Shown here: positions 1-64,000 of the stretch, piece after piece
Position numbering within the stretch: the first letter of the stretch is position 1
Layout: every line of letters begins with the position of its first letter
Origin: Armatimonadota bacterium
GTDB lineage: Bacteria; Armatimonadota; Hebobacteria; CAIYQO01
Length of the DNA: 64,000 bases
Assembly (NCBI GenBank): GCA_029553475.1
Contig: JAKPKV010000166.1
Coordinates: 3,520-67,519, forward strand
Direction of reading: 5' to 3'
The notes under the pieces: generated by a model
Seen by the model: the letters and a program-made list of their open reading frames with translations, nothing else
Databases searched by the model: none
What the model was told of the DNA's origin: nothing
Program-made: the position numbers and the translations under genes

Positions 1-407
1 TCGCCCGCCGCTCGCGCGGCACTCCGCGCATCGCCAACCGCCTGCTGCGCCGCGCGCGCGACTTCGCCCAGGTGAAGGCGGACGGCGTCATCACCCGCGA
101 GGTGGCGGACATCGCCCTCACCGCGCTGGGGGTGGACGGCCGCGGGCTGGACGAGCTGGACCGCAAGCTGCTGCGCACCATCATTGATTTTTACCAGGGC
201 GGCCCGGTGGGCGTGGAGGCGCTGGCCGCCACCCTCAACGAAGAGAGCGATACGCTGGTGGATATGGTGGAGCCGTTCCTGCTGAAGATCGGCTTCCTCA
301 GCCGCACCCCCAGCGGGCGCAAGACCACGCCGCTGGCCTACCAGCATTTTGGCCTGCAGCCCGGCCAATCCACGCTGCCGGGGCCGGGGAATTTGTTTAC
401 CGAATAG
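1..407 (+). CDS. ruvB: Holliday junction branch migration helicase RuvB, C-terminal part (5' end lies outside the window)
   Basis: Frame-0 translation from nt 3 reads ...[40 protein letters not shown]...LAYQHFGL, the conserved RuvB C-terminal winged-helix region; stop at 405-407. Confidence 0.9.
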
Positions 408-498
408 TCGTCTGGCCGTTACCTGTGCGTCATCTTCCGCAATCTCCCGGCAACGTGGGGGTGAGATACTCCGGTATCCTAACCCGTTGGAGGTAGCG

Positions 499-1161
499 AT
501 GCGCACACTCGTCGCAACACTGTTGCTGGCAGCCGGCCTGGCCGCGTTTGCCACCCCGTCCACGCTGGTGACCATCCCCAGCACCGACATGCAGGCCGCG
601 GGCACCTGGCGCCTCGGCGCCGACACCGTGGTGCCGATGACGGCATCCGAATCGGTGCCGTTCTTCGACCTCGGCCTCACCTACGGCGCCTCGCCGCGCG
701 TGGAAGTCGGCGTGGACTTCATCAGCCCCGCCGACACCCCGCTCTGGCTCAACGCGAAGGTGCTGGTGCTCACCCCCGCGCGGTCGCCGGTGCCCGTCGC
801 CGTCGGCGTCTACAACTTCGGCACGAACGAGGCGGAGAACCAGCGCGTGCTGTATGCCGTGGGCAGCTACGTGCTCCCCGTCGCCGACGGCCTCCGCCTC
901 ACCGCCGGCGCGTGGCAGGCGAATGATAAAGCGGCCGCCATCGGCACGGAAGACACCGGCATCATGCTCGGGCTGGACACCACGATCGGCAAGTGGTGGC
1001 TGGGCGCCGATTATGTGAGCGGCGACAGCGCGCTTGGCTCGGTCAATGTCGGAGTTGGCTACGCCCTGACGGATTCCATCGGGGTTATACTGGGGTATGA
1101 TCATTACAATGCCTCGGGCGCGACCGACGCGGTGAATTTTCAGCTCGATGTCAATTTTTGA
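499..1161 (+). CDS. hypothetical exported protein with a signal peptide, possibly a small outer-membrane beta-barrel (C-terminal ...FQLDVNF)
   Basis: ATG at 499 preceded by GGAGG; N-terminal MRTLVATLLLAAGLAAFA signal-like segment; beta-rich alternating pattern; C-terminal Phe. Confidence 0.6.
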   Translation: MRTLVATLLLAAGLAAFATPSTLVTIPSTDMQAAGTWRLGADTVVPMTASESVPFFDLGLTYGASPRVEVGVDFISPADTPLWLNAKVLVLTPARSPVPVAVGVYNFGTNEAENQRVLYAVGSYVLPVADGLRLTAGAWQANDKAAAIGTEDTGIMLGLDTTIGKWWLGADYVSGDSALGSVNVGVGYALTDSIGVILGYDHYNASGATDAVNFQLDVNF

Positions 1162-1218
1162 CCTGCCGCCGTCCTGTCAGGGATGACCACCGTGCGCCCA
1201 TGGGCGGAAAGGAGTCGT

Positions 1219-1389
1219 ATGAAGCCGGAAATTCAGCCCTTGCCCGCCCGCGAGCCGGGGGGCGCGCGCGGCAAAGAGGCCCGCGTCACCTGCCCGGTAT
1301 GCGGGGGAAGCGATAAACTGAAATGCACCCACGGCATGCTCGTCTGCACGCGCTGCTACTGGGCGACGGAATGGAAACAGGCCAGTTGA
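1219..1389 (+). CDS. small zinc-ribbon protein (CPVCGG...CTRCYW), function unknown
   Basis: ATG at 1219 preceded by GAAAGGAG; two CxxC pairs; only 56 aa, so a tentative call. Confidence 0.4.
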   Translation: MKPEIQPLPAREPGGARGKEARVTCPVCGGSDKLKCTHGMLVCTRCYWATEWKQAS

Positions 1390-1466
1390 CGCACTGACAG
1401 ACCACCCACGCGAGCCCGGCGGCCACCCCGCCGGGCTCGCGCGCTCAGCCCCCCGCTCGCGTTCGA

Positions 1467-2246
1467 CTACGGGCTCATCACCTGGCCGCCGGTGACGTTG
1501 ATCGCCTGGCCGGTCATGTAGCTGCTGGCGTCGCTGGCGAGGAAGACGACCATGTTGGTGATATCGTCGTAGCTGGCGCCGCGGCCCAGCGGCACCTGAC
1601 CCTCGTACATCTTGCGCACGTCCGCCACGCTCATGCCGCGGTTGCGCGCGTATTGCTCGAAGAGACTGTCCTGCCACAGCGGGCTGTCCAGCAGGTTGCC
1701 GGGGCAGATGGCGTTGGCGCGCGCGCCGTGCGGGGCCAGCTCCAGCGCCACCGACTGAATCAGGCCGATGGCGCCGAATTTCGACGCCGCGTACGCGCTG
1801 TTGCGGAAGGAGCCGCGCTTGCCGGATTTGGAGTTGATGGCGACGAGGGCGCCGCTCTGTTGCGTGATGAACTCGCGGGCGGCGTATTTACAGCAGAGCA
1901 TGGCGCCGACCAGGTTGACGTCAATCACCGTGCGCCACTTCGCCGCGTCCGCGTCTTCAATCGCCTCGGCGATGAGGATGCCGGCGTTGGCGACCATGAT
2001 ATCCAGCCGCCCCCAGCGCGCCACCGCGGCGGCGACCATCCCCGCCACCTGCGCTTCATCGGTGACGTCCACCGTATAGCTCATGGCCTCCGGCAGGTCC
2101 GCCGCCACCGTCGCGGCGTTCCCGCCGTTCAGATCGGCCACCAGCACTTTGCAGCCTTCCGCCGCCAGCCGCCGGCAAATCGCCTCGCCCAACCCCTGCC
2201 CGCCGCCGGTGACAATGGCGACGCGGCCCTCGATATTCGCTAACAT
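1467..2246 (-). CDS. SDR-family NAD(P)-dependent oxidoreductase (sorbitol-6-P / gluconate 5-dehydrogenase-like)
   Basis: IVTGGGQGLG Rossmann motif; NSKSG and YAASKFG catalytic Ser and Tyr-x3-Lys; AAGGGAG RBS 8 nt before the ATG at 2246. Confidence 0.85.
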   Translation of the reverse strand: MLANIEGRVAIVTGGGQGLGEAICRRLAAEGCKVLVADLNGGNAATVAADLPEAMSYTVDVTDEAQVAGMVAAAVARWGRLDIMVANAGILIAEAIEDADAAKWRTVIDVNLVGAMLCCKYAAREFITQQSGALVAINSKSGKRGSFRNSAYAASKFGAIGLIQSVALELAPHGARANAICPGNLLDSPLWQDSLFEQYARNRGMSVADVRKMYEGQVPLGRGASYDDITNMVVFLASDASSYMTGQAINVTGGQVMSP

Positions 2247-2268
2247 CACATGTTCTCCCTTGGACTCG

Positions 2269-2481
2269 CTAGGCAAATTTCAAGCGCCCGATCGGCAACG
2301 GGATCGGCCGATTGAGCGATGTTGCCGTTTCGATCCACTCGTTGATGATGATCTCGGCGTTGGCCAGCGCTTCCTGATACGTGCCGCCATCGGCCATGCA
2401 ACCCGGTAGCTCCGGCACTTCGGCAATGAAGGCATTATCTTCATTGCTCCAGTAAATGATAATTTCGTATTTAATCATCAT
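2269..2481 (-). CDS. hicB: HicB-family antitoxin (UPF0150)
   Basis: MMIKYEIIIYWSNEDNAFIAEVPELPGCMADGGTYQEALANAEIIINEWIE is a typical HicB; its start overlaps the stop of the upstream hicA-like ORF (ATGATGATTAA). Confidence 0.8.
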   Translation of the reverse strand: MMIKYEIIIYWSNEDNAFIAEVPELPGCMADGGTYQEALANAEIIINEWIETATSLNRPIPLPIGRLKFA

Positions 2482-2701
2482 CGCCCCCCAACTGGTATCG
2501 CACCAGCAATTCTCGTACCTGCCTCACCTGATATGGCTTTGCATGATGTCCCAACGGCTGCAGGTTAAGAATTTCGACCACACCTTCGCGGGTGAAGATG
2601 TGATGACTCCCGCGTATACGCTCGGTGAAACCGAGTGATCTCAACAGCGCACACAGTTCGCTGAAATCAATGTCAGCATTCGCCGCGCAATATCCGATTG
2701 A
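2471..2701 (-). CDS. hicA: HicA-family mRNA-interferase toxin-like ORF; no canonical start codon is found in frame (possible non-canonical start or a decaying gene)
   Basis: Minus-strand frame reads ...ADIDFSELCALLRSLGFTERIRGSHHIFTREGVVEILNLQPLGHHAKPYQVRQVRELL..., with the GSHH core of HicA/YcfA; bounded upstream by TGA at 2702-2704; no ATG, GTG or TTG in the open stretch. Confidence 0.5.
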   Translation of the reverse strand, partial: SIGYCAANADIDFSELCALLRSLGFTERIRGSHHIFTREGVVEILNLQPLGHHAKPYQVRQVRELLVRYQLGGDDD

Positions 2702-2873
2702 TCAGCCGCGAAAACTTTGTCATCAGGCTATCCTGCCTTCAGTATAACATGGCTCACTATTACCCGCCGACTTTTTCAGCAAACCCGACTCCGCTGACGC
2801 GTTCAGGCGCTCCAGCGCGGACGGGGGGAGAGCGCGGCGTGTCCCGGCTATCCGCGTCCAATAATGCTTTCAC

Positions 2874-3455
2874 TCACCGGGCGCGCAACTCCTGCTCCGC
2901 CGTGCGTTCAAGCGTCAACTCCATATAATATTCCGGCTCCTCGGCGAAGCCGCGGGCGGGGTCGGGCTGGCGGGTTTGCTCGCGGACGACGGTGAAGCCC
3001 ATGCTGGTGTAGAGTTTCACGGCGCGGGTGTTGGCGAGCTGCACGGTGAGGGACATGACCCGTGGGCCGACCTCGCGGGCGATGGCCAGCAGGCGGGTCA
3101 TCAGCGCGCGGCCCAGGCGCTGTCCCTGATAGGCCGGGCGGAGGCAGATGCCGAAGATGCTGGCCGGCGCGCCGTCGCTCCAGCGATACCAGGCGTAGCC
3201 CGCGATGCGCCGGTCCGCCGTTTCCGCCACCAGCACCACCTCCGTGGGACTGTCCGCGCGGCTGGCGTTGCGCAGCGCGTGTTCCCGGTCCAGCGGATAG
3301 GGGCAGTAGAAGCGGATATGCTCCGGCGGGATGTCCGCGTAGCAGTCCGCCAGCGCCTCGCCGTCCGCCGTGGTCAGCGGGCGGAGGTGGACCGTCTGGC
3401 CGTTCTTCAATACTATCGCCACGCCGGGAAAGCGTGCGTGATCCGCCGGGAGCAT
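2874..3455 (-). CDS. GNAT-family N-acetyltransferase
   Basis: MLPADHARF... start preceded by AAAGGAGG; acetyl-CoA binding motif RLLAIAREVG...QGQRLGRALMTRL; the upstream 143 codons of the track ORF are a high-GC artefact. Confidence 0.8.
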   Translation of the reverse strand: MLPADHARFPGVAIVLKNGQTVHLRPLTTADGEALADCYADIPPEHIRFYCPYPLDREHALRNASRADSPTEVVLVAETADRRIAGYAWYRWSDGAPASIFGICLRPAYQGQRLGRALMTRLLAIAREVGPRVMSLTVQLANTRAVKLYTSMGFTVVREQTRQPDPARGFAEEPEYYMELTLERTAEQELRAR

Positions 3456-3514
3456 GGCGCCTCCTTTGTGAGAGCCGTCGGTGTCGTGCGAAGTGCAACT
3501 CCGCGGCCCCAGGG

Positions 3515-4798
3515 TTATTCGGTTCGCGCGTCTGCCATCTCGCGCAGCATCGCCAGGTTGGCCTCCAGCAGCATCGCGCTGCCGCGCGGGGCGACGAGGG
3601 TGACGGTGGAGATGAGGCTTTCGTAGCCGCCGGCCTGCCAGGCTTGCTCGGTGATGAGGTACCCCAGGGCGCCGTTCGCCAGCTCCACCGGGTAGGTCCA
3701 CGGGAAGGGGCTCTCCGCCTTCACGCGCAGGCCGAGCTCCACGAAGAGCTCGCCGGGGAAGGTGGCGAAGGCGACGTCGCCGATATGGAAGGCGGCGGCG
3801 CGCGCCGGCAGCGCCTGGGGGTCGAGCCGCCGCAGATCGCGCTGCGTGTCGCGGAAGAACGCCTGCTCGCGCGGCGCCCACTGCGCGGCGCGCAGCCGGT
3901 CCTCGCTATCCAGATGCACGTCGCGCGGCGGCAGGCACAGCGCGCGCTGGCGCACCCCCAGCACCGGCGTCAGTTCACGCCCGCCGGCATCCAGGCGGGC
4001 GATGATCGTCTCCGCCAGTGCCTCGCCGATCTCGCGGGTGGGGCGTATCGGATTCAGGTCGCCGCAGGCGCCTGGCATGAAGAGGGTGATGACGCCGGGT
4101 CCGTAGCGCTCGCGCAGCCGCGCCGCCACCACCGCCGGGTAGTCGCCGCTGAACGCGGACCCCCAGCGCGCATTCGCGTGCAGCGCGAAGGTGTAGAGCA
4201 CGGCGCGCACGCCGCCGTCGTCCGCGAAGGCGACGATGCCCACCTCCGGGTCAATGGGTCCGGCGGCGCCCACGGCCTGCACGTCCTCCTCGCCGCCGTG
4301 CAGCAGCCAGGTGTTGATCTCGCGGCCGTCTTTGTAGCGCAGGCGGCGGTTATGCGCCAGATCGCAGCAGTAGCCCCGCGCCCGGCGGGCGCGCATCGGC
4401 GCTTTCGCCGCGTCGGCGCGGCGCACGCACTCGGCGAAGCGCGCGAGGAGGGTCTCCCGCCAGGCGTAGTCCACCGGATCCGGCTCGGTGCTCGGCAAGT
4501 AGTTCACCGTGGCCGGCCCGCTGTGGGTGTGCGAGCAGCTCCAGACGATATGGCCGGCGGGGATGCCCGTCGCCGCCTCCGCCGCCGCCGTCAGGCGCGC
4601 CCCGAAGGCGCCGTCCAGCGCGATCAGATCGAAGATGGCGTACGCCAGCCGCGTGCGCCCGTCGTCCAGCACCAGCGCCTTCACGTACAGCGGGTCATAC
4701 ACCCCGGTGGACGCCCGGGGCTGCAGCGCCCCCGCCATCAACGCGCCGACCGGCGGCGTGATCTCCACTTCAGCGGCGCCGACGAGGAGGTGAGACAT
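3515..4798 (-). CDS. neutral/alkaline non-lysosomal ceramidase-like hydrolase
   Basis: N-terminal GALMAGA...YDPLYVKALVL...WSCSHTHSGP motifs characteristic of the neutral ceramidase N-domain; 427 aa. Confidence 0.6.
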   Translation of the reverse strand: MSHLLVGAAEVEITPPVGALMAGALQPRASTGVYDPLYVKALVLDDGRTRLAYAIFDLIALDGAFGARLTAAAEAATGIPAGHIVWSCSHTHSGPATVNYLPSTEPDPVDYAWRETLLARFAECVRRADAAKAPMRARRARGYCCDLAHNRRLRYKDGREINTWLLHGGEEDVQAVGAAGPIDPEVGIVAFADDGGVRAVLYTFALHANARWGSAFSGDYPAVVAARLRERYGPGVITLFMPGACGDLNPIRPTREIGEALAETIIARLDAGGRELTPVLGVRQRALCLPPRDVHLDSEDRLRAAQWAPREQAFFRDTQRDLRRLDPQALPARAAAFHIGDVAFATFPGELFVELGLRVKAESPFPWTYPVELANGALGYLITEQAWQAGGYESLISTVTLVAPRGSAMLLEANLAMLREMADARTE

Positions 4799-4873
4799 GG
4801 GTCGCTCCTTAGTCCGAGAGGGTAGGCCCTGCCCCCGCGTAAGGGGAAAAGGCGCTACGGGGTACGGGGAAAT

Positions 4874-5839
4874 TTACGGTCCTGGCGAGAGAGAGAGACA
4901 ACGGAACCCAACGTTGATGCTCCAGTAGTCCGGGCTGAAGTAGTAGCGGAGCGCGCCGCGGCAGTAGCCCTCGCCGTTGAGCCACGAGCCGCCCCGCAGC
5001 ACACGGTTATCGCCCGTCGCCGGGCCGGTGGGGTTGCGTGACGGCGCCGTCTTGTAGTAATCGGACTGGTACCAATCCGCGCACCACTCCCACACATTGC
5101 CCGCCAGGTCGTGCGCCCCGCACCAGCTTACACCCACCGGAAAACTCCCGGCCGGCCAGGTGCTGATGTCCTTGCTGGATGAGTTGGAGGAGTTCGCACA
5201 CTTCGCCCCGTCCCAGGCGTTCCCCCACGGGTAGAGGCGCCCGTCCGTCCCCCGCGCCGCTTTCTCCCACTGCGCCTCTGGGGGGAGTGACACGCCCGCC
5301 CAGTCCGCGTAGGCTGTCGCGTCGTGCCAGGTCACGTTCACGATGGGGTGCCCCTGCAGCGCCGTGTCCGTCCAGCCGCCCTTTCCCGCCCAACTCCGGC
5401 CGGGGGGGAAGCGCGGCAGCGCCCGCCCCGTGGCTTGACAAAACGCCCGGTATTGCGCCACCGTCACCTCGTACTTGTAGATCCAGTAGCCGTCCAGGTA
5501 GACGCGGCGCTGGGGACGCTCATCGCTGAAGCCCTCCTTGTCCGTGCTCCCCATCAAAAACTCCCCCGCCGGAACCCACGCCATCACCGCGCCATCCTTC
5601 GGGTTCGTCCGCGCTTTCGCGCGCGCCGGCGGCGGCTCCTGGCCCTTCCACGGCCCAGGGCGCAAGCCGTAGCCGATGGCCGTCAGCGCGAGGAGAAAGA
5701 ACAGGCCGGCGAGGAAGATGCCATAGCGCTTGAGGGGCCGTCCTGGGTGGGCGCGCGCGTGCAGCGCCGTCTCCGCCCCGCAGGCCGGGCAGGTGAGCGC
5801 GCCGGGAGGGAGGTGGTGGCCGCAGTGGTGGCAACTCAT
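4874..5839 (-). CDS. membrane-anchored FGE-sulfatase (SUMF1/formylglycine-generating enzyme-like) domain protein with an N-terminal zinc ribbon
   Basis: CHHCGHH...CPACG zinc ribbon, one TM helix (IFLAGLFFLLALTAIGYGL), then the FGE fold signature ...RGGSWLNGEGYCRGALRYYFSPDYWSINVGFRC. Confidence 0.8.
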   Translation of the reverse strand: MSCHHCGHHLPPGALTCPACGAETALHARAHPGRPLKRYGIFLAGLFFLLALTAIGYGLRPGPWKGQEPPPARAKARTNPKDGAVMAWVPAGEFLMGSTDKEGFSDERPQRRVYLDGYWIYKYEVTVAQYRAFCQATGRALPRFPPGRSWAGKGGWTDTALQGHPIVNVTWHDATAYADWAGVSLPPEAQWEKAARGTDGRLYPWGNAWDGAKCANSSNSSSKDISTWPAGSFPVGVSWCGAHDLAGNVWEWCADWYQSDYYKTAPSRNPTGPATGDNRVLRGGSWLNGEGYCRGALRYYFSPDYWSINVGFRCLSLSPGP

Positions 5840-6267
5840 CGTTCACGCTCTATGCCAGTCTGTTTGCAAATCCGGCGCTTGTACGCCGGGTCTTCCGCTG
5901 CAATGGAATCGCCTTCCTCCCAACAGTATTCCTCTGCTGCCGTTGCTGTCAAACCGGTCGCCTCACTCTTGTTGCCCGCGGGCGCGCGGCGATCCGCCGC
6001 GCCGCCCATCCCGGCTCCATGCCCGCCCGCCCGCGGCGCCGTTGACCGCCGCCCGCCCCCGGTGATAGGATGGGTGAAATGCACACACGTAAGAAACTCT
6101 CTCAACATGGATCGCAACCGGATTGCGGAGGATTTTGCGTGTCTGGCAAGGCGGATGTCCGAAGAGTGTATGAGGCCATACATGCTCGGACATCCAACGC
6201 GGCCAGGCGCGAAAAAGACCCGCAAGACGGCTGCGAGACGTGTTGAGAGAGTTTCTAAAGGAGCCGT

Positions 6268-8139
6268 ATGCCTGAATCCTTTTCCCTCGCGGTCGCGGCG
6301 CTGCCGGTTGATGAGCTGATGCGCGTGCTGGAGGCGGATGCGCCGGCGCTGCGCGCGTATCTGGGGCGGGAGATTTACGCGCAGGAGGACCCCGCCTACC
6401 TGGAGGCGGGGCGGGCGCGGCTGCTGGAGACGCTGCGGCTGCACCGCGAGCGGGTCGGGAACCGGCCGACGTGGCTGCTGCGCGCGCCGGGGCGGCTGAA
6501 CGCCTTCCTCGAATACCTGGACATGTGCGACGGCGACCATATGTCCACCACCATTGACGGCGACATCCCCATCGCGGTGTCGCCGCGCGAGGACGATCTG
6601 CTGGACGTGGGCAACACCCATCCCCTCTTCCCGCCGCAGCGGCTCGCGGTGCGCGCGGCCTTTCGTGACTTCACCGAGGCGCCCTTCGCCACGAAAGCGG
6701 TGGCGGGGATGGCGGACAACTGGGACACGCGCTCGCTGCTCTTCCCCTACTACGGGCGCGAGCAGGGGCACTGGCTGAACTACGTGCTGAGCCCCTACAT
6801 GCGCGTGCTGTGGGAGCATCCGGAGCTGCCGCTGTGCGGGGCGGACATCACCTTCGGCCCGGCCACTGTGCCCTTCCGCGCCGGCACCAGCTCCTCCTCG
6901 GCGGTGGTGGTGCTCGCCTTCCTGGCGATGTGGCTGACGAACCGCGAGCATCTGCCGGCGTGGTCGAAGACGGAGGTCTGCCGCCTGCTGGGCGAGGCGG
7001 AGTGGTACGTGGGCACGCACGGCGGCGCCAATGACCAGATGACCATCCTGCTGAATCCGGCGAACAGCGTCAGCTACAACCGCCACTCGCGCGCCGAGCT
7101 CGGCTCCACCCCGCTGCCCTTCCTGCGCGGCGTGCACGTGGTGCTGGCCAATTCGCTGTGGGAAGTGAACAAGAGCGCCGGCGGCAACCAGAGTTTCAAT
7201 ATGCGCAAGGGCTGGATGCAGATGGGCGACGAGCTGGCGCGGCTGGTCATCGCCGCCGCCTACGCGGCCATCCAAGCGGGCGCGGCGGCGCAGCCGGGCT
7301 GGCTGACGGCGCTGATGGCGCGCAAGTTCAATTTCACCCCCGGCCAGCCGCCGGAGCTGCTGGAGCGCCGCCCGGACTACTGGGAGCAACTCGCCACCAA
7401 ATACCACAAGTTCGGCAGCCTGCACGAGGAGATCCTCGGCATTCCCGCGGCGGCCATCGAGGAGTTCATCGCGATCCTGCCGGTGAAGATCACCCCGGCG
7501 GAGGCGGGCAAGATCCTCGGCCTGCGCCGCGAGGCGGTCGAGCGCATCTACACCTCCCCCCGCCGCGACATTGGCGGCTATCACATCCGCACCACCGCGC
7601 GGTTTTTCCACCGGCAGAATATCATCGGCCGCCGGCTGGAGGCGATCTTCCTTGAGGCGGAGGCGCGCATCGCCGCCGGCGACCTCACCCCGGACTCCCC
7701 GGACTACGACACCTACCGCCATGAAGTGGGCGTGCTGGTGGACGATCTGCAGGACGCCCTCACCTTCGATTTTCGCGTCTCCGTGCCGCAGCTCGACCTG
7801 CTGCTCAGCATCGCCAAGCGCGGCCCCGGCTACCTGGGCGGCAAGCTGACCGGCGCCGGCAAGGGCGGCTGCGTCTCCATCCTGACGCGCGGCGAGTCCT
7901 CCCACGCCATGTGCGCTTATCTCGACCGCGAATACTACGGCAAGCCGGAGCGTTTCGAGACCTACCGCCAGATGCTGGAAGACGACCTGCGCTACAGCGC
8001 CCCCGGCAGCCGCGAGTATGAGTCCGCCCAGGAGCGCCTGCATATCCTCGAGTCCGCCCTCGCCCACATCACCGATCAGCGCCGCGTGGTCACCTTCAGC
8101 CGCGGCGCCTGCCCGCTGGAGCTGGGAGGGAAGGGGTGA
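6268..8139 (+). CDS. GHMP-family sugar kinase (galactokinase-like), unusually long at 623 aa
   Basis: Galactokinase signature APGRLNAFLEYLDMCDGD; GHMP motif PFRAGTSSSSAVVVLAF; C-terminal GAGKGGCVSIL; AAAGGAG RBS before the ATG at 6268. Confidence 0.7.
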   Translation: MPESFSLAVAALPVDELMRVLEADAPALRAYLGREIYAQEDPAYLEAGRARLLETLRLHRERVGNRPTWLLRAPGRLNAFLEYLDMCDGDHMSTTIDGDIPIAVSPREDDLLDVGNTHPLFPPQRLAVRAAFRDFTEAPFATKAVAGMADNWDTRSLLFPYYGREQGHWLNYVLSPYMRVLWEHPELPLCGADITFGPATVPFRAGTSSSSAVVVLAFLAMWLTNREHLPAWSKTEVCRLLGEAEWYVGTHGGANDQMTILLNPANSVSYNRHSRAELGSTPLPFLRGVHVVLANSLWEVNKSAGGNQSFNMRKGWMQMGDELARLVIAAAYAAIQAGAAAQPGWLTALMARKFNFTPGQPPELLERRPDYWEQLATKYHKFGSLHEEILGIPAAAIEEFIAILPVKITPAEAGKILGLRREAVERIYTSPRRDIGGYHIRTTARFFHRQNIIGRRLEAIFLEAEARIAAGDLTPDSPDYDTYRHEVGVLVDDLQDALTFDFRVSVPQLDLLLSIAKRGPGYLGGKLTGAGKGGCVSILTRGESSHAMCAYLDREYYGKPERFETYRQMLEDDLRYSAPGSREYESAQERLHILESALAHITDQRRVVTFSRGACPLELGGKG

Positions 8140-8145
8140 CGGGGC

Positions 8146-8308
8146 GTATGCGCCACGATAGGGTTCGCGTATCCTTCGTACTCGTACTCATCGGAGCGCC
8201 CATTGGAGCGCGGACATCCTGTCCGCACGTATCTGATTTCGAGTACGACTACGAGCACGAGTACGAGCACGAGTACGAGCACGAGTACGAGACGAGCGCT
8301 GACGCGCT
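8146..8308. repeat. dispersed ~160-bp repeat element, copy L; contains an internal palindrome GCGGACATCCTGTCCGC and a GAG(Y)AC hexamer tandem array
   Basis: Reverse complement is a close match to 15283-15411 (same ends AGCGCTGACGCGC / TATGCG.CACGATAGGGTTCGCGTATCCTTCGTA), differing mainly in tandem-repeat copy number. Confidence 0.85.
8241..8292. repeat. hexanucleotide tandem repeat GAG(T/C)AC, ~8.5 units (12-bp GAGCACGAGTAC x ~4)
   Basis: Read directly: gagtac gactac gagcac gagtac gagcac gagtac gagcac gagtac gagacg. Confidence 0.9.
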
Positions 8309-8341
8309 GATGGCGCGTATGGGGTGAAGGCGGGGGGACGC

Positions 8342-9322
8342 ATGACACGCATCGCCTGTATTGGCGCGGGAGGTATGGCGCGGGTGCGCGGGAAGGCGCT
8401 GCGGGCGGCGGGGGCGGAGATCGTCGCCGTCGCCGCGCGGCACGAGGAGACGGCGCGCGCCTGCGCGGAGGCATTGGGCTGCGACAGGTGGACGGATGAG
8501 TACCGCCTGGTGCTGGACGCGCGGCCTGACGCCGTGCTGGTGGAGGTGCCGCACGCCGCGCAGCAGGGGATCGTGGCCTGGGCGCTGGCGCGGGGGCTGC
8601 ACGTCTTCATCGGCGGCGCGCTGGCGGGGTCGGCCGCCGAGGGGGAGGAGATTCGCGCGCTGGCCGCGCGGCGGGGTCTGGTGGTGGAGGCCGGCTACCA
8701 GGCGCGCTACCAGGATCTGTTCGAGACGGCGAAGGTGATGCTGCGGGCGGGCGCGCTGGGCGAGCTCGTGGCGGTGCGCAGCATCGCGCTGTGGGGCGGC
8801 GACCCGGCGACGTGGTACTACGATCAGGCGATGAGCGGCGGCATGCCCCTCACGCACATGACTTACGCCTTCATCAACCCCGTGCGCTGGCTGCTGGACG
8901 CCGACCCGCGCTGCGTCTCCGCCTTCGCCAACCGGAAAAAGCACACCGCGCCGCACCTCATCGCCGAGGAAACCTGCGTGGCGACCCTGCTGTTCCCCGC
9001 GGATGTGCCGTACACCCTCACCGCCGGCTTCGTGAAGCCGGACGCGCTGCCGGCGTGGAGCATCACCCTCATCGGCACCGCGGGCGCGCTGGAGCTCTTC
9101 CCCGACGACATGGAGCCCGGCCGCTATACCGCGTACCTCGGCGGGGAGCCGCGGACGGTCCCATGCGCCAGCGACGGCTTCACCGCGCAGGCCGCCGCCT
9201 TCCTCGCCGCCATGCGCGGGGAGGAGGCCTGCCGCAACGCCCCGGAAGCGACCCTCGGCGACCTGCGGGTCGCCGAGGCGATTGTCGAATCGGCGCGGAC
9301 GACGCGGACGATCGCGTTATAA
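8342..9322 (+). CDS. Gfo/Idh/MocA-family NAD(P)-dependent oxidoreductase
   Basis: N-terminal MTRIACIGAGGMARVRGKAL Rossmann motif and EVPHAAQQGIVAWALARGLHVF motif typical of the family. Confidence 0.8.
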   Translation: MTRIACIGAGGMARVRGKALRAAGAEIVAVAARHEETARACAEALGCDRWTDEYRLVLDARPDAVLVEVPHAAQQGIVAWALARGLHVFIGGALAGSAAEGEEIRALAARRGLVVEAGYQARYQDLFETAKVMLRAGALGELVAVRSIALWGGDPATWYYDQAMSGGMPLTHMTYAFINPVRWLLDADPRCVSAFANRKKHTAPHLIAEETCVATLLFPADVPYTLTAGFVKPDALPAWSITLIGTAGALELFPDDMEPGRYTAYLGGEPRTVPCASDGFTAQAAAFLAAMRGEEACRNAPEATLGDLRVAEAIVESARTTRTIAL

Positions 9323-9478
9323 GTCAGGTTCCCGATAAAATCGGAACGCACACTCGGTCCCGCCGGGACTGACTGCGCATGGCCGGATGCGCACCCGGTG
9401 GCATCGCTGCCGCCCCGTGTCGGGCGCCATCCAGCCATGCCATGCGGAGTCTGTCCCTTCCGCGCCGGCGCCGCCGGG

Positions 9479-10093
9479 CTAATTCCGCCCGCCGCCGCCG
9501 GCATTCCCGCCGGGGCCGCGCCCGCCGCCGCCCTGGAACGTCGGCTGCACGGGCTGCAACTGCGCGGGGAGGGGCTGGCGGGTGAGCTTGCCGTCGGTGA
9601 TCTCCACCGAGAGGATGTCTTTCGACCGCAGCAGGTAGAGGGTGGTATTGACCAGCAGGTAGCCGGGCGCCGGCTCCTGGCGCACGCCGCGCTGGTTGGG
9701 GTCCGCCGTCTCCGCCGGGTCCTTCAGGTTGGCCGTCGCCTCCACCTTCAGCGTGTCCTGGTTGATGCGGGCGAAGATGTCGCCGGTGACGAGGAGCAGG
9801 TCGCCGTCCTTCACCAGCAGAATGGCGGGGGCGTTGCGCTTCGCCACCTCGGCGTAATACTGCTGGAACGCCTCGCGGGCGGCGCCCTGGGCGGGCGGCT
9901 CCGGCAGCGCGCCGTAAATCTGCATCACCTTCTCCACCTTCAGCGTGGCGGGCGCGATGCGCGCCAGCACGCCGGAGCGCAGGGCGAAGATGCCCTTCGG
10001 CGTGTTCACCATCAGCGCGCCGCCGTTCGGCGCCACCTGGGCGAACAGCGCGCCGCCCAGCAGCAGGATCACGAACAGGACGAACGTTTTCAT
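9479..10093 (-). CDS. hypothetical exported protein (signal peptide, Gly-rich C-terminus) at the distal end of the secretin operon
   Basis: MKTFVLFVILLLGGALFAQVA signal peptide; long ORF with coding-like composition; C-terminal GGGGRGPGGNAGGGGRN. Confidence 0.6.
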   Translation of the reverse strand: MKTFVLFVILLLGGALFAQVAPNGGALMVNTPKGIFALRSGVLARIAPATLKVEKVMQIYGALPEPPAQGAAREAFQQYYAEVAKRNAPAILLVKDGDLLLVTGDIFARINQDTLKVEATANLKDPAETADPNQRGVRQEPAPGYLLVNTTLYLLRSKDILSVEITDGKLTRQPLPAQLQPVQPTFQGGGGRGPGGNAGGGGRN

Positions 10094-10148
10094 CAGGTAC
10101 CTCTCTTTCTCTGATTGCGCGGGTCTTTCTCTGATCGCGCGGGCCCGG

Positions 10149-12503
10149 TTATGGCTTCTCCGCCTCCGCCGCCGGCGCGTTCGGGGGCGCCGGCGCCGCG
10201 GGCGTATCGGACAGCTTGGCGCGCTCCTGCTCGGTAATCGCCGTCACGCTCTCCTCGTCGCGCAGGATATGCGGGGTGAGGAAGACCATCAGCTCGCTCT
10301 GCTGCGCCTTGTTCGCGCGCGACTTGAACAGCCCGCCGAGCAGGGGGAGTTTTGACAGCACCGGCACGCCGGAGTTGACGTTCTCGGTGTTCTGCTTGAT
10401 GATGCCGCCGATGACGATGGTCTGCCCGTCATTCACCATCACCGTCGTCTTCGCCTGGCGGTTGGCGATGATCGGCGCGTTCATTTCCACCTCGCGCCCG
10501 ATCAGCTCGTTGATCGTCTGCTGCACGTCCAGGCTGATCATGTTGCTGTTCTGGCTGATGCGCGGGGTGACGTTCAGCGAGATGGAGACGTTCTTGAACT
10601 CCACCGTCTGGCGCAGGTTGCCGTTGCTCGTCTGCTCTGACGAGGAGACGAAGGGCACGTCCTGCCCGATGCTGATCGTCGCCGGCACGTTATCGGCGGT
10701 GGTGATGCTCGGCGTGGAGTAGACCTTCACGTTGGAGCGCGTGGTGAGCGCGTGCAGCAGCGACTGCAGGTTGGCGCTGATGACGCTGTATTTCATCCCC
10801 AGCTTCTCCTCGGCCAGACTGAAGGCGGTCTTCACGTCGTGCTTCGTCGGGTCATGGTTCACCCCGTGCGGGTCGTTCGCCCAGTTCCACTCCACGCCGA
10901 ACTTCGTCGAGTCATCCAGCGTCACGTCCACGATGGCCACCTGGATGAAGACCTGCGGCGTGCGCCGGTCAAGCTGTTCGATGATGCTCTCCACCATGGA
11001 GAAGGACTGCGGCGGGCCGGTGACGAGCAGCGTATTGGTCTTATCGTCCGCCACCACGGTAATGCGGCGCAGCGAGGCGATGGGATCGCCGCTGTTGGCG
11101 TTGGCGCTGCCCATGACCACATCCCAAAAATTCATGCGCGAGCCGCTGCCGCGGAAGAGCGACATCATCGTCTGCGAGACGGTGGACGCCTTGGCGAACT
11201 TGAGCTGGAAAGTGCGGGTGACGTCGCTGAGCACGTTCGGCGCGTCGAGCTCCTCGATGAGTTTGTCGAACTCGCGCAGGTTCTGCTCGGTGGCGGTGGC
11301 GACCACGGCGTTCGTGCGCACGTCGGCGACGACGACGTTCTGCTTCAGGCCGGCGTATTCGGTGGCGGTCAACTGCCGCTGCTGCGTGGACGTCCACGGG
11401 TTGCGCGACGGAAGGCCCCCCTGCGGCTGCTGGAAGAGCGTGTTCAACTGGCTGGCCACATTGGTGGCGTCGGCATACTGCAGCCGGTAGGTTTTCGTGC
11501 GGACTTCCGGCGTGGTGTTGATGTCCAGCTTGCTGATCAGCCCGATCACCATCTTGATCCGCTCTTTCGAGGCGGAGATGATGATGGCGTTCGTGCGCTC
11601 ATCGGCGGAGAGTTTCAACTCGCCGCGCAGGCTCAGCACGCCGTCGTCCGTCGCCACCCGCGGCTGTCCCGGCTGGTTCGGCTGATTCGGCTGGTTGGGT
11701 TGCCCCGGCCGCGGCTGCACCGTCGGCGTCGCCGCGCCGAAGACCTTTTCCAGCGAGGTGATGAGCACCCTCGCGCTGGCGTACTGGCACAGGTAGACCT
11801 CCACGTCCAGCACGTCGGACGTGTCCTTGTCGAGCAGGCTGATGATCTGCATCAACCGGCGCACGTTGCCTTCGGTATCGGTGACGATGAGCGTATTGCT
11901 GCTGCTCACCGCCAGCAGGTTCGCCTGGTCGTCCGCCACCAGCGGCTTCAATTCCGCCTGCAGCTTGGCCGCGCTGATGTAGGTCACCGGGATCACCTGG
12001 GTGACGATCATGTCGCTGTCGCCCAGCGTCGCCGGATCGGCGCCCATCTGCACCGTCGCCTTGTCGGCGATGGATTTCTTCAACGGCACCACGCGGATGA
12101 GCTTGTCCTTCAGCGTGCCGACCATGGTGTAGCCGCGCACGCGCAGGGCGGCGTTGATCACCTCATAGGCCAGCGGCAGCTTCACCTTGTGCATGCTGGT
12201 GATCGTCACGGTGCCTTTCACGTCGGCGTCCATCACGATGGGGATGCCGCTCGCCATGCTCAAGAAGTTGAGCACGTTGGCGAGATCCGCCTTGGTGAAG
12301 GCGATGGACACCTCCACGGTCTCCGGGTCGGCGGGGATGGGCGGCGCCGCCGGCGCCGGGGCCCCGCCCGGCGCGGCGAACGGCACCTCGATCTGCTCCG
12401 GCGCGTCCCCCGCCGGCGCGGCGCCCTGCCCCCAGGCCACCAGCGCGGAGACCCCCACGAATAGAACTACGATCACCAGCGTGAGCTGCAAACGTTTCAT
12501 CAC
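10149..12503 (-). CDS. gspD: type II secretion system secretin GspD (secretin family; PilQ-like)
   Basis: Signal peptide; repeated N-domains; C-terminal secretin domain ...VIANRQAKTTVMVNDGQTIVIGGIIKQNTENVNSGVPVLSKLPLLGGLFKSRANKAQQSELMVFLTPHIL. Confidence 0.9.
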   Translation of the reverse strand: MMKRLQLTLVIVVLFVGVSALVAWGQGAAPAGDAPEQIEVPFAAPGGAPAPAAPPIPADPETVEVSIAFTKADLANVLNFLSMASGIPIVMDADVKGTVTITSMHKVKLPLAYEVINAALRVRGYTMVGTLKDKLIRVVPLKKSIADKATVQMGADPATLGDSDMIVTQVIPVTYISAAKLQAELKPLVADDQANLLAVSSSNTLIVTDTEGNVRRLMQIISLLDKDTSDVLDVEVYLCQYASARVLITSLEKVFGAATPTVQPRPGQPNQPNQPNQPGQPRVATDDGVLSLRGELKLSADERTNAIIISASKERIKMVIGLISKLDINTTPEVRTKTYRLQYADATNVASQLNTLFQQPQGGLPSRNPWTSTQQRQLTATEYAGLKQNVVVADVRTNAVVATATEQNLREFDKLIEELDAPNVLSDVTRTFQLKFAKASTVSQTMMSLFRGSGSRMNFWDVVMGSANANSGDPIASLRRITVVADDKTNTLLVTGPPQSFSMVESIIEQLDRRTPQVFIQVAIVDVTLDDSTKFGVEWNWANDPHGVNHDPTKHDVKTAFSLAEEKLGMKYSVISANLQSLLHALTTRSNVKVYSTPSITTADNVPATISIGQDVPFVSSSEQTSNGNLRQTVEFKNVSISLNVTPRISQNSNMISLDVQQTINELIGREVEMNAPIIANRQAKTTVMVNDGQTIVIGGIIKQNTENVNSGVPVLSKLPLLGGLFKSRANKAQQSELMVFLTPHILRDEESVTAITEQERAKLSDTPAAPAPPNAPAAEAEKP

Positions 12504-13258
12504 AGTGTCCCTTCCTGCGCGCCGCGCGCGCGCCCGCGCCCGCGGAAATCACGGGTTGGCTGCCCATTATCTATCGCCGACGGTCGGCCACCCGGCGGCG
12601 GGGCGGTATTCGCCGGCTGCGCCGCCGGCGGGTTGGGCTGGGCCGGCGCGTCAGTCTTCGGCGGCGTGGTGGCTTCTTCCACTTTATTCGCCCCCAGATT
12701 CAGCGTGACAGTGTGGCCGTGCGCCTCCAGCGTCACCACCTCCGGCTGAATGGTTTTCAGCGTGTAACCATAGACCATGCTGCCCACGCGCGCGTATTCG
12801 GCCAGCTTCGTCTCCAGGTTCTCGATCAGCGCGTACGCCTCGTCGCCGATCTCCACGTTGCCGGTATAGGCCAGGGTCGGCCGCGGCGCGGCCGGCGGCG
12901 GGGCGACCGGCGGCGGCGTCACCGGCGTGATCTGGAAGGGCACGTCCGGCACGGGCGGCGGCACGTCGGCTTGGGCGGGGATTATCGGCTTGCTGGCGGC
13001 ACCGCGCGCGCGAAAAAGGTTGCGCTGCACGATGATGCCGTCATCGGCCGTGTCCCCGCCCGCCGTCTCCGGGGCGGCGGGCGTCGTCGCCCGCGGGCGC
13101 CCGGCGCGCTCTGCCGCGAAATCCTCGCCGGCGGAGCCGGAGAGGATCCTCACCACGGCGAAGATGACGCCCCCCGACAGCGCGAGCACGACGAGGATGG
13201 CGATGAGCGCCATGCGCGGCGAGACGTCCCGTGAGGTCATGGATGCAGCGGTGCTCAT
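12500..13258 (-). CDS. GspC/PilP-like secretin-interacting membrane protein (TM helix, Pro-rich linker, C-terminal beta domain)
   Basis: Start ATG overlaps the upstream pilO-like stop (ATGA); MALIAILVVLALSGGVIFAVV TM segment; PPPVPDVPFQITPVTPPPVAPPPAAP linker; sits between pilO and the secretin. Confidence 0.55.
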   Translation of the reverse strand: MSTAASMTSRDVSPRMALIAILVVLALSGGVIFAVVRILSGSAGEDFAAERAGRPRATTPAAPETAGGDTADDGIIVQRNLFRARGAASKPIIPAQADVPPPVPDVPFQITPVTPPPVAPPPAAPRPTLAYTGNVEIGDEAYALIENLETKLAEYARVGSMVYGYTLKTIQPEVVTLEAHGHTVTLNLGANKVEEATTPPKTDAPAQPNPPAAQPANTAPPPGGRPSAIDNGQPTRDFRGRGRARGAQEGTL

Positions 13259-13809
13259 GGCTTCCCTCCCGACGTGCGGCCATCCGCCATCACGTAGCTG
13301 GACAGCGTCAATTCCACGCGCAGCGGATCGCCCGGTTGCTCGCCTGGGCGTATCGTCACCTGGTCCACCGCCAGCAGCGGCGTCGCCTCCCGCGCGCGCC
13401 GCAGCAGCGTCGTCAGCGCGGAGAGCGTGGCGGTCACTTTCAGGCGCAGCGGGAAGCGCGTCACGCCCGCGCGCGTCACCGGCGGCGCGGGCTGCATCGT
13501 CGCCACCGCGGCGCCGCAGGATTCCGCCAGCGCCCCCACCTGGGTCATCGTCGCCGGCAGGTGCTCGCTCCACGACCAGGTTTGGGCGCGCGCGGGGATG
13601 CGCGCGACGAGCGCCTCGCGTCCCTCCAGCGCCGCCGCGCGCTGCCGCGCGTCGCGCGTCGCGCGGGCGATCGCGTCGCGCGCCGTCGCGTCGGCGCGGG
13701 CGATATCCCCCGCGGCCCAGTACTGGTATCCCAGCAGCGCCGCCAGCGCGAGCACCAGCACGACCGCGGTGCCCACCATCCGGCGCATGCGCGTCAGTGC
13801 TGTCGTCAT
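13255..13809 (-). CDS. PilO/GspM-like pilus/secretion assembly protein
   Basis: Single N-terminal TM (VGTAVVLVLALAALLGY) followed by a coiled-coil-like segment; position after pilM/N; translationally coupled on both sides. Confidence 0.6.
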   Translation of the reverse strand: MTTALTRMRRMVGTAVVLVLALAALLGYQYWAAGDIARADATARDAIARATRDARQRAAALEGREALVARIPARAQTWSWSEHLPATMTQVGALAESCGAAVATMQPAPPVTRAGVTRFPLRLKVTATLSALTTLLRRAREATPLLAVDQVTIRPGEQPGDPLRVELTLSSYVMADGRTSGGKP

Positions 13810-15215
13810 CGGCGTCCCTCCGCCACCCGGCCTGGCGCGCGCGTCACCGTCGGGTCCTCGGCGACCGCCAGCAGGCAGGTCAGTTGAAAGGTATATCCCT
13901 TGCCGTCGCTGTCGGCCGTGGTGGCGTCGAGCATGGCGCGCGTGACGCCGCTCACCGCGCCCAGCGCGCGCACCGCGTCGGCAACGGTGGCGGACGTATC
14001 GGCATGCCCTTTCAGCGTCAGCACGCCCTTGCCGCGGTCATAGGAGAAGTCGGAGAGCGTCACCGGTTCCGGCAAGGTCGCGCTCAGCGCGCGCAGCAGC
14101 TCCAGCGGACGGCTCGCGGGCGCGGCCAGCGCCTCGGTGACCTGTTGCGCGGCGAGCAGCCCGCCGCCCGGCGATGGGGGCACCGCGCGCTGCGCCGCCA
14201 GCGCCTCCGCTTCCACGCGCCGCAGCGCCGCGCGTGACGCCGCCAGCCGCTGGTGCCCCTGATAGGCGAAGGTCGCCAGCACGACGGCGATGAGCAGCAG
14301 CGCGGCCAGCGCCCACGCCAGCCGCGCCCGCTCGGCGCGCGTCCGCGTCACCCGCGCCGGCAGCAGGTTCAATCCTGCCGCCCCCCGCGCCGCCAACGCC
14401 AGGCCGATGGCCGTCGTGAAGGCGCCGGGCGGATCAGGCAGCTCCTGTTGAAAGCCGTGCGGGTCGCGCACGGCCTGCCAGGGGGTGGCGCGATGCACCG
14501 GGATGCCGAGGGCGTCAGTCAACGCCTCCGCGCCGGCCTCCGCTCCGGCCAGCAGCGCCTGTGCCGGCCCCGCGGCGCCCGTCAGCCAGGGACGCGCTTC
14601 ACGGGCGATGCGCGCCGCCCAGCCGTCGGTCGCCGGCGCGCCGGCGAGCACGCTGCGGCAGTTCAGCAGGCGGTCGCCGTCATACAGGCAGAGGTCGCTC
14701 CACTTCGCCCCCGCCATCACCAGCAGGTGCGGCCCGTCCGGGTGGCGCACCGCCCCGGCGGCGGCCAGCGGCGCCGGCAGCAGCAGGGCGCAGGCGCGCC
14801 CGGATTCCCGCGCCAGCAGCAGCCGCTCCTCCACCGCCGTGCCGCGCGCGCCGGCGATGACGGCGTGCGGACGCCCGTCCGGCCCCGGCGTCAGCGCGTA
14901 ATGCCACGCCATCTCCGGCAGCGGCAGGGGAAACTGCGTTTCCGCCTCAAAGCGCACCACCCGCGCCAGCTCGGCCGGCGCCGCCGGCGGCAGGCTGGCG
15001 GTTTTCACCGCGCAATCTGACCCCGGCAGGCTCATGGCGAGGCGCGCGGCGCCCACCCGCGTCTCGCGGAAAAAGCCGGCCAACACCTCGCGCGCGGATG
15101 CGCCCTCCAGCGGCAGATACGCCGCCAGCGTCACCGCGCCGTCGCGCCGCACTTCCACGATGCGTATCGCATCGTCGCCGATATCCACGCCCAGCGTGCC
15201 GTTGCGTCCCACCAT
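13806..15215 (-). CDS. PilM (actin-like ATPase fold) fused to PilN
   Basis: N-terminal VGRNGTLGVDIGDDAIRIVEV (PilM/FtsA-like); C-terminal LNLLPARVTRTRAERARLAWALAALLLIAVV (PilN TM motif). ATG at 15213-15215; the 37 codons upstream in the track ORF run into the repeat element and are not coding. Confidence 0.8.
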   Translation of the reverse strand: MVGRNGTLGVDIGDDAIRIVEVRRDGAVTLAAYLPLEGASAREVLAGFFRETRVGAARLAMSLPGSDCAVKTASLPPAAPAELARVVRFEAETQFPLPLPEMAWHYALTPGPDGRPHAVIAGARGTAVEERLLLARESGRACALLLPAPLAAAGAVRHPDGPHLLVMAGAKWSDLCLYDGDRLLNCRSVLAGAPATDGWAARIAREARPWLTGAAGPAQALLAGAEAGAEALTDALGIPVHRATPWQAVRDPHGFQQELPDPPGAFTTAIGLALAARGAAGLNLLPARVTRTRAERARLAWALAALLLIAVVLATFAYQGHQRLAASRAALRRVEAEALAAQRAVPPSPGGGLLAAQQVTEALAAPASRPLELLRALSATLPEPVTLSDFSYDRGKGVLTLKGHADTSATVADAVRALGAVSGVTRAMLDATTADSDGKGYTFQLTCLLAVAEDPTVTRAPGRVAEGRR

Positions 15216-15282
15216 ACACGTCCTCGATCCTGACTGTTGTCGGGGGGCACCTCTCCCCCCGGCCCCATACGCGTCATCATCG

Positions 15283-15411
15283 CGCGTCAGCGCTCTTTTC
15301 GTACTCGTGCTCGTGCTCGAAATCAAATACGTGCGGACAGGATGTCCGCGCTCCTCATGAGTACGAGTACGACTACGAAGGATACGCGAACCCTATCGTG
15401 ACGCATATGCC
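15283..15411. repeat. dispersed ~130-bp repeat element, copy R, inverted relative to copy L at 8146-8308
   Basis: Reverse complement aligns with 8146-8308, including the palindrome CGTGCGGACAGGATGTCCGCGCTCC, the GAGYAC hexamers (fewer copies) and both ends. Confidence 0.85.
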
Positions 15412-15534
15412 CCCCAACTCCCTCCCCTGAGCGGGGAGGGGGAGGGAGCGGAAATATGATTCCGGTATAAATTTTCTACCCAGGTGCTCCCCCTCCCCAT
15501 TCAGCGAGGGGGTTGGGGGGAGAGGTGAAGCTCG
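15411..15534. repeat. cluster of GC-rich stem-loop repeats (CCCTCCCC-loop-GGGGAGGG; GGGGGTTGGGGGGAG motif)
   Basis: Hairpins ccctcccctgagcggggaggg and ctccccctcccc...gaggggggttggggggagag; same motif family as 20124-20251 and 41810-41940. Confidence 0.8.
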
Positions 15535-16713
15535 TCACGACTCCCGCCAATACATTGTCCGCGTCGTCCAGTCGCTCCCGTTCTGCTCCAGGCCCAGCAC
15601 GCAGGTCACCGTCGCCTGCACCCCGTCGGCGTCCTGGCCGGTGGAGCGCACGGTGAAGACGCGGGAGCGCGTGGTGAGCAGCTCCGCCACCTGGCGGAAG
15701 CGCTCGACGCTCATCCCTTCATCGTCCAGCAGCTCGCCCAGGCTCGCATACGGCCCGGTCGTCTCCCGCCGCTGCACGATGGCGTCGGCGGCGGCCTCGT
15801 CCATGTCGGGCAGGGCCATCAGCACCGCTTTCGGCGCGGTATTGATGTTCACCAGCCCTTTCCGGACGCGGTCCGTCGTGGTCGTCACCCGGTCGTAGAT
15901 CGCCGCCACCTTCTCGCGCGACAGGCCGTCCATCTGCAGCAGGTCCGCCGGGCTGCGGAAGGCCGCCGCGCCGCGCTGCGCGATGATGGCGTCAATCTCC
16001 TCTTCCGTCAGCTCTTCGCTGAACGCCTCGGTCAACTCCTCTTTGGAGGCGGTGAAAAGGTTCACCCGCGGCTGGCCGGCCGCGTCGGTGTTCGTGTCCG
16101 ACGACGAGACGGTGAGCAAATCCTCCAGCGTCCGCCCGTCCGCCGTCACCCGCGTGGCGAGCAGCTCGCGAGTGATGCCCTTCACCAGCAGCAGCTCGCG
16201 CACGGTGACGAACGGCGCGTTCCGGCACCGGTACGGCGGCGTCAGCGTCTGGTAGTAATCTGATTCCGCGCCCTGCTCGCCGGGCGTGTCGTCCTCGTCG
16301 CGCCAATCCAGCACGGCGTCCACCACCTCCGCCGGCAGCAGCATGGCCAGCGTCTCCGCCGAGGCGGTGTTCAGGTTGATCTTGCCGGCCTCGTCGTCCA
16401 CCAGCGTCCGGTAGACCGTCATCCCCGCCGCCGCGCCGTCCGCCTCCGCCGGCTCCAGCAACAGGCGGCCGGCCTGCAGCGCGGTATACGGCTGTGCCAT
16501 CTCGCTGATGAGCGCCGCTTCCGCCCGCGCCAGGCCGGCGCGCGCCGCCCAGCGCGCGCGCGTCAACTGCGCGAAATTTCCCGCCGCCTGCGTGTCGCTA
16601 TGCACGGCGGCGGCGAAGCCCGCCACCAGGATGACCAGCACCGCCAGCATCCAGAGCGCCGTGATGAGCGCGATGCCCCGGCGGTTACGGCGTCGCATCG
16701 GCACCCTCCTCAC
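15535..16713 (-). CDS. gspK: type II secretion system minor pseudopilin GspK
   Basis: RRGIALITALWMLAVLVILV N-terminus; two helix-hairpin-helix motifs INLNTASAETLAML and VNINTAPKAVLMAL typical of GspK. Confidence 0.85.
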   Translation of the reverse strand: MRRVPMRRRNRRGIALITALWMLAVLVILVAGFAAAVHSDTQAAGNFAQLTRARWAARAGLARAEAALISEMAQPYTALQAGRLLLEPAEADGAAAGMTVYRTLVDDEAGKINLNTASAETLAMLLPAEVVDAVLDWRDEDDTPGEQGAESDYYQTLTPPYRCRNAPFVTVRELLLVKGITRELLATRVTADGRTLEDLLTVSSSDTNTDAAGQPRVNLFTASKEELTEAFSEELTEEEIDAIIAQRGAAAFRSPADLLQMDGLSREKVAAIYDRVTTTTDRVRKGLVNINTAPKAVLMALPDMDEAAADAIVQRRETTGPYASLGELLDDEGMSVERFRQVAELLTTRSRVFTVRSTGQDADGVQATVTCVLGLEQNGSDWTTRTMYWRES

Positions 16714-17368
16714 CGGCCGTCTCCGCGGTGGCCATGGCGAGATTCGCGGTGGCGGAGAGCACCACCGGCGCGGCGCCGTCCGTATCCGACCGCAGCGTCA
16801 GCTCCACCCGCGCCGCCCGCGGCAGCGTGGCGCCGTCCGGCCATTCCATCAGCCAGTCGCCGTCCGCCGGCAGGTAGCGCACGTTGAAGCCGATCACCCG
16901 CGCGGAGAGCCGCCGCGTCTCCGGCTCCGCCTCCGTCTCCGTCTCCTCGGCTTCCAGGCCGGGCGTGCGGTGCACCTGCACGTACAAGCCCGGCTCCTCG
17001 CCCGCCGCCGCGTCCGCCATGCGGTAGCGCACCTGCTGGAGGTCGCCCGCCGGCGCCTCACCGTCCAGCGCATGCGCGGTGGTGAGGAAGGTCACCTGGT
17101 CGGTCTCATACTCGGCATCCGCCCCGACATTGTCCTCGCCCACGAAACCGGTCGTCTCGCCCGGCTGCGGATAGGCGCTCGCCAGCTCCGCGGTCAGTTG
17201 CGCCAGCAGCACGCGGCCCGTCTGATACACCGCCTGATGCGCCTCCGCCCGCGCCATCGCCGTGGCGGCGGCGCCATAGACGCCATACACGGCGCTGATG
17301 AAGATGAGAAAAATGCCCATCGCCACCAGCATCTCGATCAGCGTGAAGCCGGAATGGCGTCGTGTCAT
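16685..17368 (-). CDS. gspJ: type II secretion system minor pseudopilin GspJ-like
   Basis: Prepilin N-terminus GFTLIEMLVAMGIFLIF; gene order between gspI and gspK; ATGA overlap with gspI. Confidence 0.7.
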   Translation of the reverse strand: MTRRHSGFTLIEMLVAMGIFLIFISAVYGVYGAAATAMARAEAHQAVYQTGRVLLAQLTAELASAYPQPGETTGFVGEDNVGADAEYETDQVTFLTTAHALDGEAPAGDLQQVRYRMADAAAGEEPGLYVQVHRTPGLEAEETETEAEPETRRLSARVIGFNVRYLPADGDWLMEWPDGATLPRAARVELTLRSDTDGAAPVVLSATANLAMATAETAGEEGADATP

Positions 17369-17889
17369 CCGCCCGGCCTCCCCGGCGCGGCGGGGTTTTC
17401 GCCCGCGCCGCCCGCACTGCCCGCGCCGTCATCCGGCGCCGGGCCTTCTCCCCCCCGCTCTTCCTCCGCGACCGGCGGGGCTGGCAGCGGCCGCGGGCGC
17501 AGCGCGGTCTCCAGCGTGTAGCGCCGCAGGCCATGTTCCCAACTCACGGTGACGCGCAGGGGATACAGGCCCTCATCGTCCGCGCTGGCCACCTGCGCCT
17601 CCCAGGCATACCCGGACGCCAGCTCGTCGAAGGCGCCGTGCTCGGCGCCGGGCTCCAGCATCTCCTGCCGCGCATATTCCGCCGCCACCTGCTCCGCCAG
17701 CAGCGCCGCGCGCGAATAGGCCGCGGCGGCCTCGCTGCCGCGCAGGCACGCCGCGGCCGCGCCCACCACGCCGACGATGCCCACCGCCAGCACCGTCATC
17801 GCGACGATGACTTCCAGCAGGGTTAAACCCCGTCGGCGGCGATATGCGGCTGTGCGGCAATCGTTCTTCACACGTGCCCCTGTTCTCAC
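17365..17889 (-). CDS. gspI: type II secretion system minor pseudopilin GspI-like
   Basis: RRRRGLTLLEVIVAMTVLAVG prepilin-type N-terminus; position in operon. Confidence 0.65.
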   Translation of the reverse strand: MRTGARVKNDCRTAAYRRRRGLTLLEVIVAMTVLAVGIVGVVGAAAACLRGSEAAAAYSRAALLAEQVAAEYARQEMLEPGAEHGAFDELASGYAWEAQVASADDEGLYPLRVTVSWEHGLRRYTLETALRPRPLPAPPVAEEERGGEGPAPDDGAGSAGGAGENPAAPGRPGG

Positions 17890-17895
17890 TGATGG

Positions 17896-18432
17896 CTACT
17901 CATCCGCCCGGACGACCTCGCACTGCCCGGTGAGGCCGTCCACCACGATGACGCGGGCGCGGCCGCGCGCGTCGCGAAGGGTGATGCGCACGTCCTCGCC
18001 GCGGCCCAGCGCGGTGAAGGTGACGCCGGGGTCGTGCTCGGCGTCCTCCGCCGTCGCTGGATCCGTCACCTCCGCCACCTCGACCCCCGCCGGCAGCGGC
18101 CGCGAACGGCCCGCGGGGGTGGTGAGGGGGCGCCAGCTCTCCGCGCCGTCCTCATCCACCTCGCGGATGTACACCCCCACGCCGCCCGCTGCATCGCCCA
18201 GGTGCACGGCGGCATCGGTGCGGTGCGCCACCGCGTAATCGCGCGCGCAGCGCAGCGCCGCCAGCACCATGCGCGCGCCGCCGCCCAGCCGCGCGTCTTC
18301 CAACGCCGGCCCCAGCGACACCGCCACCACGCCGGTGAAGAGCACCATGATGACCAGCGTCACCATCAGCTCAAAGAGCGTGAAGCCGCGCGGCGCGCGT
18401 CCATCACTCCCAGTTGAGGATATCCGCGTCAT
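17896..18432 (-). CDS. gspH: type II secretion system minor pseudopilin GspH-like
   Basis: RGFTLFELMVTLVIMVLFTGVVAV prepilin N-terminus; the alternative upstream start at 18486 would overlap gspG by ~80 nt. Confidence 0.65.
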   Translation of the reverse strand: MTRISSTGSDGRAPRGFTLFELMVTLVIMVLFTGVVAVSLGPALEDARLGGGARMVLAALRCARDYAVAHRTDAAVHLGDAAGGVGVYIREVDEDGAESWRPLTTPAGRSRPLPAGVEVAEVTDPATAEDAEHDPGVTFTALGRGEDVRITLRDARGRARVIVVDGLTGQCEVVRADE

Positions 18433-18835
18433 TCCCGTCGCCGCCCTCCTGCCCGTCTTTGCCCAGGCTGAACAGGTCATAGGCATCCGGATTATGCTCG
18501 CCCGGCGTCTGGTAGAGATAGGCGCGGCCCCACGGGTCGGCGGGGATCGCCTTCTTCACATACGGGCCGTTCCAGTTCGGGGTCTCCTCGCCGGAGGGCT
18601 TCACCCGCAGCGCGTCCAGCGAGGGCGGGTAGGTCTGGTTGTCGAGCTTATACAGATCAATCGCCGTCTCGAAGCTGGCGATGTCCGCCTTCGCCCGCGC
18701 GTGCTTGGCGTCTTCGGTGCGCTTCATCACCAGCGCCGTCACCGTGCCGGCCAGCAGCACGAGAATGAACATCACCACCAGCAGCTCGAGCAGCGTGAAG
18801 CCGCGCCGCGCGCGACGCATCCTGTTCACTGTCAT
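18404..18835 (-). CDS. gspG: type II secretion system major pseudopilin GspG
   Basis: MRRARRGFTLLELLVVMFILVLLAGTV plus conserved GspG core ...KADIASFETAIDLYKLDNQTYP...WGRAYLYQTPGEHNPDAYDLFSLGKDG. Confidence 0.9.
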   Translation of the reverse strand: MTVNRMRRARRGFTLLELLVVMFILVLLAGTVTALVMKRTEDAKHARAKADIASFETAIDLYKLDNQTYPPSLDALRVKPSGEETPNWNGPYVKKAIPADPWGRAYLYQTPGEHNPDAYDLFSLGKDGQEGGDGNDADILNWE

Positions 18836-18885
18836 ATTCCCCTTCTTTCGCGTATCCCGCCCCCGGCGTGCGCCGGGGCCCTCAT

Positions 18886-20109
18886 CTACGACCCCAAGAG
18901 ATTGATCGAGTAGATCGGCAGCAGCATGGCGAGGATGATGCCGCCCATGATGGCGCCGACCGTGATGATGATCACCGGCTCCAGCAGGGAGACCAGCCCT
19001 TTCAGCGAGGTTTCCACCTCGATGTCGTAGGTATTGGCGACGGTGTGCAGCATGCTGCGCAGGTCGCCGGTCTCCTCGCCGATGCCGATCATGTGCGTGA
19101 GGAAGCCCGGAAAGACCCCCGTCTGCCGCAAGCGCTCGGCGAAGCGCTCGCCCTCGCGCATCCCCTCGCGGGCGTCGTCGGTGGCGCGGGCGAGGATGTC
19201 GTTGTCCAGCACGTCGCGCACCACGCTCAGCGTCTCCAGGAGCGGCACCCCGCCCTGCATGAGGGTGGCGGTGGTGCGCGCGAAGCGCGACATGGCCGCT
19301 TTGCGCATCAGCGGGCCGAAGAGCGGCGCGCGCAGGCGCAGCCGATCCACGGCCAGCCGCCCGCCGGGGGTGCGCGCGTAGCGCCGGAACCCGACCACAA
19401 GCAGCGCGATGCCCAGCGCGATGGCCCAGCCCCAGCGTCCGAGGAAGCTGGAGGTGTGGAGCAGGATGAGCGTGGGCAGCGGCAGCGCCTGGCCGAATTC
19501 GTCAAACATGGTGGCGAAGCGGGGCACTACCAGCGTCACCAGCAGGATGATGGCCAGCGCGCCGGCGATGACCAGCAGCGTGGGATACATCAGCGCGCCG
19601 CGAATCTGCATCCGGCGCGCCTGCTCCTGCTCCTGGTAGTCGGCCAGCCAGTTGAGCACGGTGGAGAGCTGGCCGCTGGCCTCGCCCGCCTTCACCATGT
19701 TCACGAAGAGCGGGGGGAAGACGTCGCGATGCGCGCCCAGCGCTTCCCACAGCGTGCTGCCGGCGTGCACGTCCTGCTGCATCTCGCCCAGCACGGCGCG
19801 CAGGCGCGGGTGCTCCGTGTGCGCGGTGAGCGCGGCGAACGCCGACATCAGCGGCACGCCCCCGGCTACCAGGTTCGCCAACTGCCGGGTGAGCACCGCC
19901 ACGTCCGCCGCCATGTTGCGCCGGCCGAACAGGCTGCCGCCGGTGCGCGCGGGCGCCGCCGTCTTCGCCTTCGCCGGCTCCACCGCCGTCGGGAAGATGG
20001 CGCGCGCTTTCAGCAGCGCGGCGGCGTTCGCCGCGTCTTCCGCGACGACCTCCCCGCTGATGGTCTTGCCGTCCTGATCTAGTCCTGTATAGACGTAGGT
20101 GGTGGGCAT
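18886..20109 (-). CDS. gspF: type II secretion system inner-membrane platform protein GspF
   Basis: Two GspF/PilC repeats (…LSTVLNWLADYQE…, …GDLRSMLHTVANTYD…) and three TM segments; ATG at 20107-20109. Confidence 0.9.
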   Translation of the reverse strand: MPTTYVYTGLDQDGKTISGEVVAEDAANAAALLKARAIFPTAVEPAKAKTAAPARTGGSLFGRRNMAADVAVLTRQLANLVAGGVPLMSAFAALTAHTEHPRLRAVLGEMQQDVHAGSTLWEALGAHRDVFPPLFVNMVKAGEASGQLSTVLNWLADYQEQEQARRMQIRGALMYPTLLVIAGALAIILLVTLVVPRFATMFDEFGQALPLPTLILLHTSSFLGRWGWAIALGIALLVVGFRRYARTPGGRLAVDRLRLRAPLFGPLMRKAAMSRFARTTATLMQGGVPLLETLSVVRDVLDNDILARATDDAREGMREGERFAERLRQTGVFPGFLTHMIGIGEETGDLRSMLHTVANTYDIEVETSLKGLVSLLEPVIIITVGAIMGGIILAMLLPIYSINLLGS

Positions 20110-20123
20110 ACGATAACTTTCAC

Positions 20124-20251
20124 CCGGACCCCTCCCCCCAACCCCCTCCCCGAACCGGGTGAGGGGGAGTGATCGCATACTATTCCGTATTATTCTTCAT
20201 GATCTTCACCCCTCACCCGGTTCGGGGAGGGGGTTGGGGGGAGGGGTCCGG
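20124..20251. repeat. 128-bp palindromic element: 43-bp perfect inverted repeat arms (GC-rich) around a 42-nt AT-richer spacer, in the gspE-gspF intergenic region
   Basis: Arm 20124-20166 ccggacccctccccccaaccccctccccgaaccgggtgagggg is exactly the reverse complement of 20209-20251. Confidence 0.9.
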
Positions 20252-20267
20252 GTACCGGAAACCCCTC

Positions 20268-21953
20268 TCACTCCACCGGCTCGATATCATCCTGCCGGGT
20301 GACGCGCACCACCTCTTCCAGCGTGGTGACGCCGAGCAGCACTTTCCGCCAGCCGTCTTCGCGCAGGGTGCGCATGCCGTGCTGGCAGGCGACGGCGCGG
20401 ATGACGGCGGCGGGGGCGCGGTCCATGATGAGCGGGCGGATGGCATTGTCCATCACCAGCAGCTCGTAGATGCCGGTGCGCCCGCGATAGCCGCTGTGTT
20501 TGCACTGCTCGCAGCCGCGGCCCATATAGAGCAGGTCGCTGTCGCCCAGCGGGAACTCGCTGTCCGCCAGCTCGATGCGCTGCGTCTCCATATCCGCGCG
20601 CGGCGCCCGACAATTCGGACAGATGGTGCGCACCAGCCGCTGGGCGACCACCGCCTCCACCGACGACGCGACGAGATACGGCTCGATGCCCATCTCCAGC
20701 AGGCGGGTGACGGCGCTGGCCGCGTCATTGGTGTGCAGCGTGCTGAAGACCAGGTGGCCGGTGAGCGCCGAGTGCACGGCGATCTCCGCCGTCTCGCCGT
20801 CGCGAATTTCCCCCACCATGATCACGTCCGGGTCCTGGCGCAGGATGGAGCGCAGCCCGGCGGAGAAGGTGAGGCCGATCTGCGGATGCACCTGGATCTG
20901 GTTCACGCCGTGCAGTTGATATTCGATGGGGTCCTCGATGGTGAGGATCTTCTTCTCCGTCGAGTAGGCGGCGGTGAGGGACGCGTACAGCGTGGTGGTC
21001 TTCCCGGAGCCCGTCGGCCCGGTGGCGAGCACCATGCCGTGCGGCAGCGTGATGAGCTGCTCGATCTTCCGATAGGTGTCCGGCAGCATGCCGATATCGG
21101 CGAGGCTGTAATTCATCGCGCTGCGGTCGAGCAGGCGCAGCACCACGCTCTCGCCGTAGAGGGTGGGCACGGTGGAGACGCGGATGTCAATCTCGCGGCC
21201 GGCGATGCGCGTCTTGATGCGCCCGTCCTGCGGCTTGCGCCGTTCGGCGATGTCGAGACTCGCCATGATCTTCAGCCGGGAGATGATGGCGGCCTGCAGG
21301 CGCTTCGGCGGCGCGGGCACCTCGTGCAGGATGCCGTCAATGCGATAGCGCACCTGCATCCCCTTCTCAAAGGGTTCCACGTGCACGTCGCTGGCGCGCT
21401 CCTGCACCGCCTGGCGCAGGATGAGGTTCACCAGCTTGACGACGGTCGCCTCGCGCGCCATCGTCTCCAGGTCGCCGATCTCATCGCTGCTCTCGTCGAG
21501 CACCTGCACGTCGTCATCGGCGGTATCGGCGATCATGCGACGGGTGTAGTGCTCCTCCACCAGCCGGCGCACGTCCAGCGGGTTGGCGTAGACCAGCTCC
21601 ACGTCGCGGCCCGTCACCAGGCGGATATCATCGGCGGCGGCGGTGTTGAAGGGGTCGGCGATGGCCACGCGCAGGGTCACCGGCGTCGCCGACAGCGGCA
21701 GCGCCTGGTGGCGGAACGCCAGCTCGGTGGGGATGAGGGCGATGACGCGCGGGTCCAGCTCGCGCTCGACGAGCGGCACGAGCGGCAGCCCGGCGCGCTC
21801 GGCGACCGCGGCCAGCGCCGTCTCCTGCGTGCAGAAGCCCAGCTCGATGAGAATTTCGTCCAGCGACTGTCCGGTCGCGGTCTGCATCGCCTGCGCGGTG
21901 CGCCACTGGTCGTGACTCAGCAGATGCCTGGTTGTGGCGTGCTCAACGGGCAC
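20268..21953 (-). CDS. gspE: type II secretion system ATPase GspE
   Basis: Walker A GPTGSGKTT, Asp box, Walker B DPDVIMVGEIRD, His box, tetracysteine CPNC...CEQC motif; N1E/N2E domains. Confidence 0.95.
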   Translation of the reverse strand: MPVEHATTRHLLSHDQWRTAQAMQTATGQSLDEILIELGFCTQETALAAVAERAGLPLVPLVERELDPRVIALIPTELAFRHQALPLSATPVTLRVAIADPFNTAAADDIRLVTGRDVELVYANPLDVRRLVEEHYTRRMIADTADDDVQVLDESSDEIGDLETMAREATVVKLVNLILRQAVQERASDVHVEPFEKGMQVRYRIDGILHEVPAPPKRLQAAIISRLKIMASLDIAERRKPQDGRIKTRIAGREIDIRVSTVPTLYGESVVLRLLDRSAMNYSLADIGMLPDTYRKIEQLITLPHGMVLATGPTGSGKTTTLYASLTAAYSTEKKILTIEDPIEYQLHGVNQIQVHPQIGLTFSAGLRSILRQDPDVIMVGEIRDGETAEIAVHSALTGHLVFSTLHTNDAASAVTRLLEMGIEPYLVASSVEAVVAQRLVRTICPNCRAPRADMETQRIELADSEFPLGDSDLLYMGRGCEQCKHSGYRGRTGIYELLVMDNAIRPLIMDRAPAAVIRAVACQHGMRTLREDGWRKVLLGVTTLEEVVRVTRQDDIEPVE

Positions 21954-22014
21954 TCTCGTTCTCCTGTCGTTCGATCTCGATGCGCCGGTCCGGGGGGAGG
22001 GATCGCCGCGTCGG

Positions 22015-22506
22015 TCATCCGTGTCCGCGTGGCGCGGGATCGGGGGCTCCCGCGGTCTCGACCGCCAGCGCGGTCTGCAGCGCGCGCATCGCCTGGATCA
22101 CCAGGGCGCGGTCGCCGTCACTTAACTGGCCCAGCGCATCCGTGAGCCGGGTGTGCGCCGCCTGCCACATGCTTGCCAGCATCGCCTGGCCCTGCGCGGA
22201 GAGGCGCAGCTCCACCCGGCGACGGTCGCTGAGCGAATAGACGCGCGCGACGAGATCGTGCTTCACCAGCACATCAATCAGCTTCGACGCCGACGCCAGC
22301 GTCAGGTCCAGCTTCTCCGCCAGCGCCGACAGTGACAGCCCGGGATGGCGATGCAGGATGCGCAGGGTACGGAACTGCGGCATGGACAAGCCCGCCACGC
22401 GTCCGTTCGCCCGGCGCATGATGCGCATGAGCAGCGGCATCGTCTCCATCACCAGGCCCGCGCACTCGTCCATGCGCGGCACAGTTAACTCGTCGAATGA
22501 TTTCAT
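22015..22506 (-). CDS. MarR-family transcriptional regulator
   Basis: Winged helix ...LSMPQFRTLRILHRHPGLSLSALAEKLDLTLASASKLIDVLVKHDLVARVYSLSDRRRVELRLSAQG. Confidence 0.85.
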   Translation of the reverse strand: MKSFDELTVPRMDECAGLVMETMPLLMRIMRRANGRVAGLSMPQFRTLRILHRHPGLSLSALAEKLDLTLASASKLIDVLVKHDLVARVYSLSDRRRVELRLSAQGQAMLASMWQAAHTRLTDALGQLSDGDRALVIQAMRALQTALAVETAGAPDPAPRGHG

Positions 22507-22936
22507 TGGTTAAGTATAATACTCTCCCCCGCACGCCCGGTCAAGAGGCGACAATCCGGGACAAGCGGGGAGCAGGGCATCCGTACAGTGATACAGACAC
22601 CATGAGCCGGAGAAGGTTGCGGGGGGCCCCGTCCCGGACGCGAAAATCATCAGGATATGCCGCCGGCATCGCGCGGGCCGTGTGTGCGGTCGGCGGGGCA
22701 GGCGGTGATCCCGATCGCGGCGGGACGCGCCCGCGTTGGCGAGGTGCGCGGGCGCGGGCGCGTCGAGCACGCGGACAGGCGCGGTCGCCCACCGCGTAAC
22801 TGGTCAGTCACTTTTCTCGGCGATCATGCAAGAAAGGCCTTGACGGTGGGAACAATGGGGCATATATTAAAGTCATAATTTTTATCTTTTATAAACTGCA
22901 CCGGTGACGCCGCCGTCACGGAGAGCGGAGGACGCG

Positions 22937-25900
22937 ATGCACAATCGTCGGCGAGAGAGGGATACGATTTCCACAGGCTACGGCATGGCCATGCGGGCGG
23001 GACGGGTGGGGTGGCTGCTCCTCCTCCTCTGCGCGCCCCCGCTCTGTGCCGCCGACACGACGCGGGAAGAGATTCACGGCCTGCTCACCGTGCTGCATCC
23101 CGGCGCGGGCGCCGTCCGCGAGGCGGAGATTGACCGCGGCGGCGACGACGGCCTGGTGGTCGGCTGGCGCGGCACGCTCTGGTCGCGCTGGGACAAGGGG
23201 GAGGCCCATGAGCGCCACGTGGCGCCCATCGGTGCCGGCGAGGTCATCAGCCTTACCCCGCGCACCGCGCGTCTCCGCCTGACCCTCACGCAGCCGGAAG
23301 GCGATGGGCTGGCGCGCGTCGGCGACCTGTTTTCCCTCAACGCGCGGGTGCCCGCGCTGCCGAATCGGTCGCTCCTCTGGCGGCTGGCCCGCCTGCACAT
23401 CACGCTGCTGGACGCCGAGAACGCGACGCCGTTCAACGACTACCGCGCGCTCTTTCATGACGAGACGCCGGACGCGACGGCCGCCATCTACGCGGCCATG
23501 CGCGAGGATATCGCCTGGACCGGGAGGGAATTCGCCGACGACGTGATGCCCGACCCCATCACAGGGGGACGGTATGACGGCCAGACGCTGCGCCAGGTGA
23601 TGGAAGGCGCCATGCGCGCCGATCTCGATCACTTCTTCCTCTTCGTCGCCGGGTACCCCGGAAAATACCTGGGCAAATCCTGGAAGCTGAACGAAACCTT
23701 CGCCACCTGGGTCATCAACGGCGCGCCCATCGGGCAGGAGGAGCTGCGGGGTCTGTTGCTGGCGGCGCAGACGCCGGCGGAGCGGACGGCGCTCGTCACC
23801 ACCTACCGCCAGGATATTCAGAATGGGAAGATGATCGCCGACTGGTACAGCGCCGCGCAGACGTTGGCGGCGGCAGGGCAGGCCGACGCCGCGCTCGCGC
23901 TGGCGGACGCGGCGCTGGACGCCGCCCGGCAACTGCGGCGCGCGGACGACGAAAGCTGGTGCCTGTTTGCCCGGGGCTACGTGCTGAGAGAAGCGAAGCG
24001 CTACCCGGATGCGCTGGCGGCGTTTGACACGGCGCTGGCCGCCTTCCGCGCGCGGGAGCAGGACGACGACGCGGCGAAAGGCGTCGCCTTCAGTCTGGCG
24101 CATCGCGGAGATCTCCTCGCCGCCCTCACCCGCTACCAGGAGGCGCTGCCCGTGTACGAGGAGGCGCTGAGAATCCGCCGGCAGACGCCGGCGCTGGCCG
24201 CCACGCAGGGGCACACCTGGTGGGCCATCGGGCACGCGCATTACAACCTGGGCGACTACCGGCAGGCGCTGGCGGCCTACGAGCAGGCGCTGCCGTTCAT
24301 CCGCGCCGGGCAGGATACCGTGAACCTGACGGCGCTGCTGGGCTGGATGGCGAAGGTGTATGCCCGCGTGGGCGACAACGCCGACGCCGAGCGCATGTAT
24401 ATCGAGGCGCTGGCGATCAGTCGCCGCGAGCAGGCGCGCGGCGCGGAGGCGGAGACGCTGGGCACGCTGGCCAGCCACTACTGGGGTATCGGCCGCTATG
24501 CCGATGCGCTGACCCATTACCGGCACGCCCTGGCGCTGCAGCGCGCCCTGGACGCGCCGGCCGAGATCGCCGCCACCCTCACCGGCATCGGCAAGCTGTC
24601 GTGGAACCTGGGGAATTTTCCAGAGGCGCTGGCCGCGCACACGGAGGCGCTGGCCCTGCGCCGGGCGTTGCGTGACCGCGCCGGCGAAGCGGAATCGCTG
24701 CGGGAGATCGGCGACCTGCGCCAGCACAGCGGCGAGTACCCCGCGGCGCTGGAGGCGTATGGCCGCGCGCGGGACATCGCCGTCGCGCTGGGCGACCAGC
24801 GGCTGGACGCGCACATCGCCGTGGCGATTGCCGGCATCCACCAGTATCAGAAGAAATACGCGGACGCGCTGGACGCGTACGACCGCGTGGTGACGGTCTA
24901 CCGCGGGCTGGCGATGAAAGCGGACCTGGCCGCGGCGCTCTCCACCCGGGGAGGGCTGCTGGAGCGCCGGCAACGCCCGGCGGACGCGGAACGCGATTAT
25001 CGGGAAGCGCTGGCCCTGCGCACGGCGATCGGCGCGCGGGCGGATGAAGCGGAGAGCCTGCTGGCGCTCTCCGGCCTGGCCTGGCGCCGGCAGGATTTCC
25101 CCGCGTCGCTGGCGCACCTGCGCGCGGCGCTGGAGATCGCCCGCGCCATCACGGATCGCCTGCTGGAAGCGCGCTGCACCCGGTACCTGGGATTCTATCA
25201 CGAGCAGGCGCTGGAATTTCCGCGGGCGCTGGACGCCTACACGCGCGCGCTGGCGATCTATCGCGATCCGGCGGTGGGCGACGCCACCGGCGAAATCGAG
25301 ACGCTGCTGAACTTGGGCAGCTACGCGCAGACCCTGGGCGATTTCCCGCTGGCCCAGCAGCAGTATCAGGCGGCGCTGGCGCGCGCGGAGCAGGCCACCG
25401 CGCGCCCGCAGCAATCGGGCGCGTTGAGCAGCCTCGGCTGGCTGTACCGAAGCTGGGGGCGGCTGGATGACGCGCTGGCCGCGCAGCAGGACGCGCTGGC
25501 CATCGCGGAAGCGGTGCAGGACGCTTACGCCCGCGCCGCCACCTATCACGCCATCGCCGCCCTCTATTCGGATTTCGGGCAGAATGCCCGCGCGGTGGAA
25601 TACGCCGGCAAAGCGCTGGCGCTGTACCAGGAGGAGCAGCACCGCTACGGCGAAGCGCTCATTGCGAACGCGATGGGCGTGTATTATTATCGCCAGGGCG
25701 ACTACGCCGCGTCCGCCCGCCACCTGCGCGCCGCGCTGGCGCTGGCGGAGCAACTGCAGAGCCACGCGGATATCCTCACCGCGCTCATCAACCTCGGCGA
25801 GCTGGCCATGCGCCAGGATGATTACGCCGGCGCCGCCGAATATCTGCGCCGCGCGCTGCCGCTCAGCGCAGCCTACGGCGGCGGCACCGGCGGCATTGAC

Positions 25901-27859
25901 CTCGGCATCCTGCTGGCGCGCATGCATCGTCTGCAGGCGGAGGCGGCGCCGGCGCAGGCCGCCACGCGTTATCGCGAAGCGGCAACGCACCTGCGAGACG
26001 CGTTAGCGCGCGCGCGGGAACAACAGCTGCCCGCCGCCATCATCGAGGCGCTGCTGGAAGAGGCGCGGCTGGCGGCGGCCCAGGGGCGCCGGACCGAGGC
26101 GCTGCCGCCGCTGGCCGACGCCATCCGCCTCGCCGAGGCACGGAAATTCCGGCATCAGCTCTGGGAGCTGTATTTCGAGCAGGGGCGGCGGCTGCTGGCG
26201 CTGGACCGCCTGCCGGCGGCAGAGGCGGCGCTGCGCAAGGCCATCGCCGTGCTGGATGAGCTGCAGGGCGGGGTGGCCGGCGGGGAGCAAGGCAAGGAAA
26301 CGTTCCTGCGCAGCCGCATCGCCGTGTACGAGACGATGGCGGAGATCCTCGGCGCGCGCAACGCCCAGGAGCAGGATCCCGCCGCCCGCCGCCAGCGGGC
26401 GGAAGAGGCGCTGAGCTACGTCGCGCTGGCGCGCTTCCAGGTGGTCGCCGGCACCGCCGGCGCCGTGGCGGAGACCGGCAACGCCGCGCTCGACGCCGCC
26501 CTGCGCCGCCGCGACGAGGTGGTGCTGCGCCAGGGGCAGCTCGCGAAGGAAGCGCTGGCGGCGCTGGAAGCCGGCAACACCGAGAAAGTGGAACGCCTCG
26601 ACCGCGTGCTCGCGCGCACCGAGGAAGAGCTCGCCGGCGCCTACGCCGACATCAAGGCGCAGGACGCCGACCTGGACGCCCGGCTGAAATTCGACCCCCG
26701 GCGATTGTCCGACGCGGCGCTGGACCTGCCCGCCGGCGCGGTGCTGCTGGTGCTCTTCCCCGGCCGTGACGACCTGCACCTGTGGGTCTACACGCGCGAG
26801 GGATTCACCGCGTGGCGGCAGCGCCCGGTCAGCCGCGCGGACCTGTATGGGCTGGTGAAGGCCTTTCGCGGGGGGATTGACGAGGTGATCAGCCGCGTGG
26901 AGCGCCGCGAGCGGATTGGGCGCGGCTTCGGCCCCGCCGCTGAGGCGAACGACGCCAACCCGTCCTGGTATCGCGAGAATATTGCCGCGATGCGCCGGGC
27001 GCTCGCCGCGCTGTATACCCACCTCATCGGTCCGGTGGACGCGGATCTCGCGCACGCCGGCCCGCTGATCATCCTGCCCTATGGCCAGCTCTGCTACCTG
27101 CCGTTTGAAGCGCTCATCCGCGAGCAAGACGGCGCGATGACCTTCCTCGGCCAGGAGCGCCGGGTCGTCTACCTCACCAGCGAGGACCACCTGCGGGAGA
27201 CGCTGCGCGCGCTGGCGCGGCCGCTGCCGGCGACAGAGGACGCCTGGGTGGCCTTCGCCGACCCGCGCGGACGGCTCGGCTCCTCGCTGGCGGAAGCGAC
27301 GGAGATCGCCGCCTTCTTCCCGACGCATGAGATTCACAGCAACGCCACCGGCACCGCCGGCAAGGACCAGGTGGAGGTATTGCGGGAGGATTGCACTATC
27401 CTGCATTTTGCCACCCACGGCTTCCTCAACGGCGCGCGGCCCAGTCAAACCTACCTGGAGCTGGCGGCGCCGCCGGGCGACGGCATGCTCTCCCAGGCGG
27501 AGATCTGGCCGAAGCTGAAGAACCTGTCGAAGCCGTTCAAGCAGCGGCGCCTGCGGCTGGTGGTGCTCTCCGCCTGCGAGACGGCGCGCGGGCAGGAGGC
27601 GCCGGAGGCGGAAGTGCTGGGCCTGCCCGACGCCTTCACCATGGCCGGGGTGCCGGCGGTGGTCGGCAGCCTCTGGTCCGTGTACACCTATACCACCACC
27701 GATTTCATGGTGGATTTCTATCGCCAGCTCGCGCGCGAGCAACGCGGGAAAGCCGACGCCATGCTCGAGGCGCGGCGGGCGATGATTACGCAGCATGACG
27801 GACGGTATGCCCATCCCTTCTACTGGGCGCCGTTCCTGCTCTTCGGCGATTGGAGGTAA
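22937..27859 (+). CDS. exported TPR-repeat protein with a C-terminal CHAT (caspase-fold) protease domain, ~1640 aa
   Basis: GGAGG RBS 6 nt before the ATG at 22937; N-terminal hydrophobic segment GWLLLLLCAPPLCAAD; ~20 TPR-like units (…YNLGDYRQALAAYEQAL…); CHAT catalytic dyad LHFATHGF (His) and VVLSACETARG (Cys). Confidence 0.85.
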   Translation: MHNRRRERDTISTGYGMAMRAGRVGWLLLLLCAPPLCAADTTREEIHGLLTVLHPGAGAVREAEIDRGGDDGLVVGWRGTLWSRWDKGEAHERHVAPIGAGEVISLTPRTARLRLTLTQPEGDGLARVGDLFSLNARVPALPNRSLLWRLARLHITLLDAENATPFNDYRALFHDETPDATAAIYAAMREDIAWTGREFADDVMPDPITGGRYDGQTLRQVMEGAMRADLDHFFLFVAGYPGKYLGKSWKLNETFATWVINGAPIGQEELRGLLLAAQTPAERTALVTTYRQDIQNGKMIADWYSAAQTLAAAGQADAALALADAALDAARQLRRADDESWCLFARGYVLREAKRYPDALAAFDTALAAFRAREQDDDAAKGVAFSLAHRGDLLAALTRYQEALPVYEEALRIRRQTPALAATQGHTWWAIGHAHYNLGDYRQALAAYEQALPFIRAGQDTVNLTALLGWMAKVYARVGDNADAERMYIEALAISRREQARGAEAETLGTLASHYWGIGRYADALTHYRHALALQRALDAPAEIAATLTGIGKLSWNLGNFPEALAAHTEALALRRALRDRAGEAESLREIGDLRQHSGEYPAALEAYGRARDIAVALGDQRLDAHIAVAIAGIHQYQKKYADALDAYDRVVTVYRGLAMKADLAAALSTRGGLLERRQRPADAERDYREALALRTAIGARADEAESLLALSGLAWRRQDFPASLAHLRAALEIARAITDRLLEARCTRYLGFYHEQALEFPRALDAYTRALAIYRDPAVGDATGEIETLLNLGSYAQTLGDFPLAQQQYQAALARAEQATARPQQSGALSSLGWLYRSWGRLDDALAAQQDALAIAEAVQDAYARAATYHAIAALYSDFGQNARAVEYAGKALALYQEEQHRYGEALIANAMGVYYYRQGDYAASARHLRAALALAEQLQSHADILTALINLGELAMRQDDYAGAAEYLRRALPLSAAYGGGTGGIDLGILLARMHRLQAEAAPAQAATRYREAATHLRDALARAREQQLPAAIIEALLEEARLAAAQGRRTEALPPLADAIRLAEARKFRHQLWELYFEQGRRLLALDRLPAAEAALRKAIAVLDELQGGVAGGEQGKETFLRSRIAVYETMAEILGARNAQEQDPAARRQRAEEALSYVALARFQVVAGTAGAVAETGNAALDAALRRRDEVVLRQGQLAKEALAALEAGNTEKVERLDRVLARTEEELAGAYADIKAQDADLDARLKFDPRRLSDAALDLPAGAVLLVLFPGRDDLHLWVYTREGFTAWRQRPVSRADLYGLVKAFRGGIDEVISRVERRERIGRGFGPAAEANDANPSWYRENIAAMRRALAALYTHLIGPVDADLAHAGPLIILPYGQLCYLPFEALIREQDGAMTFLGQERRVVYLTSEDHLRETLRALARPLPATEDAWVAFADPRGRLGSSLAEATEIAAFFPTHEIHSNATGTAGKDQVEVLREDCTILHFATHGFLNGARPSQTYLELAAPPGDGMLSQAEIWPKLKNLSKPFKQRRLRLVVLSACETARGQEAPEAEVLGLPDAFTMAGVPAVVGSLWSVYTYTTTDFMVDFYRQLAREQRGKADAMLEARRAMITQHDGRYAHPFYWAPFLLFGDWR

Positions 27860-27864
27860 TGGAA

Positions 27865-30591
27865 ATGAACGCACACCTGTACCCCCGCGGCGCCGCGCTG
27901 TGGCGCGGCCTGGTCGCTGGCCTGTTGGCCGGCCTTGTGCTCCTCACCGGCGCGCCGGCGCGGCTGCGGGGCGCGGACGCGCCTGTCAGCGCCGTCATCC
28001 TGCGCCAGGTGGATCCCAACGGCCCCTTCACCGCGGCGACGGTCATTCGCGACAGCGATGACGCCGTCCTCGTGGAGGTGGCGTGGGCGAAACCGGTGGC
28101 CGCCGATGCCCGCTACACCGTCCGCTGGCTCGGACCGGACGGCACGAACTATTACGAGAGCGCCGAGACCGTGAAAGCCGGCGCCGATTTCTTCTCCGTC
28201 GGCCTGCGCGTGAACGGATATCCACTGAGCCGCCTGAAAGGCCGGCATACGGTGGCCATCCTGCGCGCCGGCGAGGCGCAGCCGCTGGCGCAGCCCGTCT
28301 TCACGCTGGAGCCCGCCGCCCGCGACCCGAAGAAGCCGCGCTTCACCGGGCTGCTCGCCGCCGGCCTCGATGACGAGCTGACGCCGATGGGCACGGCGAC
28401 CAGCTTCTTCAGCGATACCGGCACGCTCTGGGTCCGGTATGCGGCGGAGGCCATCCCGGAGCGCGGGCACGCGCTCACCGCGAAGGTCTACGACGCGGAG
28501 GGCGCGCTGGTGCTGAGCGGCACCCCGATCACCACCGACGGCACGTCCGACATCTTCGGCGCCGGCTTCTACCTGGCCGGGCGCGCCTGGGCGAAGGATG
28601 GCGGCAAATTCACGCTGCGCGTCTTTTGGGATGAGGATCCCGACGCCGTGGTGAGCCTGCCCTTCACCGTGACGACCGCCAACCGGTATGCCCTGCTCAT
28701 CGGCATCGCCGATTACCCGGGCGAGGACAACGACCTGCCCGGCTGCGACCTGGACGTCGCGGCGGTGCGGGACATGCTCGTGGGCGCCTACGGCGTTGAC
28801 GAGAAACACATCACCACGCTGCTGAATCTGGACGCCACGAAGAAGAATATCGTGAACGCGATTACCGCGCTGGCGGCGAAGGCGAAGAAGGACGACGCCG
28901 TCTATATCCACTACTCCGGTCACGGCGGGCAGGTGCCCGACCTGGACGGCGACGAGGAGGACGGCTGGGACGAGGCGCTGGTGCCCGCTGAGCCGGTGGC
29001 CGCCATGGCCACCACCGAGGCGGATATCGCCCGCTACCTGACGGATGACGAGATCGCGGCGCTGCTGCGACAGTTCGTGACGAACAACGTCACCGTCGTC
29101 TTCGATTCCTGCCATTCCGGCACGGCGGTGCGCGCCATCGGGCCGGATGCCCTCACCCCGCCGGCGGCGCTGCGCCGCACGCGGGCGCTGAACACCGAAT
29201 TCAGCCGCGAGCTGATTCGCCGGGCGGAGGATGCCCGCCAGGCGCCGCGCGGCGATTCTGATCCCGCCGGCCTGGACATCGGCAAGCGCTACGTGTTCCT
29301 GTCCGCCGCCCGGCCGTGGGAGCTGGCCTCCGGCGACGACGACGGCGGCTTCTTCACCATGGCGCTGGTCCGCGCGCTGACCTACGCCGACGGCCGGAGC
29401 TGGGAGCAGCTGATGACCGACGTGCGGAAGGAAGTGATGGCGATCAACTTCTCGCAGAACCCTGCGGCCGAAGGCGCGGCACGCCGCCTGCCCTTCTCGC
29501 TGGCGGAGGCGGCGGAGGACGCCCCGTTCGTGCGTCCCACGCTGGCGGTGGCCGGCGCGGCGGAAACGGGGCAGGAGCAGCCCACGCGGCTGGCCGCCGG
29601 CAGCGCCGGCAAGCACCTGGCGCTCATTGAAGGCCAGAGCACGGTTTACCTGGAGCAGATCGGCGCGCTGTACGACGTCTATCCCGCCGGCGCCACGCCG
29701 GCGGCGAAAGCCAAAGGCCGCGTGCGCATCACCGGCGACCGCCAGGTGGCGGCGATCCGCAACAAGAAAGGCGAGGTGGTCTTCGAGGAGCGCTACACGG
29801 CCGGCGAGCTCCTCGCCGGCACCGTGAGCCGCGGCGACCGGCTGGTGGCCGTGTCGGTGCCGGCGCCGGCGGCCAGCCCGAAGGTCGGCTTCTTCATCGG
29901 CAAGGACAGCCTGGACGTCGAGCGCAAGACCGCGCAGACGATCAGCGAGACGCTGCGGCGCGATCCGGCCATCCGCATCATGGACCGCGGCGCCTTCGCC
30001 GACATGGATTACGTCGTCGAGACGCGCCTGCGGAACACGGTGCTGACGGCCATCATCTGGTCGCCGGGCGGCTGGCTGATGGCGGACTTCACCGGCGCCG
30101 AGCGCGAGCTGGGCGAGAAGGTGAAGGCGTTCATCGCCGACCGGCATCAGCAGTACGCGCGCTTCATCCGGGTGAGCAACCCCGGCGCGGCCTACGCCCT
30201 GCGCGCCGACGTGGCGGGCGGCGACCTGCCCCGGAAACGCGGCGAGACGGTGACGATCACCGTCACCGGCGGCGCGCCGGGCTACCTGACGGCGCTGGCC
30301 GCGCCGGCCTTTGGCGCGCCGCGGCTCATCGGCGCCTCGGCGTCCGCCATCCCCGCGGGCCGGGCGCACACCTTCGCGGTGACGCTGCCGGATACGCCGG
30401 GGCGTGTGCCGGTGAAGATCATCAGCACCGCGCGCCCGCTGGACGGCGCGGCGATTGACAGGGCCGCACCGGCCGGGCGCACCGACGCTTTCCTCGCCGC
30501 CCTGCGCGGCGCGGTCGGCGCCGGGCTGGCGCCCAATCACCTGCCCACCGCCGACTGGGCGGATGCCATCGTCTGGATAGACGTCCGGTAA
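27865..30591 (+). CDS. exported peptidase C14 (caspase/metacaspase-like) domain protein with large flanking beta-rich domains, ~908 aa
   Basis: Caspase catalytic dyad YIHYSGHGG (His) and VVFDSCHSGT (Cys) in RYALLIGIADYPGEDNDLPGCDLD...; N-terminal hydrophobic segment LVAGLLAGLVLLTGAPA; start overlaps or abuts the stop of the CHAT gene (TAATGGAAATG). Confidence 0.85.
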   Translation: MNAHLYPRGAALWRGLVAGLLAGLVLLTGAPARLRGADAPVSAVILRQVDPNGPFTAATVIRDSDDAVLVEVAWAKPVAADARYTVRWLGPDGTNYYESAETVKAGADFFSVGLRVNGYPLSRLKGRHTVAILRAGEAQPLAQPVFTLEPAARDPKKPRFTGLLAAGLDDELTPMGTATSFFSDTGTLWVRYAAEAIPERGHALTAKVYDAEGALVLSGTPITTDGTSDIFGAGFYLAGRAWAKDGGKFTLRVFWDEDPDAVVSLPFTVTTANRYALLIGIADYPGEDNDLPGCDLDVAAVRDMLVGAYGVDEKHITTLLNLDATKKNIVNAITALAAKAKKDDAVYIHYSGHGGQVPDLDGDEEDGWDEALVPAEPVAAMATTEADIARYLTDDEIAALLRQFVTNNVTVVFDSCHSGTAVRAIGPDALTPPAALRRTRALNTEFSRELIRRAEDARQAPRGDSDPAGLDIGKRYVFLSAARPWELASGDDDGGFFTMALVRALTYADGRSWEQLMTDVRKEVMAINFSQNPAAEGAARRLPFSLAEAAEDAPFVRPTLAVAGAAETGQEQPTRLAAGSAGKHLALIEGQSTVYLEQIGALYDVYPAGATPAAKAKGRVRITGDRQVAAIRNKKGEVVFEERYTAGELLAGTVSRGDRLVAVSVPAPAASPKVGFFIGKDSLDVERKTAQTISETLRRDPAIRIMDRGAFADMDYVVETRLRNTVLTAIIWSPGGWLMADFTGAERELGEKVKAFIADRHQQYARFIRVSNPGAAYALRADVAGGDLPRKRGETVTITVTGGAPGYLTALAAPAFGAPRLIGASASAIPAGRAHTFAVTLPDTPGRVPVKIISTARPLDGAAIDRAAPAGRTDAFLAALRGAVGAGLAPNHLPTADWADAIVWIDVR

Positions 30592-30614
30592 GCGGGACGC
30601 GAAAGCGGGCGGGC

Positions 30615-30648
30615 GAGCGTCCCCCGGATGTGCATCCGGGGGACGCTC
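30615..30648 (+). terminator. strong GC-rich hairpin immediately downstream of the caspase gene (candidate intrinsic terminator, no U-tract)
   Basis: gagcgtcccccggatg tg catccgggggacgctc: 16-bp perfect stem. Confidence 0.5.
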
Positions 30649-30650
30649 CG

Positions 30651-30760
30651 CCCACCACTGGGGCCGCGGCGTTGTACTCCGCATGCATTTCTACACAGGT
30701 CTATCAGATAATCCATGTGCAGATGCGTGCGGAGTGCAACTCCGCGGCCCCGGTGGTGGC
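30651..30760. repeat. ~110-bp palindromic element: ~36-bp imperfect inverted repeat arms, ~38-nt AT-richer spacer
   Basis: cccaccactggggccgcggcgttgtactccgcatgc ... gcgtgcggagtgcaactccgcggccccggtggtggcg; the arm motif GTGCAACTCCGCGGCCCC also occurs at 3493-3510. Confidence 0.75.
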
Positions 30761-30847
30761 GTTGTTCGGGGGAGGTAGGGTGTAGAGGATGCAGAGAGCG
30801 GAGCGCGTGACCGCGAAAGCGGGGCGCGCAGGCCGGCGCGGCGGGCA

Positions 30848-32380
30848 TCAGTACGCGAAAAAATCCACGATCCGCCGGAGGAGTTCGCGCTGGAGCGACT
30901 CCACGGTCTGCGGCGCGGCGGCCGGCCCGGCGGCGGCGGTCACGCGCGCGCGCGATTCCCGCAGCTCGTGCTGGCGGGCGGCGAGGACGGCGCTGATATG
31001 CTCCGCGAGGCGCGGGGTGGCGTCCAGCGCCTGGCGCATGGCGTCCTTCCCCATCACCAGCAACTCGCTCTCGCCCTCGGCCACCACGGTGGCCGAGCGC
31101 GGTTCGCCGGTGAGGAGCGAAAACTCGCCGAAGAACTCGCCGGCCTGCAGCGTGTGCGAGAAGACTTCCCGCCCCTCATCATCGCTCGCCGTCACCCGCA
31201 CGTGGCCGCGCGCGATGACGTAAAAGGTCTGCCCCGCTTCCCCCTGGCGGCAGATCGTCTCGCCGCTGGCGAACAGCGCGGGGTGCAGGCGGTCCGCGAG
31301 CTGCTGCATCTGCTCGGGCGACAGGCTCTGCAGGAAGGGAATCGCGCGCAGCAGGGCGACCCGCGCGCCGGCGGCCGCGGCCGGCGCCGGCCGCCGCAGC
31401 GTCACCGCGGTGGCGGGACAGGCGAAGCAGATATTCGCCCGCCGGAAGTGATACCACAGCGCACGGTGCACGGCGGTGAGGATGGCGTCGCGCGCGCCGA
31501 AATCGGTGATCCAGAACCGCACCGCGTAGCGGATGCCCTGGCCGTCAAACGCGAGCAGCCGCGTCTCCGGCGCCGGCGCGGGGCTGATGCCGTCAAGGTC
31601 CCGCAGCGCCTCCAGCAGCACGCGCTCGACCTGCTCCGGCGGGTAGCCGCACTCCACCACCACCGCGACTTCGTCGGCATGCAGCCCACCCCGCGCGGCG
31701 AGGTTGACCACCTCCACCTTCGCCAGCAGGCTCAACGGCAGGATGACGCGGTCGCCGGCGGCGGTGCGGATGGTCAGCGAGCGCCAGTCCGATCCCTCCA
31801 CCTGTCCCTGGTGCTGCCCCACGCGCAGCCAGTCGCCCGGGCGGTAGAGGTTCGTCACCTGCAGGCTGAAGCCGGCGAAGAGGTTGGCCAGCGCTTCCTG
31901 CATGAGCAGGCCCAACCCCAGCAGCAGCACCGCCGCCCCAATGAGCACACCGGCGACGATCTTGATGTTGAAGAGGCTGACGAGCACCAGCAGCACGGCG
32001 AGCAGGTAGATCAGCCCGCGCACGAAGGCCTGCACCACCGGCGGCACGTCCATACGCCGCCGCACGGCATACACGTAGTCGAAGATGATCACCAGCAGCG
32101 TTTCCACCGCGATGATGACGAGCAGGGCGAGGATGCCGGTGCGCGGCAGCCAGGACAGCCAGACCTTGACCGAGAGCGCGGCCAGCGGCGCGTGTGCCAG
32201 CTTGGCGCCGATCCAGTTCAGCGTGCAGAGGAGGATGAGCAGGTAGACCCAGAAACGCACCCGCCGCGCGATGGGCTCGACAAACGAGCCGCGCCAGGGC
32301 AGGAATTTGTACAGCAACCAGTATAGCGTGCTGAGCCCGATGAAGATGAGGGCGGCCTGCAGGATAATCATCACGCGCAT
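30848..32380 (-). CDS. mechanosensitive ion channel (MscS family) with a C-terminal cyclic-nucleotide-binding domain
   Basis: Multiple N-terminal TM helices; MscS core ...AGFSLQVTNLYRPGDWLRVGQHQGQVEGSDWRSLTIRT; cNMP domain ...FGEFSLLTGEPRSATVVA. Confidence 0.85.
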   Translation of the reverse strand: MRVMIILQAALIFIGLSTLYWLLYKFLPWRGSFVEPIARRVRFWVYLLILLCTLNWIGAKLAHAPLAALSVKVWLSWLPRTGILALLVIIAVETLLVIIFDYVYAVRRRMDVPPVVQAFVRGLIYLLAVLLVLVSLFNIKIVAGVLIGAAVLLLGLGLLMQEALANLFAGFSLQVTNLYRPGDWLRVGQHQGQVEGSDWRSLTIRTAAGDRVILPLSLLAKVEVVNLAARGGLHADEVAVVVECGYPPEQVERVLLEALRDLDGISPAPAPETRLLAFDGQGIRYAVRFWITDFGARDAILTAVHRALWYHFRRANICFACPATAVTLRRPAPAAAAGARVALLRAIPFLQSLSPEQMQQLADRLHPALFASGETICRQGEAGQTFYVIARGHVRVTASDDEGREVFSHTLQAGEFFGEFSLLTGEPRSATVVAEGESELLVMGKDAMRQALDATPRLAEHISAVLAARQHELRESRARVTAAAGPAAAPQTVESLQRELLRRIVDFFAY

Positions 32381-32597
32381 GTGCTCCTCTCATACGGTAA
32401 CAGGGGAGCGGCATTTTGTCGAGTCGCGCGTCCCGACCAGGTCACCAAACCATCCCGTTCGTAGCCAGGCACGCAGCGGCGCGGCGTGCCGTGCGCAGGG
32501 GGACAGTCCCCAGTGTGTTCACTACGAACGGGGTTTGGTGTTACCACGTGCAAAGTCGTCCGCTGGCGCAGACCCCCGTGCGGCGCCAGGTATAGCG

Positions 32598-34322
32598 TCA
32601 CTCTTTCAACGTCACCGTTTCCTCCACGCGGTAGACGGCGCCGTCGCGGATGGCGAAGTAGTGGAGTTTGGTGGGGGTGTCGAAGAAGACGCGGCTGATG
32701 ATCCGGTGGTAGGTGGGGCCGAGGTGGCCGTTGACGACGGCGCTGTCGCGGCTGTAGCGGGTGGCGGTGTAGGCGACCAGCGGGGCGTCGGGGGCGAAGA
32801 CGGGGTGATTGAGGCTGCTGACGGTTGGGCCGCGCCGGCCATCCACCACCAGCGCGCGGCCATCCGGCATGTTGATCTGATAGGAATAGTGCCGACTGTC
32901 GGGGGTGAAGGTGATGAGTGACTCAATGGACGCGCTATGGCGCAGGGTCTCCCGGCCGTCCACGACGACCACCTGCTGACCGCGATCCTTCGCGAGGTAG
33001 ATGGCGCGCTTGCCGTTCGGGCTGAAGACGACGTAGGGATCAATCTCCGCGTAGCGGTTGCCGGCCTGCCCGTCCATCACCATCTGCTGGTATTTGCCCA
33101 CCTGCGCGAGGTAATAGACGCCGGGGCTGTGCGGGATGCCGCCCAGCATGTGGATTTTATCGTAGCGCCGGCTCTCCTGGCCATTCACCACCACCACGTA
33201 CTGTTTGCCGACGGGCGCGGCGAACGCCCAGGTGCCGCCGTGGTGCAGGACATGTTCTTTAACGGGGTAGCGCTCCTTCGGCGGCGGCGTTGTCAACGGC
33301 ATGGTGATGGCCACGGCCAGAAGCTCGCGAACGAACAATACGGTCGCCCCCTCATCCATCCCCGCCGCGATTGACGCGGGCGGCGGGGCGAATTCCCGCC
33401 GGTAGACGGCATCCTGGCGGGTGGTTTCGCGGCCGTCCACCACAAGCATTTTGCGGCCGCCGCGCCAGGCGGGGTAGGCGAGGTGGCGGCTGTCGCGGCT
33501 GAAGGCGAGATCTATGCTGCTGGAATAGGCGTAGGCGGGGATGATCTGGTCATACAGCGCTTTCGGCTGGCCGTCCACCACCACTTTCCAGCCCGCGCCC
33601 TGCTTGGCGACGTAGGCCAGGCGTTTTCCATCCGGGCTGAAGGCGATGGCGCCGATGCGGTCATACGGCGGCCCTTCCACGCCGTCCACCACCACGTGCT
33701 GCTTCCCTGCGCGCTTGATGACCCAGGCGAGACGATGCGTCGCCTCATGCACCAGGGCGAATGCCGGTGAGAAGGCTGGGCGGTCGGATGGCATGTAGCA
33801 CGAAGAGGTGGCGAAGTATGTACGAATGATCGGCGCGTTCGGATCGCATTCCCGCCAATCGCTGCCTTCCACGCTCCCCGTCGGGCGGTCACTGGCCACT
33901 TGCAGCGATTTAATGCCGTCATACGGGCCGTATTCCCGCGTGCCGTGGACAAGGTCGTATCGCGCGTCCTTCTTCGCCAGGTAGTAGGGCGTGTCATCCC
34001 GCGTGCAGTGAATCGGACTGATGACTTTGTCGAATACTTTGTCCGGGACGCCGTTGATGAAGACGGTCTGCGGCTCGCCGTCCTTGCGCGCGCTGGTATG
34101 GACAAGGAGCTTGCCGTTGGGACTCACCAGATACTGCGGGCCGCTGAACACCGACGCGAAGATGAAGTTCCGCGAACGAGGACTGACCGTCTCACCATTT
34201 TCGGTCTTGACCGGCGGCGGCGGGGGCACGAGCAGCGTCTCCGTCGTCGTGCGTTCCGCCACCGGCGGAACGGCCAGCGCGGCGCCGGCGAGGGCGAAGC
34301 AGAGGATGAGCATCCGTGACAT
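32598..34322 (-). CDS. exported beta-propeller repeat protein (PD40/TolB-like repeats)
   Basis: Signal peptide MSRMLILCFALAGAALA; recurring ...FSPDGKRLAY / VFSPNGKRAIY / TFTPDSRHYSY ... VVVDG... repeat units. Confidence 0.7.
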   Translation of the reverse strand: MSRMLILCFALAGAALAVPPVAERTTTETLLVPPPPPVKTENGETVSPRSRNFIFASVFSGPQYLVSPNGKLLVHTSARKDGEPQTVFINGVPDKVFDKVISPIHCTRDDTPYYLAKKDARYDLVHGTREYGPYDGIKSLQVASDRPTGSVEGSDWRECDPNAPIIRTYFATSSCYMPSDRPAFSPAFALVHEATHRLAWVIKRAGKQHVVVDGVEGPPYDRIGAIAFSPDGKRLAYVAKQGAGWKVVVDGQPKALYDQIIPAYAYSSSIDLAFSRDSRHLAYPAWRGGRKMLVVDGRETTRQDAVYRREFAPPPASIAAGMDEGATVLFVRELLAVAITMPLTTPPPKERYPVKEHVLHHGGTWAFAAPVGKQYVVVVNGQESRRYDKIHMLGGIPHSPGVYYLAQVGKYQQMVMDGQAGNRYAEIDPYVVFSPNGKRAIYLAKDRGQQVVVVDGRETLRHSASIESLITFTPDSRHYSYQINMPDGRALVVDGRRGPTVSSLNHPVFAPDAPLVAYTATRYSRDSAVVNGHLGPTYHRIISRVFFDTPTKLHYFAIRDGAVYRVEETVTLKE

Positions 34323-34400
34323 CGTTTCACTCCCGAACAGCAGTGTTCTCATCTCATACGCCATAGCGGGCGAGCGGTTGCCGGAGGCTCGCCCGTCCCG

Positions 34401-36413
34401 TTACCAGCGAGCGGCGTTGATGGCCTCCTGGGCGTCGGGGTATTTCCCGGCGGTGGTGAAGGAGCGGTAATATTCGTAGGCGGCGCCGGTCCAGCGGTAG
34501 AAGCGGAACTGGTAACGGGCGTCAGGGTCGGCGGGGGTGGCGTCGCCAGCGCGGCCGGCGGTGATGATCTCCAGGCCGGGGGCGGCGCGGTCGGCGTCGT
34601 CGAAGAGCCAGGCGCCTTTCGCCGCGTGGGCGAAGGGCAGGCGGCTGATGAGGCGCAGTTGCGCGGTGCCCGGCCAGGCAAAGAGGAACAGCGCTTCCTC
34701 GCCGGTGCGGGCGGCGAGCACGACGTAGAGCTCCAGCACGCCGTCGCCGTTCACGTCGCGGATGCCGAAACTGCCCAGCGGCGCGGGGATGTCCGGCGTG
34801 GCGCCGGCCAGCCCGGTCCAGCGGAAGGCGGTCTCGTTGGGGACGCGCTCGTCAAAGGTGAGGGTATCGAGCAGCTCGGCGGGGATGACGCCGTGCTCAT
34901 CCGGCGCGGGGAAGATGCGCAGCATCGGCGGCAGGTCGGTGCCGCCGTCCGCGACGGCCACCGCCACCGTTTCCGCCGTCCCGTCGCCGTTCAGGTCGGC
35001 CGTCCACGCGCCGACGCACTGATAGCCCTTCGAGAAGAGGCGGGGAAATCTCGTCTCCGGGCGGGCGATCATCTCCATGGGCACCGCCGGGCGCGGGGTG
35101 TCCGTCGCCGCCCCGACCGGGATGACCACGCGGAAACCGACGTTGGCATACATCTCGCCGGGCCGCATGGTATCCAGCCGGTAGGCGCAGCGGAACTTGT
35201 AGCCGTGCGTATCCATCGGGTCGAAGCAGGAGTTGCCGCGCACGGCGTACTCCTTCAGCGCCGCCGGCCCGCGCGGGTTGGCCCAGCGGCTGCTGCCGGG
35301 ATCATCGGGGACCAGCCAGTCGGCGCAGAGCTCCGCCATGTTGCCGGCCATGTCCAGTAGGCCGTACGGGCTGGCGCCCCCCGGAAAACTCCCCACCGGC
35401 TTGCGGGCATCAATGCCCGGCTTGCCCATGAAGGGCGCGTAGCGCGTCTCGTCGCGGCGATTGCCCCACGGATACTCGCGCCCGTCCGTGCCGCGCGCCG
35501 CTTTCTCCCATTCCGCCTCGGTGGGCAGGCGCCCGCCCGCCCAGGCGGCGAAGGCGGCGGCTTCTTCCGGCGTCATGCCGCTGACCGGGTAGTCGTCCTT
35601 CCAGCCCTCCACGATTTTGCCGTCGTCGCGCAGCACCTGCGGGGGCACCGGCATCGGCGTTTTCGTCGCCGCGCAGAACTTTGTATACTGCCCGGCGGTC
35701 ACCTCGTACTTTGAAATCCAGTAGCCGTCCAGGTGCACCATGCGCGCGTGATGCTCCAGCGGGTTGCCCGTCTCCTCGATCTGGAAGGCGGTGCTCTGCA
35801 GCGTCACCGCTTTATCCGCGCCGTCGCCGGTGGGGGTGAGCACCGTCGTCTCCAGCGGCACGGGGCGGGCGCGTTTCAGGCCGCTGCTGCCCATCTGGAA
35901 CGCGCCGGCGGGCACGAAGACCATGAGGCCGCCGTCGGGGCTGTTCAGGCGCAGCGTGGGCAGCGCGAAATCCGGTTTCGGCGGCCCGGCGCGGAGGAGG
36001 GTGCGCATGGTGGCGGCGTCGCGGCTGAGCTGCACGTTGAGCAGCCCGGCCAGCCCGCGCGCGATCACGTAGCCGACGGCGTCATATTTCAGCATCGGCT
36101 TGCCCAGGTCCACCGTCTTGATCACCGGCGCACTCTTCGGGCCGCTGCCGTCCGCCGTCGGCTGCCAGGCCGGATCGAGGATCTCCGCTTTCGCGCCCAT
36201 CATGGTGAAGCGGATCACCGTGCGCGGCACGGCGGGGAGGGTGAGGGTGAGGGTATTCGTCGGCGGGTCGAAGACCAGCTCGCCCCCCGCCCACTCCGCG
36301 GCGGCGCGCAACGGCACGTAGGTGGTATCTCCCACCAGCAGCGCGAAGGGCTCGTCGGCGAGGAGGGCGGCGGCGCAGGCCAGCGCGCAGACCAACATGG
36401 CGCGGCGAAACAT
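34401..36413 (-). CDS. exported multidomain FGE-sulfatase (SUMF1-like) domain protein
   Basis: ATG at 36411-36413 preceded by GGAAAGGA; signal peptide MFRRAMLVCALACAAALLA; central FGE domain ...GYWISKYEVTAGQYTKF...WEKAARG...RGNSCFD; the 360 codons upstream in the track ORF are not coding. Confidence 0.8.
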   Translation of the reverse strand: MFRRAMLVCALACAAALLADEPFALLVGDTTYVPLRAAAEWAGGELVFDPPTNTLTLTLPAVPRTVIRFTMMGAKAEILDPAWQPTADGSGPKSAPVIKTVDLGKPMLKYDAVGYVIARGLAGLLNVQLSRDAATMRTLLRAGPPKPDFALPTLRLNSPDGGLMVFVPAGAFQMGSSGLKRARPVPLETTVLTPTGDGADKAVTLQSTAFQIEETGNPLEHHARMVHLDGYWISKYEVTAGQYTKFCAATKTPMPVPPQVLRDDGKIVEGWKDDYPVSGMTPEEAAAFAAWAGGRLPTEAEWEKAARGTDGREYPWGNRRDETRYAPFMGKPGIDARKPVGSFPGGASPYGLLDMAGNMAELCADWLVPDDPGSSRWANPRGPAALKEYAVRGNSCFDPMDTHGYKFRCAYRLDTMRPGEMYANVGFRVVIPVGAATDTPRPAVPMEMIARPETRFPRLFSKGYQCVGAWTADLNGDGTAETVAVAVADGGTDLPPMLRIFPAPDEHGVIPAELLDTLTFDERVPNETAFRWTGLAGATPDIPAPLGSFGIRDVNGDGVLELYVVLAARTGEEALFLFAWPGTAQLRLISRLPFAHAAKGAWLFDDADRAAPGLEIITAGRAGDATPADPDARYQFRFYRWTGAAYEYYRSFTTAGKYPDAQEAINAARW

Positions 36414-36842
36414 GGCGGCGATCCTTTCCACGGCGTCCGGGGAGCGGCGTCCACGACAGTACCCGAGTCTGCCTCCATTATATCGGGAAGCCGGGTCTAT
36501 ATCCATAGACACCGGCCGCGGCGGAGAGTTTTGCCGCGGCCCGGCGCGGGCGCCCGGCGAGAATGTCGGCGCATGAGCCCATCCTCGTCCAGCCTCGCTG
36601 GATGGCGCCCGGGAAAATCCGCACATCTTCGCGCCGCTGTCACGCTTTTGCCGCATGGCGCGCCTGCCGGGGAAAAGTGACGGCGAACCGGCACGTCGCG
36701 CGCTCACCCGGTGTGCGAGACTGGGCTGGAACATCGGGCATCCCTCGCGCCCCGTGTCATGTACCCGTACCGCAGCGGTGGCATGGCCAGCGGGTGAGCC
36801 GGTGGATTCGACGATACCCTTGGGGAAAAGGAGGATCTCCCG

Positions 36843-38444
36843 ATGAAAAACGGGTTGATGGGTCTGCTCGTCGGCCTTGCGCTGGTAGTGAGTGCCAGCG
36901 CGATGGCCGCGCCGCAACCCCTCACGAATGCCGCCCTCGACCAGGTGGTCGCGGGGGAGGCGACGGCCAGCGGACCACAGGCCGTCGCCGTGGACGGTGA
37001 TGACAGCGCGAACGTCGCGGCGGGCGCGCTGGCGGCCGGCGCGGCGCAAGCGGTGAACGGCGCCGGCAATATCACGACGCAGAATCCGACGAACAGCGCG
37101 GTGTCGTCCACGGACGGCGTCAGCCTGAACGCGGAGAACGGCGGCATCGCGGCGGCGCTGGCGGCGGATGCGCTGGCGGCGGCGTCCAACAATCCGGACG
37201 AGAGCGCCGTGGCGCTCGGCCATGACAACCTCGCGCGGAATTTCGCGGACAACGACGATGTCGCCAATGCCTCGGGGGCCGCGCTGGCCATCGCGGAAGC
37301 GGATGACGCCGCCAACGCGTTCGGCGCGAACAGCCAGGCGTTCGACGGCAACGATGACCTCGCGGTGGCCGACAACGGCACGGCGATCGGGGCGGCCGGG
37401 GACGCGGCGCTGAATCTCGGCCATGCCAACGTCGCCATCGAGGCGCCGGACAACGCGACGCTGGCGCAGGGCCAGGGCGAAGCGGTGCAAAACACGGGCG
37501 CGCTAGCCTGGGCCGATACCGGCGTGGCGGTGGCCAATCCGTCCGACCTGGCGCTGGCGGCCGGCAGCGGCATCGCCGCCGTCGGCAGCGACTTCGCTCT
37601 CGCGTCGGACGACGCGGCGGCGGCGAACGCCAACGATGACGCCGCGCTGGCGCTGGGCGTCGGCAATATCGCGCTCGATGCGCCGGACGACGTGGCCGTG
37701 AATACCGGCAGCGGCGTGGCCGCCGTGGACAGTGCCCTCGTCCTCGCGGAAGAGGGCGGCATCGCCGCCGCGGATAGCGACGAGGCGGCCAACGCCCTCG
37801 GCCATGGGAACACGGCCATCAATGTCGCCGATAACGCGGATAGCGCCATTGCCGTGTACGGCGGCAACGCGGGCCGCGCCAACGGCAACGGCCAGGCGGC
37901 GGCCGGCGACGGCAACACGCAGCAGTATCAGGACGCCACCAATGCCATCGCGGCGATGGATGACGCGGTGGTCCACGTCACCGCGTCCGCCATTGACGAC
38001 ACCACGGTGGAACGCGGCTCGGCCGCGATCATCGGCGAGAGCAACCAGGTGGCGGCGCTGGCGGGTGAGACGGAGATTGATGTCGAGACCGATGGCGGCG
38101 ACCTGGAGATTGACGGCGTGGTGGCCAAATCCGCGGCAATCGTGTGCGCCTTCAACGAGGACGACCGGACGATCACGGTGGAGGTGGAGATTGGCGACTC
38201 CTTCAACGTCGAGAACAACGTGCTGCGCATCTGCGGGATGGATCAGGCGTCCGGCATCGTGCTGGCGAGCTCGCTGAACGACCAGCAGACCGGGGCGAAC
38301 CTGAACGTGACCAGCGCCACCAGCGTGGTGCCCACGGTGACGGGGACGAGCGTGCCGGCGACGGCGGTGGGCACGGCGACGGCCGACACCGCGCTGAACC
38401 AGTTGGTGAGCAACGGGTCTGCGCTGGTGAATATCCAGTTCTGA
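36843..38444 (+). CDS. secreted Ala/Asp/Asn/Gly-rich low-complexity repeat protein, paralog 1 (candidate fibre/amyloid subunit)
   Basis: AAGGAGGATCTCCCGATG start context; signal peptide ...SASAMA; then APQPLTNAALDQVVAG; degenerate ~20-30 aa repeats (DAALNLGHANVAIEAPDNATLAQ...); C-terminal ...ALVNIQF. Confidence 0.8.
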   Translation: MKNGLMGLLVGLALVVSASAMAAPQPLTNAALDQVVAGEATASGPQAVAVDGDDSANVAAGALAAGAAQAVNGAGNITTQNPTNSAVSSTDGVSLNAENGGIAAALAADALAAASNNPDESAVALGHDNLARNFADNDDVANASGAALAIAEADDAANAFGANSQAFDGNDDLAVADNGTAIGAAGDAALNLGHANVAIEAPDNATLAQGQGEAVQNTGALAWADTGVAVANPSDLALAAGSGIAAVGSDFALASDDAAAANANDDAALALGVGNIALDAPDDVAVNTGSGVAAVDSALVLAEEGGIAAADSDEAANALGHGNTAINVADNADSAIAVYGGNAGRANGNGQAAAGDGNTQQYQDATNAIAAMDDAVVHVTASAIDDTTVERGSAAIIGESNQVAALAGETEIDVETDGGDLEIDGVVAKSAAIVCAFNEDDRTITVEVEIGDSFNVENNVLRICGMDQASGIVLASSLNDQQTGANLNVTSATSVVPTVTGTSVPATAVGTATADTALNQLVSNGSALVNIQF

Positions 38445-38781
38445 CGCCGAATCCCCCCGGCAGGGGAGCTGTGCGCGCGGGCGCTGTCGCTCGCGCGCAC
38501 AACGTTGTCTGGCACGTCGCGCAACCGGCCGTGGGGCAGGCGATGGGCTGAGAAGTCCACAACGGGGCGTGTTTGCACGGATTTACACGCAAGCGGGCAT
38601 GCCGGGCGGGACAGTGGCGGGGAAGGTGCACATGCCCGGCATGCCGGGGGTGCGAGACTATGCATGAACGCCGGGGAGCCGCTCGCCCCTGATGCTGGGG
38701 TATGATACCGCTGCGGCAGCGTGAGGATGGCGCGGGCCTCCCGATGATTCGACCACCAAGGGGAAGAAGGAGGATCTCCCG

Positions 38782-40452
38782 ATGAGACAACGTGTCACAG
38801 TGTTGATGGCGGCCTGTGTACTGGCGATCAGTACGGCCGCCTTTGCCGCGCCGCAGCCGCTGACGCAGGCGGAGCTGGCGCAGGTGTCCGCGGGCGCGGG
38901 CATCCTCGACTGGTTCCTGGGCGCCGGCACGGGCAATCCGGCCAGCGGCTTAGCGAACTCGACCGGCACCGCGATCGCCGATGGTGAGCAGGCGGTGGCG
39001 GTGGATGGCGACGGCAGCGCCAATGCCGCCGCGGGCGCGCTGGCCGACCAGGCCGCACAGGCGGTGAATGGCAACACCAACACCACCGAGCAGAACCCGA
39101 CGGCGAGCGCGGTGTCGTCCACCGGCGGGTTGAGCGCGAATACCCAGGATGACGGCATGGCGCTGGCGGCGGCGGAGAGCTCGCTGGCGGCCTATTCCGA
39201 CAATCCGACTGACAGCGCGGTGGCCGCCGGGGTGGGGAATGACGCGCTGAACTTCGCCGACAACGGCGACGTGGCCAACGCCACCGACAGCGCGCTGGCG
39301 ATCGGCGACGCCACCGGCGCTGCGAATGCCTTCGGCGAGAACAGCCAGGCTTTCGACGGCAACGATGACGTGGCGGTGGCCAGCAACGGCGTGGCGATCG
39401 GGAATGCCGACGGCGCCGCGGCGAACATCGGTGACGGCAACGTCGCCATTGACGACCCGAATAACGTGGTGCTGGCGCAGGACCAGGGGCTGGCCGTGCA
39501 GAACGACGGGGAGCTCGCCTGGACGGCGAGCGGCATCGCGGTGGCGGATCCGGGCGACGTGGCCATCGCGACCGGCAGCGGCATTGCCGCCGAGGACAGC
39601 GCCTTCGCCGTGGCCTCCCAGAACGGCGTCGCCGCCAACGACAATGACGCCTCGGCGGTGGCCGCCGGTCAGGGCAACATCGCCATTGACGACCCGAGCG
39701 ACGCGGTGGTGAACACCGGCAGCGGCATCGCTGCCGGCGATAGCAGCCTGGCTGTCGCCACCGGCAGCGGCATCGCGCTGCAGGACAACGATGACGCCGC
39801 CAACGCGGTGGGCACCGGCAACACCGCCCTCAACGCCAGCGACAACTCGGACAGCACGATCGCGCTCGGCGGCAACGCCGCCACCGCCACCGGCAGCGCC
39901 CAGGCGGCGGCCGGCGACGACAACAAACAGCAGTATCAGGACGCCACCAATGCCATCGCGGCGATGGACAACGCCAGCGTGACAGTGGCGAAGAACGACA
40001 TTCGCGACAGCACCATCGAAGACGGTTCGGCGGCGGTGGTGGGCAACGGCAACCAGGTGAGCACCGTCTACGACGAGACCACCATCGCGCTGGAGACCGA
40101 CGGCGGCGATATCGAGGTGACCGGCGTCATCGCGAAGGAAGCGGTGATCACCGATTCGTTCAACACCAAAGAGGTGGAGATTGACGTCACGGTGACCATC
40201 AGCGACTCCTTCAACGTGACCACCAATGTCCTGGAGATCAGCGGGCAGAACGGCGTGTCCGCCATCGTGCTGGCCAACTCGCTCGGCGAGCAGTATATCG
40301 GCACGAACCTGAACGTGACCAGCGCCGCCAGCACGGTGCCGTCCGTGTCCGCGCCCGGCGTCCCGGCGGCCACCATCGGCACCGCGACGGCCATCACCAC
40401 GCTCAACCAGATCGTCATCAACGGCAGCACAGACATCACGGTTACCTTCTAA
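38782..40452 (+). CDS. secreted Ala/Asp/Asn/Gly-rich low-complexity repeat protein, paralog 2
   Basis: Identical start context AAGGAGGATCTCCCGATG; signal peptide ...STAAFA; then APQPLTQAELAQVSAG; collinear with paralog 1 including the ANAFGENSQAFDGNDD block; C-terminal ...DITVTF. Confidence 0.8.
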   Translation: MRQRVTVLMAACVLAISTAAFAAPQPLTQAELAQVSAGAGILDWFLGAGTGNPASGLANSTGTAIADGEQAVAVDGDGSANAAAGALADQAAQAVNGNTNTTEQNPTASAVSSTGGLSANTQDDGMALAAAESSLAAYSDNPTDSAVAAGVGNDALNFADNGDVANATDSALAIGDATGAANAFGENSQAFDGNDDVAVASNGVAIGNADGAAANIGDGNVAIDDPNNVVLAQDQGLAVQNDGELAWTASGIAVADPGDVAIATGSGIAAEDSAFAVASQNGVAANDNDASAVAAGQGNIAIDDPSDAVVNTGSGIAAGDSSLAVATGSGIALQDNDDAANAVGTGNTALNASDNSDSTIALGGNAATATGSAQAAAGDDNKQQYQDATNAIAAMDNASVTVAKNDIRDSTIEDGSAAVVGNGNQVSTVYDETTIALETDGGDIEVTGVIAKEAVITDSFNTKEVEIDVTVTISDSFNVTTNVLEISGQNGVSAIVLANSLGEQYIGTNLNVTSAASTVPSVSAPGVPAATIGTATAITTLNQIVINGSTDITVTF

Positions 40453-40522
40453 GTCATCTGGTCGGACCATCCGGGGAGCCGGCGGGAGGCCGGCTCCCCA
40501 CCGAGGAAGGAAGGAGGGAACG

Positions 40523-41059
40523 ATGGGCAGGAACGTGAGCCGTATCCTCGGCTGCGCGGGCATCGCGCTGATGATGAGCCTGATGGCGGTGGCCGGCCCT
40601 CGTCCGATGAGCGATGATCAGCTCGACGCGGTCTACGCCGCCGGGTTCGATGTCGAGATCAGGATGGATATGGATCTCGCGGCCAGCAACCCGGACGCGC
40701 TGGTGCTGCAGGGCGGCGACCCGGAGATGCTGGCGCAACTCTTCACCAGCGGCATCCCGCTGCTGCGGAGCGCCGGCACCGGGCGCAATACCGCGCTGAT
40801 AGATCCATCCGGCGCCTATATGCCCAATCTGCAAAATCTGACGGTGAACAACATCAACATCACCGGCGAGGCGCTGAAAGGGGCGACCACCCTGCTGAAC
40901 ATCTTCGCGTTGGATGGCGACGTGGCGGTGGGGCTGAACCTGAACGTGATCGTGAATCCAGTCGGCGGCACCTGGAACATCAATCAGACGAACATGAACT
41001 GGGCGAATCTGCTCGTTTCGGATGCGCTCAAGACACTGGGCGCGGGCGGCGCGTGGTAA
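40523..41059 (+). CDS. small secreted protein sharing the N-terminal leader-like motif of the repeat proteins (candidate nucleator/accessory subunit)
   Basis: Hydrophobic N-terminus ...ALMMSLMAVAG; then PRPMSDDQLDAVYAAG; Asn/Leu/Gly-rich beta-like C-terminal half. Confidence 0.65.
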   Translation: MGRNVSRILGCAGIALMMSLMAVAGPRPMSDDQLDAVYAAGFDVEIRMDMDLAASNPDALVLQGGDPEMLAQLFTSGIPLLRSAGTGRNTALIDPSGAYMPNLQNLTVNNINITGEALKGATTLLNIFALDGDVAVGLNLNVIVNPVGGTWNINQTNMNWANLLVSDALKTLGAGGAW

Positions 41060-41089
41060 ACTGAACGGCGAAGCGATGTGAGGACGTTC

Positions 41090-41809
41090 ATGCGGCTGAC
41101 CGGTACCTGGACGATACTCCTGGGCCTGGCGCTCTGGGCCCTGGCGGGCGCCTCACCCGTGTGCGCGGGTGAGGCGCGCATTCCCGTCGGGCCGGCGGCG
41201 GCGCTGACGCTGTCCGTCGCGGTGGACAGCATCAAAGAGATGCGCGAGGCGGGCATCACCCTGCAGCAGCTCGATTACAGCTGCGGCTCGGCGGCGCTGG
41301 CCACGCTGTTCACCGCGTACCTGGGTCAGCCGTATACCGAGGCCGATATCATCAACTTCATCGTCAAATCCACGGATTTGCAGAAGGTGGCGGCGCGGCG
41401 GGGCTTCTCGCTGCTCGACCTGAAGCGCTTCGCGGAGGCGCACGGGGTGCAGGCGGAGGGGTATCAACTGGATACTCCCGGCCTGCTGGAGCTGAACTGC
41501 CCGGTGCTCGTGCCGCTGTATCGTCCGGACACGAAGATGCGGCACTTCGTCATCTTCCGCGGGGCGCTGGGCGACCGCGTCTTCCTCGCCGACCCGGCGG
41601 TGGGCCGGCAGACGATGTTCCGCGCGGAGTTCGAGCGCCTGTGGAATCCGCGCGTGGGCATGGTCTTCACCCACGCGGGCGCGCCGCCCACGGAGGAGAC
41701 GCTGCTCGGCGTGAAGCCGGGCGACGAGATCTACATCGGCGCGGAGGCGCTGCGCGCGCTGGTGATGCGCACCGCGCTGCAGTTTATCCATCAGGCGCAT
41801 GAATACTGA
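41090..41809 (+). CDS. stand-alone exported peptidase C39-like cysteine protease
   Basis: Signal peptide MRLTGTWTILLGLALWALAGASPVCAG; C39 catalytic motifs QQLDYSCGSAALATL (Cys) and HFVIFRGALGDRVFLADP (His...Asp). Confidence 0.8.
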   Translation: MRLTGTWTILLGLALWALAGASPVCAGEARIPVGPAAALTLSVAVDSIKEMREAGITLQQLDYSCGSAALATLFTAYLGQPYTEADIINFIVKSTDLQKVAARRGFSLLDLKRFAEAHGVQAEGYQLDTPGLLELNCPVLVPLYRPDTKMRHFVIFRGALGDRVFLADPAVGRQTMFRAEFERLWNPRVGMVFTHAGAPPTEETLLGVKPGDEIYIGAEALRALVMRTALQFIHQAHEY

Positions 41810-41940
41810 TCGCCCACCTCTCTCCCCGACTCCCTCCCCTGGGAAGGGAGGGAGAGACATGGCGAAGGGCGGGGAGCACCTCTCCCCCCAACCCCCTCCC
41901 CTATGAAGGGAGGGGGAGACATGGCGACATAAAAAGGAGC
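41810..41940. repeat. two tandem ~55-bp GC-rich stem-loop units between the C39 peptidase and beta-barrel genes
   Basis: Unit A ...actccctcccctgggaagggagggagagacatggcgaagggcgggg; unit B ...cccccaaccccctcccctatgaagggagggggagacatggcgacat; each contains a 9-bp stem CCCTCCC/GGGAGGG with a 7-nt loop. Confidence 0.8.
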
Positions 41941-41945
41941 GCGGC

Positions 41946-43037
41946 GTGCGAACCCATCTGCTCTACACCATCACCCTCGTGGTGGGACTGATGTGTCTTG
42001 GCATCCTCGCGCGGGCGCAGACGCCCGCGCTGCCGGCGGACATCCCCGCGGCGAGCGGCACGCCGGCCCTGCCGCCGGAGGGCGGCGACGGCGGCGCGAC
42101 GGACGACGGCGCCACCCCGCCGCCGACCGTCACCCCGCAGCTTCCCGCCAGCGCCACCCGCTCGGACCTGCTGGTGCGCCGGGGGGCCAAAGAGGTGGAG
42201 CTCCGGCTGGCCTACTCGCATTTCTCGAAAAACACCCTCTTCATTGACGGCGTGGCGATGCTGCCGGTGCTGGTCATCGGCGAGGTAGCGGTGGAATCGG
42301 TGCGGCGCGACGTGCTCATCGCTTCCGTCGCCGGGCGCTACGGCATCCGCGACAACCTGGAGGTGGAGGTGAAGGTGCCCTTCCGCTACCAGTACGAGAC
42401 GCGCGACGTGCCGCAGGCCGACCCGCCGCAGCAGATGTCGCTCTCCGCGCTCGGCCTCGGCGACATCGAGGGCGCCGCCTACGTGCACCTGGCGTCAAAA
42501 CGGCGGACCGGCGCGCGCTGGATCGCCAACGTCTCGGTGAAGTCCGCCACCGGCAAGGATATCTTCTCCATTGATCCCGATACCGACGTGCCGCTCGGCA
42601 CCGGTTTTTGGAGCACGCGCGTGGGCGTCACCGGCATCAACATCGCCGACCCCGGCGCCGTCTTCTGGAACGTCGGCTACACCTACAACTGGCTGCGCAC
42701 AGATATCCGCGTCGTCACCGAGGACGCACAGACCGGCGACCAGTTCGTCAGCTACGTGGACATCAAGCCCGGCAACACCTTTGACGTGGGCGCCGGCTAC
42801 GCCTACGCCATCAACCCGCGCATGTCGGTGAACACGGGGCTGTCCATCTCCTTCAATGGACCCACCCGCTCCAACGGCCGTGAGCTCGCCAACACCCGCC
42901 TCACCAGCGCCGCCCTGCGCCTGGGCGCCGTCTGGCTCACCGAGCGCAAATTCCCGGTGGACCTCGCCGTCAGCATCGGCCTCACCGACGACTCGCCGGA
43001 TTTCACGGTGGATTGGCGGCATAGCTATAAGTTCTGA
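41946..43037 (+). CDS. outer-membrane beta-barrel protein (candidate export pore of the repeat-protein locus)
   Basis: Signal peptide; Pro-rich linker; alternating amphipathic beta strands; C-terminal aromatic ...WRHSYKF typical of OMP beta-signals. Confidence 0.7.
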   Translation: MRTHLLYTITLVVGLMCLGILARAQTPALPADIPAASGTPALPPEGGDGGATDDGATPPPTVTPQLPASATRSDLLVRRGAKEVELRLAYSHFSKNTLFIDGVAMLPVLVIGEVAVESVRRDVLIASVAGRYGIRDNLEVEVKVPFRYQYETRDVPQADPPQQMSLSALGLGDIEGAAYVHLASKRRTGARWIANVSVKSATGKDIFSIDPDTDVPLGTGFWSTRVGVTGINIADPGAVFWNVGYTYNWLRTDIRVVTEDAQTGDQFVSYVDIKPGNTFDVGAGYAYAINPRMSVNTGLSISFNGPTRSNGRELANTRLTSAALRLGAVWLTERKFPVDLAVSIGLTDDSPDFTVDWRHSYKF

Positions 43038-43273
43038 GCGGGGGCGTGTCTGGCGATAAATCCGGGGAGGGGGGCCGCCGCCGTCCCGCCTGTGCCCTCG
43101 CGGGGTTGGGAACAGCGCCACTCCACTTCGTTGCGTGGCGCACTACCAACGAACGGGTGCAAGATCGGCGCCGTGCTTCCCCGCTGTCGCCGTTTCGCCC
43201 CGCGCCTTGCCAGCAGCGGCCTCTGGCGCGTATACTGGGGGCAACCCCGCGGCCTGCCGCAGTCGGTTCGCCC

Positions 43274-46200
43274 ATGTATCTCAAACGACTCGAACTCGCT
43301 GGCTTCAAGACCTTCGCCGAGCGCACGACGCTGGAATTCGGTCCCGGCATCACCGCCATCGTGGGGCCGAACGGCTCCGGCAAGAGCAACATCAGCGACG
43401 GGCTGCTCTGGGTGCTGGGCGAGCAGGGGCTGAAGGCGCTGCGCAGCGCGAAATCCACCGACATCATCTTCAACGGCTCCGAGGGCCGCAAGGCGCTGGG
43501 GCTGGCCGAAGTGCACCTGACGCTGGACAACGCCACCGGCTTCCTGCCGACCGAGTTCACCGAGGTCACCGTCACCCGCCGCGTCTTTCGCTCCGGCGAG
43601 TCGGAATATCTCATCAACCGCACCCCCGTGCGCCTGCGCGATGTCCAGGAGCTGTTCATGGACACCGGCATCGGCAAGCACTCGTACTCCATCATCAGCC
43701 AGGGCGAGGTGGACGCCGTGCTCTCCTCGCGCTCGGAGGACCGCCGGGCGCTCTTTGAGGAGGCGGCGGGCATCACCAAATACAAGCAGCGCAAGAAAGA
43801 GGCGCTGCGCAAGCTGGAGCAGACGCGCCAGAACCTGCTGCGCGTGAGCGATGTCATCAGCGAGCTGGAGGGGCAGATCGGGCCGCTGGCGGAGCAGGCG
43901 GAGGCGGCGCGCGCCTACCAGGTGCTGCACGCGGAACTGGTGGAACTGCAGCTCGCGCTGCTGGTGGCGCAGTATACCGGCCTGCAGAGCAGCCTGGGGC
44001 GCGCCCGCGAGCGCGAGACGGAGCTGACCACGGAGTTGGAGGGCCTGCGGCACGCGCTGGGGCAGATCGAAATCCGCGAGACGACGCTGCGCGCCGAATT
44101 GGCCGCGCTGGAAGACGAGCTGGAGGAACGGCGGGGGCTGGAGAACCGGCTGGCGAGCGCCGTGCAGGCGGTGGAGAGCCGCATCACCCTGCTGACACAG
44201 CAGGAGGAGCAGGCCCGCCGCGAGCGCGCGCGGCTGCAATCCGAGCGCGAGGGGTGGCTGGGCGAGGCGGAGCTGTTTGACGGCGAGATCGCCGCCGCCG
44301 ACGCGGAGTGCGCGCGGCTGCACGGCGTCATCGCCGGACTGGACGCGGAGCTGGCCGACGCCGACGCCGCGGTGAAGGACGCCGCCGCCGCCGTGGACGC
44401 GCTGGCGGCGGAGATTCAGGCCCGCCGCGGCGTCTATTTCGACGCCCTCGACGCCGCCGCCAGGATGCGCAACGAGCTGGCGCGGGTGGCCTCGCTGCTG
44501 CGCTCAGCCGAAGGGCGCGCGACGCGCATCGCCGACGAGCAGGCGGAGATCGCCCGCAAGCTGGCGGCGGCGGGGGCGGCGCGGGCGGCGGCGGCGGCGC
44601 GCGCCGATGAGCGCCGCGCCGCGCGCGAAAAACTGGTGGCCGCCCGCGCGGCCGCCGGCCGCGCCCGGCAGGGCGCGGCGGAGGCGCAGGCGGGGCGGCG
44701 CACGGAGGAGGCGCGCGCGCGCGAAGAGTTGGCCGGCCTGCGCGCCCGCCAGCAGACCCTGCGCGAGTTGGAAGAATCGCTGGAGGGCTATTTTCCCGGC
44801 GTGCGCGCGGTGGCCGCCGCCGTGCAGGCTGGGCGACTGACGGGCTGGTACGCGCCCGTCGCGGAGCTGCTGGACGTGCCCGCCGAGCTGGAAACCGCCA
44901 TCGAAGTGGCGCTGGGCGCCAACCTGCAGGATATCGTCACCGATACCGAGGAAGCGGCGCGGGCGGCGGTGGCGCTGCTGAAGAGCACGCGGGCGGGGCG
45001 CGCCACCTTCCTGCCGCTTGACCTTATCGCCCCCGCGCCCCGCGCGGACGTGCCCGCCCTGCCCGGCATCCTCGGGCTGGCGATGGATCTGATTCGCTAC
45101 GACGCCGAGTTTGAAAAGATTGCCCGACACCAGTTGGGCCGCGTGGTCATCGCCCGCGATTTGGACGCCGCGCTGGCGCTGGCAAAAGCGGGCACGGCGA
45201 AGGGCTGGAGCCGCATCGTCACGCTGGAGGGCGAGGTGGTGCATCCGTCGCGCGCCATCACCGGCGGCTCGTTGGGGAAATCCGGCGGGCTGTTGACGCG
45301 CAAGCGCGAGCTGCAGGAGCTGACCGACGGCGTGGCGCGGCTGGAGCGCGCGTGCGGCGCATTGCAGCGCAAGGCGCAGGACGCGGCGGCGGAGGTGGCG
45401 CGGCTGGACGCGGAGCTGAGCGCGCTGGCGAAAGCGTCAGAGGAGGCCGCCGCCGGCATGGCGGACGCGGAGCGCGCGCTGGCGACGGTGGGCCGCGACG
45501 TGGCGGCGCTGGACGAGCGGCGCGCGGCGCTGGCCGACGAGGCCGAATGGCTGGCGCGGGAGCGGGCGGAGGCGAAGACGGAAGAGACGCGGTTCCTCGC
45601 CGAGCTCGACGCGCTGGACGTGCGCTGCCGCGAGGCGGAGGCGGCGGTGGATGCGGCGGAGCGCGCGCTGGCCGGCGGCCAGCAGGATCGCGACGCCGTC
45701 ACCGAGCGCTACGCCGCGCTGCGCCTGCGCGTCACCGAGGAGCGCGGCACGCTGCAGGCCCGCCAGTCGGCGAAGCGCCGGGCGGCGGAGATGCGCGACA
45801 GCCTGGCCGAGCGGCTGGCGGCGAATGCGCGGGCGACGGCGGCGCAGGAGGGGGCGCTGGCGGAGCTGGCCGTCCAGCAGCGCGAGGCGTCCGCCGAACT
45901 GCTGCGCGGGCGGCAGGCGTATGCCAGCGGGTCAGCGGAGGTGGAGGCGGCGCGCAACCGCCGGGCGGCGCTGCTGGAGTCCATCGCCGCCAACCTGCAG
46001 GAGCACAAAGACGGCCGCGACGCGATTGAGGAGTGCCAGGGGCGGCTGCATCGCGCCAACCTGCGCACCACGCAGGTGGAGACGGAGCTCGGTTTTTTGC
46101 GTGGGCAGTTCTTCGAGGATTACCGCCTCACCGTAGACCAGGCGCTGGGGAAAGCCGCGCCGGTGGAGAGCCGCGGCGTCGCCGTCGCCCGCCTGCGCGA

Positions 46201-46834
46201 GCTGCAGGCGGCCATCGAGGAGATGGGGCAGGTGAACCTGGGCGCCATCGAGGAATACGCGCGCATCCAGCAGCGCCTCGGCTTCCTCACCGCCCAGCGC
46301 GCCGACCTGGAAGAAGGCCGCGAGCGGCTGGTGACGGTGATCGCCGAGATTGACGCCACCTGCACGGCGAAGTTTCTGGAGGCGTTCGCCGCCATCGCGC
46401 GGGAGTTCCAGGACCTGTTCGTGAAACTCTTCGGCGGCGGCCATACCGAGCTGTCGCTCACCGATCCGTCTGACGTGCTGGAGAGCGGCATCGAAATCCA
46501 CGTCACCATCCCCGGCAAGCGCAATCAGCATCTCCTGCAGCTCTCCGGCGGCGAGCGCGCGCTCACCGCACTGGCGCTGCTGTTCGCCATGCTGCGGGTG
46601 AAGCCCAGCCCCTTCGTGGTGCTCGACGAGATTGACGCCCCGCTGGACGAGGCGAACGTGGGGCGCTATTGCGACGTGCTGCGCGACTTCACCGCCGACA
46701 CCCAGTTCCTCATCATCACCCACAACAAGGGCACCATGGAAGCCGCCGACGTGCTCTACGGCGTCACCATGGAGAAGGCGGGGATTTCAAAAATCGTCAG
46801 CGTGCGGCTGGCGGAGGCGGGGGCGGCGGGGTAG
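43274..46834 (+). CDS. smc: chromosome segregation protein SMC
   Basis: N-terminal Walker A [39 protein letters not shown]; long coiled coils; hinge; C-terminal signature [16 protein letters not shown] and Walker B [12 protein letters not shown]. Confidence 0.95.
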   Translation: [1186 protein letters not shown]

Positions 46835-46914
46835 GGGAACCGACGGATCGTGACACGACGCGCGCCCCGGGCCGGCGGCCCGGGGCGCGCGTCGTTGGTC
46901 AGCGCCGCGCCGCT

Positions 46915-48126
46915 CTACAGCAGGGAGAACTTGATGTTCTGAATGGTCACTTTGACGTTGCTGGAGTTGGAGAACACCGCGGCGGTCATCTTGTTCTGGG
47001 TCATGATGCCGCTGACATCTTTCGTGCCGGACCAGGTGTAGACGGTGCTGCCGCCGATGGGGCCGATGGCGCCGATATGGCTCTTGCCGCCGAGCAGCGT
47101 GTAGGTCCAGCGGAAGTAGGCGCTGGTCGGCGGGGCGCCGGTGACGTAGCCGGGGAGCTTGCTGGCGCCGACCACGCCGGAGGTGGCGGTGGGGGCGGAG
47201 AGGCCGGCTGTCTGCGCGCAGGTCACGAAGCTGACCGTAGCCAGGTAGCCGCCGGTGAAGACGCAGTTCGCGAAGGGCACCACGCCCTGCAGCCAGCTAT
47301 CGCTTGATTGCGTGACGGGCGTGGTGCCGGGATCAAACAGCGTGAAGCCGTAGGCCACGTAGTCATTGACGTAACGGGTTTCGTTCATCTCCAGCTCCAC
47401 GCGGATGTCCGGGACATTGCCCTCGGCATCTTTCAGCAGTTGGGAGGGGATGGTGATAAACGGGTCAACGCGGGCGGACATATTGGCGGCGGTCTGCTGT
47501 GCGCTGTAGGGGCCGGCCAAGGTGGAGACCAGCTCCACCACCGGGAAAAAGTCGTACCCGCGGTTTCCCAGCGCGACGAACTTGCTGCCGCTCACGTTGT
47601 TGAAGGACTCGTAGGCGACGTGGCCGTCCACGCAGGTGAGCACCAGGCCCTTGTTGTGGCGGGCATCGAGGTCAACGTCGTAGTCTTTCAGCGCGTAGTT
47701 CGGCGGCGGGTTGTCCTTGCTCAAGTCGGCGGTGAGCACGGCGGCGACGGGGTTCGGCACGTCGCCGAGCGCTTTGCCGAAAAGCTTGCCGTTGAAGCCA
47801 TACTCCGGGGCGGTGTTGCTGCCTTGGCCGGTCTTCGTCGGACAGTCGTAAATCGTGGGCTCGTTGTAGTCCTTCAGCAACGACGACCAGGCGTTGGTGC
47901 CGGTATCGCGGATGAAGGTTTCCGCGTGGTCCTGCACGTACATCGTCATGGCGATGGCGATCTGCCGCTGATTGTTCATGCAGGTGTTGGTGCGCGCCTT
48001 CTCCCGCGCCTTCGCGAAGACGGGGAAGAGGATCGCCGCTAGGATCGCGATGATGGCGATCACCACCAATAGCTCGATGAGAGTGAACCCCGTGCGAGGG
48101 GTCCCCCCACGTTGCGTGTGAAACAT
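46915..48126 (-). CDS. prepilin-type N-terminal cleavage/methylation domain protein of the DUF1559 (H-X9-DG-like) type, pseudopilin-like
   Basis: [36 protein letters not shown]-terminus, characteristic of the large PVC/Armatimonadetes pseudopilin family. Confidence 0.85.
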
Positions 48127-48182
48127 ACCTCTACACTCCTTTCGACGAATGCAGTCGCGTTGTCAACGCGAAAAAGTCCAAG

Positions 48183-48373
48183 AATCGCATGTTTTCGGAA
48201 ACTAGCGGGCGAAAAACTTCATACCTGGCATCGCGTAAAGCGTGAAGGGGGTGCACTGGGCCACCGATGGCTGCTGTCCGGCGGCGATATAGGGGATAAT
48301 TGGGGATAAATGCTTGAAATACTTGACGAAAGAGGCTCATACCGAGTATGCTAGTTTCCGAAAACATGCGATT
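48183..48373. mobile_element. 191-bp MITE-like element or paired operator: 24-bp perfect terminal inverted repeats separated by 143 bp, in the upstream region of the DUF1559 gene
   Basis: aatcgcatgttttcggaaactagc (48183-48206) is the exact reverse complement of gctagtttccgaaaacatgcgatt (48350-48373); the internal 143 bp carries a TTGACG-N17-TATGCT-like promoter motif; no target-site duplication recognised. Confidence 0.5.
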
Positions 48374-48692
48374 TTCGGAACCGTCCGCGCGGGCACGATA
48401 GCATCAATCCTCGGCATGAAGAGTCTTTGGGTGCTCATCCGTGAGCGGGCCGGCGGTGTACGGCCGGCATTCTCCTACCCCAGAACAGCGTAAGTCCCGG
48501 CCGGCAGGCGGCGGAGGCCCGTGTCCGGTCGCATTGACGCATCCCGGCAGGCGCGAGCCAACGGCTATGTGCCTGGCGTCCCCGACGTCAAACGGCTCGC
48601 GGGGGCGCGTCTCAGCCGGGGAAGATCTCATCCGTCGTGTGCGCACGATACCGCGGGCGCGGACCGCCGGAACTGATGCCACGCCACGGGCA

Positions 48693-49028
48693 TTACAAGC
48701 CCGCGTCCCGCTTGAAGGCGTCCTGTTCCACCAGCGCCGTCGCCTGCTCCAGCACGCTATGCGCGTTGGCGGTGGCGTAGTCTTGCGGAGGAATGGCGGC
48801 CACCGGCACGCCGTACTGCGCGCCCTGGGCGCTGATCTCCGGCAGCAGGTGGCGCATCTGCGGGCCTACCAGCACGACATCCACGCGCTGCCAGGTGGCG
48901 TCGTCCAGCGCGCTGGTGCTGGTCGCCTCCACCGTCACCTCCAGCGCCCGCTCCGTCGCGAGTTTTTGCATATTATTCGCCAGCAGGCTGGTTGACATGC
49001 CCGCGGCGCAGGCGAGCAGAATGCGCAT
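48693..49028 (-). CDS. PTS EIIB component (lactose/cellobiose-family IIB fold), orphan in this window
   Basis: MRILLACAAGMSTSLLANNMQK... with the phosphorylatable Cys in the CAAGMSTS motif; GGAGGG RBS before the ATG at 49028. Confidence 0.7.
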   Translation of the reverse strand: MRILLACAAGMSTSLLANNMQKLATERALEVTVEATSTSALDDATWQRVDVVLVGPQMRHLLPEISAQGAQYGVPVAAIPPQDYATANAHSVLEQATALVEQDAFKRDAGL

Positions 49029-49150
49029 GGTTGTCCCTCCGATCCTCCTCATCGTACCTGACCGCGCCCTCTTGCGCAAGGGCAATGTGCCGACAGGGAT
49101 TCCACTTCCGGCAGCGAATGAAGCGCTATCCGCCGCGAAGGAGCCACGCC

Positions 49151-52100
49151 ATGTCTATTCGGGGATTGCTGGTCGTGCTGCTGCTGCTGGGCCTCGCCGC
49201 CTGTGCCGCGCCGCCCATCACCTTCACGCTGAAAGAGTATCTGGGGGAAGACTGGACGCAGGAGCGGGTGAGCTTTCCGGTGACGCTGCCGAGGGGGTGG
49301 GATGCGGACGCGTTGGTGGTGCGAGAGCCCGGTGGCACAATACTGTCGGCAGAGTTTATTCCAGATGCACTCGGAAGCGGTAACGGCGAAGGACAGGTGT
49401 GCTTCATCGTAGACCTGCCGGCAAAGGCACGGCAGACGTGGACGCTGGTTCCGGCTTCGGCAAAGCCACAAACGGATTTGTTTGTGAACGACATGCCGCG
49501 CAGTTATTATGAATTCGGCAACAACCATATCGCCGTCCGCTGTCCGAGAGGGATCTGGGGACTTGATGCGTCGGGGGAAATCCCGACGCCAATACAGGCC
49601 ATCCGCATTGGTGGCGGTCCCTGGGTGAGTGGCGGAAAGCTGGTGAGTGCACACAAGCTGATCGGCGCCGAAGGGCGATGGTTATACGATAGCTCCGTTT
49701 CGCTGAAATACCGCATGACCTACACCTTCGAAGGCGGCAAAACCTACACCATCACGCTGGAGGCGCTGGCCGGGCAAGAGGTGATCCTCATCCGCGAGGA
49801 GTCGAACCTGCACGACAAGGCGCAGTTCATGGAAGGCGTCCGTCCCGCCGGCGCGCCGGAGGGGAACTACGTGATGCAGGGCTACAGCACGCGGGGGCGG
49901 GAGCAGGGGAGTTACTGGACGCTGGGGCTGGACGGCGCGGACCGCATCGCCTGGCAGCCCACCGGCACCGTGTGGGGGGCGAAACCCGCCGACGGCGAAC
50001 CCTGGGGCACCTTCCCCCGGCCGACGGCCCCCGGATCCTTCGTCGTGCTGAATCCGTCGCACGGCGAGTGGTGGATGAACTGCAGCCAGTGGGCGGGCGT
50101 CTACGCGCATAACAGGCAGCCGTTCCTCGGCCTGCTGGCGCTGAACGCCGGATTATGGAAGACCCCGCACGAGAACGCCATCGTGCTGGAGAATGACGCC
50201 CAGGGCATGCCGCGGGCGGTGCTGCCCATCAACACCGGCGCGCGCGCCTGGGCGCTGTATGCCTCGACGAAGGACGCCGCCACTGCCATCCCCGGCGAGG
50301 AGCCGCCGGGCGAAGAGTATCCCGGCCGGCAATACGCGCGCCCGCCGCATCTGGCGACGATCAAATACGGCCTGCTGCCGCTGGATACGGTGAAGGACTG
50401 GACGCTGGAGTTTCCCGATCCGAAGGGCACCGTCTTTCCGCATGTCTTCTCGCAGGCGGCGGCGCTGCCCGCCATTCGCACGCGTATCGCCGAGACGCCG
50501 GCGCTGCAGCAGCAGGTGGACCGGCTGAAGGGGCCGTGGGCCGGCTACGTCGCCAGCAGAGACCCGAATTTTCCCCTCTATACGATGCGCCGCATGTATC
50601 CGCGAGGGCTGGATAACCTCTACATGGCCACCGGCGACGAGGAATACGCGAAGGCGATGACCGTGCTGCTGCTCGATCACCTGCATTATTACCTCCACCA
50701 GACGAAAGCGGGGGTGGGCGTCACCGGCTACCGCTGGAGCCACAGTTACGGCATGTTCCACCTCACCACCGGCGTCATCCCGTACTGGTTGAAGATGGCC
50801 GACCTCGCCCTTGGCTCACCGAGCGTCACCCCGGAGCACAAGGCGGAGATTCGCGCGCTGATGGCGTTCTGGGGCGAATTGTTCTCCTCGCGCGACTATG
50901 CCCCGCCGGGCTACAACCACGGCAATACCGACATGGTGGCCAGTTGGGCGACGACGCTGGGCGCCATCGGCTGCCTGCTGAACGGGCACCCGAAGGCGAA
51001 GGCGTGGGCGGCGATCGCGGTGCGCGACATTGACCACGCGCTGACGCGGCGCTGGCACCTGCCCGACTACACCCAGGACGAGTGGTACGGCGCGCTGACG
51101 CTGGAGATGTGCACCTGGTCGGCGGTCATGCTCAAGCAGGCCGGCTTCCACGACTTCTTCGCGGACCCCCGCTTCCGCGAGGGGCTGGACTTTTACGGCA
51201 AGCTGCTCACCCCGCCCGACCCGCGCCACGGCAACGCCGGCTCCATCGTCCCCTTCGGCAACGGTCAGGGGCCGTGGAACCGCTCCGGCATGTGGGCGGT
51301 GGCGGCGGCGGCGGTGAACAAGGATGATCCGGCGTTCGCCGGGCGGCTGATGTGGTACTGGCAGCGCGCCGGGCAGCCGGGCGCCTTCCGCATCGGCGAC
51401 CGCAACGATTTCGGCTGGTCCACCCTCGGCTGGATTGACCCGACCATCCCGGCGAAGAACCCGGAGTTCGCCAGCGAGTGGCTGACGGACTGGGGCATCC
51501 TCTTCCGCGCCGGCTGCGGCACGCCGCGGGAAACGTATATGGCGCTGCAGATGGGCAAGCCCGCCGGCCTTGGCGGCTACAACGCCGAGGGCGGCTTCCA
51601 CCTCTACGCGCAGGGGGTGCCGCTGAGCCTCATTTTCGGCATCCGCTCATATGACGTGGCCATGCACAAAGGTTCCGGAAACCTGACCCGGCAACGCTGG
51701 CTGGCCAACCGCCCCAGCTTCGACAACCGCAACGAGCAGCAGGGCGGCACCGGCACGGTGGTGGAGTGGGCGCCGTCGTTCGGCGCCGACTACGCCTGCG
51801 GCGAGTGGACCTTCACGCGGCTGCAGGCGATGGTGAACCCCTATCCCCGCGAGGGCGACGACCGCCTCATCCTCAGCACGCCGCGCTGGGAACCGGAAGG
51901 CCTGGAGCCGAACATCGCCGGTCCGATGAAAACGGTGCCGCCCATCACCTGGCGGCGGCAGGTGCTCTTCGTGAAAAGCCCCGATCCCGCCGGTCCCAAC
52001 TATTTCGTCATCCGCGACAGCGCGAAGACGACGGTGCCGTGGGATTGGAACGTGTGGTGCCTGGCCAGCGAGCTGCGGGTGCAGGACAACGCCGCCAGCT

Positions 52101-52690
52101 TCACCGGCAAGTTCGGCGTGGACCTGGACGTGGTGCCGCTGACGCCCGTGCCGGAGCTTGTCACCGGCGCCTGCGGCCCGACCCAATCCTTCGCCGGCGA
52201 CTGGCGGCAGCAGGTGTATCAGGGGCGATTGCCGGGAAAAGACGGTGAGTTCGCCGCGGTGTTGTTTCCGCGGAAGCATGGGGAGGCGGCGCCGACGATT
52301 GCGGTCATCGGTCACCATGGCGCGACGATTCGTCTGCCTGATGCGGTGCATCTGGTGGGCTTTGCGAATGATGGCGCAGTGCTGGTGGTTGATACGAAAA
52401 AGCAGGTCACCATTTCAATGTTCGCTTCCGACGGTCAGATGCTTTACGACGATTACAGCGTTTGGGTCTCATGCGAGAAACCGGTCACGGGCAGCCTGAC
52501 GGCGACTTTCGCCGAGGGGGCCATTACCGGTGATGCGCACGGGTCCCAGCGCGAGGTTGAGCTGACATGGGAGAATATGGCATTCACCACCCTCGTGCTC
52601 GACGGCAAACCCGTCGAGCCGACAGAGAGAGACAACGGGAAGGTACGGTTCACCATTCCGGCGGGCGACCACAGCTTTGTGGTAAAATAA
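49151..52690 (+). CDS. large secreted enzyme, heparinase II/III-like (polysaccharide lyase-like) protein, ~1179 aa
   Basis: AAGGAG RBS; signal peptide MSIRGLLVVLLLLGLAACAA; central alpha/alpha-toroid-like region with motifs ...MATGDEEYAKAMTVLLLDHLHYYL... and ...WHLPDYTQDEWYGALTLEM...; the family assignment is by resemblance only. Confidence 0.5.
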   Translation: MSIRGLLVVLLLLGLAACAAPPITFTLKEYLGEDWTQERVSFPVTLPRGWDADALVVREPGGTILSAEFIPDALGSGNGEGQVCFIVDLPAKARQTWTLVPASAKPQTDLFVNDMPRSYYEFGNNHIAVRCPRGIWGLDASGEIPTPIQAIRIGGGPWVSGGKLVSAHKLIGAEGRWLYDSSVSLKYRMTYTFEGGKTYTITLEALAGQEVILIREESNLHDKAQFMEGVRPAGAPEGNYVMQGYSTRGREQGSYWTLGLDGADRIAWQPTGTVWGAKPADGEPWGTFPRPTAPGSFVVLNPSHGEWWMNCSQWAGVYAHNRQPFLGLLALNAGLWKTPHENAIVLENDAQGMPRAVLPINTGARAWALYASTKDAATAIPGEEPPGEEYPGRQYARPPHLATIKYGLLPLDTVKDWTLEFPDPKGTVFPHVFSQAAALPAIRTRIAETPALQQQVDRLKGPWAGYVASRDPNFPLYTMRRMYPRGLDNLYMATGDEEYAKAMTVLLLDHLHYYLHQTKAGVGVTGYRWSHSYGMFHLTTGVIPYWLKMADLALGSPSVTPEHKAEIRALMAFWGELFSSRDYAPPGYNHGNTDMVASWATTLGAIGCLLNGHPKAKAWAAIAVRDIDHALTRRWHLPDYTQDEWYGALTLEMCTWSAVMLKQAGFHDFFADPRFREGLDFYGKLLTPPDPRHGNAGSIVPFGNGQGPWNRSGMWAVAAAAVNKDDPAFAGRLMWYWQRAGQPGAFRIGDRNDFGWSTLGWIDPTIPAKNPEFASEWLTDWGILFRAGCGTPRETYMALQMGKPAGLGGYNAEGGFHLYAQGVPLSLIFGIRSYDVAMHKGSGNLTRQRWLANRPSFDNRNEQQGGTGTVVEWAPSFGADYACGEWTFTRLQAMVNPYPREGDDRLILSTPRWEPEGLEPNIAGPMKTVPPITWRRQVLFVKSPDPAGPNYFVIRDSAKTTVPWDWNVWCLASELRVQDNAASFTGKFGVDLDVVPLTPVPELVTGACGPTQSFAGDWRQQVYQGRLPGKDGEFAAVLFPRKHGEAAPTIAVIGHHGATIRLPDAVHLVGFANDGAVLVVDTKKQVTISMFASDGQMLYDDYSVWVSCEKPVTGSLTATFAEGAITGDAHGSQREVELTWENMAFTTLVLDGKPVEPTERDNGKVRFTIPAGDHSFVVK

Positions 52691-52725
52691 GGCATCACGT
52701 CGGGCGGGGAACGCGGTAGGCTATC

Positions 52726-53364
52726 ATGTTCACCGGTATCATTGAAGAACTTGGCGTCGTCGCCTCGCTGCGGCGGGAGGGGAACGTGGCGCGGCTGGCG
52801 GTGCGGGCGGAGGCGGTGCGCGGTGAGCTGCGCATCGGCGACAGCCTGGCGGTCAACGGCGTCTGCCTCACGGTGGAGCGCATCGAGCCCGCGCAGCTCT
52901 GGCTCTCCATGATGCCGGAGACGCTGCGCCGCACCACGCTGGGCACCCTGCGCCCCGGCGCGCCGGTGAATCTGGAGCGCGCGCTGCGCCTGGATTCCCG
53001 CCTGGGCGGCCACCTCGTCGCCGGCCACGTGGACGGCATCGGCGCGGTGCAGGCGGTGAGCGGGGCCGGGGAGGAGCGCGTGCTCACCATCCGCCTCCCC
53101 GCCGACCTCGCCCGCTTCGTCGCCCCCAAAGGCTCCATCGCGGTGGACGGCGTCAGTCTCACCGTCGTCGCGGCGGAGGGCGGCAGCGTCTCCGTCTCCC
53201 TCATCCGCCACACCCTCGCCGCCACCACCCTCAGCCTGCGCGCCGTCGGCGATCCGGTGAACCTGGAGGTTGACCTCATCGCCCGCTATCTCGACCGGCT
53301 CCTGCAGGGCGGCGGGCAGGGCGACGGACTGTCGCTGGCACGGATGCGGGAGCTGGGATTCTGA
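52726..53364 (+). CDS. ribE: riboflavin synthase alpha subunit
   Basis: MFTGIIEELG... N-terminus and duplicated lumazine-binding repeats (GDSLAVNGVCLTV / GSIAVDGVSLTV). Confidence 0.95.
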   Translation: MFTGIIEELGVVASLRREGNVARLAVRAEAVRGELRIGDSLAVNGVCLTVERIEPAQLWLSMMPETLRRTTLGTLRPGAPVNLERALRLDSRLGGHLVAGHVDGIGAVQAVSGAGEERVLTIRLPADLARFVAPKGSIAVDGVSLTVVAAEGGSVSVSLIRHTLAATTLSLRAVGDPVNLEVDLIARYLDRLLQGGGQGDGLSLARMRELGF

Positions 53365-53408
53365 AACAGCGGCGCCGGCCGTTGGTCGTGCGCCACAAGG
53401 AGCGATGG

Positions 53409-54233
53409 ATGCGCACTCTCCCCATGGTGTTGATCCTCACCCTCGCGACGCTGGCCGTCGCCGCGCCGACGTACCCCTGGCTGACAACCCCTCCCAAACC
53501 GGAAAACCGGCTGGAGCGGCGCATCGCCGCGCCGCGCGGCTATACGCGGGTGGCGGTGACGCCGCATTCGTTCGCCGAGTGGCTGCGCGGGCTGCCGTTG
53601 CGGCCGGGGCGGCCGCCGGTGCTGCTGTACACCGGGAAGCCCAAAGGGCGGCAGGACGTGCACGCGGCGGTGGTGGACCTGGACGTGGGGACGCGCGACC
53701 TGCAGCAGTGCGCTGACGCGGTGATGCGGCTGCGCGGGGAGTACCTGTATTCGCGGAAGGATTACGCCGCCATCCACTTCAATTTCACCAGCGGCTTCCG
53801 CGCCGATTTTTCCAAGTGGGCGCAGGGCTACCGGGTGGCGGTGCGCGGCGCCCGCGTGAGCTGGGTCAAGCGCGCGGCGGCGGACAGCTCGCACGCGTCC
53901 TTCCGCGCCTACCTGGATACCGTCTTCACCTACGCCGGCACCGCCTCGCTGAGTAAAGAGCTTGCCCCGGTGCGGGTGGAGGAGATGCAGATCGGCGACG
54001 TCTTCATCCGCGGCGGCTTTCCCGGCCACGCCGTCATCGTGGCGGATCTGGCGAAGGATGCCCGCACCGGCAAGCGCGTCTTTCTGCTCGCGCAAAGCTA
54101 CATGCCCGCCCAGCAGGTGCACCTGCTAAACAACCCCGCCACCGGCACCCCCTGGTATCCGCTGGATTTTGGCGAGGAGCTGGTGACGCCGGAGTACGTC
54201 TTCACGCGCGGGGAGCTCAAGCGGTTCACGTAA
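53409..54233 (+). CDS. hypothetical exported protein (DUF-type, function unknown)
   Basis: Signal peptide MRTLPMVLILTLATLAVAAP; coding-like composition; 274 aa. Confidence 0.6.
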   Translation: MRTLPMVLILTLATLAVAAPTYPWLTTPPKPENRLERRIAAPRGYTRVAVTPHSFAEWLRGLPLRPGRPPVLLYTGKPKGRQDVHAAVVDLDVGTRDLQQCADAVMRLRGEYLYSRKDYAAIHFNFTSGFRADFSKWAQGYRVAVRGARVSWVKRAAADSSHASFRAYLDTVFTYAGTASLSKELAPVRVEEMQIGDVFIRGGFPGHAVIVADLAKDARTGKRVFLLAQSYMPAQQVHLLNNPATGTPWYPLDFGEELVTPEYVFTRGELKRFT

Positions 54234-54312
54234 TGCCGGGCTCCCCGTTCCGCAATCACAACGGCACGCCGCCGCGCGCCGACGAACGGGGCCGGGTCGG
54301 CATGCCGCGCGT

Positions 54313-55395
54313 TTAGCCGTGCCGGCGCTCAAAATCGCCCATGAACGCGATGAGGGTCTCCACGCAGGCGCGCGGCACGGCGTTGTAGAGGCTGGCGCGG
54401 ATGCCGCCCACCGAGCGGTGGCCCTTCAAGCCTTCCATGCCGGCGGCGGTGGCTTCCTTCACGAAGCGCTCTTCCAGCTCCGAACTGGCGAGGCGCCAGC
54501 AGACGTTCATGATGGAGCGGCTCGCGGATTGTGCCACCGGCCGCCAGAAGCGGCTGCCGTCGAGGACGGCGTAGAGCGCCGCCGCCTTCGCCTCGTTGGC
54601 CTGCTGGATGGCGGGGATGCCGCCCTGGTCCAGCATCCACTCGGTGACCAGCTTGGTGATGTAGATGCCCCAGGTGTTCGGGGTGTTGTACAGGCTGTGC
54701 TCCGCGGCGTGGGTGGCGTAGCGCAGGAAGACGGGCACGGTCTCCGGGCAGCGGGCGACGAGGTCTTTGCGGATGATGACCAGCGCCAGGCCGGAGGGGC
54801 CGATATTCTTCTGCGCGCCGGCGTAGATCATGCCGAAGCGGCGCACGTCCACCACGCGGCTCATGATCTCGCTGGACATGTCCGCGAGCAGCGGCACGTC
54901 GCCGGCCTCGGGAAAATCGCTGAAGCGGATGCCGCCGATGGTCTCGTTCGAGCAGATGTGCAGGTACGCGGCGCCGGCGGGGGCGGCGATCTCGTCGGGG
55001 CGCGGGGCGCGGGTATAATTCTCCGCCTTGCCGTCCCACACCACCGCCGTCTCGCCGGTGATCTTCCCCTCTTTGATGGCTTTACTCGCCCAGCTTCCGG
55101 TGTTCACGTAGGCGCCGGCCTGGCCGGGGGGGCGGAGATTGAGCGGGAACATGGCGAACTGCAGGCTGGCGCCGCCCTGCAGGAAGAGGATGTCGTAATC
55201 GTCGGGCACGCCCATGAGCTGGCGGATGTTGCCCTCCGCCTGCTCGACGATGGCCATGAAGGATTTGGCGCGGTGCGACAGCTCCATCACGGACATGCCG
55301 TGCCCGGCGTAGTCCACCATCTCCGCCTGCGCGCGCTCCAGCACGGGCAGCGGCAGCGCGGCGGGGCCGGCGTTGAAGTTGCAGATGCGTGCCAT
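54313..55395 (-). CDS. serC: phosphoserine aminotransferase
   Basis: MARICNFNAGPAALPLPVL... N-terminus, PLP-Lys region ...YAGAQKNIGPSGLALVIIRKDL, C-terminal ...HRSVGGIRASLYNA, all diagnostic of SerC. Confidence 0.95.
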   Translation of the reverse strand: MARICNFNAGPAALPLPVLERAQAEMVDYAGHGMSVMELSHRAKSFMAIVEQAEGNIRQLMGVPDDYDILFLQGGASLQFAMFPLNLRPPGQAGAYVNTGSWASKAIKEGKITGETAVVWDGKAENYTRAPRPDEIAAPAGAAYLHICSNETIGGIRFSDFPEAGDVPLLADMSSEIMSRVVDVRRFGMIYAGAQKNIGPSGLALVIIRKDLVARCPETVPVFLRYATHAAEHSLYNTPNTWGIYITKLVTEWMLDQGGIPAIQQANEAKAAALYAVLDGSRFWRPVAQSASRSIMNVCWRLASSELEERFVKEATAAGMEGLKGHRSVGGIRASLYNAVPRACVETLIAFMGDFERRHG

Positions 55396-55622
55396 GGTCT
55401 CGGTTCCTTTCGGGCCTGAATCGTTCGTGGGAACAGTATTTCCGCGGGAATCGAGCGCTCCCCTGCCTGCGGGGGAAGAGATTGACGGGGAAATGGCGAT
55501 ATTTTCACCCCGGACCGTGACCGCGGTCAGGGGCGTGCCCGCGCCGGCGCGGGCGTTTTACCGACGCGGACATCCGGATGTTATGGCGAAGACGGTATTC
55601 AGCGAACCTGCCGGCGATGACA

Positions 55623-56003
55623 TCATGACGTCCGCCTCTGATTATAGAACACCTCGACGCAATAGCCATCGGGATCGCTGACGATGAGGCTGCTGAATTC
55701 CGGCTGGTCAATCTCCACGTGGTCCGCGTCCTCCGCGAACTCCGCCTTCACCGCCTGAAACTCCGCCGCGGAGACCTCGAATCCCAGCGTATGAATACAG
55801 CGGCACGCGCGCGGGTCGGCCAGCGGGGCGTCGGGATTGTCGTGCGGGGACAGCACGAGCTCGATATCGTTGACGGCGATGACGATGCCGCCCTCCACGG
55901 CGTAGCGCGGGGTGAAGCCGAAGTGCGTGTGGTACCAGGCCAGGGCGGCGTCCAGATCGCGGACTTTGAGGTTCATCGCATTCAGGCGCGTGAGGGTAAT
56001 CAT
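55623..56003 (-). CDS. VOC-family (glyoxalase/bleomycin-resistance fold) protein
   Basis: [30 protein letters not shown]... with an AAGGGAG RBS; the track ORF extends 66 codons upstream into the palindromic element, which is not coding. Confidence 0.75.
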   Translation of the reverse strand: [126 protein letters not shown]

Positions 56004-56117
56004 CGGGCTGGCTCCCTTCTTCGTTGGCCGGCGCGTGGTCAGTGGACTATTCGGCGCTGATGTGGTGATGGCCTCCTTGTACCCGTTGTGATGGGCTACG
56101 CGTCCCCGATGCCGATG

Positions 56118-56258
56118 CGCCGAGCGGGCGAGCGTCCCCGCGAGCCGACTCCGGGGGGAAGTCTGGAATGTCGTGTTCGATAGTGAGACTATCTCGTGCA
56201 CACGACGGATAAGACTTCCCCCCGGAGTCGGCTCGCGGGGACGCTCGCCCGCTCGGCG
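56118..56258. repeat. 141-bp palindromic element: 47-bp perfect inverted repeat arms around a 47-nt spacer that itself contains nested palindromes
   Basis: cgccgagcgggcgagcgtccccgcgagccgactccggggggaagtct (56118-56164) is the exact reverse complement of 56212-56258; the spacer contains gtcgtgt...acacgac and gatagtgagactatc. Confidence 0.9.
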
Positions 56259-57041
56259 TCAGGCCGGGGCGTATTTCGCCGCGAAAGGCCGGTGCGAGAT
56301 GGGCGTCAGCCGGGTGAAGGGGCCGGCCAGCAGCTCGTCGGCGTCCAGCCTGAAGGCGTCGGCGAAGGCGCGCAGGCGCGGGGTGAGCGCCTTGAGGCCG
56401 TCGGCGCTCACCGGCTCGCTGGACAGGTAGGGCGCCCTGGGCAGCGCGTCCGGCGTGGCGCGCAGGAAGATTTCGCCGCCGTGGATGCCGGAGGCCAGGT
56501 AGCCGCCCACCAGCCGCTGGCCGGGCTTGCGGTCGAGGCCGAGCACCACCAGCATGCCGCCGGCCATATATTCGCCGAAGAAATCGCCCACGCAGCCGCC
56601 GATGACGACGGCGGGAATCTGCGTCTTATACGCCTTCATGTGGATGCCCACGCGATACCCGGCGTCGCCGCGCACGAAGAGGCTGCCGCCGCGCATGCCG
56701 TAGCCCAGCGCGTCGCCGGCGTGGCCGTGGATGATCACGCGGCCGTCATTCATCGTGTTGCAGGCGGCGTCCTGGCCGTTGCCGAAGACTTCCAGCGTGG
56801 GGCCGTCCATGAAGGCGGCGAGATCGCCGCCGGGCACGCCGTGAATGGTGATGCGCACGTCTTTGCCGGTGAGGCCGTCGCCGATGTAGCGCTGTCCGCG
56901 CACGTTGCGCAGCGTCAGCGCGGTCTCGCCCGCCGCCACCAGCTCGCGCACGCGGCGGTTCAGGTCGCGGTAGTGCAGTCCGGCCGCGTCAATCACCACG
57001 CCCGCCTGCTGATCCGCCTCCACTTGCTCGGTTGTCGTCAT
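56259..57041 (-). CDS. glutamate synthase domain-3 (GXGXXG beta-helix) protein, split archaeal-type GOGAT subunit
   Basis: Repeating G-X-G-X-X-G beta-helix motifs ...IHGHAGDALGYGMRGGSLFVRGDAGYRVGIHM...VVIGGCVGDFFGEYMAGGMLVVLG. Confidence 0.85.
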   Translation of the reverse strand: MTTTEQVEADQQAGVVIDAAGLHYRDLNRRVRELVAAGETALTLRNVRGQRYIGDGLTGKDVRITIHGVPGGDLAAFMDGPTLEVFGNGQDAACNTMNDGRVIIHGHAGDALGYGMRGGSLFVRGDAGYRVGIHMKAYKTQIPAVVIGGCVGDFFGEYMAGGMLVVLGLDRKPGQRLVGGYLASGIHGGEIFLRATPDALPRAPYLSSEPVSADGLKALTPRLRAFADAFRLDADELLAGPFTRLTPISHRPFAAKYAPA

Positions 57042-57105
57042 CGTCGGTATCCTCGGTTTCCACGGTCCGCGCCCCTCGTCACGGAGAGCGGGGGCCGGCG
57101 TCAGC

Positions 57106-58620
57106 TTATGCCCCTACGCCGGCGGGTTTCACGCCCAGGATGGCCAGCGTCCGGTCATCCAGGCCGACGGCGCGCAGGCGCTCGCGGCTGCCGCGCAGCG
57201 ATTCCACGGCGTTGACGCCCATCGCGCCCAGCATCTCTTCCAGCTCGGCGGCCCAGGCGTGCACCAGGTTGGCCACGCGCTCGGCGCCCCACACCGGGTC
57301 AATGCGCCGGGTGAGCTCGGGATCCTGGGTGGTGATGCCCCACGAGCAGCGGCCCGTGTAGCACTTCTGGCAGAGCGTGCAGCCCAGGCTGAGCAGCGCG
57401 GCGGTGCCGATGGCCACCGCGTCGGCGCCCAGCGCGATGGCTTTGGCCATGTCGGCGCTGGAGCGGATGGAGCCGGCGGCGATGAGGCTCGCCTGATTGC
57501 GGATGCCCTCCTCGCGCAGGCGCTGGTCCACCGCGGCGATGGCCAGCTCGATGGGGATGCCCAGGTTGTCGCGGATGACGCTGGGCGCCGCCCCGGTGCC
57601 GCCGCGCACGCCGTCCAGGTAGACATAGTCGGCGCCGGCGCGCACGATGCCGCTGGCGATGGCCGCCACGTTATGCACGGCGGCGATCTTCACCCCCACG
57701 GGCTTCTGGTAATCCACCGCTTCCTTCAGCGCGAAGATGAGCTGCCGCAGGTCCTCGATGGAGTAGATGTCGTGCTGCGGCGCCGGCGAGATGGCGTCGG
57801 AGCCGAGGGGGATCATGCGCGTGGTGGAGACGTCCGCCGTCACCTTCTCGCCCGGCAAATGCCCGCCGATGCCCGGCTTCGCGCCTTGCCCGATCTTGAT
57901 CTCCACCGCGGCGCCGGCGTGCAGATACTCGACGTTCACGCCGAAGCGGCCGGAGGCGCACTGCACGACGGCGCAGTGGGCGTACGGTTTCACCTGCTCG
58001 TGCAGGCCGCCTTCGCCGGTATTCCAGAGGATGCCCAGCGCCTCCGCCGCCATCGCCAGGCTTTTTTGCGCAGTGAGCGAGATGGAGCCGTAGGACATCG
58101 GCGAGAAGATGATGGGGAAGGCGAGCTGATAATTCGGCGCGAGCGGCGTTTTCAGCGACACGCGGCCGTCGGCGGCGACCGCCACCTCGACCTGCTCCGG
58201 CTTGCGGCCCAGGTAGGTGCGCAGCTCCATCGGCTCGCGCAGCGGGTCAATGGAGGGGTTCGTCACCTGGCAGGCGTCGAGGAACAGGCTGTCGAAGAGC
58301 ACCGGGAAATCCTGGTCGGCGCCCATGCCGGTGAGCAGCACGCCGCCGGACTCCGCCTGCCGGTAGACGTTTTTCCGGTGGCGCAGCGTCCAGTTCGCGT
58401 TCGGCCGGTAGAAGGTCGGGTTGGGCAGCACGGTGATGCAGGACTCCGGGCAGAAGACCTCGCAGCGATGGCAGCCCACGCACGCCTGCTGATCGGCCAC
58501 CACGCGGTGCTCCCAGCGCAGCGCGCCCCAGCCGCACTGCTTGATGCAGCGCTTGCAGCGGCAGCAGGTCTCGGTATCGTTCGTCCAGCGAAATTCAGGC
58601 GGGATATAGCTCGTTGACAT
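57106..58620 (-). CDS. glutamate synthase FMN-binding domain-2 protein with N-terminal 2x[4Fe-4S] ferredoxin segment
   Basis: CCRCKRCIKQC...CVGCHRCEVFCP ferredoxin motifs; GOGAT FMN/Fe-S domain ...GQGAKPGIGGHLPGEKV...IYSIEDLRQLIFALKEA...LDGVRGGTGAAP...LGCTLCQKC. Confidence 0.85.
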   Translation of the reverse strand: MSTSYIPPEFRWTNDTETCCRCKRCIKQCGWGALRWEHRVVADQQACVGCHRCEVFCPESCITVLPNPTFYRPNANWTLRHRKNVYRQAESGGVLLTGMGADQDFPVLFDSLFLDACQVTNPSIDPLREPMELRTYLGRKPEQVEVAVAADGRVSLKTPLAPNYQLAFPIIFSPMSYGSISLTAQKSLAMAAEALGILWNTGEGGLHEQVKPYAHCAVVQCASGRFGVNVEYLHAGAAVEIKIGQGAKPGIGGHLPGEKVTADVSTTRMIPLGSDAISPAPQHDIYSIEDLRQLIFALKEAVDYQKPVGVKIAAVHNVAAIASGIVRAGADYVYLDGVRGGTGAAPSVIRDNLGIPIELAIAAVDQRLREEGIRNQASLIAAGSIRSSADMAKAIALGADAVAIGTAALLSLGCTLCQKCYTGRCSWGITTQDPELTRRIDPVWGAERVANLVHAWAAELEEMLGAMGVNAVESLRGSRERLRAVGLDDRTLAILGVKPAGVGA

Positions 58621-58656
58621 ACGCGTTCCTCTGCAAAACCTCCGCGTGGGGCGACC

Positions 58657-59844
58657 TCACCGGGTCGTCTCCTGCGGCGCGAGCGGGCCGAAATCGGCGC
58701 GGGTGACCGCCGACGGCACCGCGGGGAAGACATCGGCGTCCAGCTCGACGATGGTCGGCTCGCCGCCGCGCGGCGCCCAGATGCGGTCCGGGTCGGGGCA
58801 CATCTCCAGGATGCCGGACTCCTCGCTGGAGAGCAGCACCCAGTCATCCTTCTCGGCGGCCACCAGCGGGCGCAGCTTGATGCGGTCGTTCAGCCCCACC
58901 ATGCCGCGGCGATGGCCGAAGACGATGGCGAAGGGGCCGTTCACCAGCGCGCCGGCGTACACCATGCGCAGCGCGCGGTAGAGCTCCGCTTTCTCCGGAT
59001 CACGCTCCGCCAGCGCGTCAATGTCCCGCCAGAAGGGGGCGGCCATCACCGTGCAGGCCACGTCCACCGGCAACTGGTGCCGGCGCAGCAGCAGGTCGAG
59101 GAGATAGGCCATCACCTCGGTATCGGTGCGCAGCGTGCACTGGTAGCCGAACTGCTCCAGGTAGCGCTTGTTGATGCCGTAGCTGGAGATCTCGCCGTTA
59201 TGCACCACCGCGAAATCGAGGAGCGTGAAGGGGTGCGCGCCGCCCCACCAGCCCGGCGTATTGGTCGGGAAGCGGTCGTGCGCAATCCAGATATACCCCT
59301 GATACTCCTCCAGCCGGTAGAAGCGGCCAACCTGGTCGGCCGAGCCGACCGCTTTGAAGGCGCCCATGTTCTTGCCGGAGCTGAAGACGTAGGCGCCGTC
59401 AAGGCGGACGTTGATCTCCATCACCGCGCGCAGCACGTAGTCCTCGGCGGTGGGCAGCATGGACTCGGCCAGCTTCAGCGGTTTCGGATGCAGGAAGTAA
59501 CGGCGCAGCGCCGGCGCGGTCGAAGGATCCACGCCTTCCACCGGGCGGGTGGGGATGTGCTCCTCGTGTACCAGCTCAAAGTGCTCGTCCAGGTAGCGCT
59601 CCGTCTCCTCCTGCGCGCGCGGCGTGTAATACATCAGGTGGAAGGCGAACTCCTCGGCGTAGTGCGGGTAGCAGCCATACACCGCGAAGCCGCCGCCCAG
59701 GCCGTTGCCGCGCTCCCGCAGCAGGCCGATGGAGCGGATGATCGCCTCGCCGTTGACCGAATGCCCGCGGCGGCTCATCATCGCGCTCAGGCCGCAGCCG
59801 GAGAGCGTGCGTGCGGTCAGATCAAAGGGCGTGTGTCCCTGCAT
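58657..59844 (-). CDS. class-II (Ntn) glutamine amidotransferase domain protein, GOGAT domain-1 homolog, with an N-terminal propeptide
   Basis: Predicted nucleophile in ...LSG-CGLSAMMSRRG at residue 17, implying propeptide removal; class-II GATase core ...HDRFPTNTPGWWGGAHPF... Confidence 0.75.
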   Translation of the reverse strand: MQGHTPFDLTARTLSGCGLSAMMSRRGHSVNGEAIIRSIGLLRERGNGLGGGFAVYGCYPHYAEEFAFHLMYYTPRAQEETERYLDEHFELVHEEHIPTRPVEGVDPSTAPALRRYFLHPKPLKLAESMLPTAEDYVLRAVMEINVRLDGAYVFSSGKNMGAFKAVGSADQVGRFYRLEEYQGYIWIAHDRFPTNTPGWWGGAHPFTLLDFAVVHNGEISSYGINKRYLEQFGYQCTLRTDTEVMAYLLDLLLRRHQLPVDVACTVMAAPFWRDIDALAERDPEKAELYRALRMVYAGALVNGPFAIVFGHRRGMVGLNDRIKLRPLVAAEKDDWVLLSSEESGILEMCPDPDRIWAPRGGEPTIVELDADVFPAVPSAVTRADFGPLAPQETTR

Positions 59845-59880
59845 GGTCGGTGTCTCCCTGTCCCGGTCGCCGGGGGCGTC

Positions 59881-61200
59881 TCATCGCTCGCCGAGCAACG
59901 CGGCCACCTCGTCGGCGCCGGATTTCGGCACGGCGGGCAGTTTCAAGCGTTTCCGCGCGGCTTCCGAAGTCGCGATCATCGCGCCGGTGCCGGTGACGGC
60001 GGCGATGCCGTCGGCCACGCCGCCGGGCACGGCGCCGCGCGCGACGGCGAGGTGTTTCACCGTGCGGAAGATCTCGAGCATGGAGTAACTCTGGCAGCAG
60101 CGGTCGCTGCACGTGTAGCACTCGTGGCACTTCCAGGCGCTGCGGTCGGCGATGACGCCGTCCAGGTCGCCGGCGGCGAGGCGGCGGATGATCGCGTTCG
60201 GCACCCAGGTGGGATCGCCCAGGTTCACCGGGCAGTCGTTGCGGCAGCCGTTGCACGCGGCGCAGCCCGCCAGCCCTTGCAGGTCGAAGTGCGGGGCCAG
60301 CGTCTCCTGCGCCGCCCGCAGCGCCGTCCAGCGGGCGAAGAAGCGGTCGGTGCTGACGCGGTGCGCGGCGATGCCCAGCTCCTCCGGCGCCAGCCCCAGC
60401 GCGAGACCGAGCAGCTCCAGGTAGGAGAGCACCGGCACGTCGTAGACTTCGCCGCCGCGCGCCAGGTTGGCCTGCTGATACTCGTATTGCATGGTGCAGG
60501 ACGGGCAGGTGGTGGTGAGGCAATCCACGCCGAGCTTCGCCAGCTCGGAGAGCTTCATGCGGCACATGTGCTCGGCCTGCGACTGGTCATCGGCGCGCGC
60601 CAGCAATCCGCCGCAGCACAGCGACTTGGTGGTGTAGGTCACCGAGGTGGCGCCCAGCGCCTCCACCAGCGTGTCGAACTTGCGCGGCGCGAAGGGGTCG
60701 TCGAAGGCGAGCTCCGTGCTGGGGCGCACCAGGTGACAGCCGTTGTGCACCGCCACGCGCAGGCCGGTGAGCGGGCGGGTGACGCGCTGGCGCAGCGTCT
60801 GCGCGCCGAAATCGTCCCAGAGCACTTCCAGCACGTGCTTCACCGGGACGCGGCCCTGATAGCTCCGGCCGACGCGCGCCAGGCGCGCGTTCACCATCGC
60901 CAGCGCGTCGGGGTGGGCGGCGAGCGCGTGGTTGGCGCCTTTCAGCGTGCCGTAGCAGCCGGTGCAGGGGGTGACGATGGCCACGCCGGCGTCCTCAGCG
61001 ATCGCCAGGTTGCGGGCCGCCATGGTCAGCCACGTATCGTGGTCGGCGTTCTTGATCATGGACTTTTCGGGGCAGCAGCTCAGCCCCTCCAGGTCCTGGG
61101 CGGCGATGCCCAGCGCGGCGAACGCCGCGCGCATCGCTTTTTCGAGATGCGGCATGCGGCTGGGGAGGTAACAGCCCCAGAAATACCCGTATCGCGCCAT
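59881..61200 (-). CDS. Fe-S oxidoreductase with CCG domains (HdrB/GlcF-like) and a C-terminal 2x[4Fe-4S] ferredoxin-like domain
   Basis: CCG-type cysteine motifs (…PCTGCYG…, …TTTCPSCTMQYE…, …LCCGG…); C-terminal CAACNGCRNDCP and CHECYTCSDRCC; GGGAG RBS before the ATG at 61200. Confidence 0.7.
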   Translation of the reverse strand: MARYGYFWGCYLPSRMPHLEKAMRAAFAALGIAAQDLEGLSCCPEKSMIKNADHDTWLTMAARNLAIAEDAGVAIVTPCTGCYGTLKGANHALAAHPDALAMVNARLARVGRSYQGRVPVKHVLEVLWDDFGAQTLRQRVTRPLTGLRVAVHNGCHLVRPSTELAFDDPFAPRKFDTLVEALGATSVTYTTKSLCCGGLLARADDQSQAEHMCRMKLSELAKLGVDCLTTTCPSCTMQYEYQQANLARGGEVYDVPVLSYLELLGLALGLAPEELGIAAHRVSTDRFFARWTALRAAQETLAPHFDLQGLAGCAACNGCRNDCPVNLGDPTWVPNAIIRRLAAGDLDGVIADRSAWKCHECYTCSDRCCQSYSMLEIFRTVKHLAVARGAVPGGVADGIAAVTGTGAMIATSEAARKRLKLPAVPKSGADEVAALLGER

Positions 61201-61406
61201 GATGTCTCGCTCCCTCATCGAGCCGGTCGCCGGCGGCCACGGGCGGTGACGGGGCGTGGGGCGACCGTGGACGTCTCACCCTCCCCGCGGCGTTGACCCC
61301 CGTCGCGGGCGGGAAGGAGGGGACGCGTCCAGGTATTAGGGTACGGGGACAATGTTTCCAACAGATTACGCGCGCGGGAGCGCTGGCGCGGGGCACGCCC
61401 GGGCGG

Positions 61407-61844
61407 TTATTCCCCGGCGCCGTAGAGGGCGGTGAGGTGCGTTTTCACGCGCCGCAGGGCTTCGCGGGCGTTCTCGAAGACCACCAGCTCCATGCTGTCC
61501 CGCGGGGTGGCCCAGCGATAGGCGACGTGCTCCCAGGACAGGTAGATCTCCGTCGAGAGGGCGCGGGCGAGAAAGTAGGTCACTTCCTTATCCACCAGCG
61601 TGCGGCCGCGGCGGTAGCGGTAGTGGATAACGGAGCGGAAATCGGGGTCGAACTCGATGGCCCGCAGGCCGGTCTCCTCGGCGATCTCGCGGCAGGCGGC
61701 TTCCTCCTCCGATTCCCCGCGGTTCAGCTTCCCCTTCGGAAACCCCCAGGGCTTGCCGGGGGCGGGCTGCAGCAGCAGGAAGAGGTAACGCCCGTCTTCC
61801 GCGATCCGGTAGACCACCGCGCCCGCCGAATGCTCCTTCACCAT
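61407..61844 (-). CDS. NUDIX hydrolase
   Basis: Nudix box GFPKGKLNRGESEEEAACREIAEETGL. Confidence 0.85.
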   Translation of the reverse strand: MVKEHSAGAVVYRIAEDGRYLFLLLQPAPGKPWGFPKGKLNRGESEEEAACREIAEETGLRAIEFDPDFRSVIHYRYRRGRTLVDKEVTYFLARALSTEIYLSWEHVAYRWATPRDSMELVVFENAREALRRVKTHLTALYGAGE

Positions 61845-61923
61845 GATCGAATCCCGCACTTCCTCACCGCACACTCAAATCAGTATACGGAAAGGCGCGC
61901 CGTCTGTCCAGCCGCGGGACGTG

Positions 61924-62883
61924 CTATTCCGCCGCCACCGCCGCGTCACCGCGATACCAGAGACGGCCTTCGATGCGGTCCCATTCCGTCCACGCGTGCT
62001 CCGGATTGCCGCCCCGCAGCATCTCGAGGCAGTGGGTGGCTTTGGCCTCCAGGTTGTCCACCGCGTGGAGGATCACCGCCTCCAGCATCTTCGGCACCAC
62101 CGGCGCGCCGAACTCGCCGGTGCCGTGGTGGCTGAGGATGAGGTGGCGCAGGCGGGTGGTCACCTCATCGGAGATCCGCAGCCCGCGCGCCCACTCATAC
62201 ACCAGGCGGTCGCCGATGACGATGTGGCCGTGCAGGTTGCCGATGGTGCTGTATTCGATGGCCAGATGCGCCCAGTCGAATTCCTCGATCTTGCCGATGT
62301 CGTGCAGCAATACCCCGGCGAGCAGCAGGTCGCGATCCACCCGCGGGTAGCAGCGGGCAGCCGTCTCCGCCAGCTCCGCCTGGCGCACCACGTGCTCCAG
62401 CAGGCCGTGCAGGTAGGCGCCGTGCACGCCGCGCGCGGCGGGCGCCTCGCAGTACTTGCGGCGAATCTCCGGGTCGGCGAAGATGGCGCGGATGAGCGGG
62501 CCGATGTCGGGGTCGGTGAAGGAGGCGATGAGCGCGTCCAGCTTCGCGATGAGCGCGGTCACGTCGCCGTCATACGCCGGCAGGAAATCGGCGGGGTCCA
62601 CCGCGCCGTCCCACGGGGCGATGGCCGACAGCGTGAGCTCCAGCGCGCCCTGGTAACTCTCCACGCGCCCCGTCACCTTCACCACCGTGCCATCGGGGAT
62701 GCGCGCGGCGTCCTCGGCATCCTCCCACAGCTTGGCGCCGACGCTGCCCGAGCGGTCGCTCAACGTCACGCGCAGAAAATTGCCGGGCTTGTTTTTGAAG
62801 GGCGTCAGGCGAAACTGCCGCGCGACGGCCAGCGTGGAGACGGTCATCCCTTCATTCAGCTCAGTCAGCATCGTCTTCGCCAT
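61924..62883 (-). CDS. YhaM-like 3'-5' exonuclease (OB-fold + HD phosphohydrolase domain)
   Basis: N-terminal OB fold (...FLRVTLSDRSGSVGAKLWED...); HD domain ...LLHDIGK...LILSHHG. Confidence 0.7.
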   Translation of the reverse strand: MAKTMLTELNEGMTVSTLAVARQFRLTPFKNKPGNFLRVTLSDRSGSVGAKLWEDAEDAARIPDGTVVKVTGRVESYQGALELTLSAIAPWDGAVDPADFLPAYDGDVTALIAKLDALIASFTDPDIGPLIRAIFADPEIRRKYCEAPAARGVHGAYLHGLLEHVVRQAELAETAARCYPRVDRDLLLAGVLLHDIGKIEEFDWAHLAIEYSTIGNLHGHIVIGDRLVYEWARGLRISDEVTTRLRHLILSHHGTGEFGAPVVPKMLEAVILHAVDNLEAKATHCLEMLRGGNPEHAWTEWDRIEGRLWYRGDAAVAAE

Positions 62884-63221
62884 GGGGCACCTCGCTCTAG
62901 GATGGGGATCGGGCGCCTGCCCGGGACTACGGGGCTATTGTAGCAGAGATGGCGGCCCGGTGGAAATGCGGAGCGGTGAATGCTGAATGGCGGACCGCGC
63001 ATGATGGGCGCGACGGCGTTGCGCCGCCTGCCAGGGGACCGACGCTGTCAGCGGAAAATGGTAACCATCACGCATTAGTGGGGGTGGATCGCCTGGGAGG
63101 GTGGGACTCCGTCGAGCCGATCTGCTGGAGGGCGAGACGGATGACGATGACGACGACGATGACGATGGCGACCTACGGTCCCTGCGCGCGCGGCGCGACG
63201 GCGTCTCGCCGGCCAGAAAGC

Positions 63222-63986
63222 TTACACGACCAGCTCCACTTCCCACGCGCGCAGGCGCGGGTCGTGGGCGGCGGCGGCGATGTCGGCGGGGGAAGTGAAG
63301 TGCATGCGCTCGCCGATGAGCGGGAAGGCGGTGATCGGCTCGCCGTGCCGCAGCATGTACTCCATGGTATAGGTCACGTAGAACTCGCCCGTTTCCGGGC
63401 GCGGGGTGCGGTCAATGTAGTCCCAGATCGCGGGGGTGAAGACCATGAGGCCGGCGATGTTCCAGTGGGTGCCGGCGGTGCCGGGGGGCAGCTTTTCCGC
63501 CAGCCGCAGCACGCGGTCGCCGTCGCGGTAGACGGCGCCGCCGGCATAGGGGTCCTCCACCCAGTTCACCCCCAGCACCACGGCGGGGTCCGCGGGATCG
63601 GTGATGAAGCGCTCGATGATGGCGGGGTAGTTGGCGGGGTCCACCAGCAGGTCGCCCCACTGCATGAGGAACGGCTCGTCATCGAAGAGATCGCGGGTGA
63701 GGCGCATGGCGTCGGCGGTGCCGCCCAGCGTGGGCTGGGCACGGTAGTGCAGGCGCATGCCGACGCGCGCGCCGTCGCCGAAATAGCGCTCGATCGCCGC
63801 GCCGTGGTAGCCGTGCACCACCACCGCGTCGTCAATGCCGGCGACGCGCAAGCCGCGCAGGATGCGCTCCAGGATGGGCATGCCGCCCACCGGCACCATG
63901 GGTTTCGGACATGCCGCGGTGAGCGGCATCAGGCGGACGCCGCGGCCGGCGGCCAGTATTAACGCGCGATGCGGGATCGTGTGCAC
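63222..63986 (-). CDS. sugar-phosphate nucleotidyltransferase (NTP-transferase fold)
   Basis: ALILAAGRGVRLMPLTAACPKPMVPVGGMPILE N-terminal signature of glucose/mannose-1-P nucleotidyltransferases. Confidence 0.8.
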   Translation of the reverse strand: MHTIPHRALILAAGRGVRLMPLTAACPKPMVPVGGMPILERILRGLRVAGIDDAVVVHGYHGAAIERYFGDGARVGMRLHYRAQPTLGGTADAMRLTRDLFDDEPFLMQWGDLLVDPANYPAIIERFITDPADPAVVLGVNWVEDPYAGGAVYRDGDRVLRLAEKLPPGTAGTHWNIAGLMVFTPAIWDYIDRTPRPETGEFYVTYTMEYMLRHGEPITAFPLIGERMHFTSPADIAAAAHDPRLRAWEVELVV

Positions 63987-64000
63987 GCGGACTCCTTCTC

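Follow-up and report, generated by a model that had tools for sequence, protein, structure and literature searches.

The two inverted repeats that flank a 7-kb segment in the 64,000-nucleotide stretch of DNA analysed here (the window) have probably arisen by independent insertion of members of a mosaic intergenic repeat family, non-coding and non-autonomous, in an uncultured Armatimonadota bacterium. The repeat noticed in the first-pass annotation, which placed reverse-complement copies at 8146–8308 and 15283–15411, is real, and it is non-coding as well. Both copies lie at these places with a slightly larger true extent: copy L spans 177 nt on the plus strand (8145–8321) and copy R 144 nt on the minus strand (15266–15409). 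The common ends, central palindrome and hexamer repeats described at that stage are all found in the sequence of both copies. Two reservations voiced there can be set aside, as L and R align over their full length rather than in the hexamers alone, and as the element is not unique to these two loci but dispersed.

In copy L the order is terminal inverted repeat (TIR)/block A, a short (GTACTC) arm, the REP core, a long (GAGYAC) array and block B/TIR. Block A (CGTATGCGCCACGATAGGGTTCGCGTATCC, 8145–8174, plus strand) includes the left TIR and is marked by an invariant 27-mer; block B (AGCGCTGACGCGCTGATGGCGCGTATG, 8295–8321, plus strand) includes the right TIR and pairs with block A as the outer stem in the folds. 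The REP-type core, a GGAG head with the hairpin GCGGACA-TCC-TGTCCGC, occupies 8205–8226 on the plus strand, just after a degenerate second head (GGAGCGCCCATT, 8193–8204, plus strand). Copy R, read on the minus strand, shows block A (CATATGCGTCACGATAGGGTTCGCGTATCC, 15380–15409), a 5′ hexamer arm (TCGTAGTCGTACTCGTACTC, 15359–15378), the REP-type core (GGAGCGCGGACATCCTGTCCGC, 15333–15354), a 3′ hexamer arm (GAGCACGAGCACGAGTACGA, 15299–15319) and block B (AGCGCTGACGCGCGATGATGACGCGTATG, 15266–15294). The inverted-repeat pairs I1, I3 and I5 between the copies are 81–91% complementary (gapless blocks), and the chief difference is a 30-nt gap within the GAGYAC hexamer array. By TRF, the GAGTAC/GAGCAC array of copy L (8240–8296, plus strand) holds 9.7 units and is 30 nt longer than that of copy R, where each arm counts 3.3–3.5 units. 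The window holds exactly two instances each of a 27-mer, CACGATAGGGTTCGCGTATCCTTCGTA, and a 28-mer, GGAGCGCGGACATCCTGTCCGCACGTAT, neither of which occurred in 100 dinucleotide-preserving shuffles.

Beyond the two window copies the element was found at eight or more further loci: a scan with block A revealed four new loci, and a peptide-profile search added two more contigs of the same metagenome with two copies each. In total, ten element loci are known from this organism, in large contigs amounting to ~125 kb and in four small ones, and eight of these loci carry nine REP cores between them. The complete element is a rod-like palindrome of 131–177 nt, composed of 11-nt imperfect TIRs (CATATGCGTCA...TGACGCGTATG), the subterminal blocks A and B, hexamer arms and an apical cassette. 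The arms are hexamer arrays inverted with respect to each other, (GTACTC)n/(GAGTAC)n, whose length varies. The element has sharp borders with its unrelated flanks, which are G-rich and in one case C-rich, and the five complete copies fold as long hairpins with z-scores between -1.4 and -7.4. The outer stem moreover displays a compensatory change (GCGCCA/TGGCGC vs GCGTCA/TGACGC).

The apical cassette varies in kind and orientation between loci. Both window copies contain the REP-type hairpin GGAG-CGCGGACA-TCC-TGTCCGC, which at other loci is inverted (“flop”) or replaced. Specifically, L009, L005 and L006 carry an interior that reads as the reverse complement of that in the window copies and in L142a, so that the REP core faces either way between unchanged terminal blocks A and B, a mosaic of the BIME type. 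In L007 a D–C cassette takes the place of the REP core, and L140 and L142b combine the modules differently again. At least six arrangements of modules A, B, C, D, REP core and hexamer arrays can be distinguished. BIMEs are further marked by their binding of host proteins (IHF, gyrase, Pol I). Recombination, template switching or slippage in the inverted hexamer arms would let the tip flip, and the same processes would let the arrays grow or shrink. Among the assemblies compared, no single locus shows both flip and flop states; the element loci outside the window are identical between assemblies, and no recent mobility, flipping or change in array length was seen between them, which may all sample one near-clonal population.

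The first-pass annotation had further proposed that the two copies could mediate large inversions or deletions. As a recombination switch they would act on the 7-kb segment with the distal half of a secretion operon, by inversion or, together with other copies, by deletion. Gene calls and Pfam bear out the gene content then given: a GFO/IDH/MocA oxidoreductase, a 204-aa protein, the secretin GspD, a 252-aa protein, a GspM-like protein (T2SSM_b) and a GspL-like protein (PilN domain), the 204-aa and 252-aa proteins being without a Pfam match. They likewise agree with the remark that no transposase or recombinase lies inside, as no such Pfam domain occurs in the genes between the copies. Inverted copies of 144 and 177 nt, ~7 kb apart and with the complementarity given above, would in principle suffice for homologous recombination. 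Some exchange of sequence is in fact suggested: copy R of one MAG has two SNPs that match the state of copy L, and in one assembly copy L matches the state of copy R at its 5′ end. Still, a switch of this kind is very improbable. The order of GHMP-kinase-like gene (6268–8139, plus strand), copy L and oxidoreductase gene (8375–9322, plus strand; both by Pfam and gene calls) is unchanged in all four assemblies across this junction, where copy L is identical or nearly identical. All eight assemblies across the other junction show the order gspK, copy R, gspL-like gene with an identical 319-nt gap, and copy R is identical in seven of them. Thus, a single orientation and no inversion at either junction was observed in twelve independent assemblies, and no Pfam recombinase or invertase domain is encoded by the genes at 6268–17889. 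Inversion would moreover split gspEFGHIJK from gspL-M-D and put the oxidoreductase behind gspK, and the element is present at many unrelated loci. In the sampled populations the copies do not drive rearrangement of the 7-kb segment, which removes a false lead for this window: the segment is not an invertible cassette. The two copies are mutually inverted because their host transcription units run in opposite directions.

As indicated in the earlier annotation, copy R sits inside the operon, in the 319-nt gap between gspK (15535–16698, minus strand; Pfam, gene calls), located upstream, and the gspL-like gene (PilN domain; 13806–15215, minus strand), located downstream with its own Shine–Dalgarno sequence and an ATG at 15215. 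The gap is filled by copy R and two CCCCTCCCC...GGGGAGGGG hairpin repeats of another family (15410–15526, no strand assigned; direct and inverted repeat pairs D11 and I14). In closer relatives the corresponding gap measures 137 and 210 nt, the longer gap being occupied by a different repeat. A more distant relative has 6 nt at this place. As that gap is only 6 nt long, copy R is taken to have been inserted into a type II secretion operon whose genes once adjoined each other. The operon is simply interrupted by repeat insertions in a spacer that is absent from a relative.

Both window copies contain a REP-type stem-loop, GCGGACA-TCC-TGTCCGC, with a 7-bp stem and a 3-nt loop. More than 114 genome stretches, belonging to at least eight phyla, contain the 19-nt core of the surrounding 22-mer, and the taxa with the 22-nt core include Acidobacteriota, Verrucomicrobiota, Planctomycetota, Armatimonadota, Alphaproteobacteria (Labrys) and Desulfobacterota (Geobacter). 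The bases just outside the searched 19-mer read GGA in 113 of 137 instances, giving a GGAG head, and GTA in five, giving GTAG. A conserved tetranucleotide head is therefore present, GGAG being a variant of the GTAG known from E. coli. Of the stem variants that differ from the reference, 19 of 20 and 13 of 15 preserve the pairing by a compensatory change. An inverted partner lies within 200 nt of 71 of the 137 core instances, and inverted doublets 33–86 nt apart occur in Labrys, Acidobacteriota and Verrucomicrobiota. The two window copies each hold a single REP core and no inverted doublet; among the loci of this organism only L006 has an inverted REP pair, ~150 nt apart.

RAYT-like Y1 transposase genes flanked by the hairpin class of the core were identified in four other genomes (L102, L148, L149 and L150). 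The Y1_Tnp gene of L102 (Pfam E 2.6e-9; NCBIfam REP_Tyr_transpos E 9e-19; HUH and Y motifs) has REP doublets on both sides, with the exact 22-mer in both upstream doublets and a covarying variant in the downstream doublet. At 67.7 bits the enzyme falls below the NCBIfam equivalog cut-off of 80 bits. Its family comprises 1,518 members at E≤1e-10, many of them named RayT by JGI, and the three sampled members (L148, L149 and L150) are all flanked by GGAG-headed hairpins, including GGAGCGCGGGCATCCTGCCCGC. L102 thus carries the exact core and the other three the same hairpin class. The one RAYT of proteobacterial type close to a core doublet (L068) has a different REP on its flanks, and no RAYT-like gene was found in ~125 kb of DNA from the present organism.

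Within the favoured explanation, the REP core would be, or have been, mobilised in trans on single-stranded DNA, putatively by a RAYT-like enzyme encoded elsewhere in the genome. Counted against this are the lack of a RAYT-like gene in the ~125 kb, the different REP around the RAYT of L068 and the form of the window copies, in which one REP, and no doublet, stands at the apex of a larger palindrome. In a bolder and less likely reading, the 22-nt core and the distinct RAYT-like Y1 family would form a REP system spread horizontally over at least eight phyla, the core of which would have been captured as the invertible, exchangeable apical cassette of a new Armatimonadota rod. The inverted hexamer-array arms would then generate flip/flop isomers and length variants. 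Horizontal spread, if true, would contradict the published picture of lineage-specific, vertically inherited REPIN–RAYT pairs. An identical GGAG-headed core in very distant phyla, together with a large and barely studied RAYT-like family, provides a test case for horizontal movement of REP–RAYT systems.

The ends of the rod are compatible with a different origin, in which the element is a classical DDE-type MITE: a deletion derivative of an insertion sequence, with the REP hairpin as a mere passenger in the tip. A DDE transposase would then recognise the 11-nt TIRs and duplicate a short stretch of G-rich target. The imperfect TIRs, with one or two mismatches that represent G–T pairs on the top strand (C–T once, in L142a), and the sharply defined ends of five copies agree with this origin, as does the same rod without any REP core in L007. 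Likewise, all five complete copies have the same short sequence on both flanks, as a target-site duplication would give: GGGG...GGG in three copies, CCCCC...CCCCCC in L142a and AGG in L009. However, G-runs are very common in the intergenic DNA of this genome, and the apparent duplication may be due to chance. Neither was a parent insertion sequence with such ends present in the DNA of this organism examined, nor did block A have a match among 185,579 reference genomes. A DDE-type origin is therefore considered doubtful. TIRs and a possible short direct duplication of G- or C-runs are features typical of DDE-type MITEs and not of Y1/HUH transposition, and they count against mobilisation of the whole rod by a RAYT-like enzyme.

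At the RNA level, an inserted rod would be transcribed within the host mRNA, where it could act only as a generic stable hairpin with a putative effect on mRNA stability or translational coupling. REPs of E. coli stabilise upstream mRNA. A dedicated RNA with a cis-regulatory or structural role, serving as mRNA stabiliser, processing site or attenuator and recruited for differential expression inside operons, would fit the stable fold and the co-directional placement of the window copies, L142a and the REP-only copy L140b with same-strand flanking genes. Over all loci, however, orientation is mixed, as block A is co-directional in five of seven loci and the REP core in four of six, and some copies are found between genes that converge or diverge. 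Each strand folds about as well as the other. From locus to locus the modules are shuffled, inverted or exchanged for others, and a specific RNA structure would not withstand this. The element contains no U-tract terminator or promoter-like site. Rfam 15 gave no match at gathering score in the whole window, and at E≤1 two chance snoRNA hits only, both outside the element. A dedicated RNA is thus unlikely, and the earlier suggestion of a regulatory or structural RNA motif at operon boundaries holds weakly at best.

That the repeat encodes a small protein is hardly credible. The JGI pipeline called a 59-aa ORF on copy L (8148–8327; MRHDRV...EYEHEYEHEYE...), an acidic, Tyr/His-rich peptide; gene callers predicted ORFs on several copies, and in one frame the hexamer arrays always give Asp/Glu–Tyr/Phe/His codons. 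The in-frame appearance is nevertheless a consequence of the 6-nt period alone. In the arrays the supposed third position of TAC is invariant and the first and second vary, which is not a coding pattern. In copy R the frame is broken by a 5-nt length difference and stop codons, and the called ORFs differ between loci in starts, ends and strands. The ATG at 8148 has no ribosome-binding site at proper spacing, and no conserved ORF exists in the element. Such repeats are called as small proteins (59–69 aa) in public metagenome annotations, and recognising the family cleans up these annotations.

The rod element is a new variant of the REP/BIME/MITE kind. As in E. coli REP/BIME, its hairpin is short, GC-rich and imperfect, has a conserved tetranucleotide head on the 5′ side of the foot (PMC3479197), is extragenic and is combined with other conserved motifs into mosaics in either orientation. 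A Y1/HUH RAYT-like gene with hairpins of this class on its flanks occurs too, as in the REP/RAYT system of E. coli, but in other genomes. The E. coli head GTAG is needed for binding and cleavage by RAYT (PMC3479197); here the head is GGAG, rarely GTAG, and in this organism the hairpin mostly occurs singly, at the apex of a far larger palindrome that is specific to the lineage and has hexamer-array arms. A REPIN consists of two inverted REPs that themselves make the hairpin, rearranged and long-palindrome derivatives have been described, and REPIN–RAYT systems are described as mostly inherited vertically (PMC3116915, PMC3337134). Similar to the REPINs of Pseudomonas fluorescens, the rod is a non-autonomous, extragenic long hairpin of about 90–180 nt built around REPs. 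Unlike in REPINs, the rod is formed by blocks A/B and hexamer arrays with one REP at the apex, and the 22-mer is common to at least eight phyla.

BOX (Streptococcus pneumoniae), Correia, ERIC and SMAG (Stenotrophomonas) elements are modular MITE-like repeats of ~100–200 bp, non-coding, palindromic, intergenic and in many cases transcribed together with adjacent genes. The number of internal subunits varies among BOX elements, and SMAG elements form stem-loops with a GTAG head, which occur as monomers and as dimers. The rod shares with BOX the variable number of internal units, in this case the hexamer arrays. It has no known sequence similarity to these four families and differs in the 6-nt size of the variable unit, in the inverted arrays on both arms and in the exchangeable, invertible apical cassette. 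By analogy only, the same ends enclosing an interior in two reverse-complement orientations resemble flip/flop of the parvovirus terminal hairpin; no replication-linked hairpin transfer is implied, and the states are fixed at different loci. A rod with inverted micro-repeat arms around an exchangeable tip represents a compact natural example of palindromic repeat diversification by flipping and cassette exchange.

The first-pass annotation described two inverted copies of one element with common ends, a central palindrome and hexamer repeats. Reading and alignment bear this out, placing copy L at 8145-8321 (plus strand) and copy R at 15266-15409 (minus strand), with all of the claimed features present in the alignment. 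The similarity extends well beyond the hexamers (GAGTAC/GAGCAC), as the copies also align over a 5′ block (block A, CATATGCG(T/C)CACGATAGGGTTCGCGTATCC), short repeats of the TCGTAC type, a central core (GGAGCGCGGACATCCTGTCCGC with the tail ACGTAT(C/T)TGATTTC) and a 3′ block (block B, AGCGCTGACGCGC..GATG(G/A)CGCGTATG). The copies differ chiefly in the length of the hexamer array, by 30 nt: 9.7 units at 8240-8296 in copy L, compared to approximately 3.5 in each arm of copy R, as counted by Tandem Repeats Finder. Two exact blocks, one of 27 and one of 28 nt, each occur twice in the window and not once in 100 shuffles, and copies L and R constitute the longest inverted repeats that the repeat finder detects in the window (I1, I3, I5). 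A compensatory difference is seen in the outer stem (GCGCCA/TGGCGC versus GCGTCA/TGACGC). Both ends are sharp, with similarity starting at CATATG and ending at CGTATG between unrelated flanks. On either side the flanks are rich in G (in C for L142a, a copy on another contig of the metagenome), which could reflect the duplication of a short target or simply a G-tract preference; G-rich tracts may be a preferred insertion target. Heptamer runs of GGTGAAG/AGAGGTGA were observed directly 5′ of several copies on other stretches (L007 ~5680-5720, L140 9730-9760 and L142 14870-14920).

The element is not unique to these two loci. A metagenome scan with block A revealed four new loci (L005 (= L008), L006, L007 and L009), while the corresponding reference-genome scan gave 0 matches. 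Gene callers predict spurious peptides on the repeats, and a profile built from these retrieved two further contigs of the same metagenome, 131 and 197 kb long, with two copies each. Comparison of all copies resolves six modules: block A, block B, module C (GGCTCGACGGCGTCTCGCCCTCCAGGGGA), module D (GCAATAGTTCGGCGCCCGGCGCTGTGATCGG...), the REP core with its tail, and the hexamer arrays. The window copies and L142a share the order A, (GTACTC)n, REP forward, (GAGTAC)n, B. L009 retains window-type A and B ends around an entirely reverse-complemented interior, and L005 and L006 carry REP in this “flop” state together with extra modules. In L007, window-type ends and arms surround a D-C cassette without REP; L140a and L142b represent other module combinations, and L140b has the REP core alone, at the 3′ end of a PadR ORF. 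On either strand, each of the five complete A...B copies folds into a long rod (z -1.4 to -7.4). The comparison shows a dispersed family with defined ends, in which modules are shuffled and the interior is inverted between inverted hexamer arms. This architecture, a rod whose arms are hexamer arrays and whose tip can be exchanged or inverted, is new.

The window falls within a contig of 181 kb from JGI metagenome 3300010344, and its GspK protein is identical to an NCBI entry labelled “[Armatimonadota bacterium]”. Copy L is located between a GHMP-kinase-like gene and an oxidoreductase gene, the latter convergent to the type II secretion operon. Gene calls and Pfam support the earlier reading that copy R splits this operon, and place it between gspK and a gspL-like gene. 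Upstream lie MarR, gspE, F, G, H, I-like, J and K; downstream are the gspL-like gene (PilN domain), a gspM-like gene (T2SSM_b), a 252-aa protein, the secretin gspD and a 204-aa protein. Block A of each copy lies on the upstream side of its own transcription unit, and the copies are mutually inverted because these two units run in opposite directions. The gspL-like gene retains its own Shine-Dalgarno sequence and ATG right after copy R. The gspK-gspL gap of the window organism spans 319 nt and contains copy R and two CCCCTCCCC hairpins. It measures 137 nt in the nearest relative, P0004 (71% GspK identity, from gene coordinates), and 210 nt in the related Armatimonadota MAG GCA_964590255.1 (L145, 64% GspK identity), where it holds an inverted doublet of module C (11237-11388) and no A...B element. 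In L147 (58% GspK identity) it is reduced to 6 nt with nothing inside. The operon was formerly contiguous at gspK-gspL, copy R is an insertion rather than an ancestral feature, and the spacer has been colonised repeatedly and independently by different repeats.

It had also been proposed that the two copies serve as a substrate for rearrangement. Junction L is covered by four assemblies, one of which continues through the secretin to the gspL-like gene, and junction R by eight, including MAG GCA_035367115.1. The proposal fails on these data, as no rearrangement was found at either junction and the reference gene order is kept throughout. The sampled assemblies may represent one near-clonal population, where rare rearrangements could escape notice; other element loci show no differences (100% identity) between assemblies of different samples. 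The sole between-assembly variants in the window copies are two SNPs in copy R (L134, NCBI MAG) and two bases in copy L (L004). The former (T to C and C to T) correspond to the copy L state, and the latter, at the 5′ end, to the copy R state (CATATGCGTCA). As every variant matches the state of the other copy, the sequences are suggestive of gene conversion between copies L and R.

The alternative idea of a regulatory or structural RNA found little support. Rfam returned nothing relevant for the whole window at gathering score or for copy L at E<=1, and scans of the gaps around both copies gave no promoter or intrinsic terminator. Sense and antisense fold energies of the element are similar, i.e. 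there is no strand preference, and gene orientation is mixed, with block A co-directional with genes at 5/7 loci and the REP core at 4/6. An initial impression of co-orientation with transcription (4/4) was dropped on account of the similar fold energies and the mixed orientation. A transcribed rod would at most act as a generic stable hairpin in mRNA. A 59-aa ORF on copy L was likewise rejected as a gene: it is not conserved, since the reading frame is disrupted in copy R, and the ORFs predicted at different loci do not agree with one another. That the hexamer arrays seem to encode Asp/Glu-Tyr is a consequence of their 6-nt period. The 59-69-aa hypothetical proteins called on the repeats by public pipelines (window 8148-8327; protein records P0001 and P0002; e.g. 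MRHDRVRVSF...EYEHEYEHEYE) are translation artefacts of the repeat.

The REP core has a far wider distribution than the rod. Its 19-mer GCGCGGACATCCTGTCCGC has matches in >114 genome stretches. By record title, the matches listed comprise 55 loci in Blastocatellia, Pyrinomonadaceae and Pyrinomonadales MAGs, 5 in other Acidobacteriota, 18 in six Labrys species (including one complete chromosome), 8 in Verrucomicrobiota, 4 in Planctomycetota, 4 in Geobacter/Geobacteraceae and 3 in Armatimonadota (Fimbriimonadales), the remainder being other groups with one or few loci each. A few matches (e.g. some viral contigs, Streptomyces and Guyparkeria) lack the head and are evidently chance or coding hits. 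Among the matches listed, the bases beyond the 19-mer are GGA in 113/137 instances and GTA in 5/137; a G(G/T)AG head and the hairpin behind it thus form the conserved unit. An inverted partner is found within 200 nt in 71/137 of these instances, mostly 33-71 nt off. When the search pattern left two stem pairs free, the variants relative to the reference were almost all compensatory, with G-C for A-T in 19 of 20 cases at one pair, and G-C or T-A in 13 of 15 at the other. These substitutions show that the REP core is under selection for pairing. Literature searches with a 13-mer of the core gave only unrelated vector or primer matches, and those with head-containing 14-mers gave none. That the core sequence is printed in none of the papers of the library searched counts as new, as does the recurrence of one and the same 22-nt headed core in widely separated phyla. 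A 42-kb predicted viral contig (IMG/VR UViG_3300037140_000379; L126, L127, L129) contains six copies of GGCGCGCGGACATCCTGTCCGCTT in intergenic positions, a REP-core hairpin with a different head.

A transposase partner is indicated by L102, a stretch from a Spartobacteria MAG. It encodes a Y1_Tnp protein (Pfam E 2.6e-9) with the motifs PNHIHVLF and YIRDN, whose best NCBIfam model is REP_Tyr_transpos (E 9e-19; 67.7 bits, below the 80-bit equivalog cut-off), compared to only 25.8 bits for IS200. Two doublets of the form GGAGCGCGGACATCCTGTCCGC-11 nt-GCGGGCAGGATGCCCGC.CTCC are located upstream of the gene, and one doublet of a covarying variant downstream. Its relatives at E<=1e-10 number 1,518, many of them called “REP element-mobilizing transposase RayT” by JGI, with named sources including Verrucomicrobiota, Hydrogenedentes, KSB1 and Poribacteria. 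GGAG-headed hairpins flank all three members sampled: as doublets on both sides in Chthoniobacter, as an inverted pair in Hydrogenedentes, and, in the 6.1-Mb genome record OW818680.1 (L150), as arrays of GGAGCGCGGGCATCCTGCCCGC, i.e. the window core with one compensatory stem change. The hairpins beside the L102 gene and its sampled relatives therefore tie this hairpin class to the L102-type RAYT-like family. In L150, the arrays (2547-2736 and 3390-3453, 63-nt period) lie at either end of a 325-aa ORF with a Y1 transposase annotation, a gene model that includes translated REP arrays. On the minus strand of L102 (1-2310), a single open frame contains both the RAYT-like gene and the REP doublets, and the sequence to either side of them resembles an N6-methyltransferase; the unit looks like an insertion in a DNA methyltransferase gene. 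An E. coli RayT probe gave L068 (Geobacter MAG) as sole strong homologue, which was discarded as evidence for the window core because its flanking REP is different and E. coli-like. No RAYT-like gene was found in ~125 kb of DNA of the window organism, and no Armatimonadota member is named in the best 120 of the 1,518 homologues. Only generic protein families (e.g. SDR, LysR, kinases) recur beside the core at the 114 loci, as expected for non-autonomous repeats.

In summary, the behaviour of the element is that of REP/BIME/REPIN and MITE-type repeats; it belongs to an ordinary kind of genomic repeat and has some unusual traits. REPs are hairpins with a conserved 5′ tetranucleotide required for RAYT binding and cleavage (PMC3479197), REPINs are REP doublets forming hairpins (PMC3337134), and RAYT groups exist outside Proteobacteria (PMC5581495). 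The headed hairpin of the 19-mer core agrees with this REP/REPIN anatomy, and structurally the core qualifies as a REP. Still, the element is not filed as a REPIN, because the window copies lack the doublet arrangement. Inheritance of REPIN-RAYT systems is described as largely vertical (bioRxiv 10.1101/2022.05.22.493013), whereas here the identical 22-nt headed core recurs across very distant phyla. We infer that a RAYT-like enzyme acting in trans on single-stranded DNA mobilises the REP core, or did so in the past. For the rod as a whole, the candidates are an enzyme of the Y1 type and a DDE transposase that works at the terminal inverted repeats. The inverted hexamer arrays would promote tip flipping, as well as changes in array length, via recombination, template switching or slippage.

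Other repeats were noted in the window. A second family (GGGCGAGCGTCCCCGCGAGCCGACTCCGGGGGGAAGTCT), whose core resembles module C, forms an inverted doublet at 56118-56258 (59-nt arms, 92% complementary, 23 nt apart), has a partial copy at 30606-30649, and adjoins the element copy in L009 (~5800-5897). Hairpins of a third family (CCCCTCCCC...GGGGAGGGG) are located at 20122-20253 (45-nt arms, 100% complementary), 15410-15453, 15487-15526 and 41815-41927, two of them sharing the gspK-gspL gap with copy R. Directly upstream of the GHMP-kinase-like gene, an inverted repeat without Rfam match spans 6092-6256 (37-nt arms, 84% complementary, 91 nt apart). Finally, a ~2-kb internal duplication (start-to-start spacing of 2008) and many shorter periodic repeats (45, 144 and 237 nt) at 37300-40430 probably lie within one or two protein genes rich in repeats.

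What the first reader, a model, noticed from the sequence alone, without database searches (positions are those of the whole stretch)
22937..30591. Operon of two exported caspase-fold proteases: a 1640-aa TPR-CHAT protein translationally coupled to a 908-aa C14 caspase-domain protein
The first gene encodes ~20 TPR units followed by a CHAT domain with an intact His/Cys dyad (FATHGF / LSACETARG). Its stop overlaps the start region of a second gene encoding a canonical caspase/metacaspase core (HYSGHGG / FDSCHSG) flanked by large beta-rich domains. Both carry N-terminal hydrophobic export or anchor segments. Most TPR-CHAT proteins in bacteria have no demonstrated function, and in the known cases CHAT or caspase-like proteases act as effector or regulatory proteases in conflict or cell-death systems. 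A tandem CHAT plus caspase pair predicted to act outside the cytoplasm is unusual. It could represent a protease cascade (one activating the other), an envelope-stress/cell-death module, or a surface-protein processing system. It lies between the T2SS cluster and palindromic repeat elements.
Basis: partly seen in the sequence, partly recalled or inferred. Interest (0 to 1): 0.7.

Follow-up and report, generated by a model that had tools for sequence, protein, structure and literature searches.

The report
Exported CHAT and metacaspase protease pair
Two neighbouring genes encode a giant TPR-CHAT protease and a metacaspase-like protease, both apparently exported from the cytoplasm. The pair recurs in several bacterial phyla and probably acts as a sensor-plus-executioner protease module outside the cytoplasm, but no one has tested it.

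Summary
Gene 1 (22937-27859, 1640 aa) reads signal peptide, a ~250-aa domain with no Pfam family ('Ndom'), ~20 TPRs, then CHAT. Gene 2 (27859-30591) reads signal peptide, two Ig/MG-like beta-sandwiches, a metacaspase-like C14 domain, then a DUF4384-type C-terminal module. Its ATG overlaps gene 1's stop (TAATG), with GGAGG just upstream.

- **Catalytic dyads:** both His/Cys dyads are invariant in orthologues.
- **Pair conservation:** the pair is conserved in 17 of 20 informative loci (Armatimonadota, Planctomycetota). Flanking genes differ every time, so the T2SS and MarR neighbours are incidental.
- **Wider pattern:** signal-peptide-bearing CHAT and C14 genes lie close together in many other bacteria, including gut Bacteroidales.
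- **Ndom elsewhere:** it also sits at the extracytoplasmic C-terminus of NTPase-TM-TPR proteins. In 4 of 4 loci examined, a TIR gene lies immediately upstream of these.

Best reading (about 0.4): an extracytoplasmic sensor-protease (Ndom+TPR+CHAT) works with, and probably activates, a zymogen-like metacaspase. This would parallel the cytoplasmic SAVED-CHAT to PCaspase cascade and DdvA's periplasmic TPR-CHAT. Export, cleavage, trigger and output are all inferred. I rate it a new variant of a known kind, of moderate to high interest.

The parts
22840..22868 (+). Sigma-70-like promoter candidate (TTGACG, 17 nt spacer, TATATT). It sits beside an AT-rich stretch (about 22860-22900) unusual for a ~70% GC window, upstream of gene 1.
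   Evidence: 10 of 12 consensus matches; 3 sites in the region against 0.7 expected. Sequence. This is a consensus match only, and function is not shown.
22927..22931 (+). Shine-Dalgarno GGAGG, 5 nt before the ATG of gene 1
   Evidence: sequence
22937..27859 (+). Gene 1: exported Ndom-TPR-CHAT protease, 1640 aa (alternative start 22985 gives 1624 aa)
22937..23053 (+). Gene 1 signal peptide region (…MAMRAGRVGWLLLLLCAPPLCA|AD…)
   Evidence: Sequence. The heuristic is positive here and negative for 13 cytoplasmic proteins of the window. Orthologues carry comparable N-termini. Cleavage is not shown.
23054..23791 (+). 'Ndom' (aa ~40-285): a beta-barrel plus a helical subdomain, with the motif YPGKYLGxxWKxxETFATWVINGAP. 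No Pfam or NCBIfam family matches it.
23954..26236 (+). TPR array, about 20 repeats (aa ~340-1100)
   Evidence: (10 TPR_12 stretches, TPR_MalT)
26237..26986 (+). Conserved 'mid' region preceding the Pfam CHAT match (aa 1101-1350). It is 45-65% identical in orthologues.
26996..27850 (+). CHAT protease domain (aa 1354-1638). Catalytic His1494 is at 27416-27418 and Cys1547 at 27575-27577.
   Evidence: PF12770, E 2e-54. Both residues are invariant in 10 orthologues. Codons checked.
27853..27861 (+). Gene junction: GGAGG, then TAATG (the stop of gene 1 overlaps the start of gene 2 by one base)
   Evidence: sequence
27859..30591 (+). Gene 2: exported metacaspase-like C14 protein, 910 aa (908 aa from 27865). 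Residue numbers below count from 27865.
27865..27975 (+). Gene 2 signal peptide region (aa 1-37; pLDDT below 50 in the model)
   Evidence: orthologue N-termini
27988..28674 (+). Two Ig/macroglobulin-like beta-sandwich domains (aa 42-150 and 160-270). The first is missing in the ~770-aa homologues, and both are missing in the ~700-aa Armatimonadota forms.
28684..29484 (+). Metacaspase-like C14 domain (aa 274-540): p20, a disordered Arg/Lys-rich linker (aa ~418-472) and a p10-like part. His353 is at 28921-28923 and Cys416 at 29110-29112. It carries the DLDGDEEDGWDE acidic motif.
29527..30588 (+). C-terminal three-domain module (beta-barrel, alpha/beta domain, beta-sandwich). It is homologous to the C-terminal region of the widespread SP-C14-DUF4384 proteins.
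   Evidence: AF2; hhalign probability 98.2%, E 3e-14 over 283 columns
30604..30759 (.). Two long GC-rich hairpins (arms of 27 nt and 44 nt) between the convergent gene 2 and the MscS/cNMP channel gene. They probably act as a bidirectional terminator region.
   Evidence: no Rfam match

Best explanation
This is a self-contained, two-gene protease module that works outside the cytoplasm.

- **Step 1, export (inferred from sequence).** Both proteins leave the cytoplasm through Sec signal peptides.
- **Step 2, sensing (inferred from domain architecture).** Gene 1 is the sensing and regulatory protease. Its Ndom and ~20-TPR superhelix bind a periplasmic or envelope cue, and hold the C-terminal CHAT protease in check. 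Separase, Craspase and DdvA, the other TPR-CHAT proteins studied, are regulated this way.
- **Step 3, cascade (inferred by analogy with SAVED-CHAT and PCaspase).** Activated CHAT cleaves its dedicated partner, gene 2. The most likely site is the disordered, basic p20-p10 linker, which resembles the autoinhibitory linker of type II metacaspases.
- **Step 4, execution (inferred from homology).** The freed metacaspase-like enzyme has an acidic S1-pocket signature (invariant Asp414 two residues before the catalytic Cys; the homologous acidic pocket gives metacaspases their Arg/Lys preference) and a Ca-site-like acidic motif. It then cuts envelope or invader proteins after Arg/Lys.
- **Step 5, biological role (inferred).** The likely role is envelope surveillance, defence or cell death, rather than housekeeping. 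The same Ndom+TPR module forms the extracytoplasmic end of TIR-linked transmembrane STAND NTPases.

Shown here: the gene structure, the domains, the intact dyads, the conserved pairing and the domain-sharing pattern.

Not shown: export, cleavage, the trigger and the output.
For: - **Pairing.** An Ndom-TPR-CHAT gene lies directly upstream, on the same strand, of the cognate C14 gene in 17 of 20 informative loci, with unrelated flanks. Pairwise identities of the two proteins track each other (r = 0.96).
- **Active sites.** Both dyads are invariant.
- **Export.** SP-like N-termini occur in 85% of Ndom-TPR-CHAT representatives and 88% of the partner family. They occur in 0 of 13 cytoplasmic window proteins and 0 of 14 STAND N-termini.
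- **Ndom lies outside the membrane.** In NTPase-type carriers it follows a single TM helix and TPRs.
- **Conflict-system link.** In 4 of 4 loci examined, a cytoplasmic TIR_2 protein gene lies immediately upstream of these NTPase genes.
- **Interchangeable heads.** Ndom+TPR is fused either to CHAT or to C14 heads.
- **Distant relatives.** Distant Ndom-TPR-CHAT genes sit beside other exported C14 genes: L104 has SP-WD40-C14 and L107 has SP-C14.
- **Zymogen-like fold.** The metacaspase fold carries a low-confidence basic linker.
- **Precedents.** SAVED-CHAT cleaves and activates PCaspase (bioRxiv 10.1101/2023.06.23.546230). DdvA has a periplasmic TPR-CHAT proposed to sense a phage-associated signal, and its operon also holds a C25-type peptidase (PMC11506125).
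Against: - No experiment exists on any member of the family.
- No cleavage motif was identified.
- Neither the direction of a cascade nor its existence is shown.
- The window is ordinary chromosomal context (T2SS, SMC, glutamate synthase), not a defence island. PADLOC matches only generic TPR and caspase models.
- Three cognate C14 genes have no CHAT gene within 10 kb (L005/6, L010, L016). One distant Ndom-TPR-CHAT gene has no C14 neighbour (L102).
- Signal peptides were judged with a home-made heuristic and by eye, not with SignalP. An uncleaved signal anchor cannot be excluded for gene 2.
- The link to conflict systems is guilt by association through one shared domain.
Confidence: 0.4

Rival explanations
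1. The two are co-expressed but independent exported proteases with a housekeeping or nutritional role. They might degrade extracellular or periplasmic proteins, or mature and attach surface proteins, as the exported clan-CD enzymes do (gingipains, PorU, legumain-type and GPI8-type transpeptidases). In this reading the TPR and beta-sandwich domains recruit substrates, and there is no activation cascade.
For: - Gene 2 belongs to the very large SP-C14-DUF4384 class, many members of which have no CHAT neighbour.
- The window context is housekeeping.
- Some Bacteroidales clusters add a trypsin-like protease, which would fit a degradative toolkit.
Against: - A 1640-aa protein with ~20 TPRs and a single protease head is an odd design for a bulk degradative enzyme.
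- The strict one-to-one pairing and co-divergence (r = 0.96) point to a specific partnership.
- The Ndom+TPR module is shared with TIR-linked STAND NTPases, which are not nutritional.
- The distribution is patchy and cassette-like, with different flanks in every genome.
Confidence: 0.25
2. The pair is a signalling module. Like DdvA, the periplasmic TPR-CHAT, with or through the C14 partner, would act as a site-1-type protease. It would clip the periplasmic domain of a transmembrane regulator (an anti-sigma factor or similar), passing an outside signal to gene expression rather than killing or degrading.
For: - DdvA has a periplasmic TPR-CHAT proposed to trigger regulated intramembrane proteolysis (PMC11506125).
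- In L003/L004, an ECF sigma factor gene and a FecR-like gene lie just upstream of the pair on the same strand.
- Ndom+TPR is used by transmembrane NTPases that must signal across the membrane.
Against: - Gene 1 has no anti-sigma domain and no TM helix beyond the signal peptide.
- No sigma/anti-sigma pair or other membrane regulator is conserved next to the pair. It occurs in only 1 of about 17 paired loci, and here the neighbour is a cytoplasmic MarR.
- This reading does not explain the need for a second, broad-type metacaspase.
Confidence: 0.15
3. The pair is cargo of the adjacent type II secretion system. The proteins would be folded in the periplasm and then pushed outside the cell as secreted effectors.
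For: A complete-looking T2SS cluster (secretin to GspE) lies within 1 kb upstream on the opposite strand. Both proteins carry Sec signal peptides, which T2SS substrates need.
Against: None of the other loci that carry the pair has T2SS genes in its flanks. A MarR gene and a 430-bp intergenic region separate the two units. T2SS substrates carry no recognisable motif, so nothing positive supports the link.
Confidence: 0.08
4. The N-terminal hydrophobic segments are not export signals. The pair would then be a cytoplasmic conflict system of the Craspase or SAVED-CHAT/PCaspase type.
For: All experimentally characterised CHAT-plus-caspase or TPR-CHAT effector systems except DdvA are cytoplasmic.
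Against: - SP-like N-termini are conserved across divergent orthologues of both proteins, although the sequences themselves are not.
- Ndom lies beyond a TM helix in NTPase-type carriers.
- There is no SAVED domain, gRAMP/Cas7-11, CD-NTase or CRISPR array in the window.
- The beta-sandwich, MG-like and DUF4384-type domains are typical of extracytoplasmic proteins.
Confidence: 0.03

Closest known systems
SAVED-CHAT / PCaspase cascade of the Haliangium ochraceum type III-B CRISPR-associated CBASS module (Steens et al., bioRxiv 10.1101/2023.06.23.546230)
   Same: A CHAT protease and a caspase-family protease are encoded together. There, the CHAT enzyme specifically cleaves and activates the caspase, which then cuts many substrates. 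That is the proposed logic here.
   Different: That system is cytoplasmic and is triggered by cA3 binding to a SAVED domain. It is linked to CRISPR/CBASS genes, a sigma factor and an inhibitor. The pair here carries signal peptides and uses Ndom+TPR in place of SAVED. It has no CRISPR/CBASS neighbours, and its partner is a large multi-domain metacaspase-like protein. No biochemistry exists for it.
[quoted passage not shown]
   Different: DdvA is membrane-anchored, with a cytoplasmic zinc anti-sigma domain bound to an ECF sigma factor. It is about 1000 aa and lacks Ndom. Gene 1 is a soluble exported protein of 1640 aa with Ndom, and no sigma/anti-sigma partner is conserved beside it.
Craspase (type III-E gRAMP/Cas7-11 with TPR-CHAT/Csx29) and separase
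   Same: The TPR-then-CHAT architecture, in which the helical repeat region allosterically controls a caspase-fold protease.
   Different: These are cytoplasmic or nuclear, and are controlled by RNA-guided or securin-based mechanisms. Sequence similarity to the gene 1 CHAT region is insignificant (E 0.28).
Type II metacaspases (AtMC4, AtMC9), Yca1, and the bacterial homologue GSU0716
   Different: Gene 2 has a signal peptide, two N-terminal beta-sandwiches and a 350-aa C-terminal module. Ca dependence, Arg/Lys specificity and linker autoprocessing are untested.
Exported bacterial 'caspase family proteins' of the SP-C14-DUF4384 type, and prokaryotic metacaspases/orthocaspases with N-terminal TM or SP segments (PMC3501461)
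   Same: Gene 2 shares the C14 domain and the whole C-terminal module with them (hhalign 98.2%). [quoted passage not shown]
   Different: Gene 2 adds the MG-like domains and has a dedicated Ndom-TPR-CHAT partner. None of this class has a known function.
TIR + nSTAND1/AAA_35 NTPase two-gene systems that carry Ndom
   Same: They share the Ndom+TPR module (E down to 1e-111), predicted to face the periplasm.
   Different: Their effector is a cytoplasmic TIR protein, and the NTPase spans the membrane. No protease is involved. These are not in the window, and they are themselves uncharacterised.

Membership tests
CHAT domain proteases (Pfam PF12770; clan CD) | Significant match to the CHAT profile above the curated cut-off | tested here: met
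   185.4 bits against a cut-off of 24, E 2e-54, covering profile positions 2-289 of 289
CHAT domain proteases (Pfam PF12770; clan CD) | Catalytic His and Cys present and conserved | tested here: met
   H1494 and C1547 are invariant in 10 orthologues; codons verified
CHAT domain proteases (Pfam PF12770; clan CD) | Proteolytic activity | not testable with these tools
   Needs purified protein
Peptidase C14, metacaspase-like branch | Match to the Peptidase_C14 profile above the cut-off, and a caspase-hemoglobinase fold | tested here: met
Peptidase C14, metacaspase-like branch | His/Cys dyad in the HYSGHG and DSCHSG motifs | tested here: met
   H353 and C416 are invariant in 24 homologues
Peptidase C14, metacaspase-like branch | Acidic S1 pocket giving Arg/Lys specificity, and Ca2+ dependence | tested here: inconclusive
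   D414 and E486 are invariant, and the DLDGDEEDGWDE motif is conserved. Equivalence to the metacaspase pocket and Ca-site residues was judged from the alignment only, and activity is untested.
SAVED-CHAT / PCaspase cascade | CHAT and caspase-family genes encoded together | tested here: met
   Adjacent, overlapping by 1 nt; conserved in 17 of 20 loci
SAVED-CHAT / PCaspase cascade | SAVED sensor domain on the CHAT protein, and association with cOA-producing CRISPR/CBASS genes | tested here: not met
   There is no SAVED domain; Ndom+TPR takes its place. The window holds no cas or CD-NTase genes.
SAVED-CHAT / PCaspase cascade | CHAT cleaves and activates the caspase | not testable with these tools
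   Biochemistry is required
Craspase (type III-E) | TPR-CHAT encoded next to gRAMP/Cas7-11 and a CRISPR array | tested here: not met
   No such genes or repeats near the pair
DdvA-type anti-sigma factors | Periplasmic TPR-CHAT | tested here: inconclusive
   A signal peptide is predicted from sequence and conserved in orthologues. Localisation has not been measured.
DdvA-type anti-sigma factors | N-terminal zinc anti-sigma domain, a TM helix, and an adjacent ECF sigma gene | tested here: not met
   The N-terminus is only a signal peptide followed by Ndom. The neighbour is MarR. An ECF sigma gene lies upstream only in L003/4.
EACC1-associated caspases (NCBIfam NF047832) | Score above the curated cut-off | tested here: not met
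   49.8 bits against a cut-off of 140
Known anti-phage defence systems (PADLOC-DB v2) | Match to a system-specific model | tested here: not met
   Only the generic 'TPR' and 'caspase' models match

The most novel reading that the evidence does not exclude
The pair would be one form of an undescribed extracytoplasmic immune or cell-death pathway. A previously unnamed sensor module (Ndom plus TPRs) would survey the periplasm for invaders or envelope damage. In different lineages it would be wired to different outputs:

- a caspase-type proteolytic cascade acting in the periplasm (CHAT to metacaspase), as in this window;
- a C14 head fused directly to the sensor;
- a transmembrane STAND NTPase that passes the signal to a cytoplasmic TIR effector.

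This would amount to a 'periplasmic apoptosome-like' system, present from Armatimonadota to gut Bacteroidales.
Probability: 0.25. Interest if true: 0.85.

Novelty: new variant of a known kind. Interest (0 to 1): 0.62.

Why it matters
Bacterial caspase-fold proteases have recently been shown to run real proteolytic cascades in immunity (Craspase, SAVED-CHAT to PCaspase). Every proven case acts in the cytoplasm, and the only periplasmic TPR-CHAT studied (DdvA) is an anti-sigma factor.

A conserved pair of active-looking CHAT and metacaspase enzymes, both signal-peptide-bearing, would move this biology into the cell envelope. It would give a handle on two large sets of proteins that are currently annotated only as 'CHAT domain-containing protein' and 'caspase family protein'. 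Some of these are in human gut Bacteroidales.

The unnamed Ndom has at least 644 representative clusters. It links these proteases to TIR-STAND systems, which suggests a common extracytoplasmic sensing device whose ligand could be looked for directly.

Tried and rejected
- **Word-indexed search with Ndom alone.** It returned only 2 proteins and missed even the identical protein, so that search was largely wasted. The exhaustive profile search replaced it.
- **Full-length gene 1 search.** It was swamped by generic TPR proteins and recovered only 3 orthologues. The other orthologues had to be taken from loci.
- **PDB sequence search with the mid+CHAT region.** Nothing significant.
- **PADLOC and NCBIfam.** Only generic or sub-threshold matches.
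- **Rfam.** No RNA family anywhere in the window.
- **'Rosetta-stone' idea.** I considered whether the Ndom-TPR-C14-C14 proteins (e.g. P0327) fuse the two partners, and rejected it. By eye, the first C14-like region lacks the catalytic His (…YYAGYAS…). These therefore look like a pseudo-C14 plus an active C14 head that replaces mid+CHAT, not CHAT plus C14. That reading is by eye and was not rigorously aligned.
- **Ndom as a homotypic adaptor.** The idea was that Ndom recruits exported proteases to the STAND NTPases, in the manner of an effector-associated domain. Nothing supports it: no locus among the 21 metagenome loci or the 4 NTPase loci holds both kinds of Ndom gene. It is not excluded for genes in trans.
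- **T2SS and MarR as functional partners.** Rejected, because neither recurs in any other locus.
- **Conserved third gene.** None was found beside the cognate pair.
Full report
**1. What is in the sequence**

The window is about 70% GC. Their third-position GC is 0.89 and 0.92, as in the other genes of the window.

Gene 1 runs from 22937 to 27859. Its ATG is preceded by GGAGG at a spacing of 5 nt. A second in-frame ATG at 22985 gives the 1624-aa product that JGI calls, while NCBI calls the 1640-aa form. Gene 2 starts at an ATG (27859) that shares one base with the TAA of gene 1, with GGAGG at 27853-27857.

A promoter-like TTGACG-17-TATATT lies at 22840-22868, beside a conspicuously AT-rich stretch. 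Two long hairpins (30604-30759) separate gene 2 from a convergent MscS/cNMP channel gene. The unit therefore looks like a two-gene operon.

**2. Domains of gene 1**

Pfam finds ten TPR_12 stretches (about 20 TPRs) and a full-length CHAT domain at aa 1354-1638, with E 2e-54. FATHGF (His1494) and LSACETAR (Cys1547) are present, and both residues are invariant in ten orthologues.

The first ~40 residues form a signal-peptide-like segment (…RAGRVGWLLLLLCAPPLCA|AD). Residues ~40-285 match no Pfam or NCBIfam family, even at E<=1. I call this region Ndom.

- An AlphaFold model of aa 36-360, built from only five sequences, is nevertheless confident (pLDDT 86.6, pTM 0.78). It shows a six-stranded beta-barrel followed by a helical subdomain that carries the motif YPGKYLGxxWKxxETFATWVINGAP.
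- One member of the alignment has a faint FlgT_C match (E 0.058).

**3. Domains of gene 2**

Pfam finds Peptidase_C14 at aa 276-538. The closest solved relatives by sequence are metacaspases: Yca1 at E 2e-21, then AtMC4 and GSU0716.

A 24-sequence alignment shows that His353, Cys416, Asp414, Glu486 and the acidic motif PDLDGDEEDGWDE are invariant or nearly so. The AlphaFold model (pLDDT 82.7) has these parts:

| Residues | Feature |
|---|---|
| 1-37 | disordered signal peptide |
| 42-150, 160-270 | two beta-sandwiches |
| 274-540 | protease domain |
| 560-666 | beta-barrel |
| 673-770 | alpha/beta domain |
| 779-907 | beta-sandwich |

The only low-confidence stretches inside the protease domain are aa 418-472. 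This basic p20-p10 linker reads …AVRAIGPDALTPPAALRRTRALNTEFSRELIRRAEDARQAPRG…. It sits where type II metacaspases carry their autoinhibitory, cleavable linker. That comparison rests on my knowledge of AtMC4 and was not tested here.

The C-terminal module is homologous to the C-terminal region of the widespread ~690-aa SP-C14-DUF4384 proteins (hhalign probability 98.2%, E 3e-14).

**4. Are the proteins exported?**

No SignalP was available, so I used a simple rule: a 10-residue uncharged hydrophobic window in the first 45-60 residues, preceded by Lys or Arg.

| Set tested | Positive |
|---|---|
| Gene 1 and gene 2 | both |
| Clearly cytoplasmic proteins of the window | 0 of 13 |
| STAND NTPase N-termini | 0 of 14 |
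| Ndom-TPR-CHAT representatives | 52 of 61 |
| Ndom-TPR-C14 proteins | 21 of 22 |
| C14 partner family | 21 of 24 |

By eye, the orthologue N-termini have the usual positively charged, hydrophobic and AxA-like layout, although their sequences are unrelated. Export is therefore well supported by sequence but not demonstrated. For gene 2 an uncleaved anchor remains possible.

**5. Is the pairing conserved?**

The C14 protein has about 24 full-length homologue clusters. I looked at the flanks of these and of further relatives found in genome and metagenome collections.

An Ndom-TPR-CHAT gene lies directly upstream on the same strand in the following 17 loci:
- the window;
- the P0002/P0122 contig;
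- L001/2, L003/4, L007 and L008;
- L009, which has two tandem C14 genes;
- the P0011/P0123 contig;
- L011, L012, L013 and L014, the last again with two C14 genes;
- L091, L093, L094, L095 and L096.

It is absent within 10 kb in L005/6, L010 and L016. L015 is cut by the contig end.

The flanking genes are different in every locus, so the T2SS cluster and MarR of this window are incidental. Pairwise identities of the CHAT and C14 orthologues are tightly correlated (r = 0.96, 45 pairs). That fits co-inheritance as a unit, although shared phylogeny alone could produce it.

Near-identical proteins are labelled Armatimonadota MAGs, and more distant pairs come from Planctomycetota MAGs. Public annotation reads only 'CHAT domain-containing protein' and 'caspase family protein'.

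**6. The pairing is a wider theme**

The genome scan also returned 73 non-cognate loci, each centred on a related C14 domain.
- 29 have a CHAT ORF within 10 kb.
- In 8 of those the CHAT ORF is directly adjacent on the same strand.
- In 23 of the 29, both proteins have SP-like N-termini.

They come from gut and rumen Bacteroidales (Prevotella, Segatella copri, Bacteroides), Cyanobacteriota, Acidobacteriota, Nitrospirales and others. Pfam confirmed one example, L039. It encodes a MORN-trypsin-like protease, a small TPR protein, a 789-aa TPR-CHAT and a 297-aa C14 protein in a row.

I did find no paper that describes such exported pairs in the searchable library. That library holds open-access papers only.

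**7. Ndom points to sensing in conflict systems**

An exhaustive profile search with Ndom found 644 representative proteins at E<=1e-3, of which 140 are at E<=1e-30. I classified the best 150 with my own HMMs, a hydrophobicity scan and Pfam spot checks. They fall into three main architectures, plus fragments:
- SP-Ndom-TPR-mid-CHAT, the largest group (61 by the length-filtered count);
- SP-Ndom-TPR-C14, often with a second, probably inactive C14-like region (22 by the same count);
- nSTAND1 or AAA_35 NTPase, one TM helix at aa ~380-525, coiled coil and TPRs, then Ndom at the extreme C-terminus (about 17).

In the third class the NTPase must be cytoplasmic, so Ndom lies outside the membrane. 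This independently agrees with the signal peptides of the protease classes.

I examined the loci of four such NTPase genes. In every one, a cytoplasmic TIR_2 protein gene lies immediately upstream: L112, L113 and L114, and in L115 a TIR_2-TIR_2-AAA_35 protein. TIR-plus-STAND gene pairs are a recognised design of bacterial conflict systems; that statement rests on my own knowledge. In STAND proteins the C-terminal repeat region is the sensor (PMC10907252).

More distant Ndom-TPR-CHAT genes also sit beside exported C14 genes of other architectures. L104 has SP-WD40-C14 downstream, and L107/108 have SP-C14 upstream. L102 has none.

**8. Mechanism**

The best-supported reading has gene 1 as an extracytoplasmic sensor-protease and gene 2 as its partner or executioner. 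Two experimental precedents frame it.
- In Myxococcus xanthus, the anti-sigma factor DdvA carries a periplasmic TPR-CHAT with a resting His/Cys dyad. It is proposed to sense a phage-associated protein signal, and its operon also encodes a C25-type peptidase.

By analogy, Ndom+TPR would bind a cue, CHAT would be released, and the linker of the metacaspase-like zymogen would be cut. The metacaspase would then cleave envelope or invader proteins after basic residues.

Every step after 'the genes are paired, look active and look exported' is inference. I put this reading at about 0.4. The rivals are:

| Rival reading | Confidence |
|---|---|
| Independent degradative or maturation proteases | 0.25 |
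| DdvA-like site-1 signalling protease | 0.15 |
| T2SS cargo | 0.08 |
| Cytoplasmic system | 0.03 |

**9. Against a defence role**

The window is ordinary chromosome. It carries T2SS, SMC, glutamate synthase and riboflavin synthase genes, and no CRISPR, CBASS or STAND genes. No further Ndom, CHAT or C14 copy is present. PADLOC has no specific model for the pair. The defence link rests on one shared domain.

**10. Verdict**

The pair is a member of a sizeable, uncharacterised class of signal-peptide-bearing CHAT-plus-C14 modules.

The cognate family here is distinguished by Ndom, which has no Pfam family, on the CHAT protein. It is further distinguished by the MG-like and DUF4384-type domains on the metacaspase-like partner.

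Relative to what is known (SAVED-CHAT/PCaspase, DdvA, metacaspases) it is a new variant of a known kind. Interest is moderate to high, because it makes 'caspase-type cascades outside the cytoplasm' and 'what does Ndom sense?' directly testable.

Noticed in passing
L112 8484-14263; L113 5262-11924; L114 298-6410; L115 5967-12017: A conserved two-gene unit: a cytoplasmic TIR_2 protein gene lies immediately upstream of an nSTAND1 (or AAA_35) NTPase-TM-coiled coil/TPR-Ndom gene, in 4 of 4 loci examined. I did not find this system described. L112 and L113 also carry a small Peptidase_S8 gene and several ~55-98-aa ORFs nearby.
   Followed up: partly
L039 3931-10858 (Bacteroidaceae MAG); similar clusters in L044, L055, L060, L069, L077 and the Segatella copri locus L056: Gut and rumen Bacteroidales carry clusters of exported proteases. 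L039 has a MORN-repeat trypsin-like peptidase, a small TPR protein, SP-TPR-CHAT (~800-1100 aa) and a minimal SP-C14 protein (~300 aa). Some loci have two CHAT or two C14 genes.
   Followed up: partly
L003/L004 1167-4805: In one orthologous locus, an ECF sigma factor gene, a 207-aa ORF, a FecR-like (STN/FecR_C, faint) 510-aa ORF and a 250-aa ORF lie directly upstream of the CHAT-C14 pair on the same strand. This recalls the DdvS/DdvA arrangement. It was not seen in the other loci.
   Followed up: no
L009 7819-12331 and L014 422-5274: The C14 partner is tandemly duplicated behind a single CHAT gene, and both copies keep the His/Cys dyad. L009 also has a bacterial alpha-2-macroglobulin-type gene (MG2/A2M/TED) about 4 kb downstream on the other strand.
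   Followed up: no
P0334 (1048 aa; not in the window): This protein consists of five tandem copies of only the helical subdomain of Ndom, behind an acidic and lysine-rich N-terminal region. The helical part can therefore exist without the barrel.
   Followed up: no
window 30604-30759: Two overlapping long hairpins lie in the convergent intergenic region after gene 2: 27-nt arms at 81% complementarity, and 44-nt arms at 84% with a 20-nt loop. There is no T-tract and no Rfam match. The 17-mer of the second arm is not significantly repeated elsewhere in the window (4 hits with up to 3 mismatches against 1.5 expected).
   Followed up: partly
window 22860-22900: A ~40-nt AT-rich stretch (gcatatattaaagtcataatttttatcttttataaactgc) in a ~70% GC genome, overlapping the -10 of the promoter-like site upstream of gene 1. 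It lies 430 bp into the intergenic region shared with the divergent MarR gene.
   Followed up: no
window 4874-5839 (-) and 34401-37490 (-): Two FGE-sulfatase-domain proteins. One is a 321-aa protein with an N-terminal zinc ribbon. The other is a 1029-aa protein with FGE-sulfatase and FG-GAP matches and a ~520-aa N-terminal region with no Pfam match. FGE-sulfatase domains are often fused to caspases elsewhere (PMC3501461), but no C14 was detected here.
   Followed up: no
window 38782-43037 (+): A same-strand run of ORFs without Pfam matches (556 aa and 178 aa), followed by a Peptidase_C39-like protein (243 aa) and a MetA-pathway/outer-membrane-like protein (363 aa).
   Followed up: no
window 48992-52690 (+): A 1232-aa ORF with gene-like codon bias (GC3 0.84) and no Pfam match at E<=1e-3.
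   Followed up: no
window 46915-48126 (-): A prepilin-type N-methylation motif plus a DUF1559 (SBP_bac_10) protein. This family is typical of Planctomycetota-like genomes, yet near-identical relatives of the pair are labelled Armatimonadota.
   Followed up: no

Follow-up and report, generated by a model that had tools for sequence, protein, structure and literature searches.

A 64,000 nt stretch of DNA from an Armatimonadota bacterium (the window in what follows) probably contains a FapD/FapF-type locus for the outer-membrane secretion, Sec-dependent and in two steps, of cargo proteins tagged with a leader. It consists of five genes, which code for two repeat proteins (R1 and R2), a small cargo or accessory protein (S), a C39 peptidase and an outer-membrane beta-barrel (Table 1). 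The N-terminal motif shared by R1, R2 and S follows a Sec signal peptide and is, to judge from its sequence, a C39 leader of the double-glycine type.

Table 1. Features of the secretion locus in the window. Negative numbers give positions relative to the predicted cut.
Feature	Position	Strand	Remarks
5' leader element 1	36611..36842	+	About 240 nt, upstream of R1
R1 cargo protein	36843..38444	+	533 aa; Sec signal peptide aa 1-22, leader aa 23-38, acidic octapeptide repeats about aa 120-345, conserved C-terminal module, end ...NIQF
R1 leader APQPLTNAALDQVVAG	36909..36956	+	L-12, A-8, L-7, V-4, A-2, G-1; predicted C39 cut after Gly38
5' leader element 2	38543..38781	+	Upstream of R2
R2 cargo protein	38782..40452	+	556 aa; 24-aa insert (GILDWFLG...) after the leader; end ...ITVTF
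R2 leader APQPLTQAELAQVSAG	38848..38895	+	L-12, E-8, L-7, V-4, A-2, G-1
S, small cargo or accessory protein	40523..41059	+	178 aa; signal peptide aa 1-24, leader variant aa 25-41 (PRPMSDDQLDAVYAAG), conserved module of about 80 aa at about aa 86-169
S leader variant GPRPMSDDQLDAVYAAG	40595..40645	+	Aromatic residue at -3 if cut after AA
C39 peptidase gene	41078..41809	+	243 aa counted from GTG; ATG 4 codons in
FapF-family outer-membrane beta-barrel	41946..43037	+	363 aa; signal peptide, Pro/Thr/Ala-rich linker of about 55 aa, barrel starting at about aa 80 and ending with the C-terminal YKF (...HSYKF)

The original prediction had described five genes in this order and at these coordinates, with two tandem paralogous secreted repeat proteins, an N-terminal motif common to R1, R2 and S, a stand-alone C39 peptidase with a signal peptide and an outer-membrane barrel ending in YKF. 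All of this holds. The five ORFs are genuine genes and have not arisen by chance in a genome with 69% GC, because each of them has homologs and the gene order is conserved. Read by eye, all five proteins start with an n-region and a hydrophobic stretch, followed by a site of the AxA type. Co-occurrence in relatives had been proposed as a check: The order R(n)-S-C39-barrel is retained in seven further contigs which show the region, and in another one R and S are seen before the contig ends, so synteny is kept in every related contig examined. In Armatimonadota contigs the locus is inherited vertically beside smc; in the window, the SMC gene is found downstream, with its own promoter-like site. 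Neither an immunity gene, nor an ABC transporter, nor a modification enzyme is present within the locus. The real upstream gene ends near 36420. Two long minus-strand ORFs which run antisense to R1 beyond this gene (34401-37490 and 36704-37918) have been discarded as GC artefacts.

The peptidase matches Pfam PF03412 (3.9e-17), the NCBIfam models FilB (2e-31, the best match) and FapD (1.1e-26), the latter two with scores far below their cutoffs, and the double-glycine protease in PDB entry 6mpz (4e-4). The catalytic residues Gln63, Cys69, His156 and Asp172 (numbered from the GTG) are present, and 76 of the 77 family members have kept the motifs Q-x5-CG and H-x15-D[PS] intact. A signal peptide ending in ...SPVCA, followed by GE, can be read by eye. 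According to these matches, the protein belongs to the FapD/FilB family and is a C39 cysteine peptidase of the periplasmic, stand-alone kind.

The barrel matches the FapF model of NCBIfam (1.3e-29, profile positions 121-420 of 420), the FilC model (6.5e-14) and, weakly, Pfam PF13557 (3.2e-6). In the PDB, residues 80-363 align with residues 34-334 of the FapF chain (5o65/5o67, E 1.6e-19), which is the whole crystal construct. Scores of the machinery stay far below the equivalog cutoffs (103 against 700 bits for FapF, 93 against 330), and for this reason the profiles indicate that the barrel is a member of the FapF family and not an ortholog. We have found 522 relatives of the barrel in species-representative genomes; a C39 gene adjoins the barrel gene in 74 of 80 loci, which belong to many phyla. 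In the window, the peptidase gene lies upstream and the gap is 136 bp. As read from the sequence, residues 25-78 approximately are rich in Pro, Thr, Ala and Gly, in place of FapF's N-terminal periplasmic coiled coil, which in P. migulae contains the heptad-like EALKQELMELKQRYEAQQNALMVLEQRV. Gating of the barrel may differ from that of FapF, since this coiled coil is missing.

These profile searches had been suggested in the original prediction, and the FapD and FapF matches, together with the pairing of both genes, support a Fap-like export locus beyond expectation. The sequences had also been considered "not obviously Fap homologs", possibly an "undescribed analog". This is correct for R1, R2 and S, which have no FapA, FapB, FapC or FapE hits among Pfam and NCBIfam profiles (there is no FapA candidate at all), but not for the peptidase and the barrel, which are true homologs of the FapD and FapF families.

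The motif AAPQPLT..L..V.AG is invariant in the alignment of the R family and is found directly after the AxA signal-peptidase site. The family consensus is LTNADLDQVxAG. Leaders cut by C39 peptidases follow the rule Leu(-12)-X3-Glu(-8)-Leu(-7) in their last 13 residues, where position -4 is hydrophobic as well (PMC6363468). The R1 and R2 leaders fit this register, in the case of R1 with an alanine at -8. The canonical site is Gly(-2)-Gly/Ala/Ser(-1), the sites in the window are Ala(-2)-Gly(-1) in R1 and R2 and Ala-Ala(-Gly) in S. The S leader is one residue longer and its register is ambiguous, with a cut after either AA or AAG. In other phyla, the protein whose gene immediately precedes that of the C39 peptidase likewise has an aromatic residue at -3. 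The S motif is conserved among S relatives, and the R motif is kept in distant cargo of 295-347 aa, despite the divergence of the neighbouring sequence. The original prediction had seen the shared motif and missed its identity as a C39 leader.

When searched alone, the window leaders do not match the GG-leader models. In sister systems the sites at the same position are GG, AG, GA, AA and AK, and the canonical GG is found in several cargo proteins (LSDEELGAVTGG, ISDEELDDVSGG and VTLDELDEITGG). Leaders of these sister systems do match GG-leader models: Pfam Lactococcin with 4.7e-5, above the cutoff, Bacteriocin_IIc and pheromone VP1. A regular expression for the motif gave 27 matches over 80 loci, compared with a mean of 3.2 in shuffled sequences; 20 of the 27 are on the strand of the barrel gene, no more than 8 kb upstream, each with a preceding hydrophobic stretch. 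A cross-phylum leader profile, built only from sequences outside Armatimonadota, was searched against 698 window segments and 698 decoys. The three highest positions were occupied by S, R2 and R1. The S leader is the top match (E 8e-4), while the scores of R1 and R2 are poor (E 3.9 and 9.4), so that their support comes only from rank.

Leader-tagged cargo beside C39/FapF-like pairs is also found in Nitrospinota, Aquificales, Omnitrophota and Proteobacteria. This cargo is very heterogeneous, from 45-aa peptides to Ser/Asp-rich proteins of 750 aa. A related case is FapE, which in 42 loci has the motif L.[DE].EL..[LIV]RG[RK] straight after the signal peptide. The G-R/K at the end of this motif does not correspond to any known C39 site.

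R1 and R2 are paralogs with 57% identity. They are rich in Ala (21-25%), Gly (about 11%), Asp and Asn (about 9% each) and very acidic, with 67-69 D+E and only 7 K+R. Their periodicity is hierarchical, with periods of 8, 16 and 48 residues (z up to 7), and an octapeptide unit is visible in the repeats. The family is tiny: We have detected nine relatives among 5.8 billion proteins, all of them in one Armatimonadota lineage. R1, R2 and S have no match at E<=1 in NCBIfam or Pfam, and R1 and R2 have none in the PDB. The functional amyloid or fibre of the original prediction is only a possible product: its comparison of the repeat proteins with FapC and FapB fares badly, as neither model matches and the repeats are acidic, with 8/16 residues, and not N/Q-rich. 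The structure prediction which it proposed gave no usable fold, since two AlphaFold models of cargo have pLDDT values of 38 and 42. Cargo proteins diverge faster than the machinery or SMC. Once outside the cell, R1 and R2 would probably adopt a repetitive, beta-rich fold, that of a surface or fibre structure.

Each R gene is preceded by its own conserved 5' leader, a candidate cis-regulatory RNA as far as its sequence indicates. An nhmmer profile of this element gives only two hits in the window, those before R1 and R2, and in all Armatimonadota loci the element precedes every R-type cargo gene. In element 1, one hairpin is central (about 36751-36788), and another, with the sequence GGAG-GAU-CUCC, is an invariant Shine-Dalgarno hairpin (36830-36840). 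In the alignment, 85.7% of cells are paired, compared with 33-52% in slid controls, 16 pairs are changed on both sides, and none of 500 shuffles reaches such a value. The fold of the single sequence is not significant (z = -1.4), and the element has no match in Rfam. Such leaders of about 240 nt are consistent with separately controlled, abundant structural proteins.

S is the most conserved of the cargo-like components, and its gene always adjoins the peptidase gene. A jackhmmer search with the mature part, from which the leader had been removed, recovered its module of about 80 aa with 40 real hits and no hits among either reversed or shuffled decoys. This module has only 32 representatives among 1.84 billion proteins and no model in Pfam or NCBIfam. 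The NCBIfam FapE model, which gives 346 bits for P. migulae FapE, does not recognise S, and hhalign aligns S and FapE with a probability of 39%, over the signal peptide and leader only. In these comparisons S is not demonstrably a FapE homolog. By analogy with the role proposed for FapE, it is probably an adaptor, anchor or nucleator, a speculative assignment.

The pathway we propose is as follows. R1, R2 and S would reach the periplasm by the Sec route and lose their signal peptides at the AxA site. This would expose an N-terminal leader of 16-17 residues, APQPLTxxDLxQVxAG, whose hydrophobic residues at -12, -7 and -4 and acidic residue at -8 are, as sequence comparison shows, in the register recognised by C39 peptidases. 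The periplasmic peptidase would bind this leader and most likely cut after AG. The cargo, still unfolded, would then pass through the barrel, as its homology with FapF suggests.

The same machinery might export a product which is neither fibre nor amyloid. R1 and R2 would then be monomeric or lattice-forming surface proteins (acidic beta-rolls or beta-solenoids, possibly cation-binding, acting as adhesins, S-layer-like coat or matrix proteins), and FapD/FapF only an export route. We consider this possible, although rather unlikely. The Asp/Gly/Asn turns of the 8/16-residue repeats and their acidity, so different from the N/Q-rich repeats of Fap and curli, are in its favour, as are the absence of FapB, FapC or curlin profile matches, the fast evolution of the cargo, typical of surface-exposed proteins, and the heterogeneous cargo of other phyla, which suggests a general export route. 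On the other hand, multiple paralogous subunits with a small conserved partner resemble fibre systems formed by subunit and nucleator, as does an Aquificales cargo with 5-6 tandem N/Q-rich modules, and the sole characterised relative exports amyloid subunits. That the cargo might be bacteriocin-like or toxic is very improbable. Double-glycine leaders are classically a mark of bacteriocins and pheromones, the sister-system leaders match bacteriocin models, and some neighbouring cargo in Aquificales and Nitrospinota has only about 45-60 aa after the leader. Nevertheless, R1 and R2 are repetitive, extremely acidic proteins of about 500 aa, each with a dedicated conserved 5' leader, in a vertically inherited locus beside smc which lacks the immunity, transporter and modification genes mentioned above.

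Other alternatives concern the machinery itself. The motif might be a docking or targeting signal which is never cleaved, with the peptidase acting as a chaperone or receptor, as C39-like domains of RTX exporters do, or cutting something else, for instance the barrel's periplasmic linker. The ends of the motif, AG or the G-R/K of FapE instead of GG/GA/GS, would agree with this, and GG is present in the linker of the window barrel (...PPEGGDGGATDD...). Cleavage of the FapF linker by FapD has in fact been raised as a possibility (PMC5557850). However, the linker GG is absent from the consensus of the barrel family, sister-system cargo has the canonical GG, nearly all the peptidases retain the catalytic Gln, Cys, His and Asp, and the catalytic Cys of FapD is needed for secretion (PMC5557850). 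This reading seems clearly unlikely to us. As for the barrel, its Pfam match is to Phenol_MetA_deg, and FapF shares its superfamily with uptake channels, for example Pput2725 (PMC6173800), so the barrel might be a common COG4313/PF13557 channel that takes up hydrophobic compounds, with neighbours placed there by coincidence. This is hardly credible: The FapF match is far better than that of the generic family, synteny with leader-bearing cargo is conserved, C39 peptidases are unreported beside COG4313-like pores other than Fap (PMC6173800), and the conserved linkage to the C39 gene across phyla effectively refutes it.

Returning to leader-dependent secretion, a wider proposal is, in our opinion, evenly balanced between true and false. 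FapD-family peptidases would recognise a double-glycine-type leader right after the Sec signal, in a leader-gated outer-membrane secretion route of several phyla (Armatimonadota, Aquificota, Nitrospinota, Omnitrophota and Proteobacteria) with a shared cargo module of about 80 aa. Fap would be a derived branch with the tag on FapE only, and the FapE motif L-x-D-x-E-L-x-x-L-R-G-R/K would be the recognition or cleavage site of FapD. FapD activity, including its catalytic Cys, is required for secretion (PMC5557850). Its substrate was described as "unclear" in 2017 and, a year later, in 2018, as "yet to be determined" (PMC5557850, PMC6173800), and by 2025 FapD was no more than "thought to process" FapE at its N-terminus (PMC12822426). 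The locus and its relatives offer an explicit answer to the question of what FapD recognises, which dates from the description of the Fap secretion system, and the predicted cut sites can be tested both in the window system and in Pseudomonas. If the proposal is true, what looked like an amyloid curiosity of one genus is a two-step secretion route of general occurrence, and its portable address tag could help to engineer export through the outer membrane. In addition, Armatimonadota, a phylum on which little experimental work exists, would contribute two unannotated cargo families and a candidate cis-regulatory RNA.

Some similarities with known systems are partial. Ice-nucleation proteins are beta-solenoids with short repeats and a periodicity of 8, 16 and 48 residues; R1 and R2 have the same periodicity without sequence similarity to them or any profile or PDB match. 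Curli (CsgA/B/E/F/G) share only the logic: Sec export, a dedicated outer-membrane channel and a major repeat subunit with small accessory or nucleator proteins. There is no peptidase in curli and no sequence relationship, and the window proteins do not match curlin or CsgG profiles in Pfam or NCBIfam. The Acinetobacter Fil locus, a "putative pilus system" which is uncharacterised (PMC4751259), is related to ours through the FilB and FilC profile scores, both far below cutoffs. PCAT/AMS ABC transporters (ComA, LahT, PCAT1) have in common with our system the protease fold family, its Q/C/H/D residues and the leader register, with L-12, E/D-8, L-7, V/I-4 and small residues at -2/-1. In these transporters, however, the C39 domain is a cytoplasmic part of the transporter, the leader is the N-terminus and the site is Gly-Gly/Ala/Ser. 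Our peptidase, by contrast, is a protein of its own, secreted to the periplasm, and the leader comes after a Sec signal peptide; the site is Ala-Gly and export would take place through an outer-membrane barrel.

The closest system is Fap. A review by Rouse et al. (2018, PMC6173800) noted colocalised pairs of fapD and fapF homologs in "five additional phyla", and our locus is one of those pairs outside Proteobacteria. Of these pairs the review reports only the colocalisation; in the literature searched, we have found no description of the cargo, the leader motif, the S module or the 5' leader. Gene order is A-B-C-D-E-F in Fap and cargo-S-D-F in this Armatimonadota locus, FapF has a coiled coil where our barrel has a Pro-rich linker, and the amyloid repeats are N/Q-rich where R1 and R2 have acidic octapeptides. 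Every cargo protein carries the leader here, only FapE does in Fap. Nevertheless, both systems have a stand-alone periplasmic C39 peptidase with its catalytic residues, encoded next to the pore gene, and a homologous barrel of the 12-strand type, in which the window segment P-x-G-x-G-x-W-S aligns with the PTG region of FapF. In both, the cargo is Sec-dependent and includes several paralogous repeat-containing proteins, and a small leader-tagged protein is encoded next to the peptidase gene, with the FapE motif in the same register.

All five plus-strand open reading frames of the locus predicted from the sequence are present, at exactly the coordinates originally proposed. They code for two paralogous repeat proteins (R1 and R2), a small protein (S), a C39 peptidase and a barrel, as shown in the Table. 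A scan for sigma-70 promoters and intrinsic terminators gave no convincing plus-strand promoter or terminator within the locus. The long antisense reading frames across R1 are artefacts of a genome with about 69% GC. Several other genes in the window deserve mention. A 1651 amino acid TPR-rich protein (22904-27859, plus strand) ends with a CHAT-type-like His/Cys pair (LHFATHG ... VLSACET), and the 913 amino acid protein which follows it (27850-30591, plus strand) has a caspase-like pair (HYSGHGG ... FDSCHSG), both read from the translation only. A 588 amino acid secreted-looking protein (32598-34364, minus strand) contains many repeats of the K..VVVDG.E...YD type.

Features of the locus and of related loci
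Feature	Position	Strand	Description
FGE-sulfatase-like gene	end near 36420	-	upstream neighbour
5' element before R1	36611-36842		about 240 nt, conserved; one of only two copies in the window
R1	36843-38444	+	533 aa
R1 leader			APQPLTNADLDQVVAG, followed by EASASTD
5' element before R2	38543-38781		about 240 nt, conserved; the other copy
R2	38782-40452	+	556 aa
S	40523-41059	+	178 aa
S leader peptide			GPRPMSDDQLDAVYAAGFDVEI
C39 peptidase	41078-41809	+	243 aa
Barrel	41946-43037	+	363 aa, C-terminus HSYKF
smc	43046-46834		downstream neighbour, own promoter-like site
Nitrospinota leaders			LSDEELGAVTGG, MSDTELDTVFAG
Aquificales leaders			VTLDELDEITGG, ISDEELDDVSGG, LSDSELEEVYAG
Omnitrophota leaders			LSDEEMDQIAAG, MSDYELDQVHAG
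Hyphomonadaceae leader			LSLDDMESLAGG
Gammaproteobacterial MAG leaders			LTDNELADVSAG, LSDNQLDQMTAG
FapE leader-like segment			...PIELKDQELANLRGR, followed by YVMPG
Aquificales module-repeat cargo	L023 126-2102; L024 5975-7948; L025 4176-5549; L026 7342-8730

The five genes also occur together in relatives, with conserved synteny across Armatimonadota contigs. The order R (one to four copies), S, C39, barrel and then nearly always smc is found in six loci (L001, L002, L003, L005, L006 and L008). It is partly kept in L004, which reaches a contig end, and in a further contig (P0021). The latter presents a variant: cargo, S, cargo, C39 and then a 1662 amino acid protein with a weak FlgD_ig match, in place of a called barrel gene. 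The closest relative of the barrel, with 96% identity, is found in Armatimonadota bacterium UR.bin144, and several further matches are also named Armatimonadota. Identities to the window in relatives are 72/54/59% for the barrel, 65/54/59% for C39, 71/56/51% for S and 81/66/69% for SMC. In the same relatives R falls to 53/43/43%. The identities of the machinery fall in step and those of R fall faster, as would fit a locus passed on vertically whose cargo evolves quickly and is probably exposed at the surface. The locus lies directly upstream of smc in L001-L003, L005, L006 and L008, even at only 66% SMC identity, which points to an old, vertically inherited site.

By sequence comparison, the C39 peptidase and the barrel are true homologs of the FapD and FapF families, because profiles, structure databases and the catalytic signature all give matches. 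The peptidase matches Pfam Peptidase_C39 (3.9e-17) and, among solved structures, the double-glycine protease 6mpz (4e-4). In NCBIfam it matches FilB (2e-31) and FapD (1.1e-26), each with a score far under the equivalog cutoff. Its N-terminus is signal-peptide-like. The signature Q-x5-C-G ... H-x15-D-P is complete (Gln63, Cys69, His156, Asp172) and is intact in 76 of the 77 family members collected. The barrel matches NCBIfam FapF (1.3e-29, only profile positions 121-420) and the solved FapF barrel 5o65/5o67 (1.6e-19, entire crystal construct covered). Its segment P-L-G-T-G-F-W-S aligns with P-T-G-N-G-V-W-S in FapF. The original suggestion of an undescribed analog is thus too weak for these two proteins: what holds of the Fap-like export reading is the machinery, truly Fap-type by homology. 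The peptidase also has a conserved C-terminal tail (41700-41806), ...ALQFIHQA(N/H)E(F/Y), similar to the end of FapD in the P. migulae fap operon (L079 8123-8803), ...DFGFIRSDFF. The barrel may dock at this tail.

The three cargo proteins share a motif placed directly after the Sec signal peptide. All R proteins have ...A-x-A / A-P-Q-P-L-T-x-x-D/E-L-x-Q-V-x-A-G, with invariant columns, and S has ...A-x-A / x-P-R/K-P-L/M-S/T-D-x-Q-L-D-x-V-Y-A-A-G. In distant short cargo A-P-R/K/V-x-L-S-x-x-E/D-L-D-x-V-x-A-G is kept, with diverged flanks. Counting from the final Gly, L is found at -12, D/E at -8, L at -7, V at -4 and A-G at -2/-1. Known C39 leaders end in GG, GA or GS, with the consensus Leu(-12)-X3-Glu(-8)-Leu(-7) (PMC6363468). 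Going by this register, the 16 residues left by the signal-peptidase cut would be a C39-type leader, which deviates by having Ala and not Gly at -2. We have built a profile from 19 leaders which come exclusively from phyla other than Armatimonadota. Among 698 six-frame segments of the window and 698 reversed decoys, S (E 8e-4), R2 and R1 rank as the top three, each at the correct position.

Such leaders are found in several other phyla. A genome scan with a 17-sequence barrel alignment detected 522 relatives of the barrel, and a C39 gene lies beside it in 74 of the best 80. Among their lineages are Armatimonadota, Thermodesulfobacteriota, Nitrospinota, Aquificales, Omnitrophota, Alpha- and Gammaproteobacteria and a Spirochaetales MAG, and genuine fap operons of Pseudomonas are included. 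When all stop-to-stop segments of the best 80 loci are scanned, a regular expression for the leader gives 27 matches, compared with a mean of 3.2 (maximum 7) in shuffled and 11 in reversed sequences. Twenty of the 27 are on the strand of the barrel, within 8 kb upstream, each with a hydrophobic stretch before it. In three of the loci (L038, L040 and L047, from Billgrantia and a Pseudomonadota MAG) there are two C39 genes, both on the strand opposite the barrel: one about 1.6 kb downstream of the start of the barrel gene, the other about 5 kb upstream. A MAG labelled Limnochordia, a class of Bacillota (L027), combines a leader-bearing reading frame, LSDSELDSVVGA, with a C39 gene and a barrel. 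Either this says something about which type of envelope the lineage has, or it is a binning error.

The link with Pseudomonas is found in FapE. In the P. migulae operon, the only one checked for this, the motif is present in FapE and absent from FapA, FapB and FapC. This FapE (L079 8837-9577) scores 346 bits with the NCBIfam FapE model and reads ...AEIFKPIELKDSELANLRGRY. Altogether 42 reading frames at the FapE position of Pseudomonas, Halomonas-group and Erythrobacter loci (L036-L089) have L-x-D/E-x-E-L-x-x-L/I/V-R-G-R/K after the signal peptide, in the C39-leader register. The motif is a candidate recognition site for FapD, a role of which the Fap papers examined make no mention. In the papers accessible without subscription we have found neither a tandem of Sec signal peptide and double-glycine-type leader nor the R and S cargo families, and a search for a description of the Fil system gave only FilF vaccine papers. 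S was also considered as a FapE homolog: hhalign aligns only the signal peptide and leader (probability 39%), and this was rejected.

For the S family, 5.8 billion clustered proteins contain 17 relatives, and an exhaustive HMMER search of 1.84 billion proteins gives 32 representatives. In at least five phyla, an aromatic residue immediately precedes the small pair in the reading frame that comes right before the C39 gene (VYAG, IYAG, VFAG, VHAG), a position matched by VYAAG in S. Starting from mature S, without the leader, jackhmmer converged on a module of 75-80 residues (40 real matches, none in reversed or shuffled decoys). Of its 32 matches in the loci, 31 are encoded a short way upstream of the barrel gene and on the same strand. 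S-like proteins have one copy, and large cargo proteins of Aquificales, Nitrospinota, Gammaproteobacteria and Omnitrophota have two to six in tandem. An S-type module is also contained in a reading frame of L038 (6182-6907, minus strand), near its C39 genes. A module common to S and the R C-terminus had been suspected by eye and was rejected: hhalign gives it a probability of 5% and matches no more than 11 residues (G....G.NLNV), and at no point did the jackhmmer search begun with S pick up R1 or R2.

R1 and R2 are 57% identical, and their family is tiny: the 5.8 billion clustered proteins contain nine relatives. The repeat unit is degenerate and eight residues long. In it a short strand of the pattern h-A-h leads into a turn of Asp/Asn/Gly/Ser, and there are super-periods of 16, 48 and 64 residues (z up to 7). 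Tandem Repeats Finder detects no repeats at the DNA level, so the protein repeats are old and degenerate. Distant Armatimonadota cargo (295-347 amino acids) aligns only with the first 100 or so and the last 170-230 or so residues of R: it is within the subclade of the window that the long repeat region has expanded. AlphaFold2 models are unusable for fold assignment, both for R2 (pLDDT 38, 10-sequence alignment) and for S (pLDDT 42, 17 sequences).

We propose that the cargo would be exported by Sec and cut at AxA, as read from the sequence. The exposed leader would dock on the periplasmic C39 peptidase, as suggested by the motif register, the co-occurrence and the conservation across phyla. 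The peptidase would cut after AG, judging from its intact catalytic residues and FapD genetics. A main rival is that the motif is a docking signal which stays uncleaved; Ala at -2 speaks for it, the complete catalytic signature against it. By homology, the unfolded cargo would then thread the FapF-like barrel. An unrelated porin in its place is poorly supported.

Outside the cell R1 and R2 might fold or assemble, and S might serve there as an adaptor, an anchor or a nucleator; this step is speculative. The other main rival concerns it: instead of a fibre, an acidic protein of the surface or matrix may be formed. R1 and R2 are indeed very acidic (67-69 D+E, 7 K+R) and rich in Ala (21-25%). A place for them in a known non-fibre family, which would speak against a fibre, was not found: there is no S-layer, adhesin, enzyme or RTX match, and profile searches of Pfam, NCBIfam and PDB gave nothing significant for R1, R2 or S. 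A bacteriocin cargo is poorly supported. The canonical-GG leaders of sister systems, the C39/barrel loci of other phyla, match Pfam Lactococcin (4.7e-5, 23.9 bits, cutoff 23.1) and also the Bacteriocin_IIc, class IIb bacteriocin and pheromone VP1 models; the 33-residue leaders of the window, which are AG variants, match no GG-leader model.

The R genes have a further common feature, the 5' element listed in the Table. It precedes every R-type gene in L001-L006, L008, L012 and L013, and its 3' end is the invariant AAGGAGGATCTCCCGATG. In the RNAalifold structure of 10 copies, 85.7% of cells are paired, compared with 33-52% when partners are slid, and 16 pairs are changed on both sides, values reached by none of 500 shuffles; the structure comes from the same alignment used for the pair counts, and the sequences are related paralogs. 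The central hairpin has nine pairs, eight of them covarying. With 17 more divergent copies, only this hairpin and a Shine-Dalgarno hairpin, GGAG-GAU-CUCC, survive. The single-sequence fold z-score is -1.4, and Rfam gives no match at the gathering threshold in the entire window, element included. The invariant hairpin would sequester the Shine-Dalgarno sequence, and the element is a candidate for a new cis-regulatory RNA leader.

What is most valuable in these results is that they offer a definite recognition rule for peptidases of the FapD family, which experiments can test, together with evidence for a leader-gated export pathway in several phyla. Comparison with known systems shows differences in both pore and cargo. 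FapF has a coiled coil, whereas the barrel of the window has a Pro/Thr/Ala-rich linker in its place (residues 25-78, approximately). The large leader-bearing cargo of Aquificales MAGs consists of five or six tandem N/Q-rich modules of about 80 amino acids, the same module which is single in S. Its architecture is closer to that of Fap and curli subunits than that of the R proteins.
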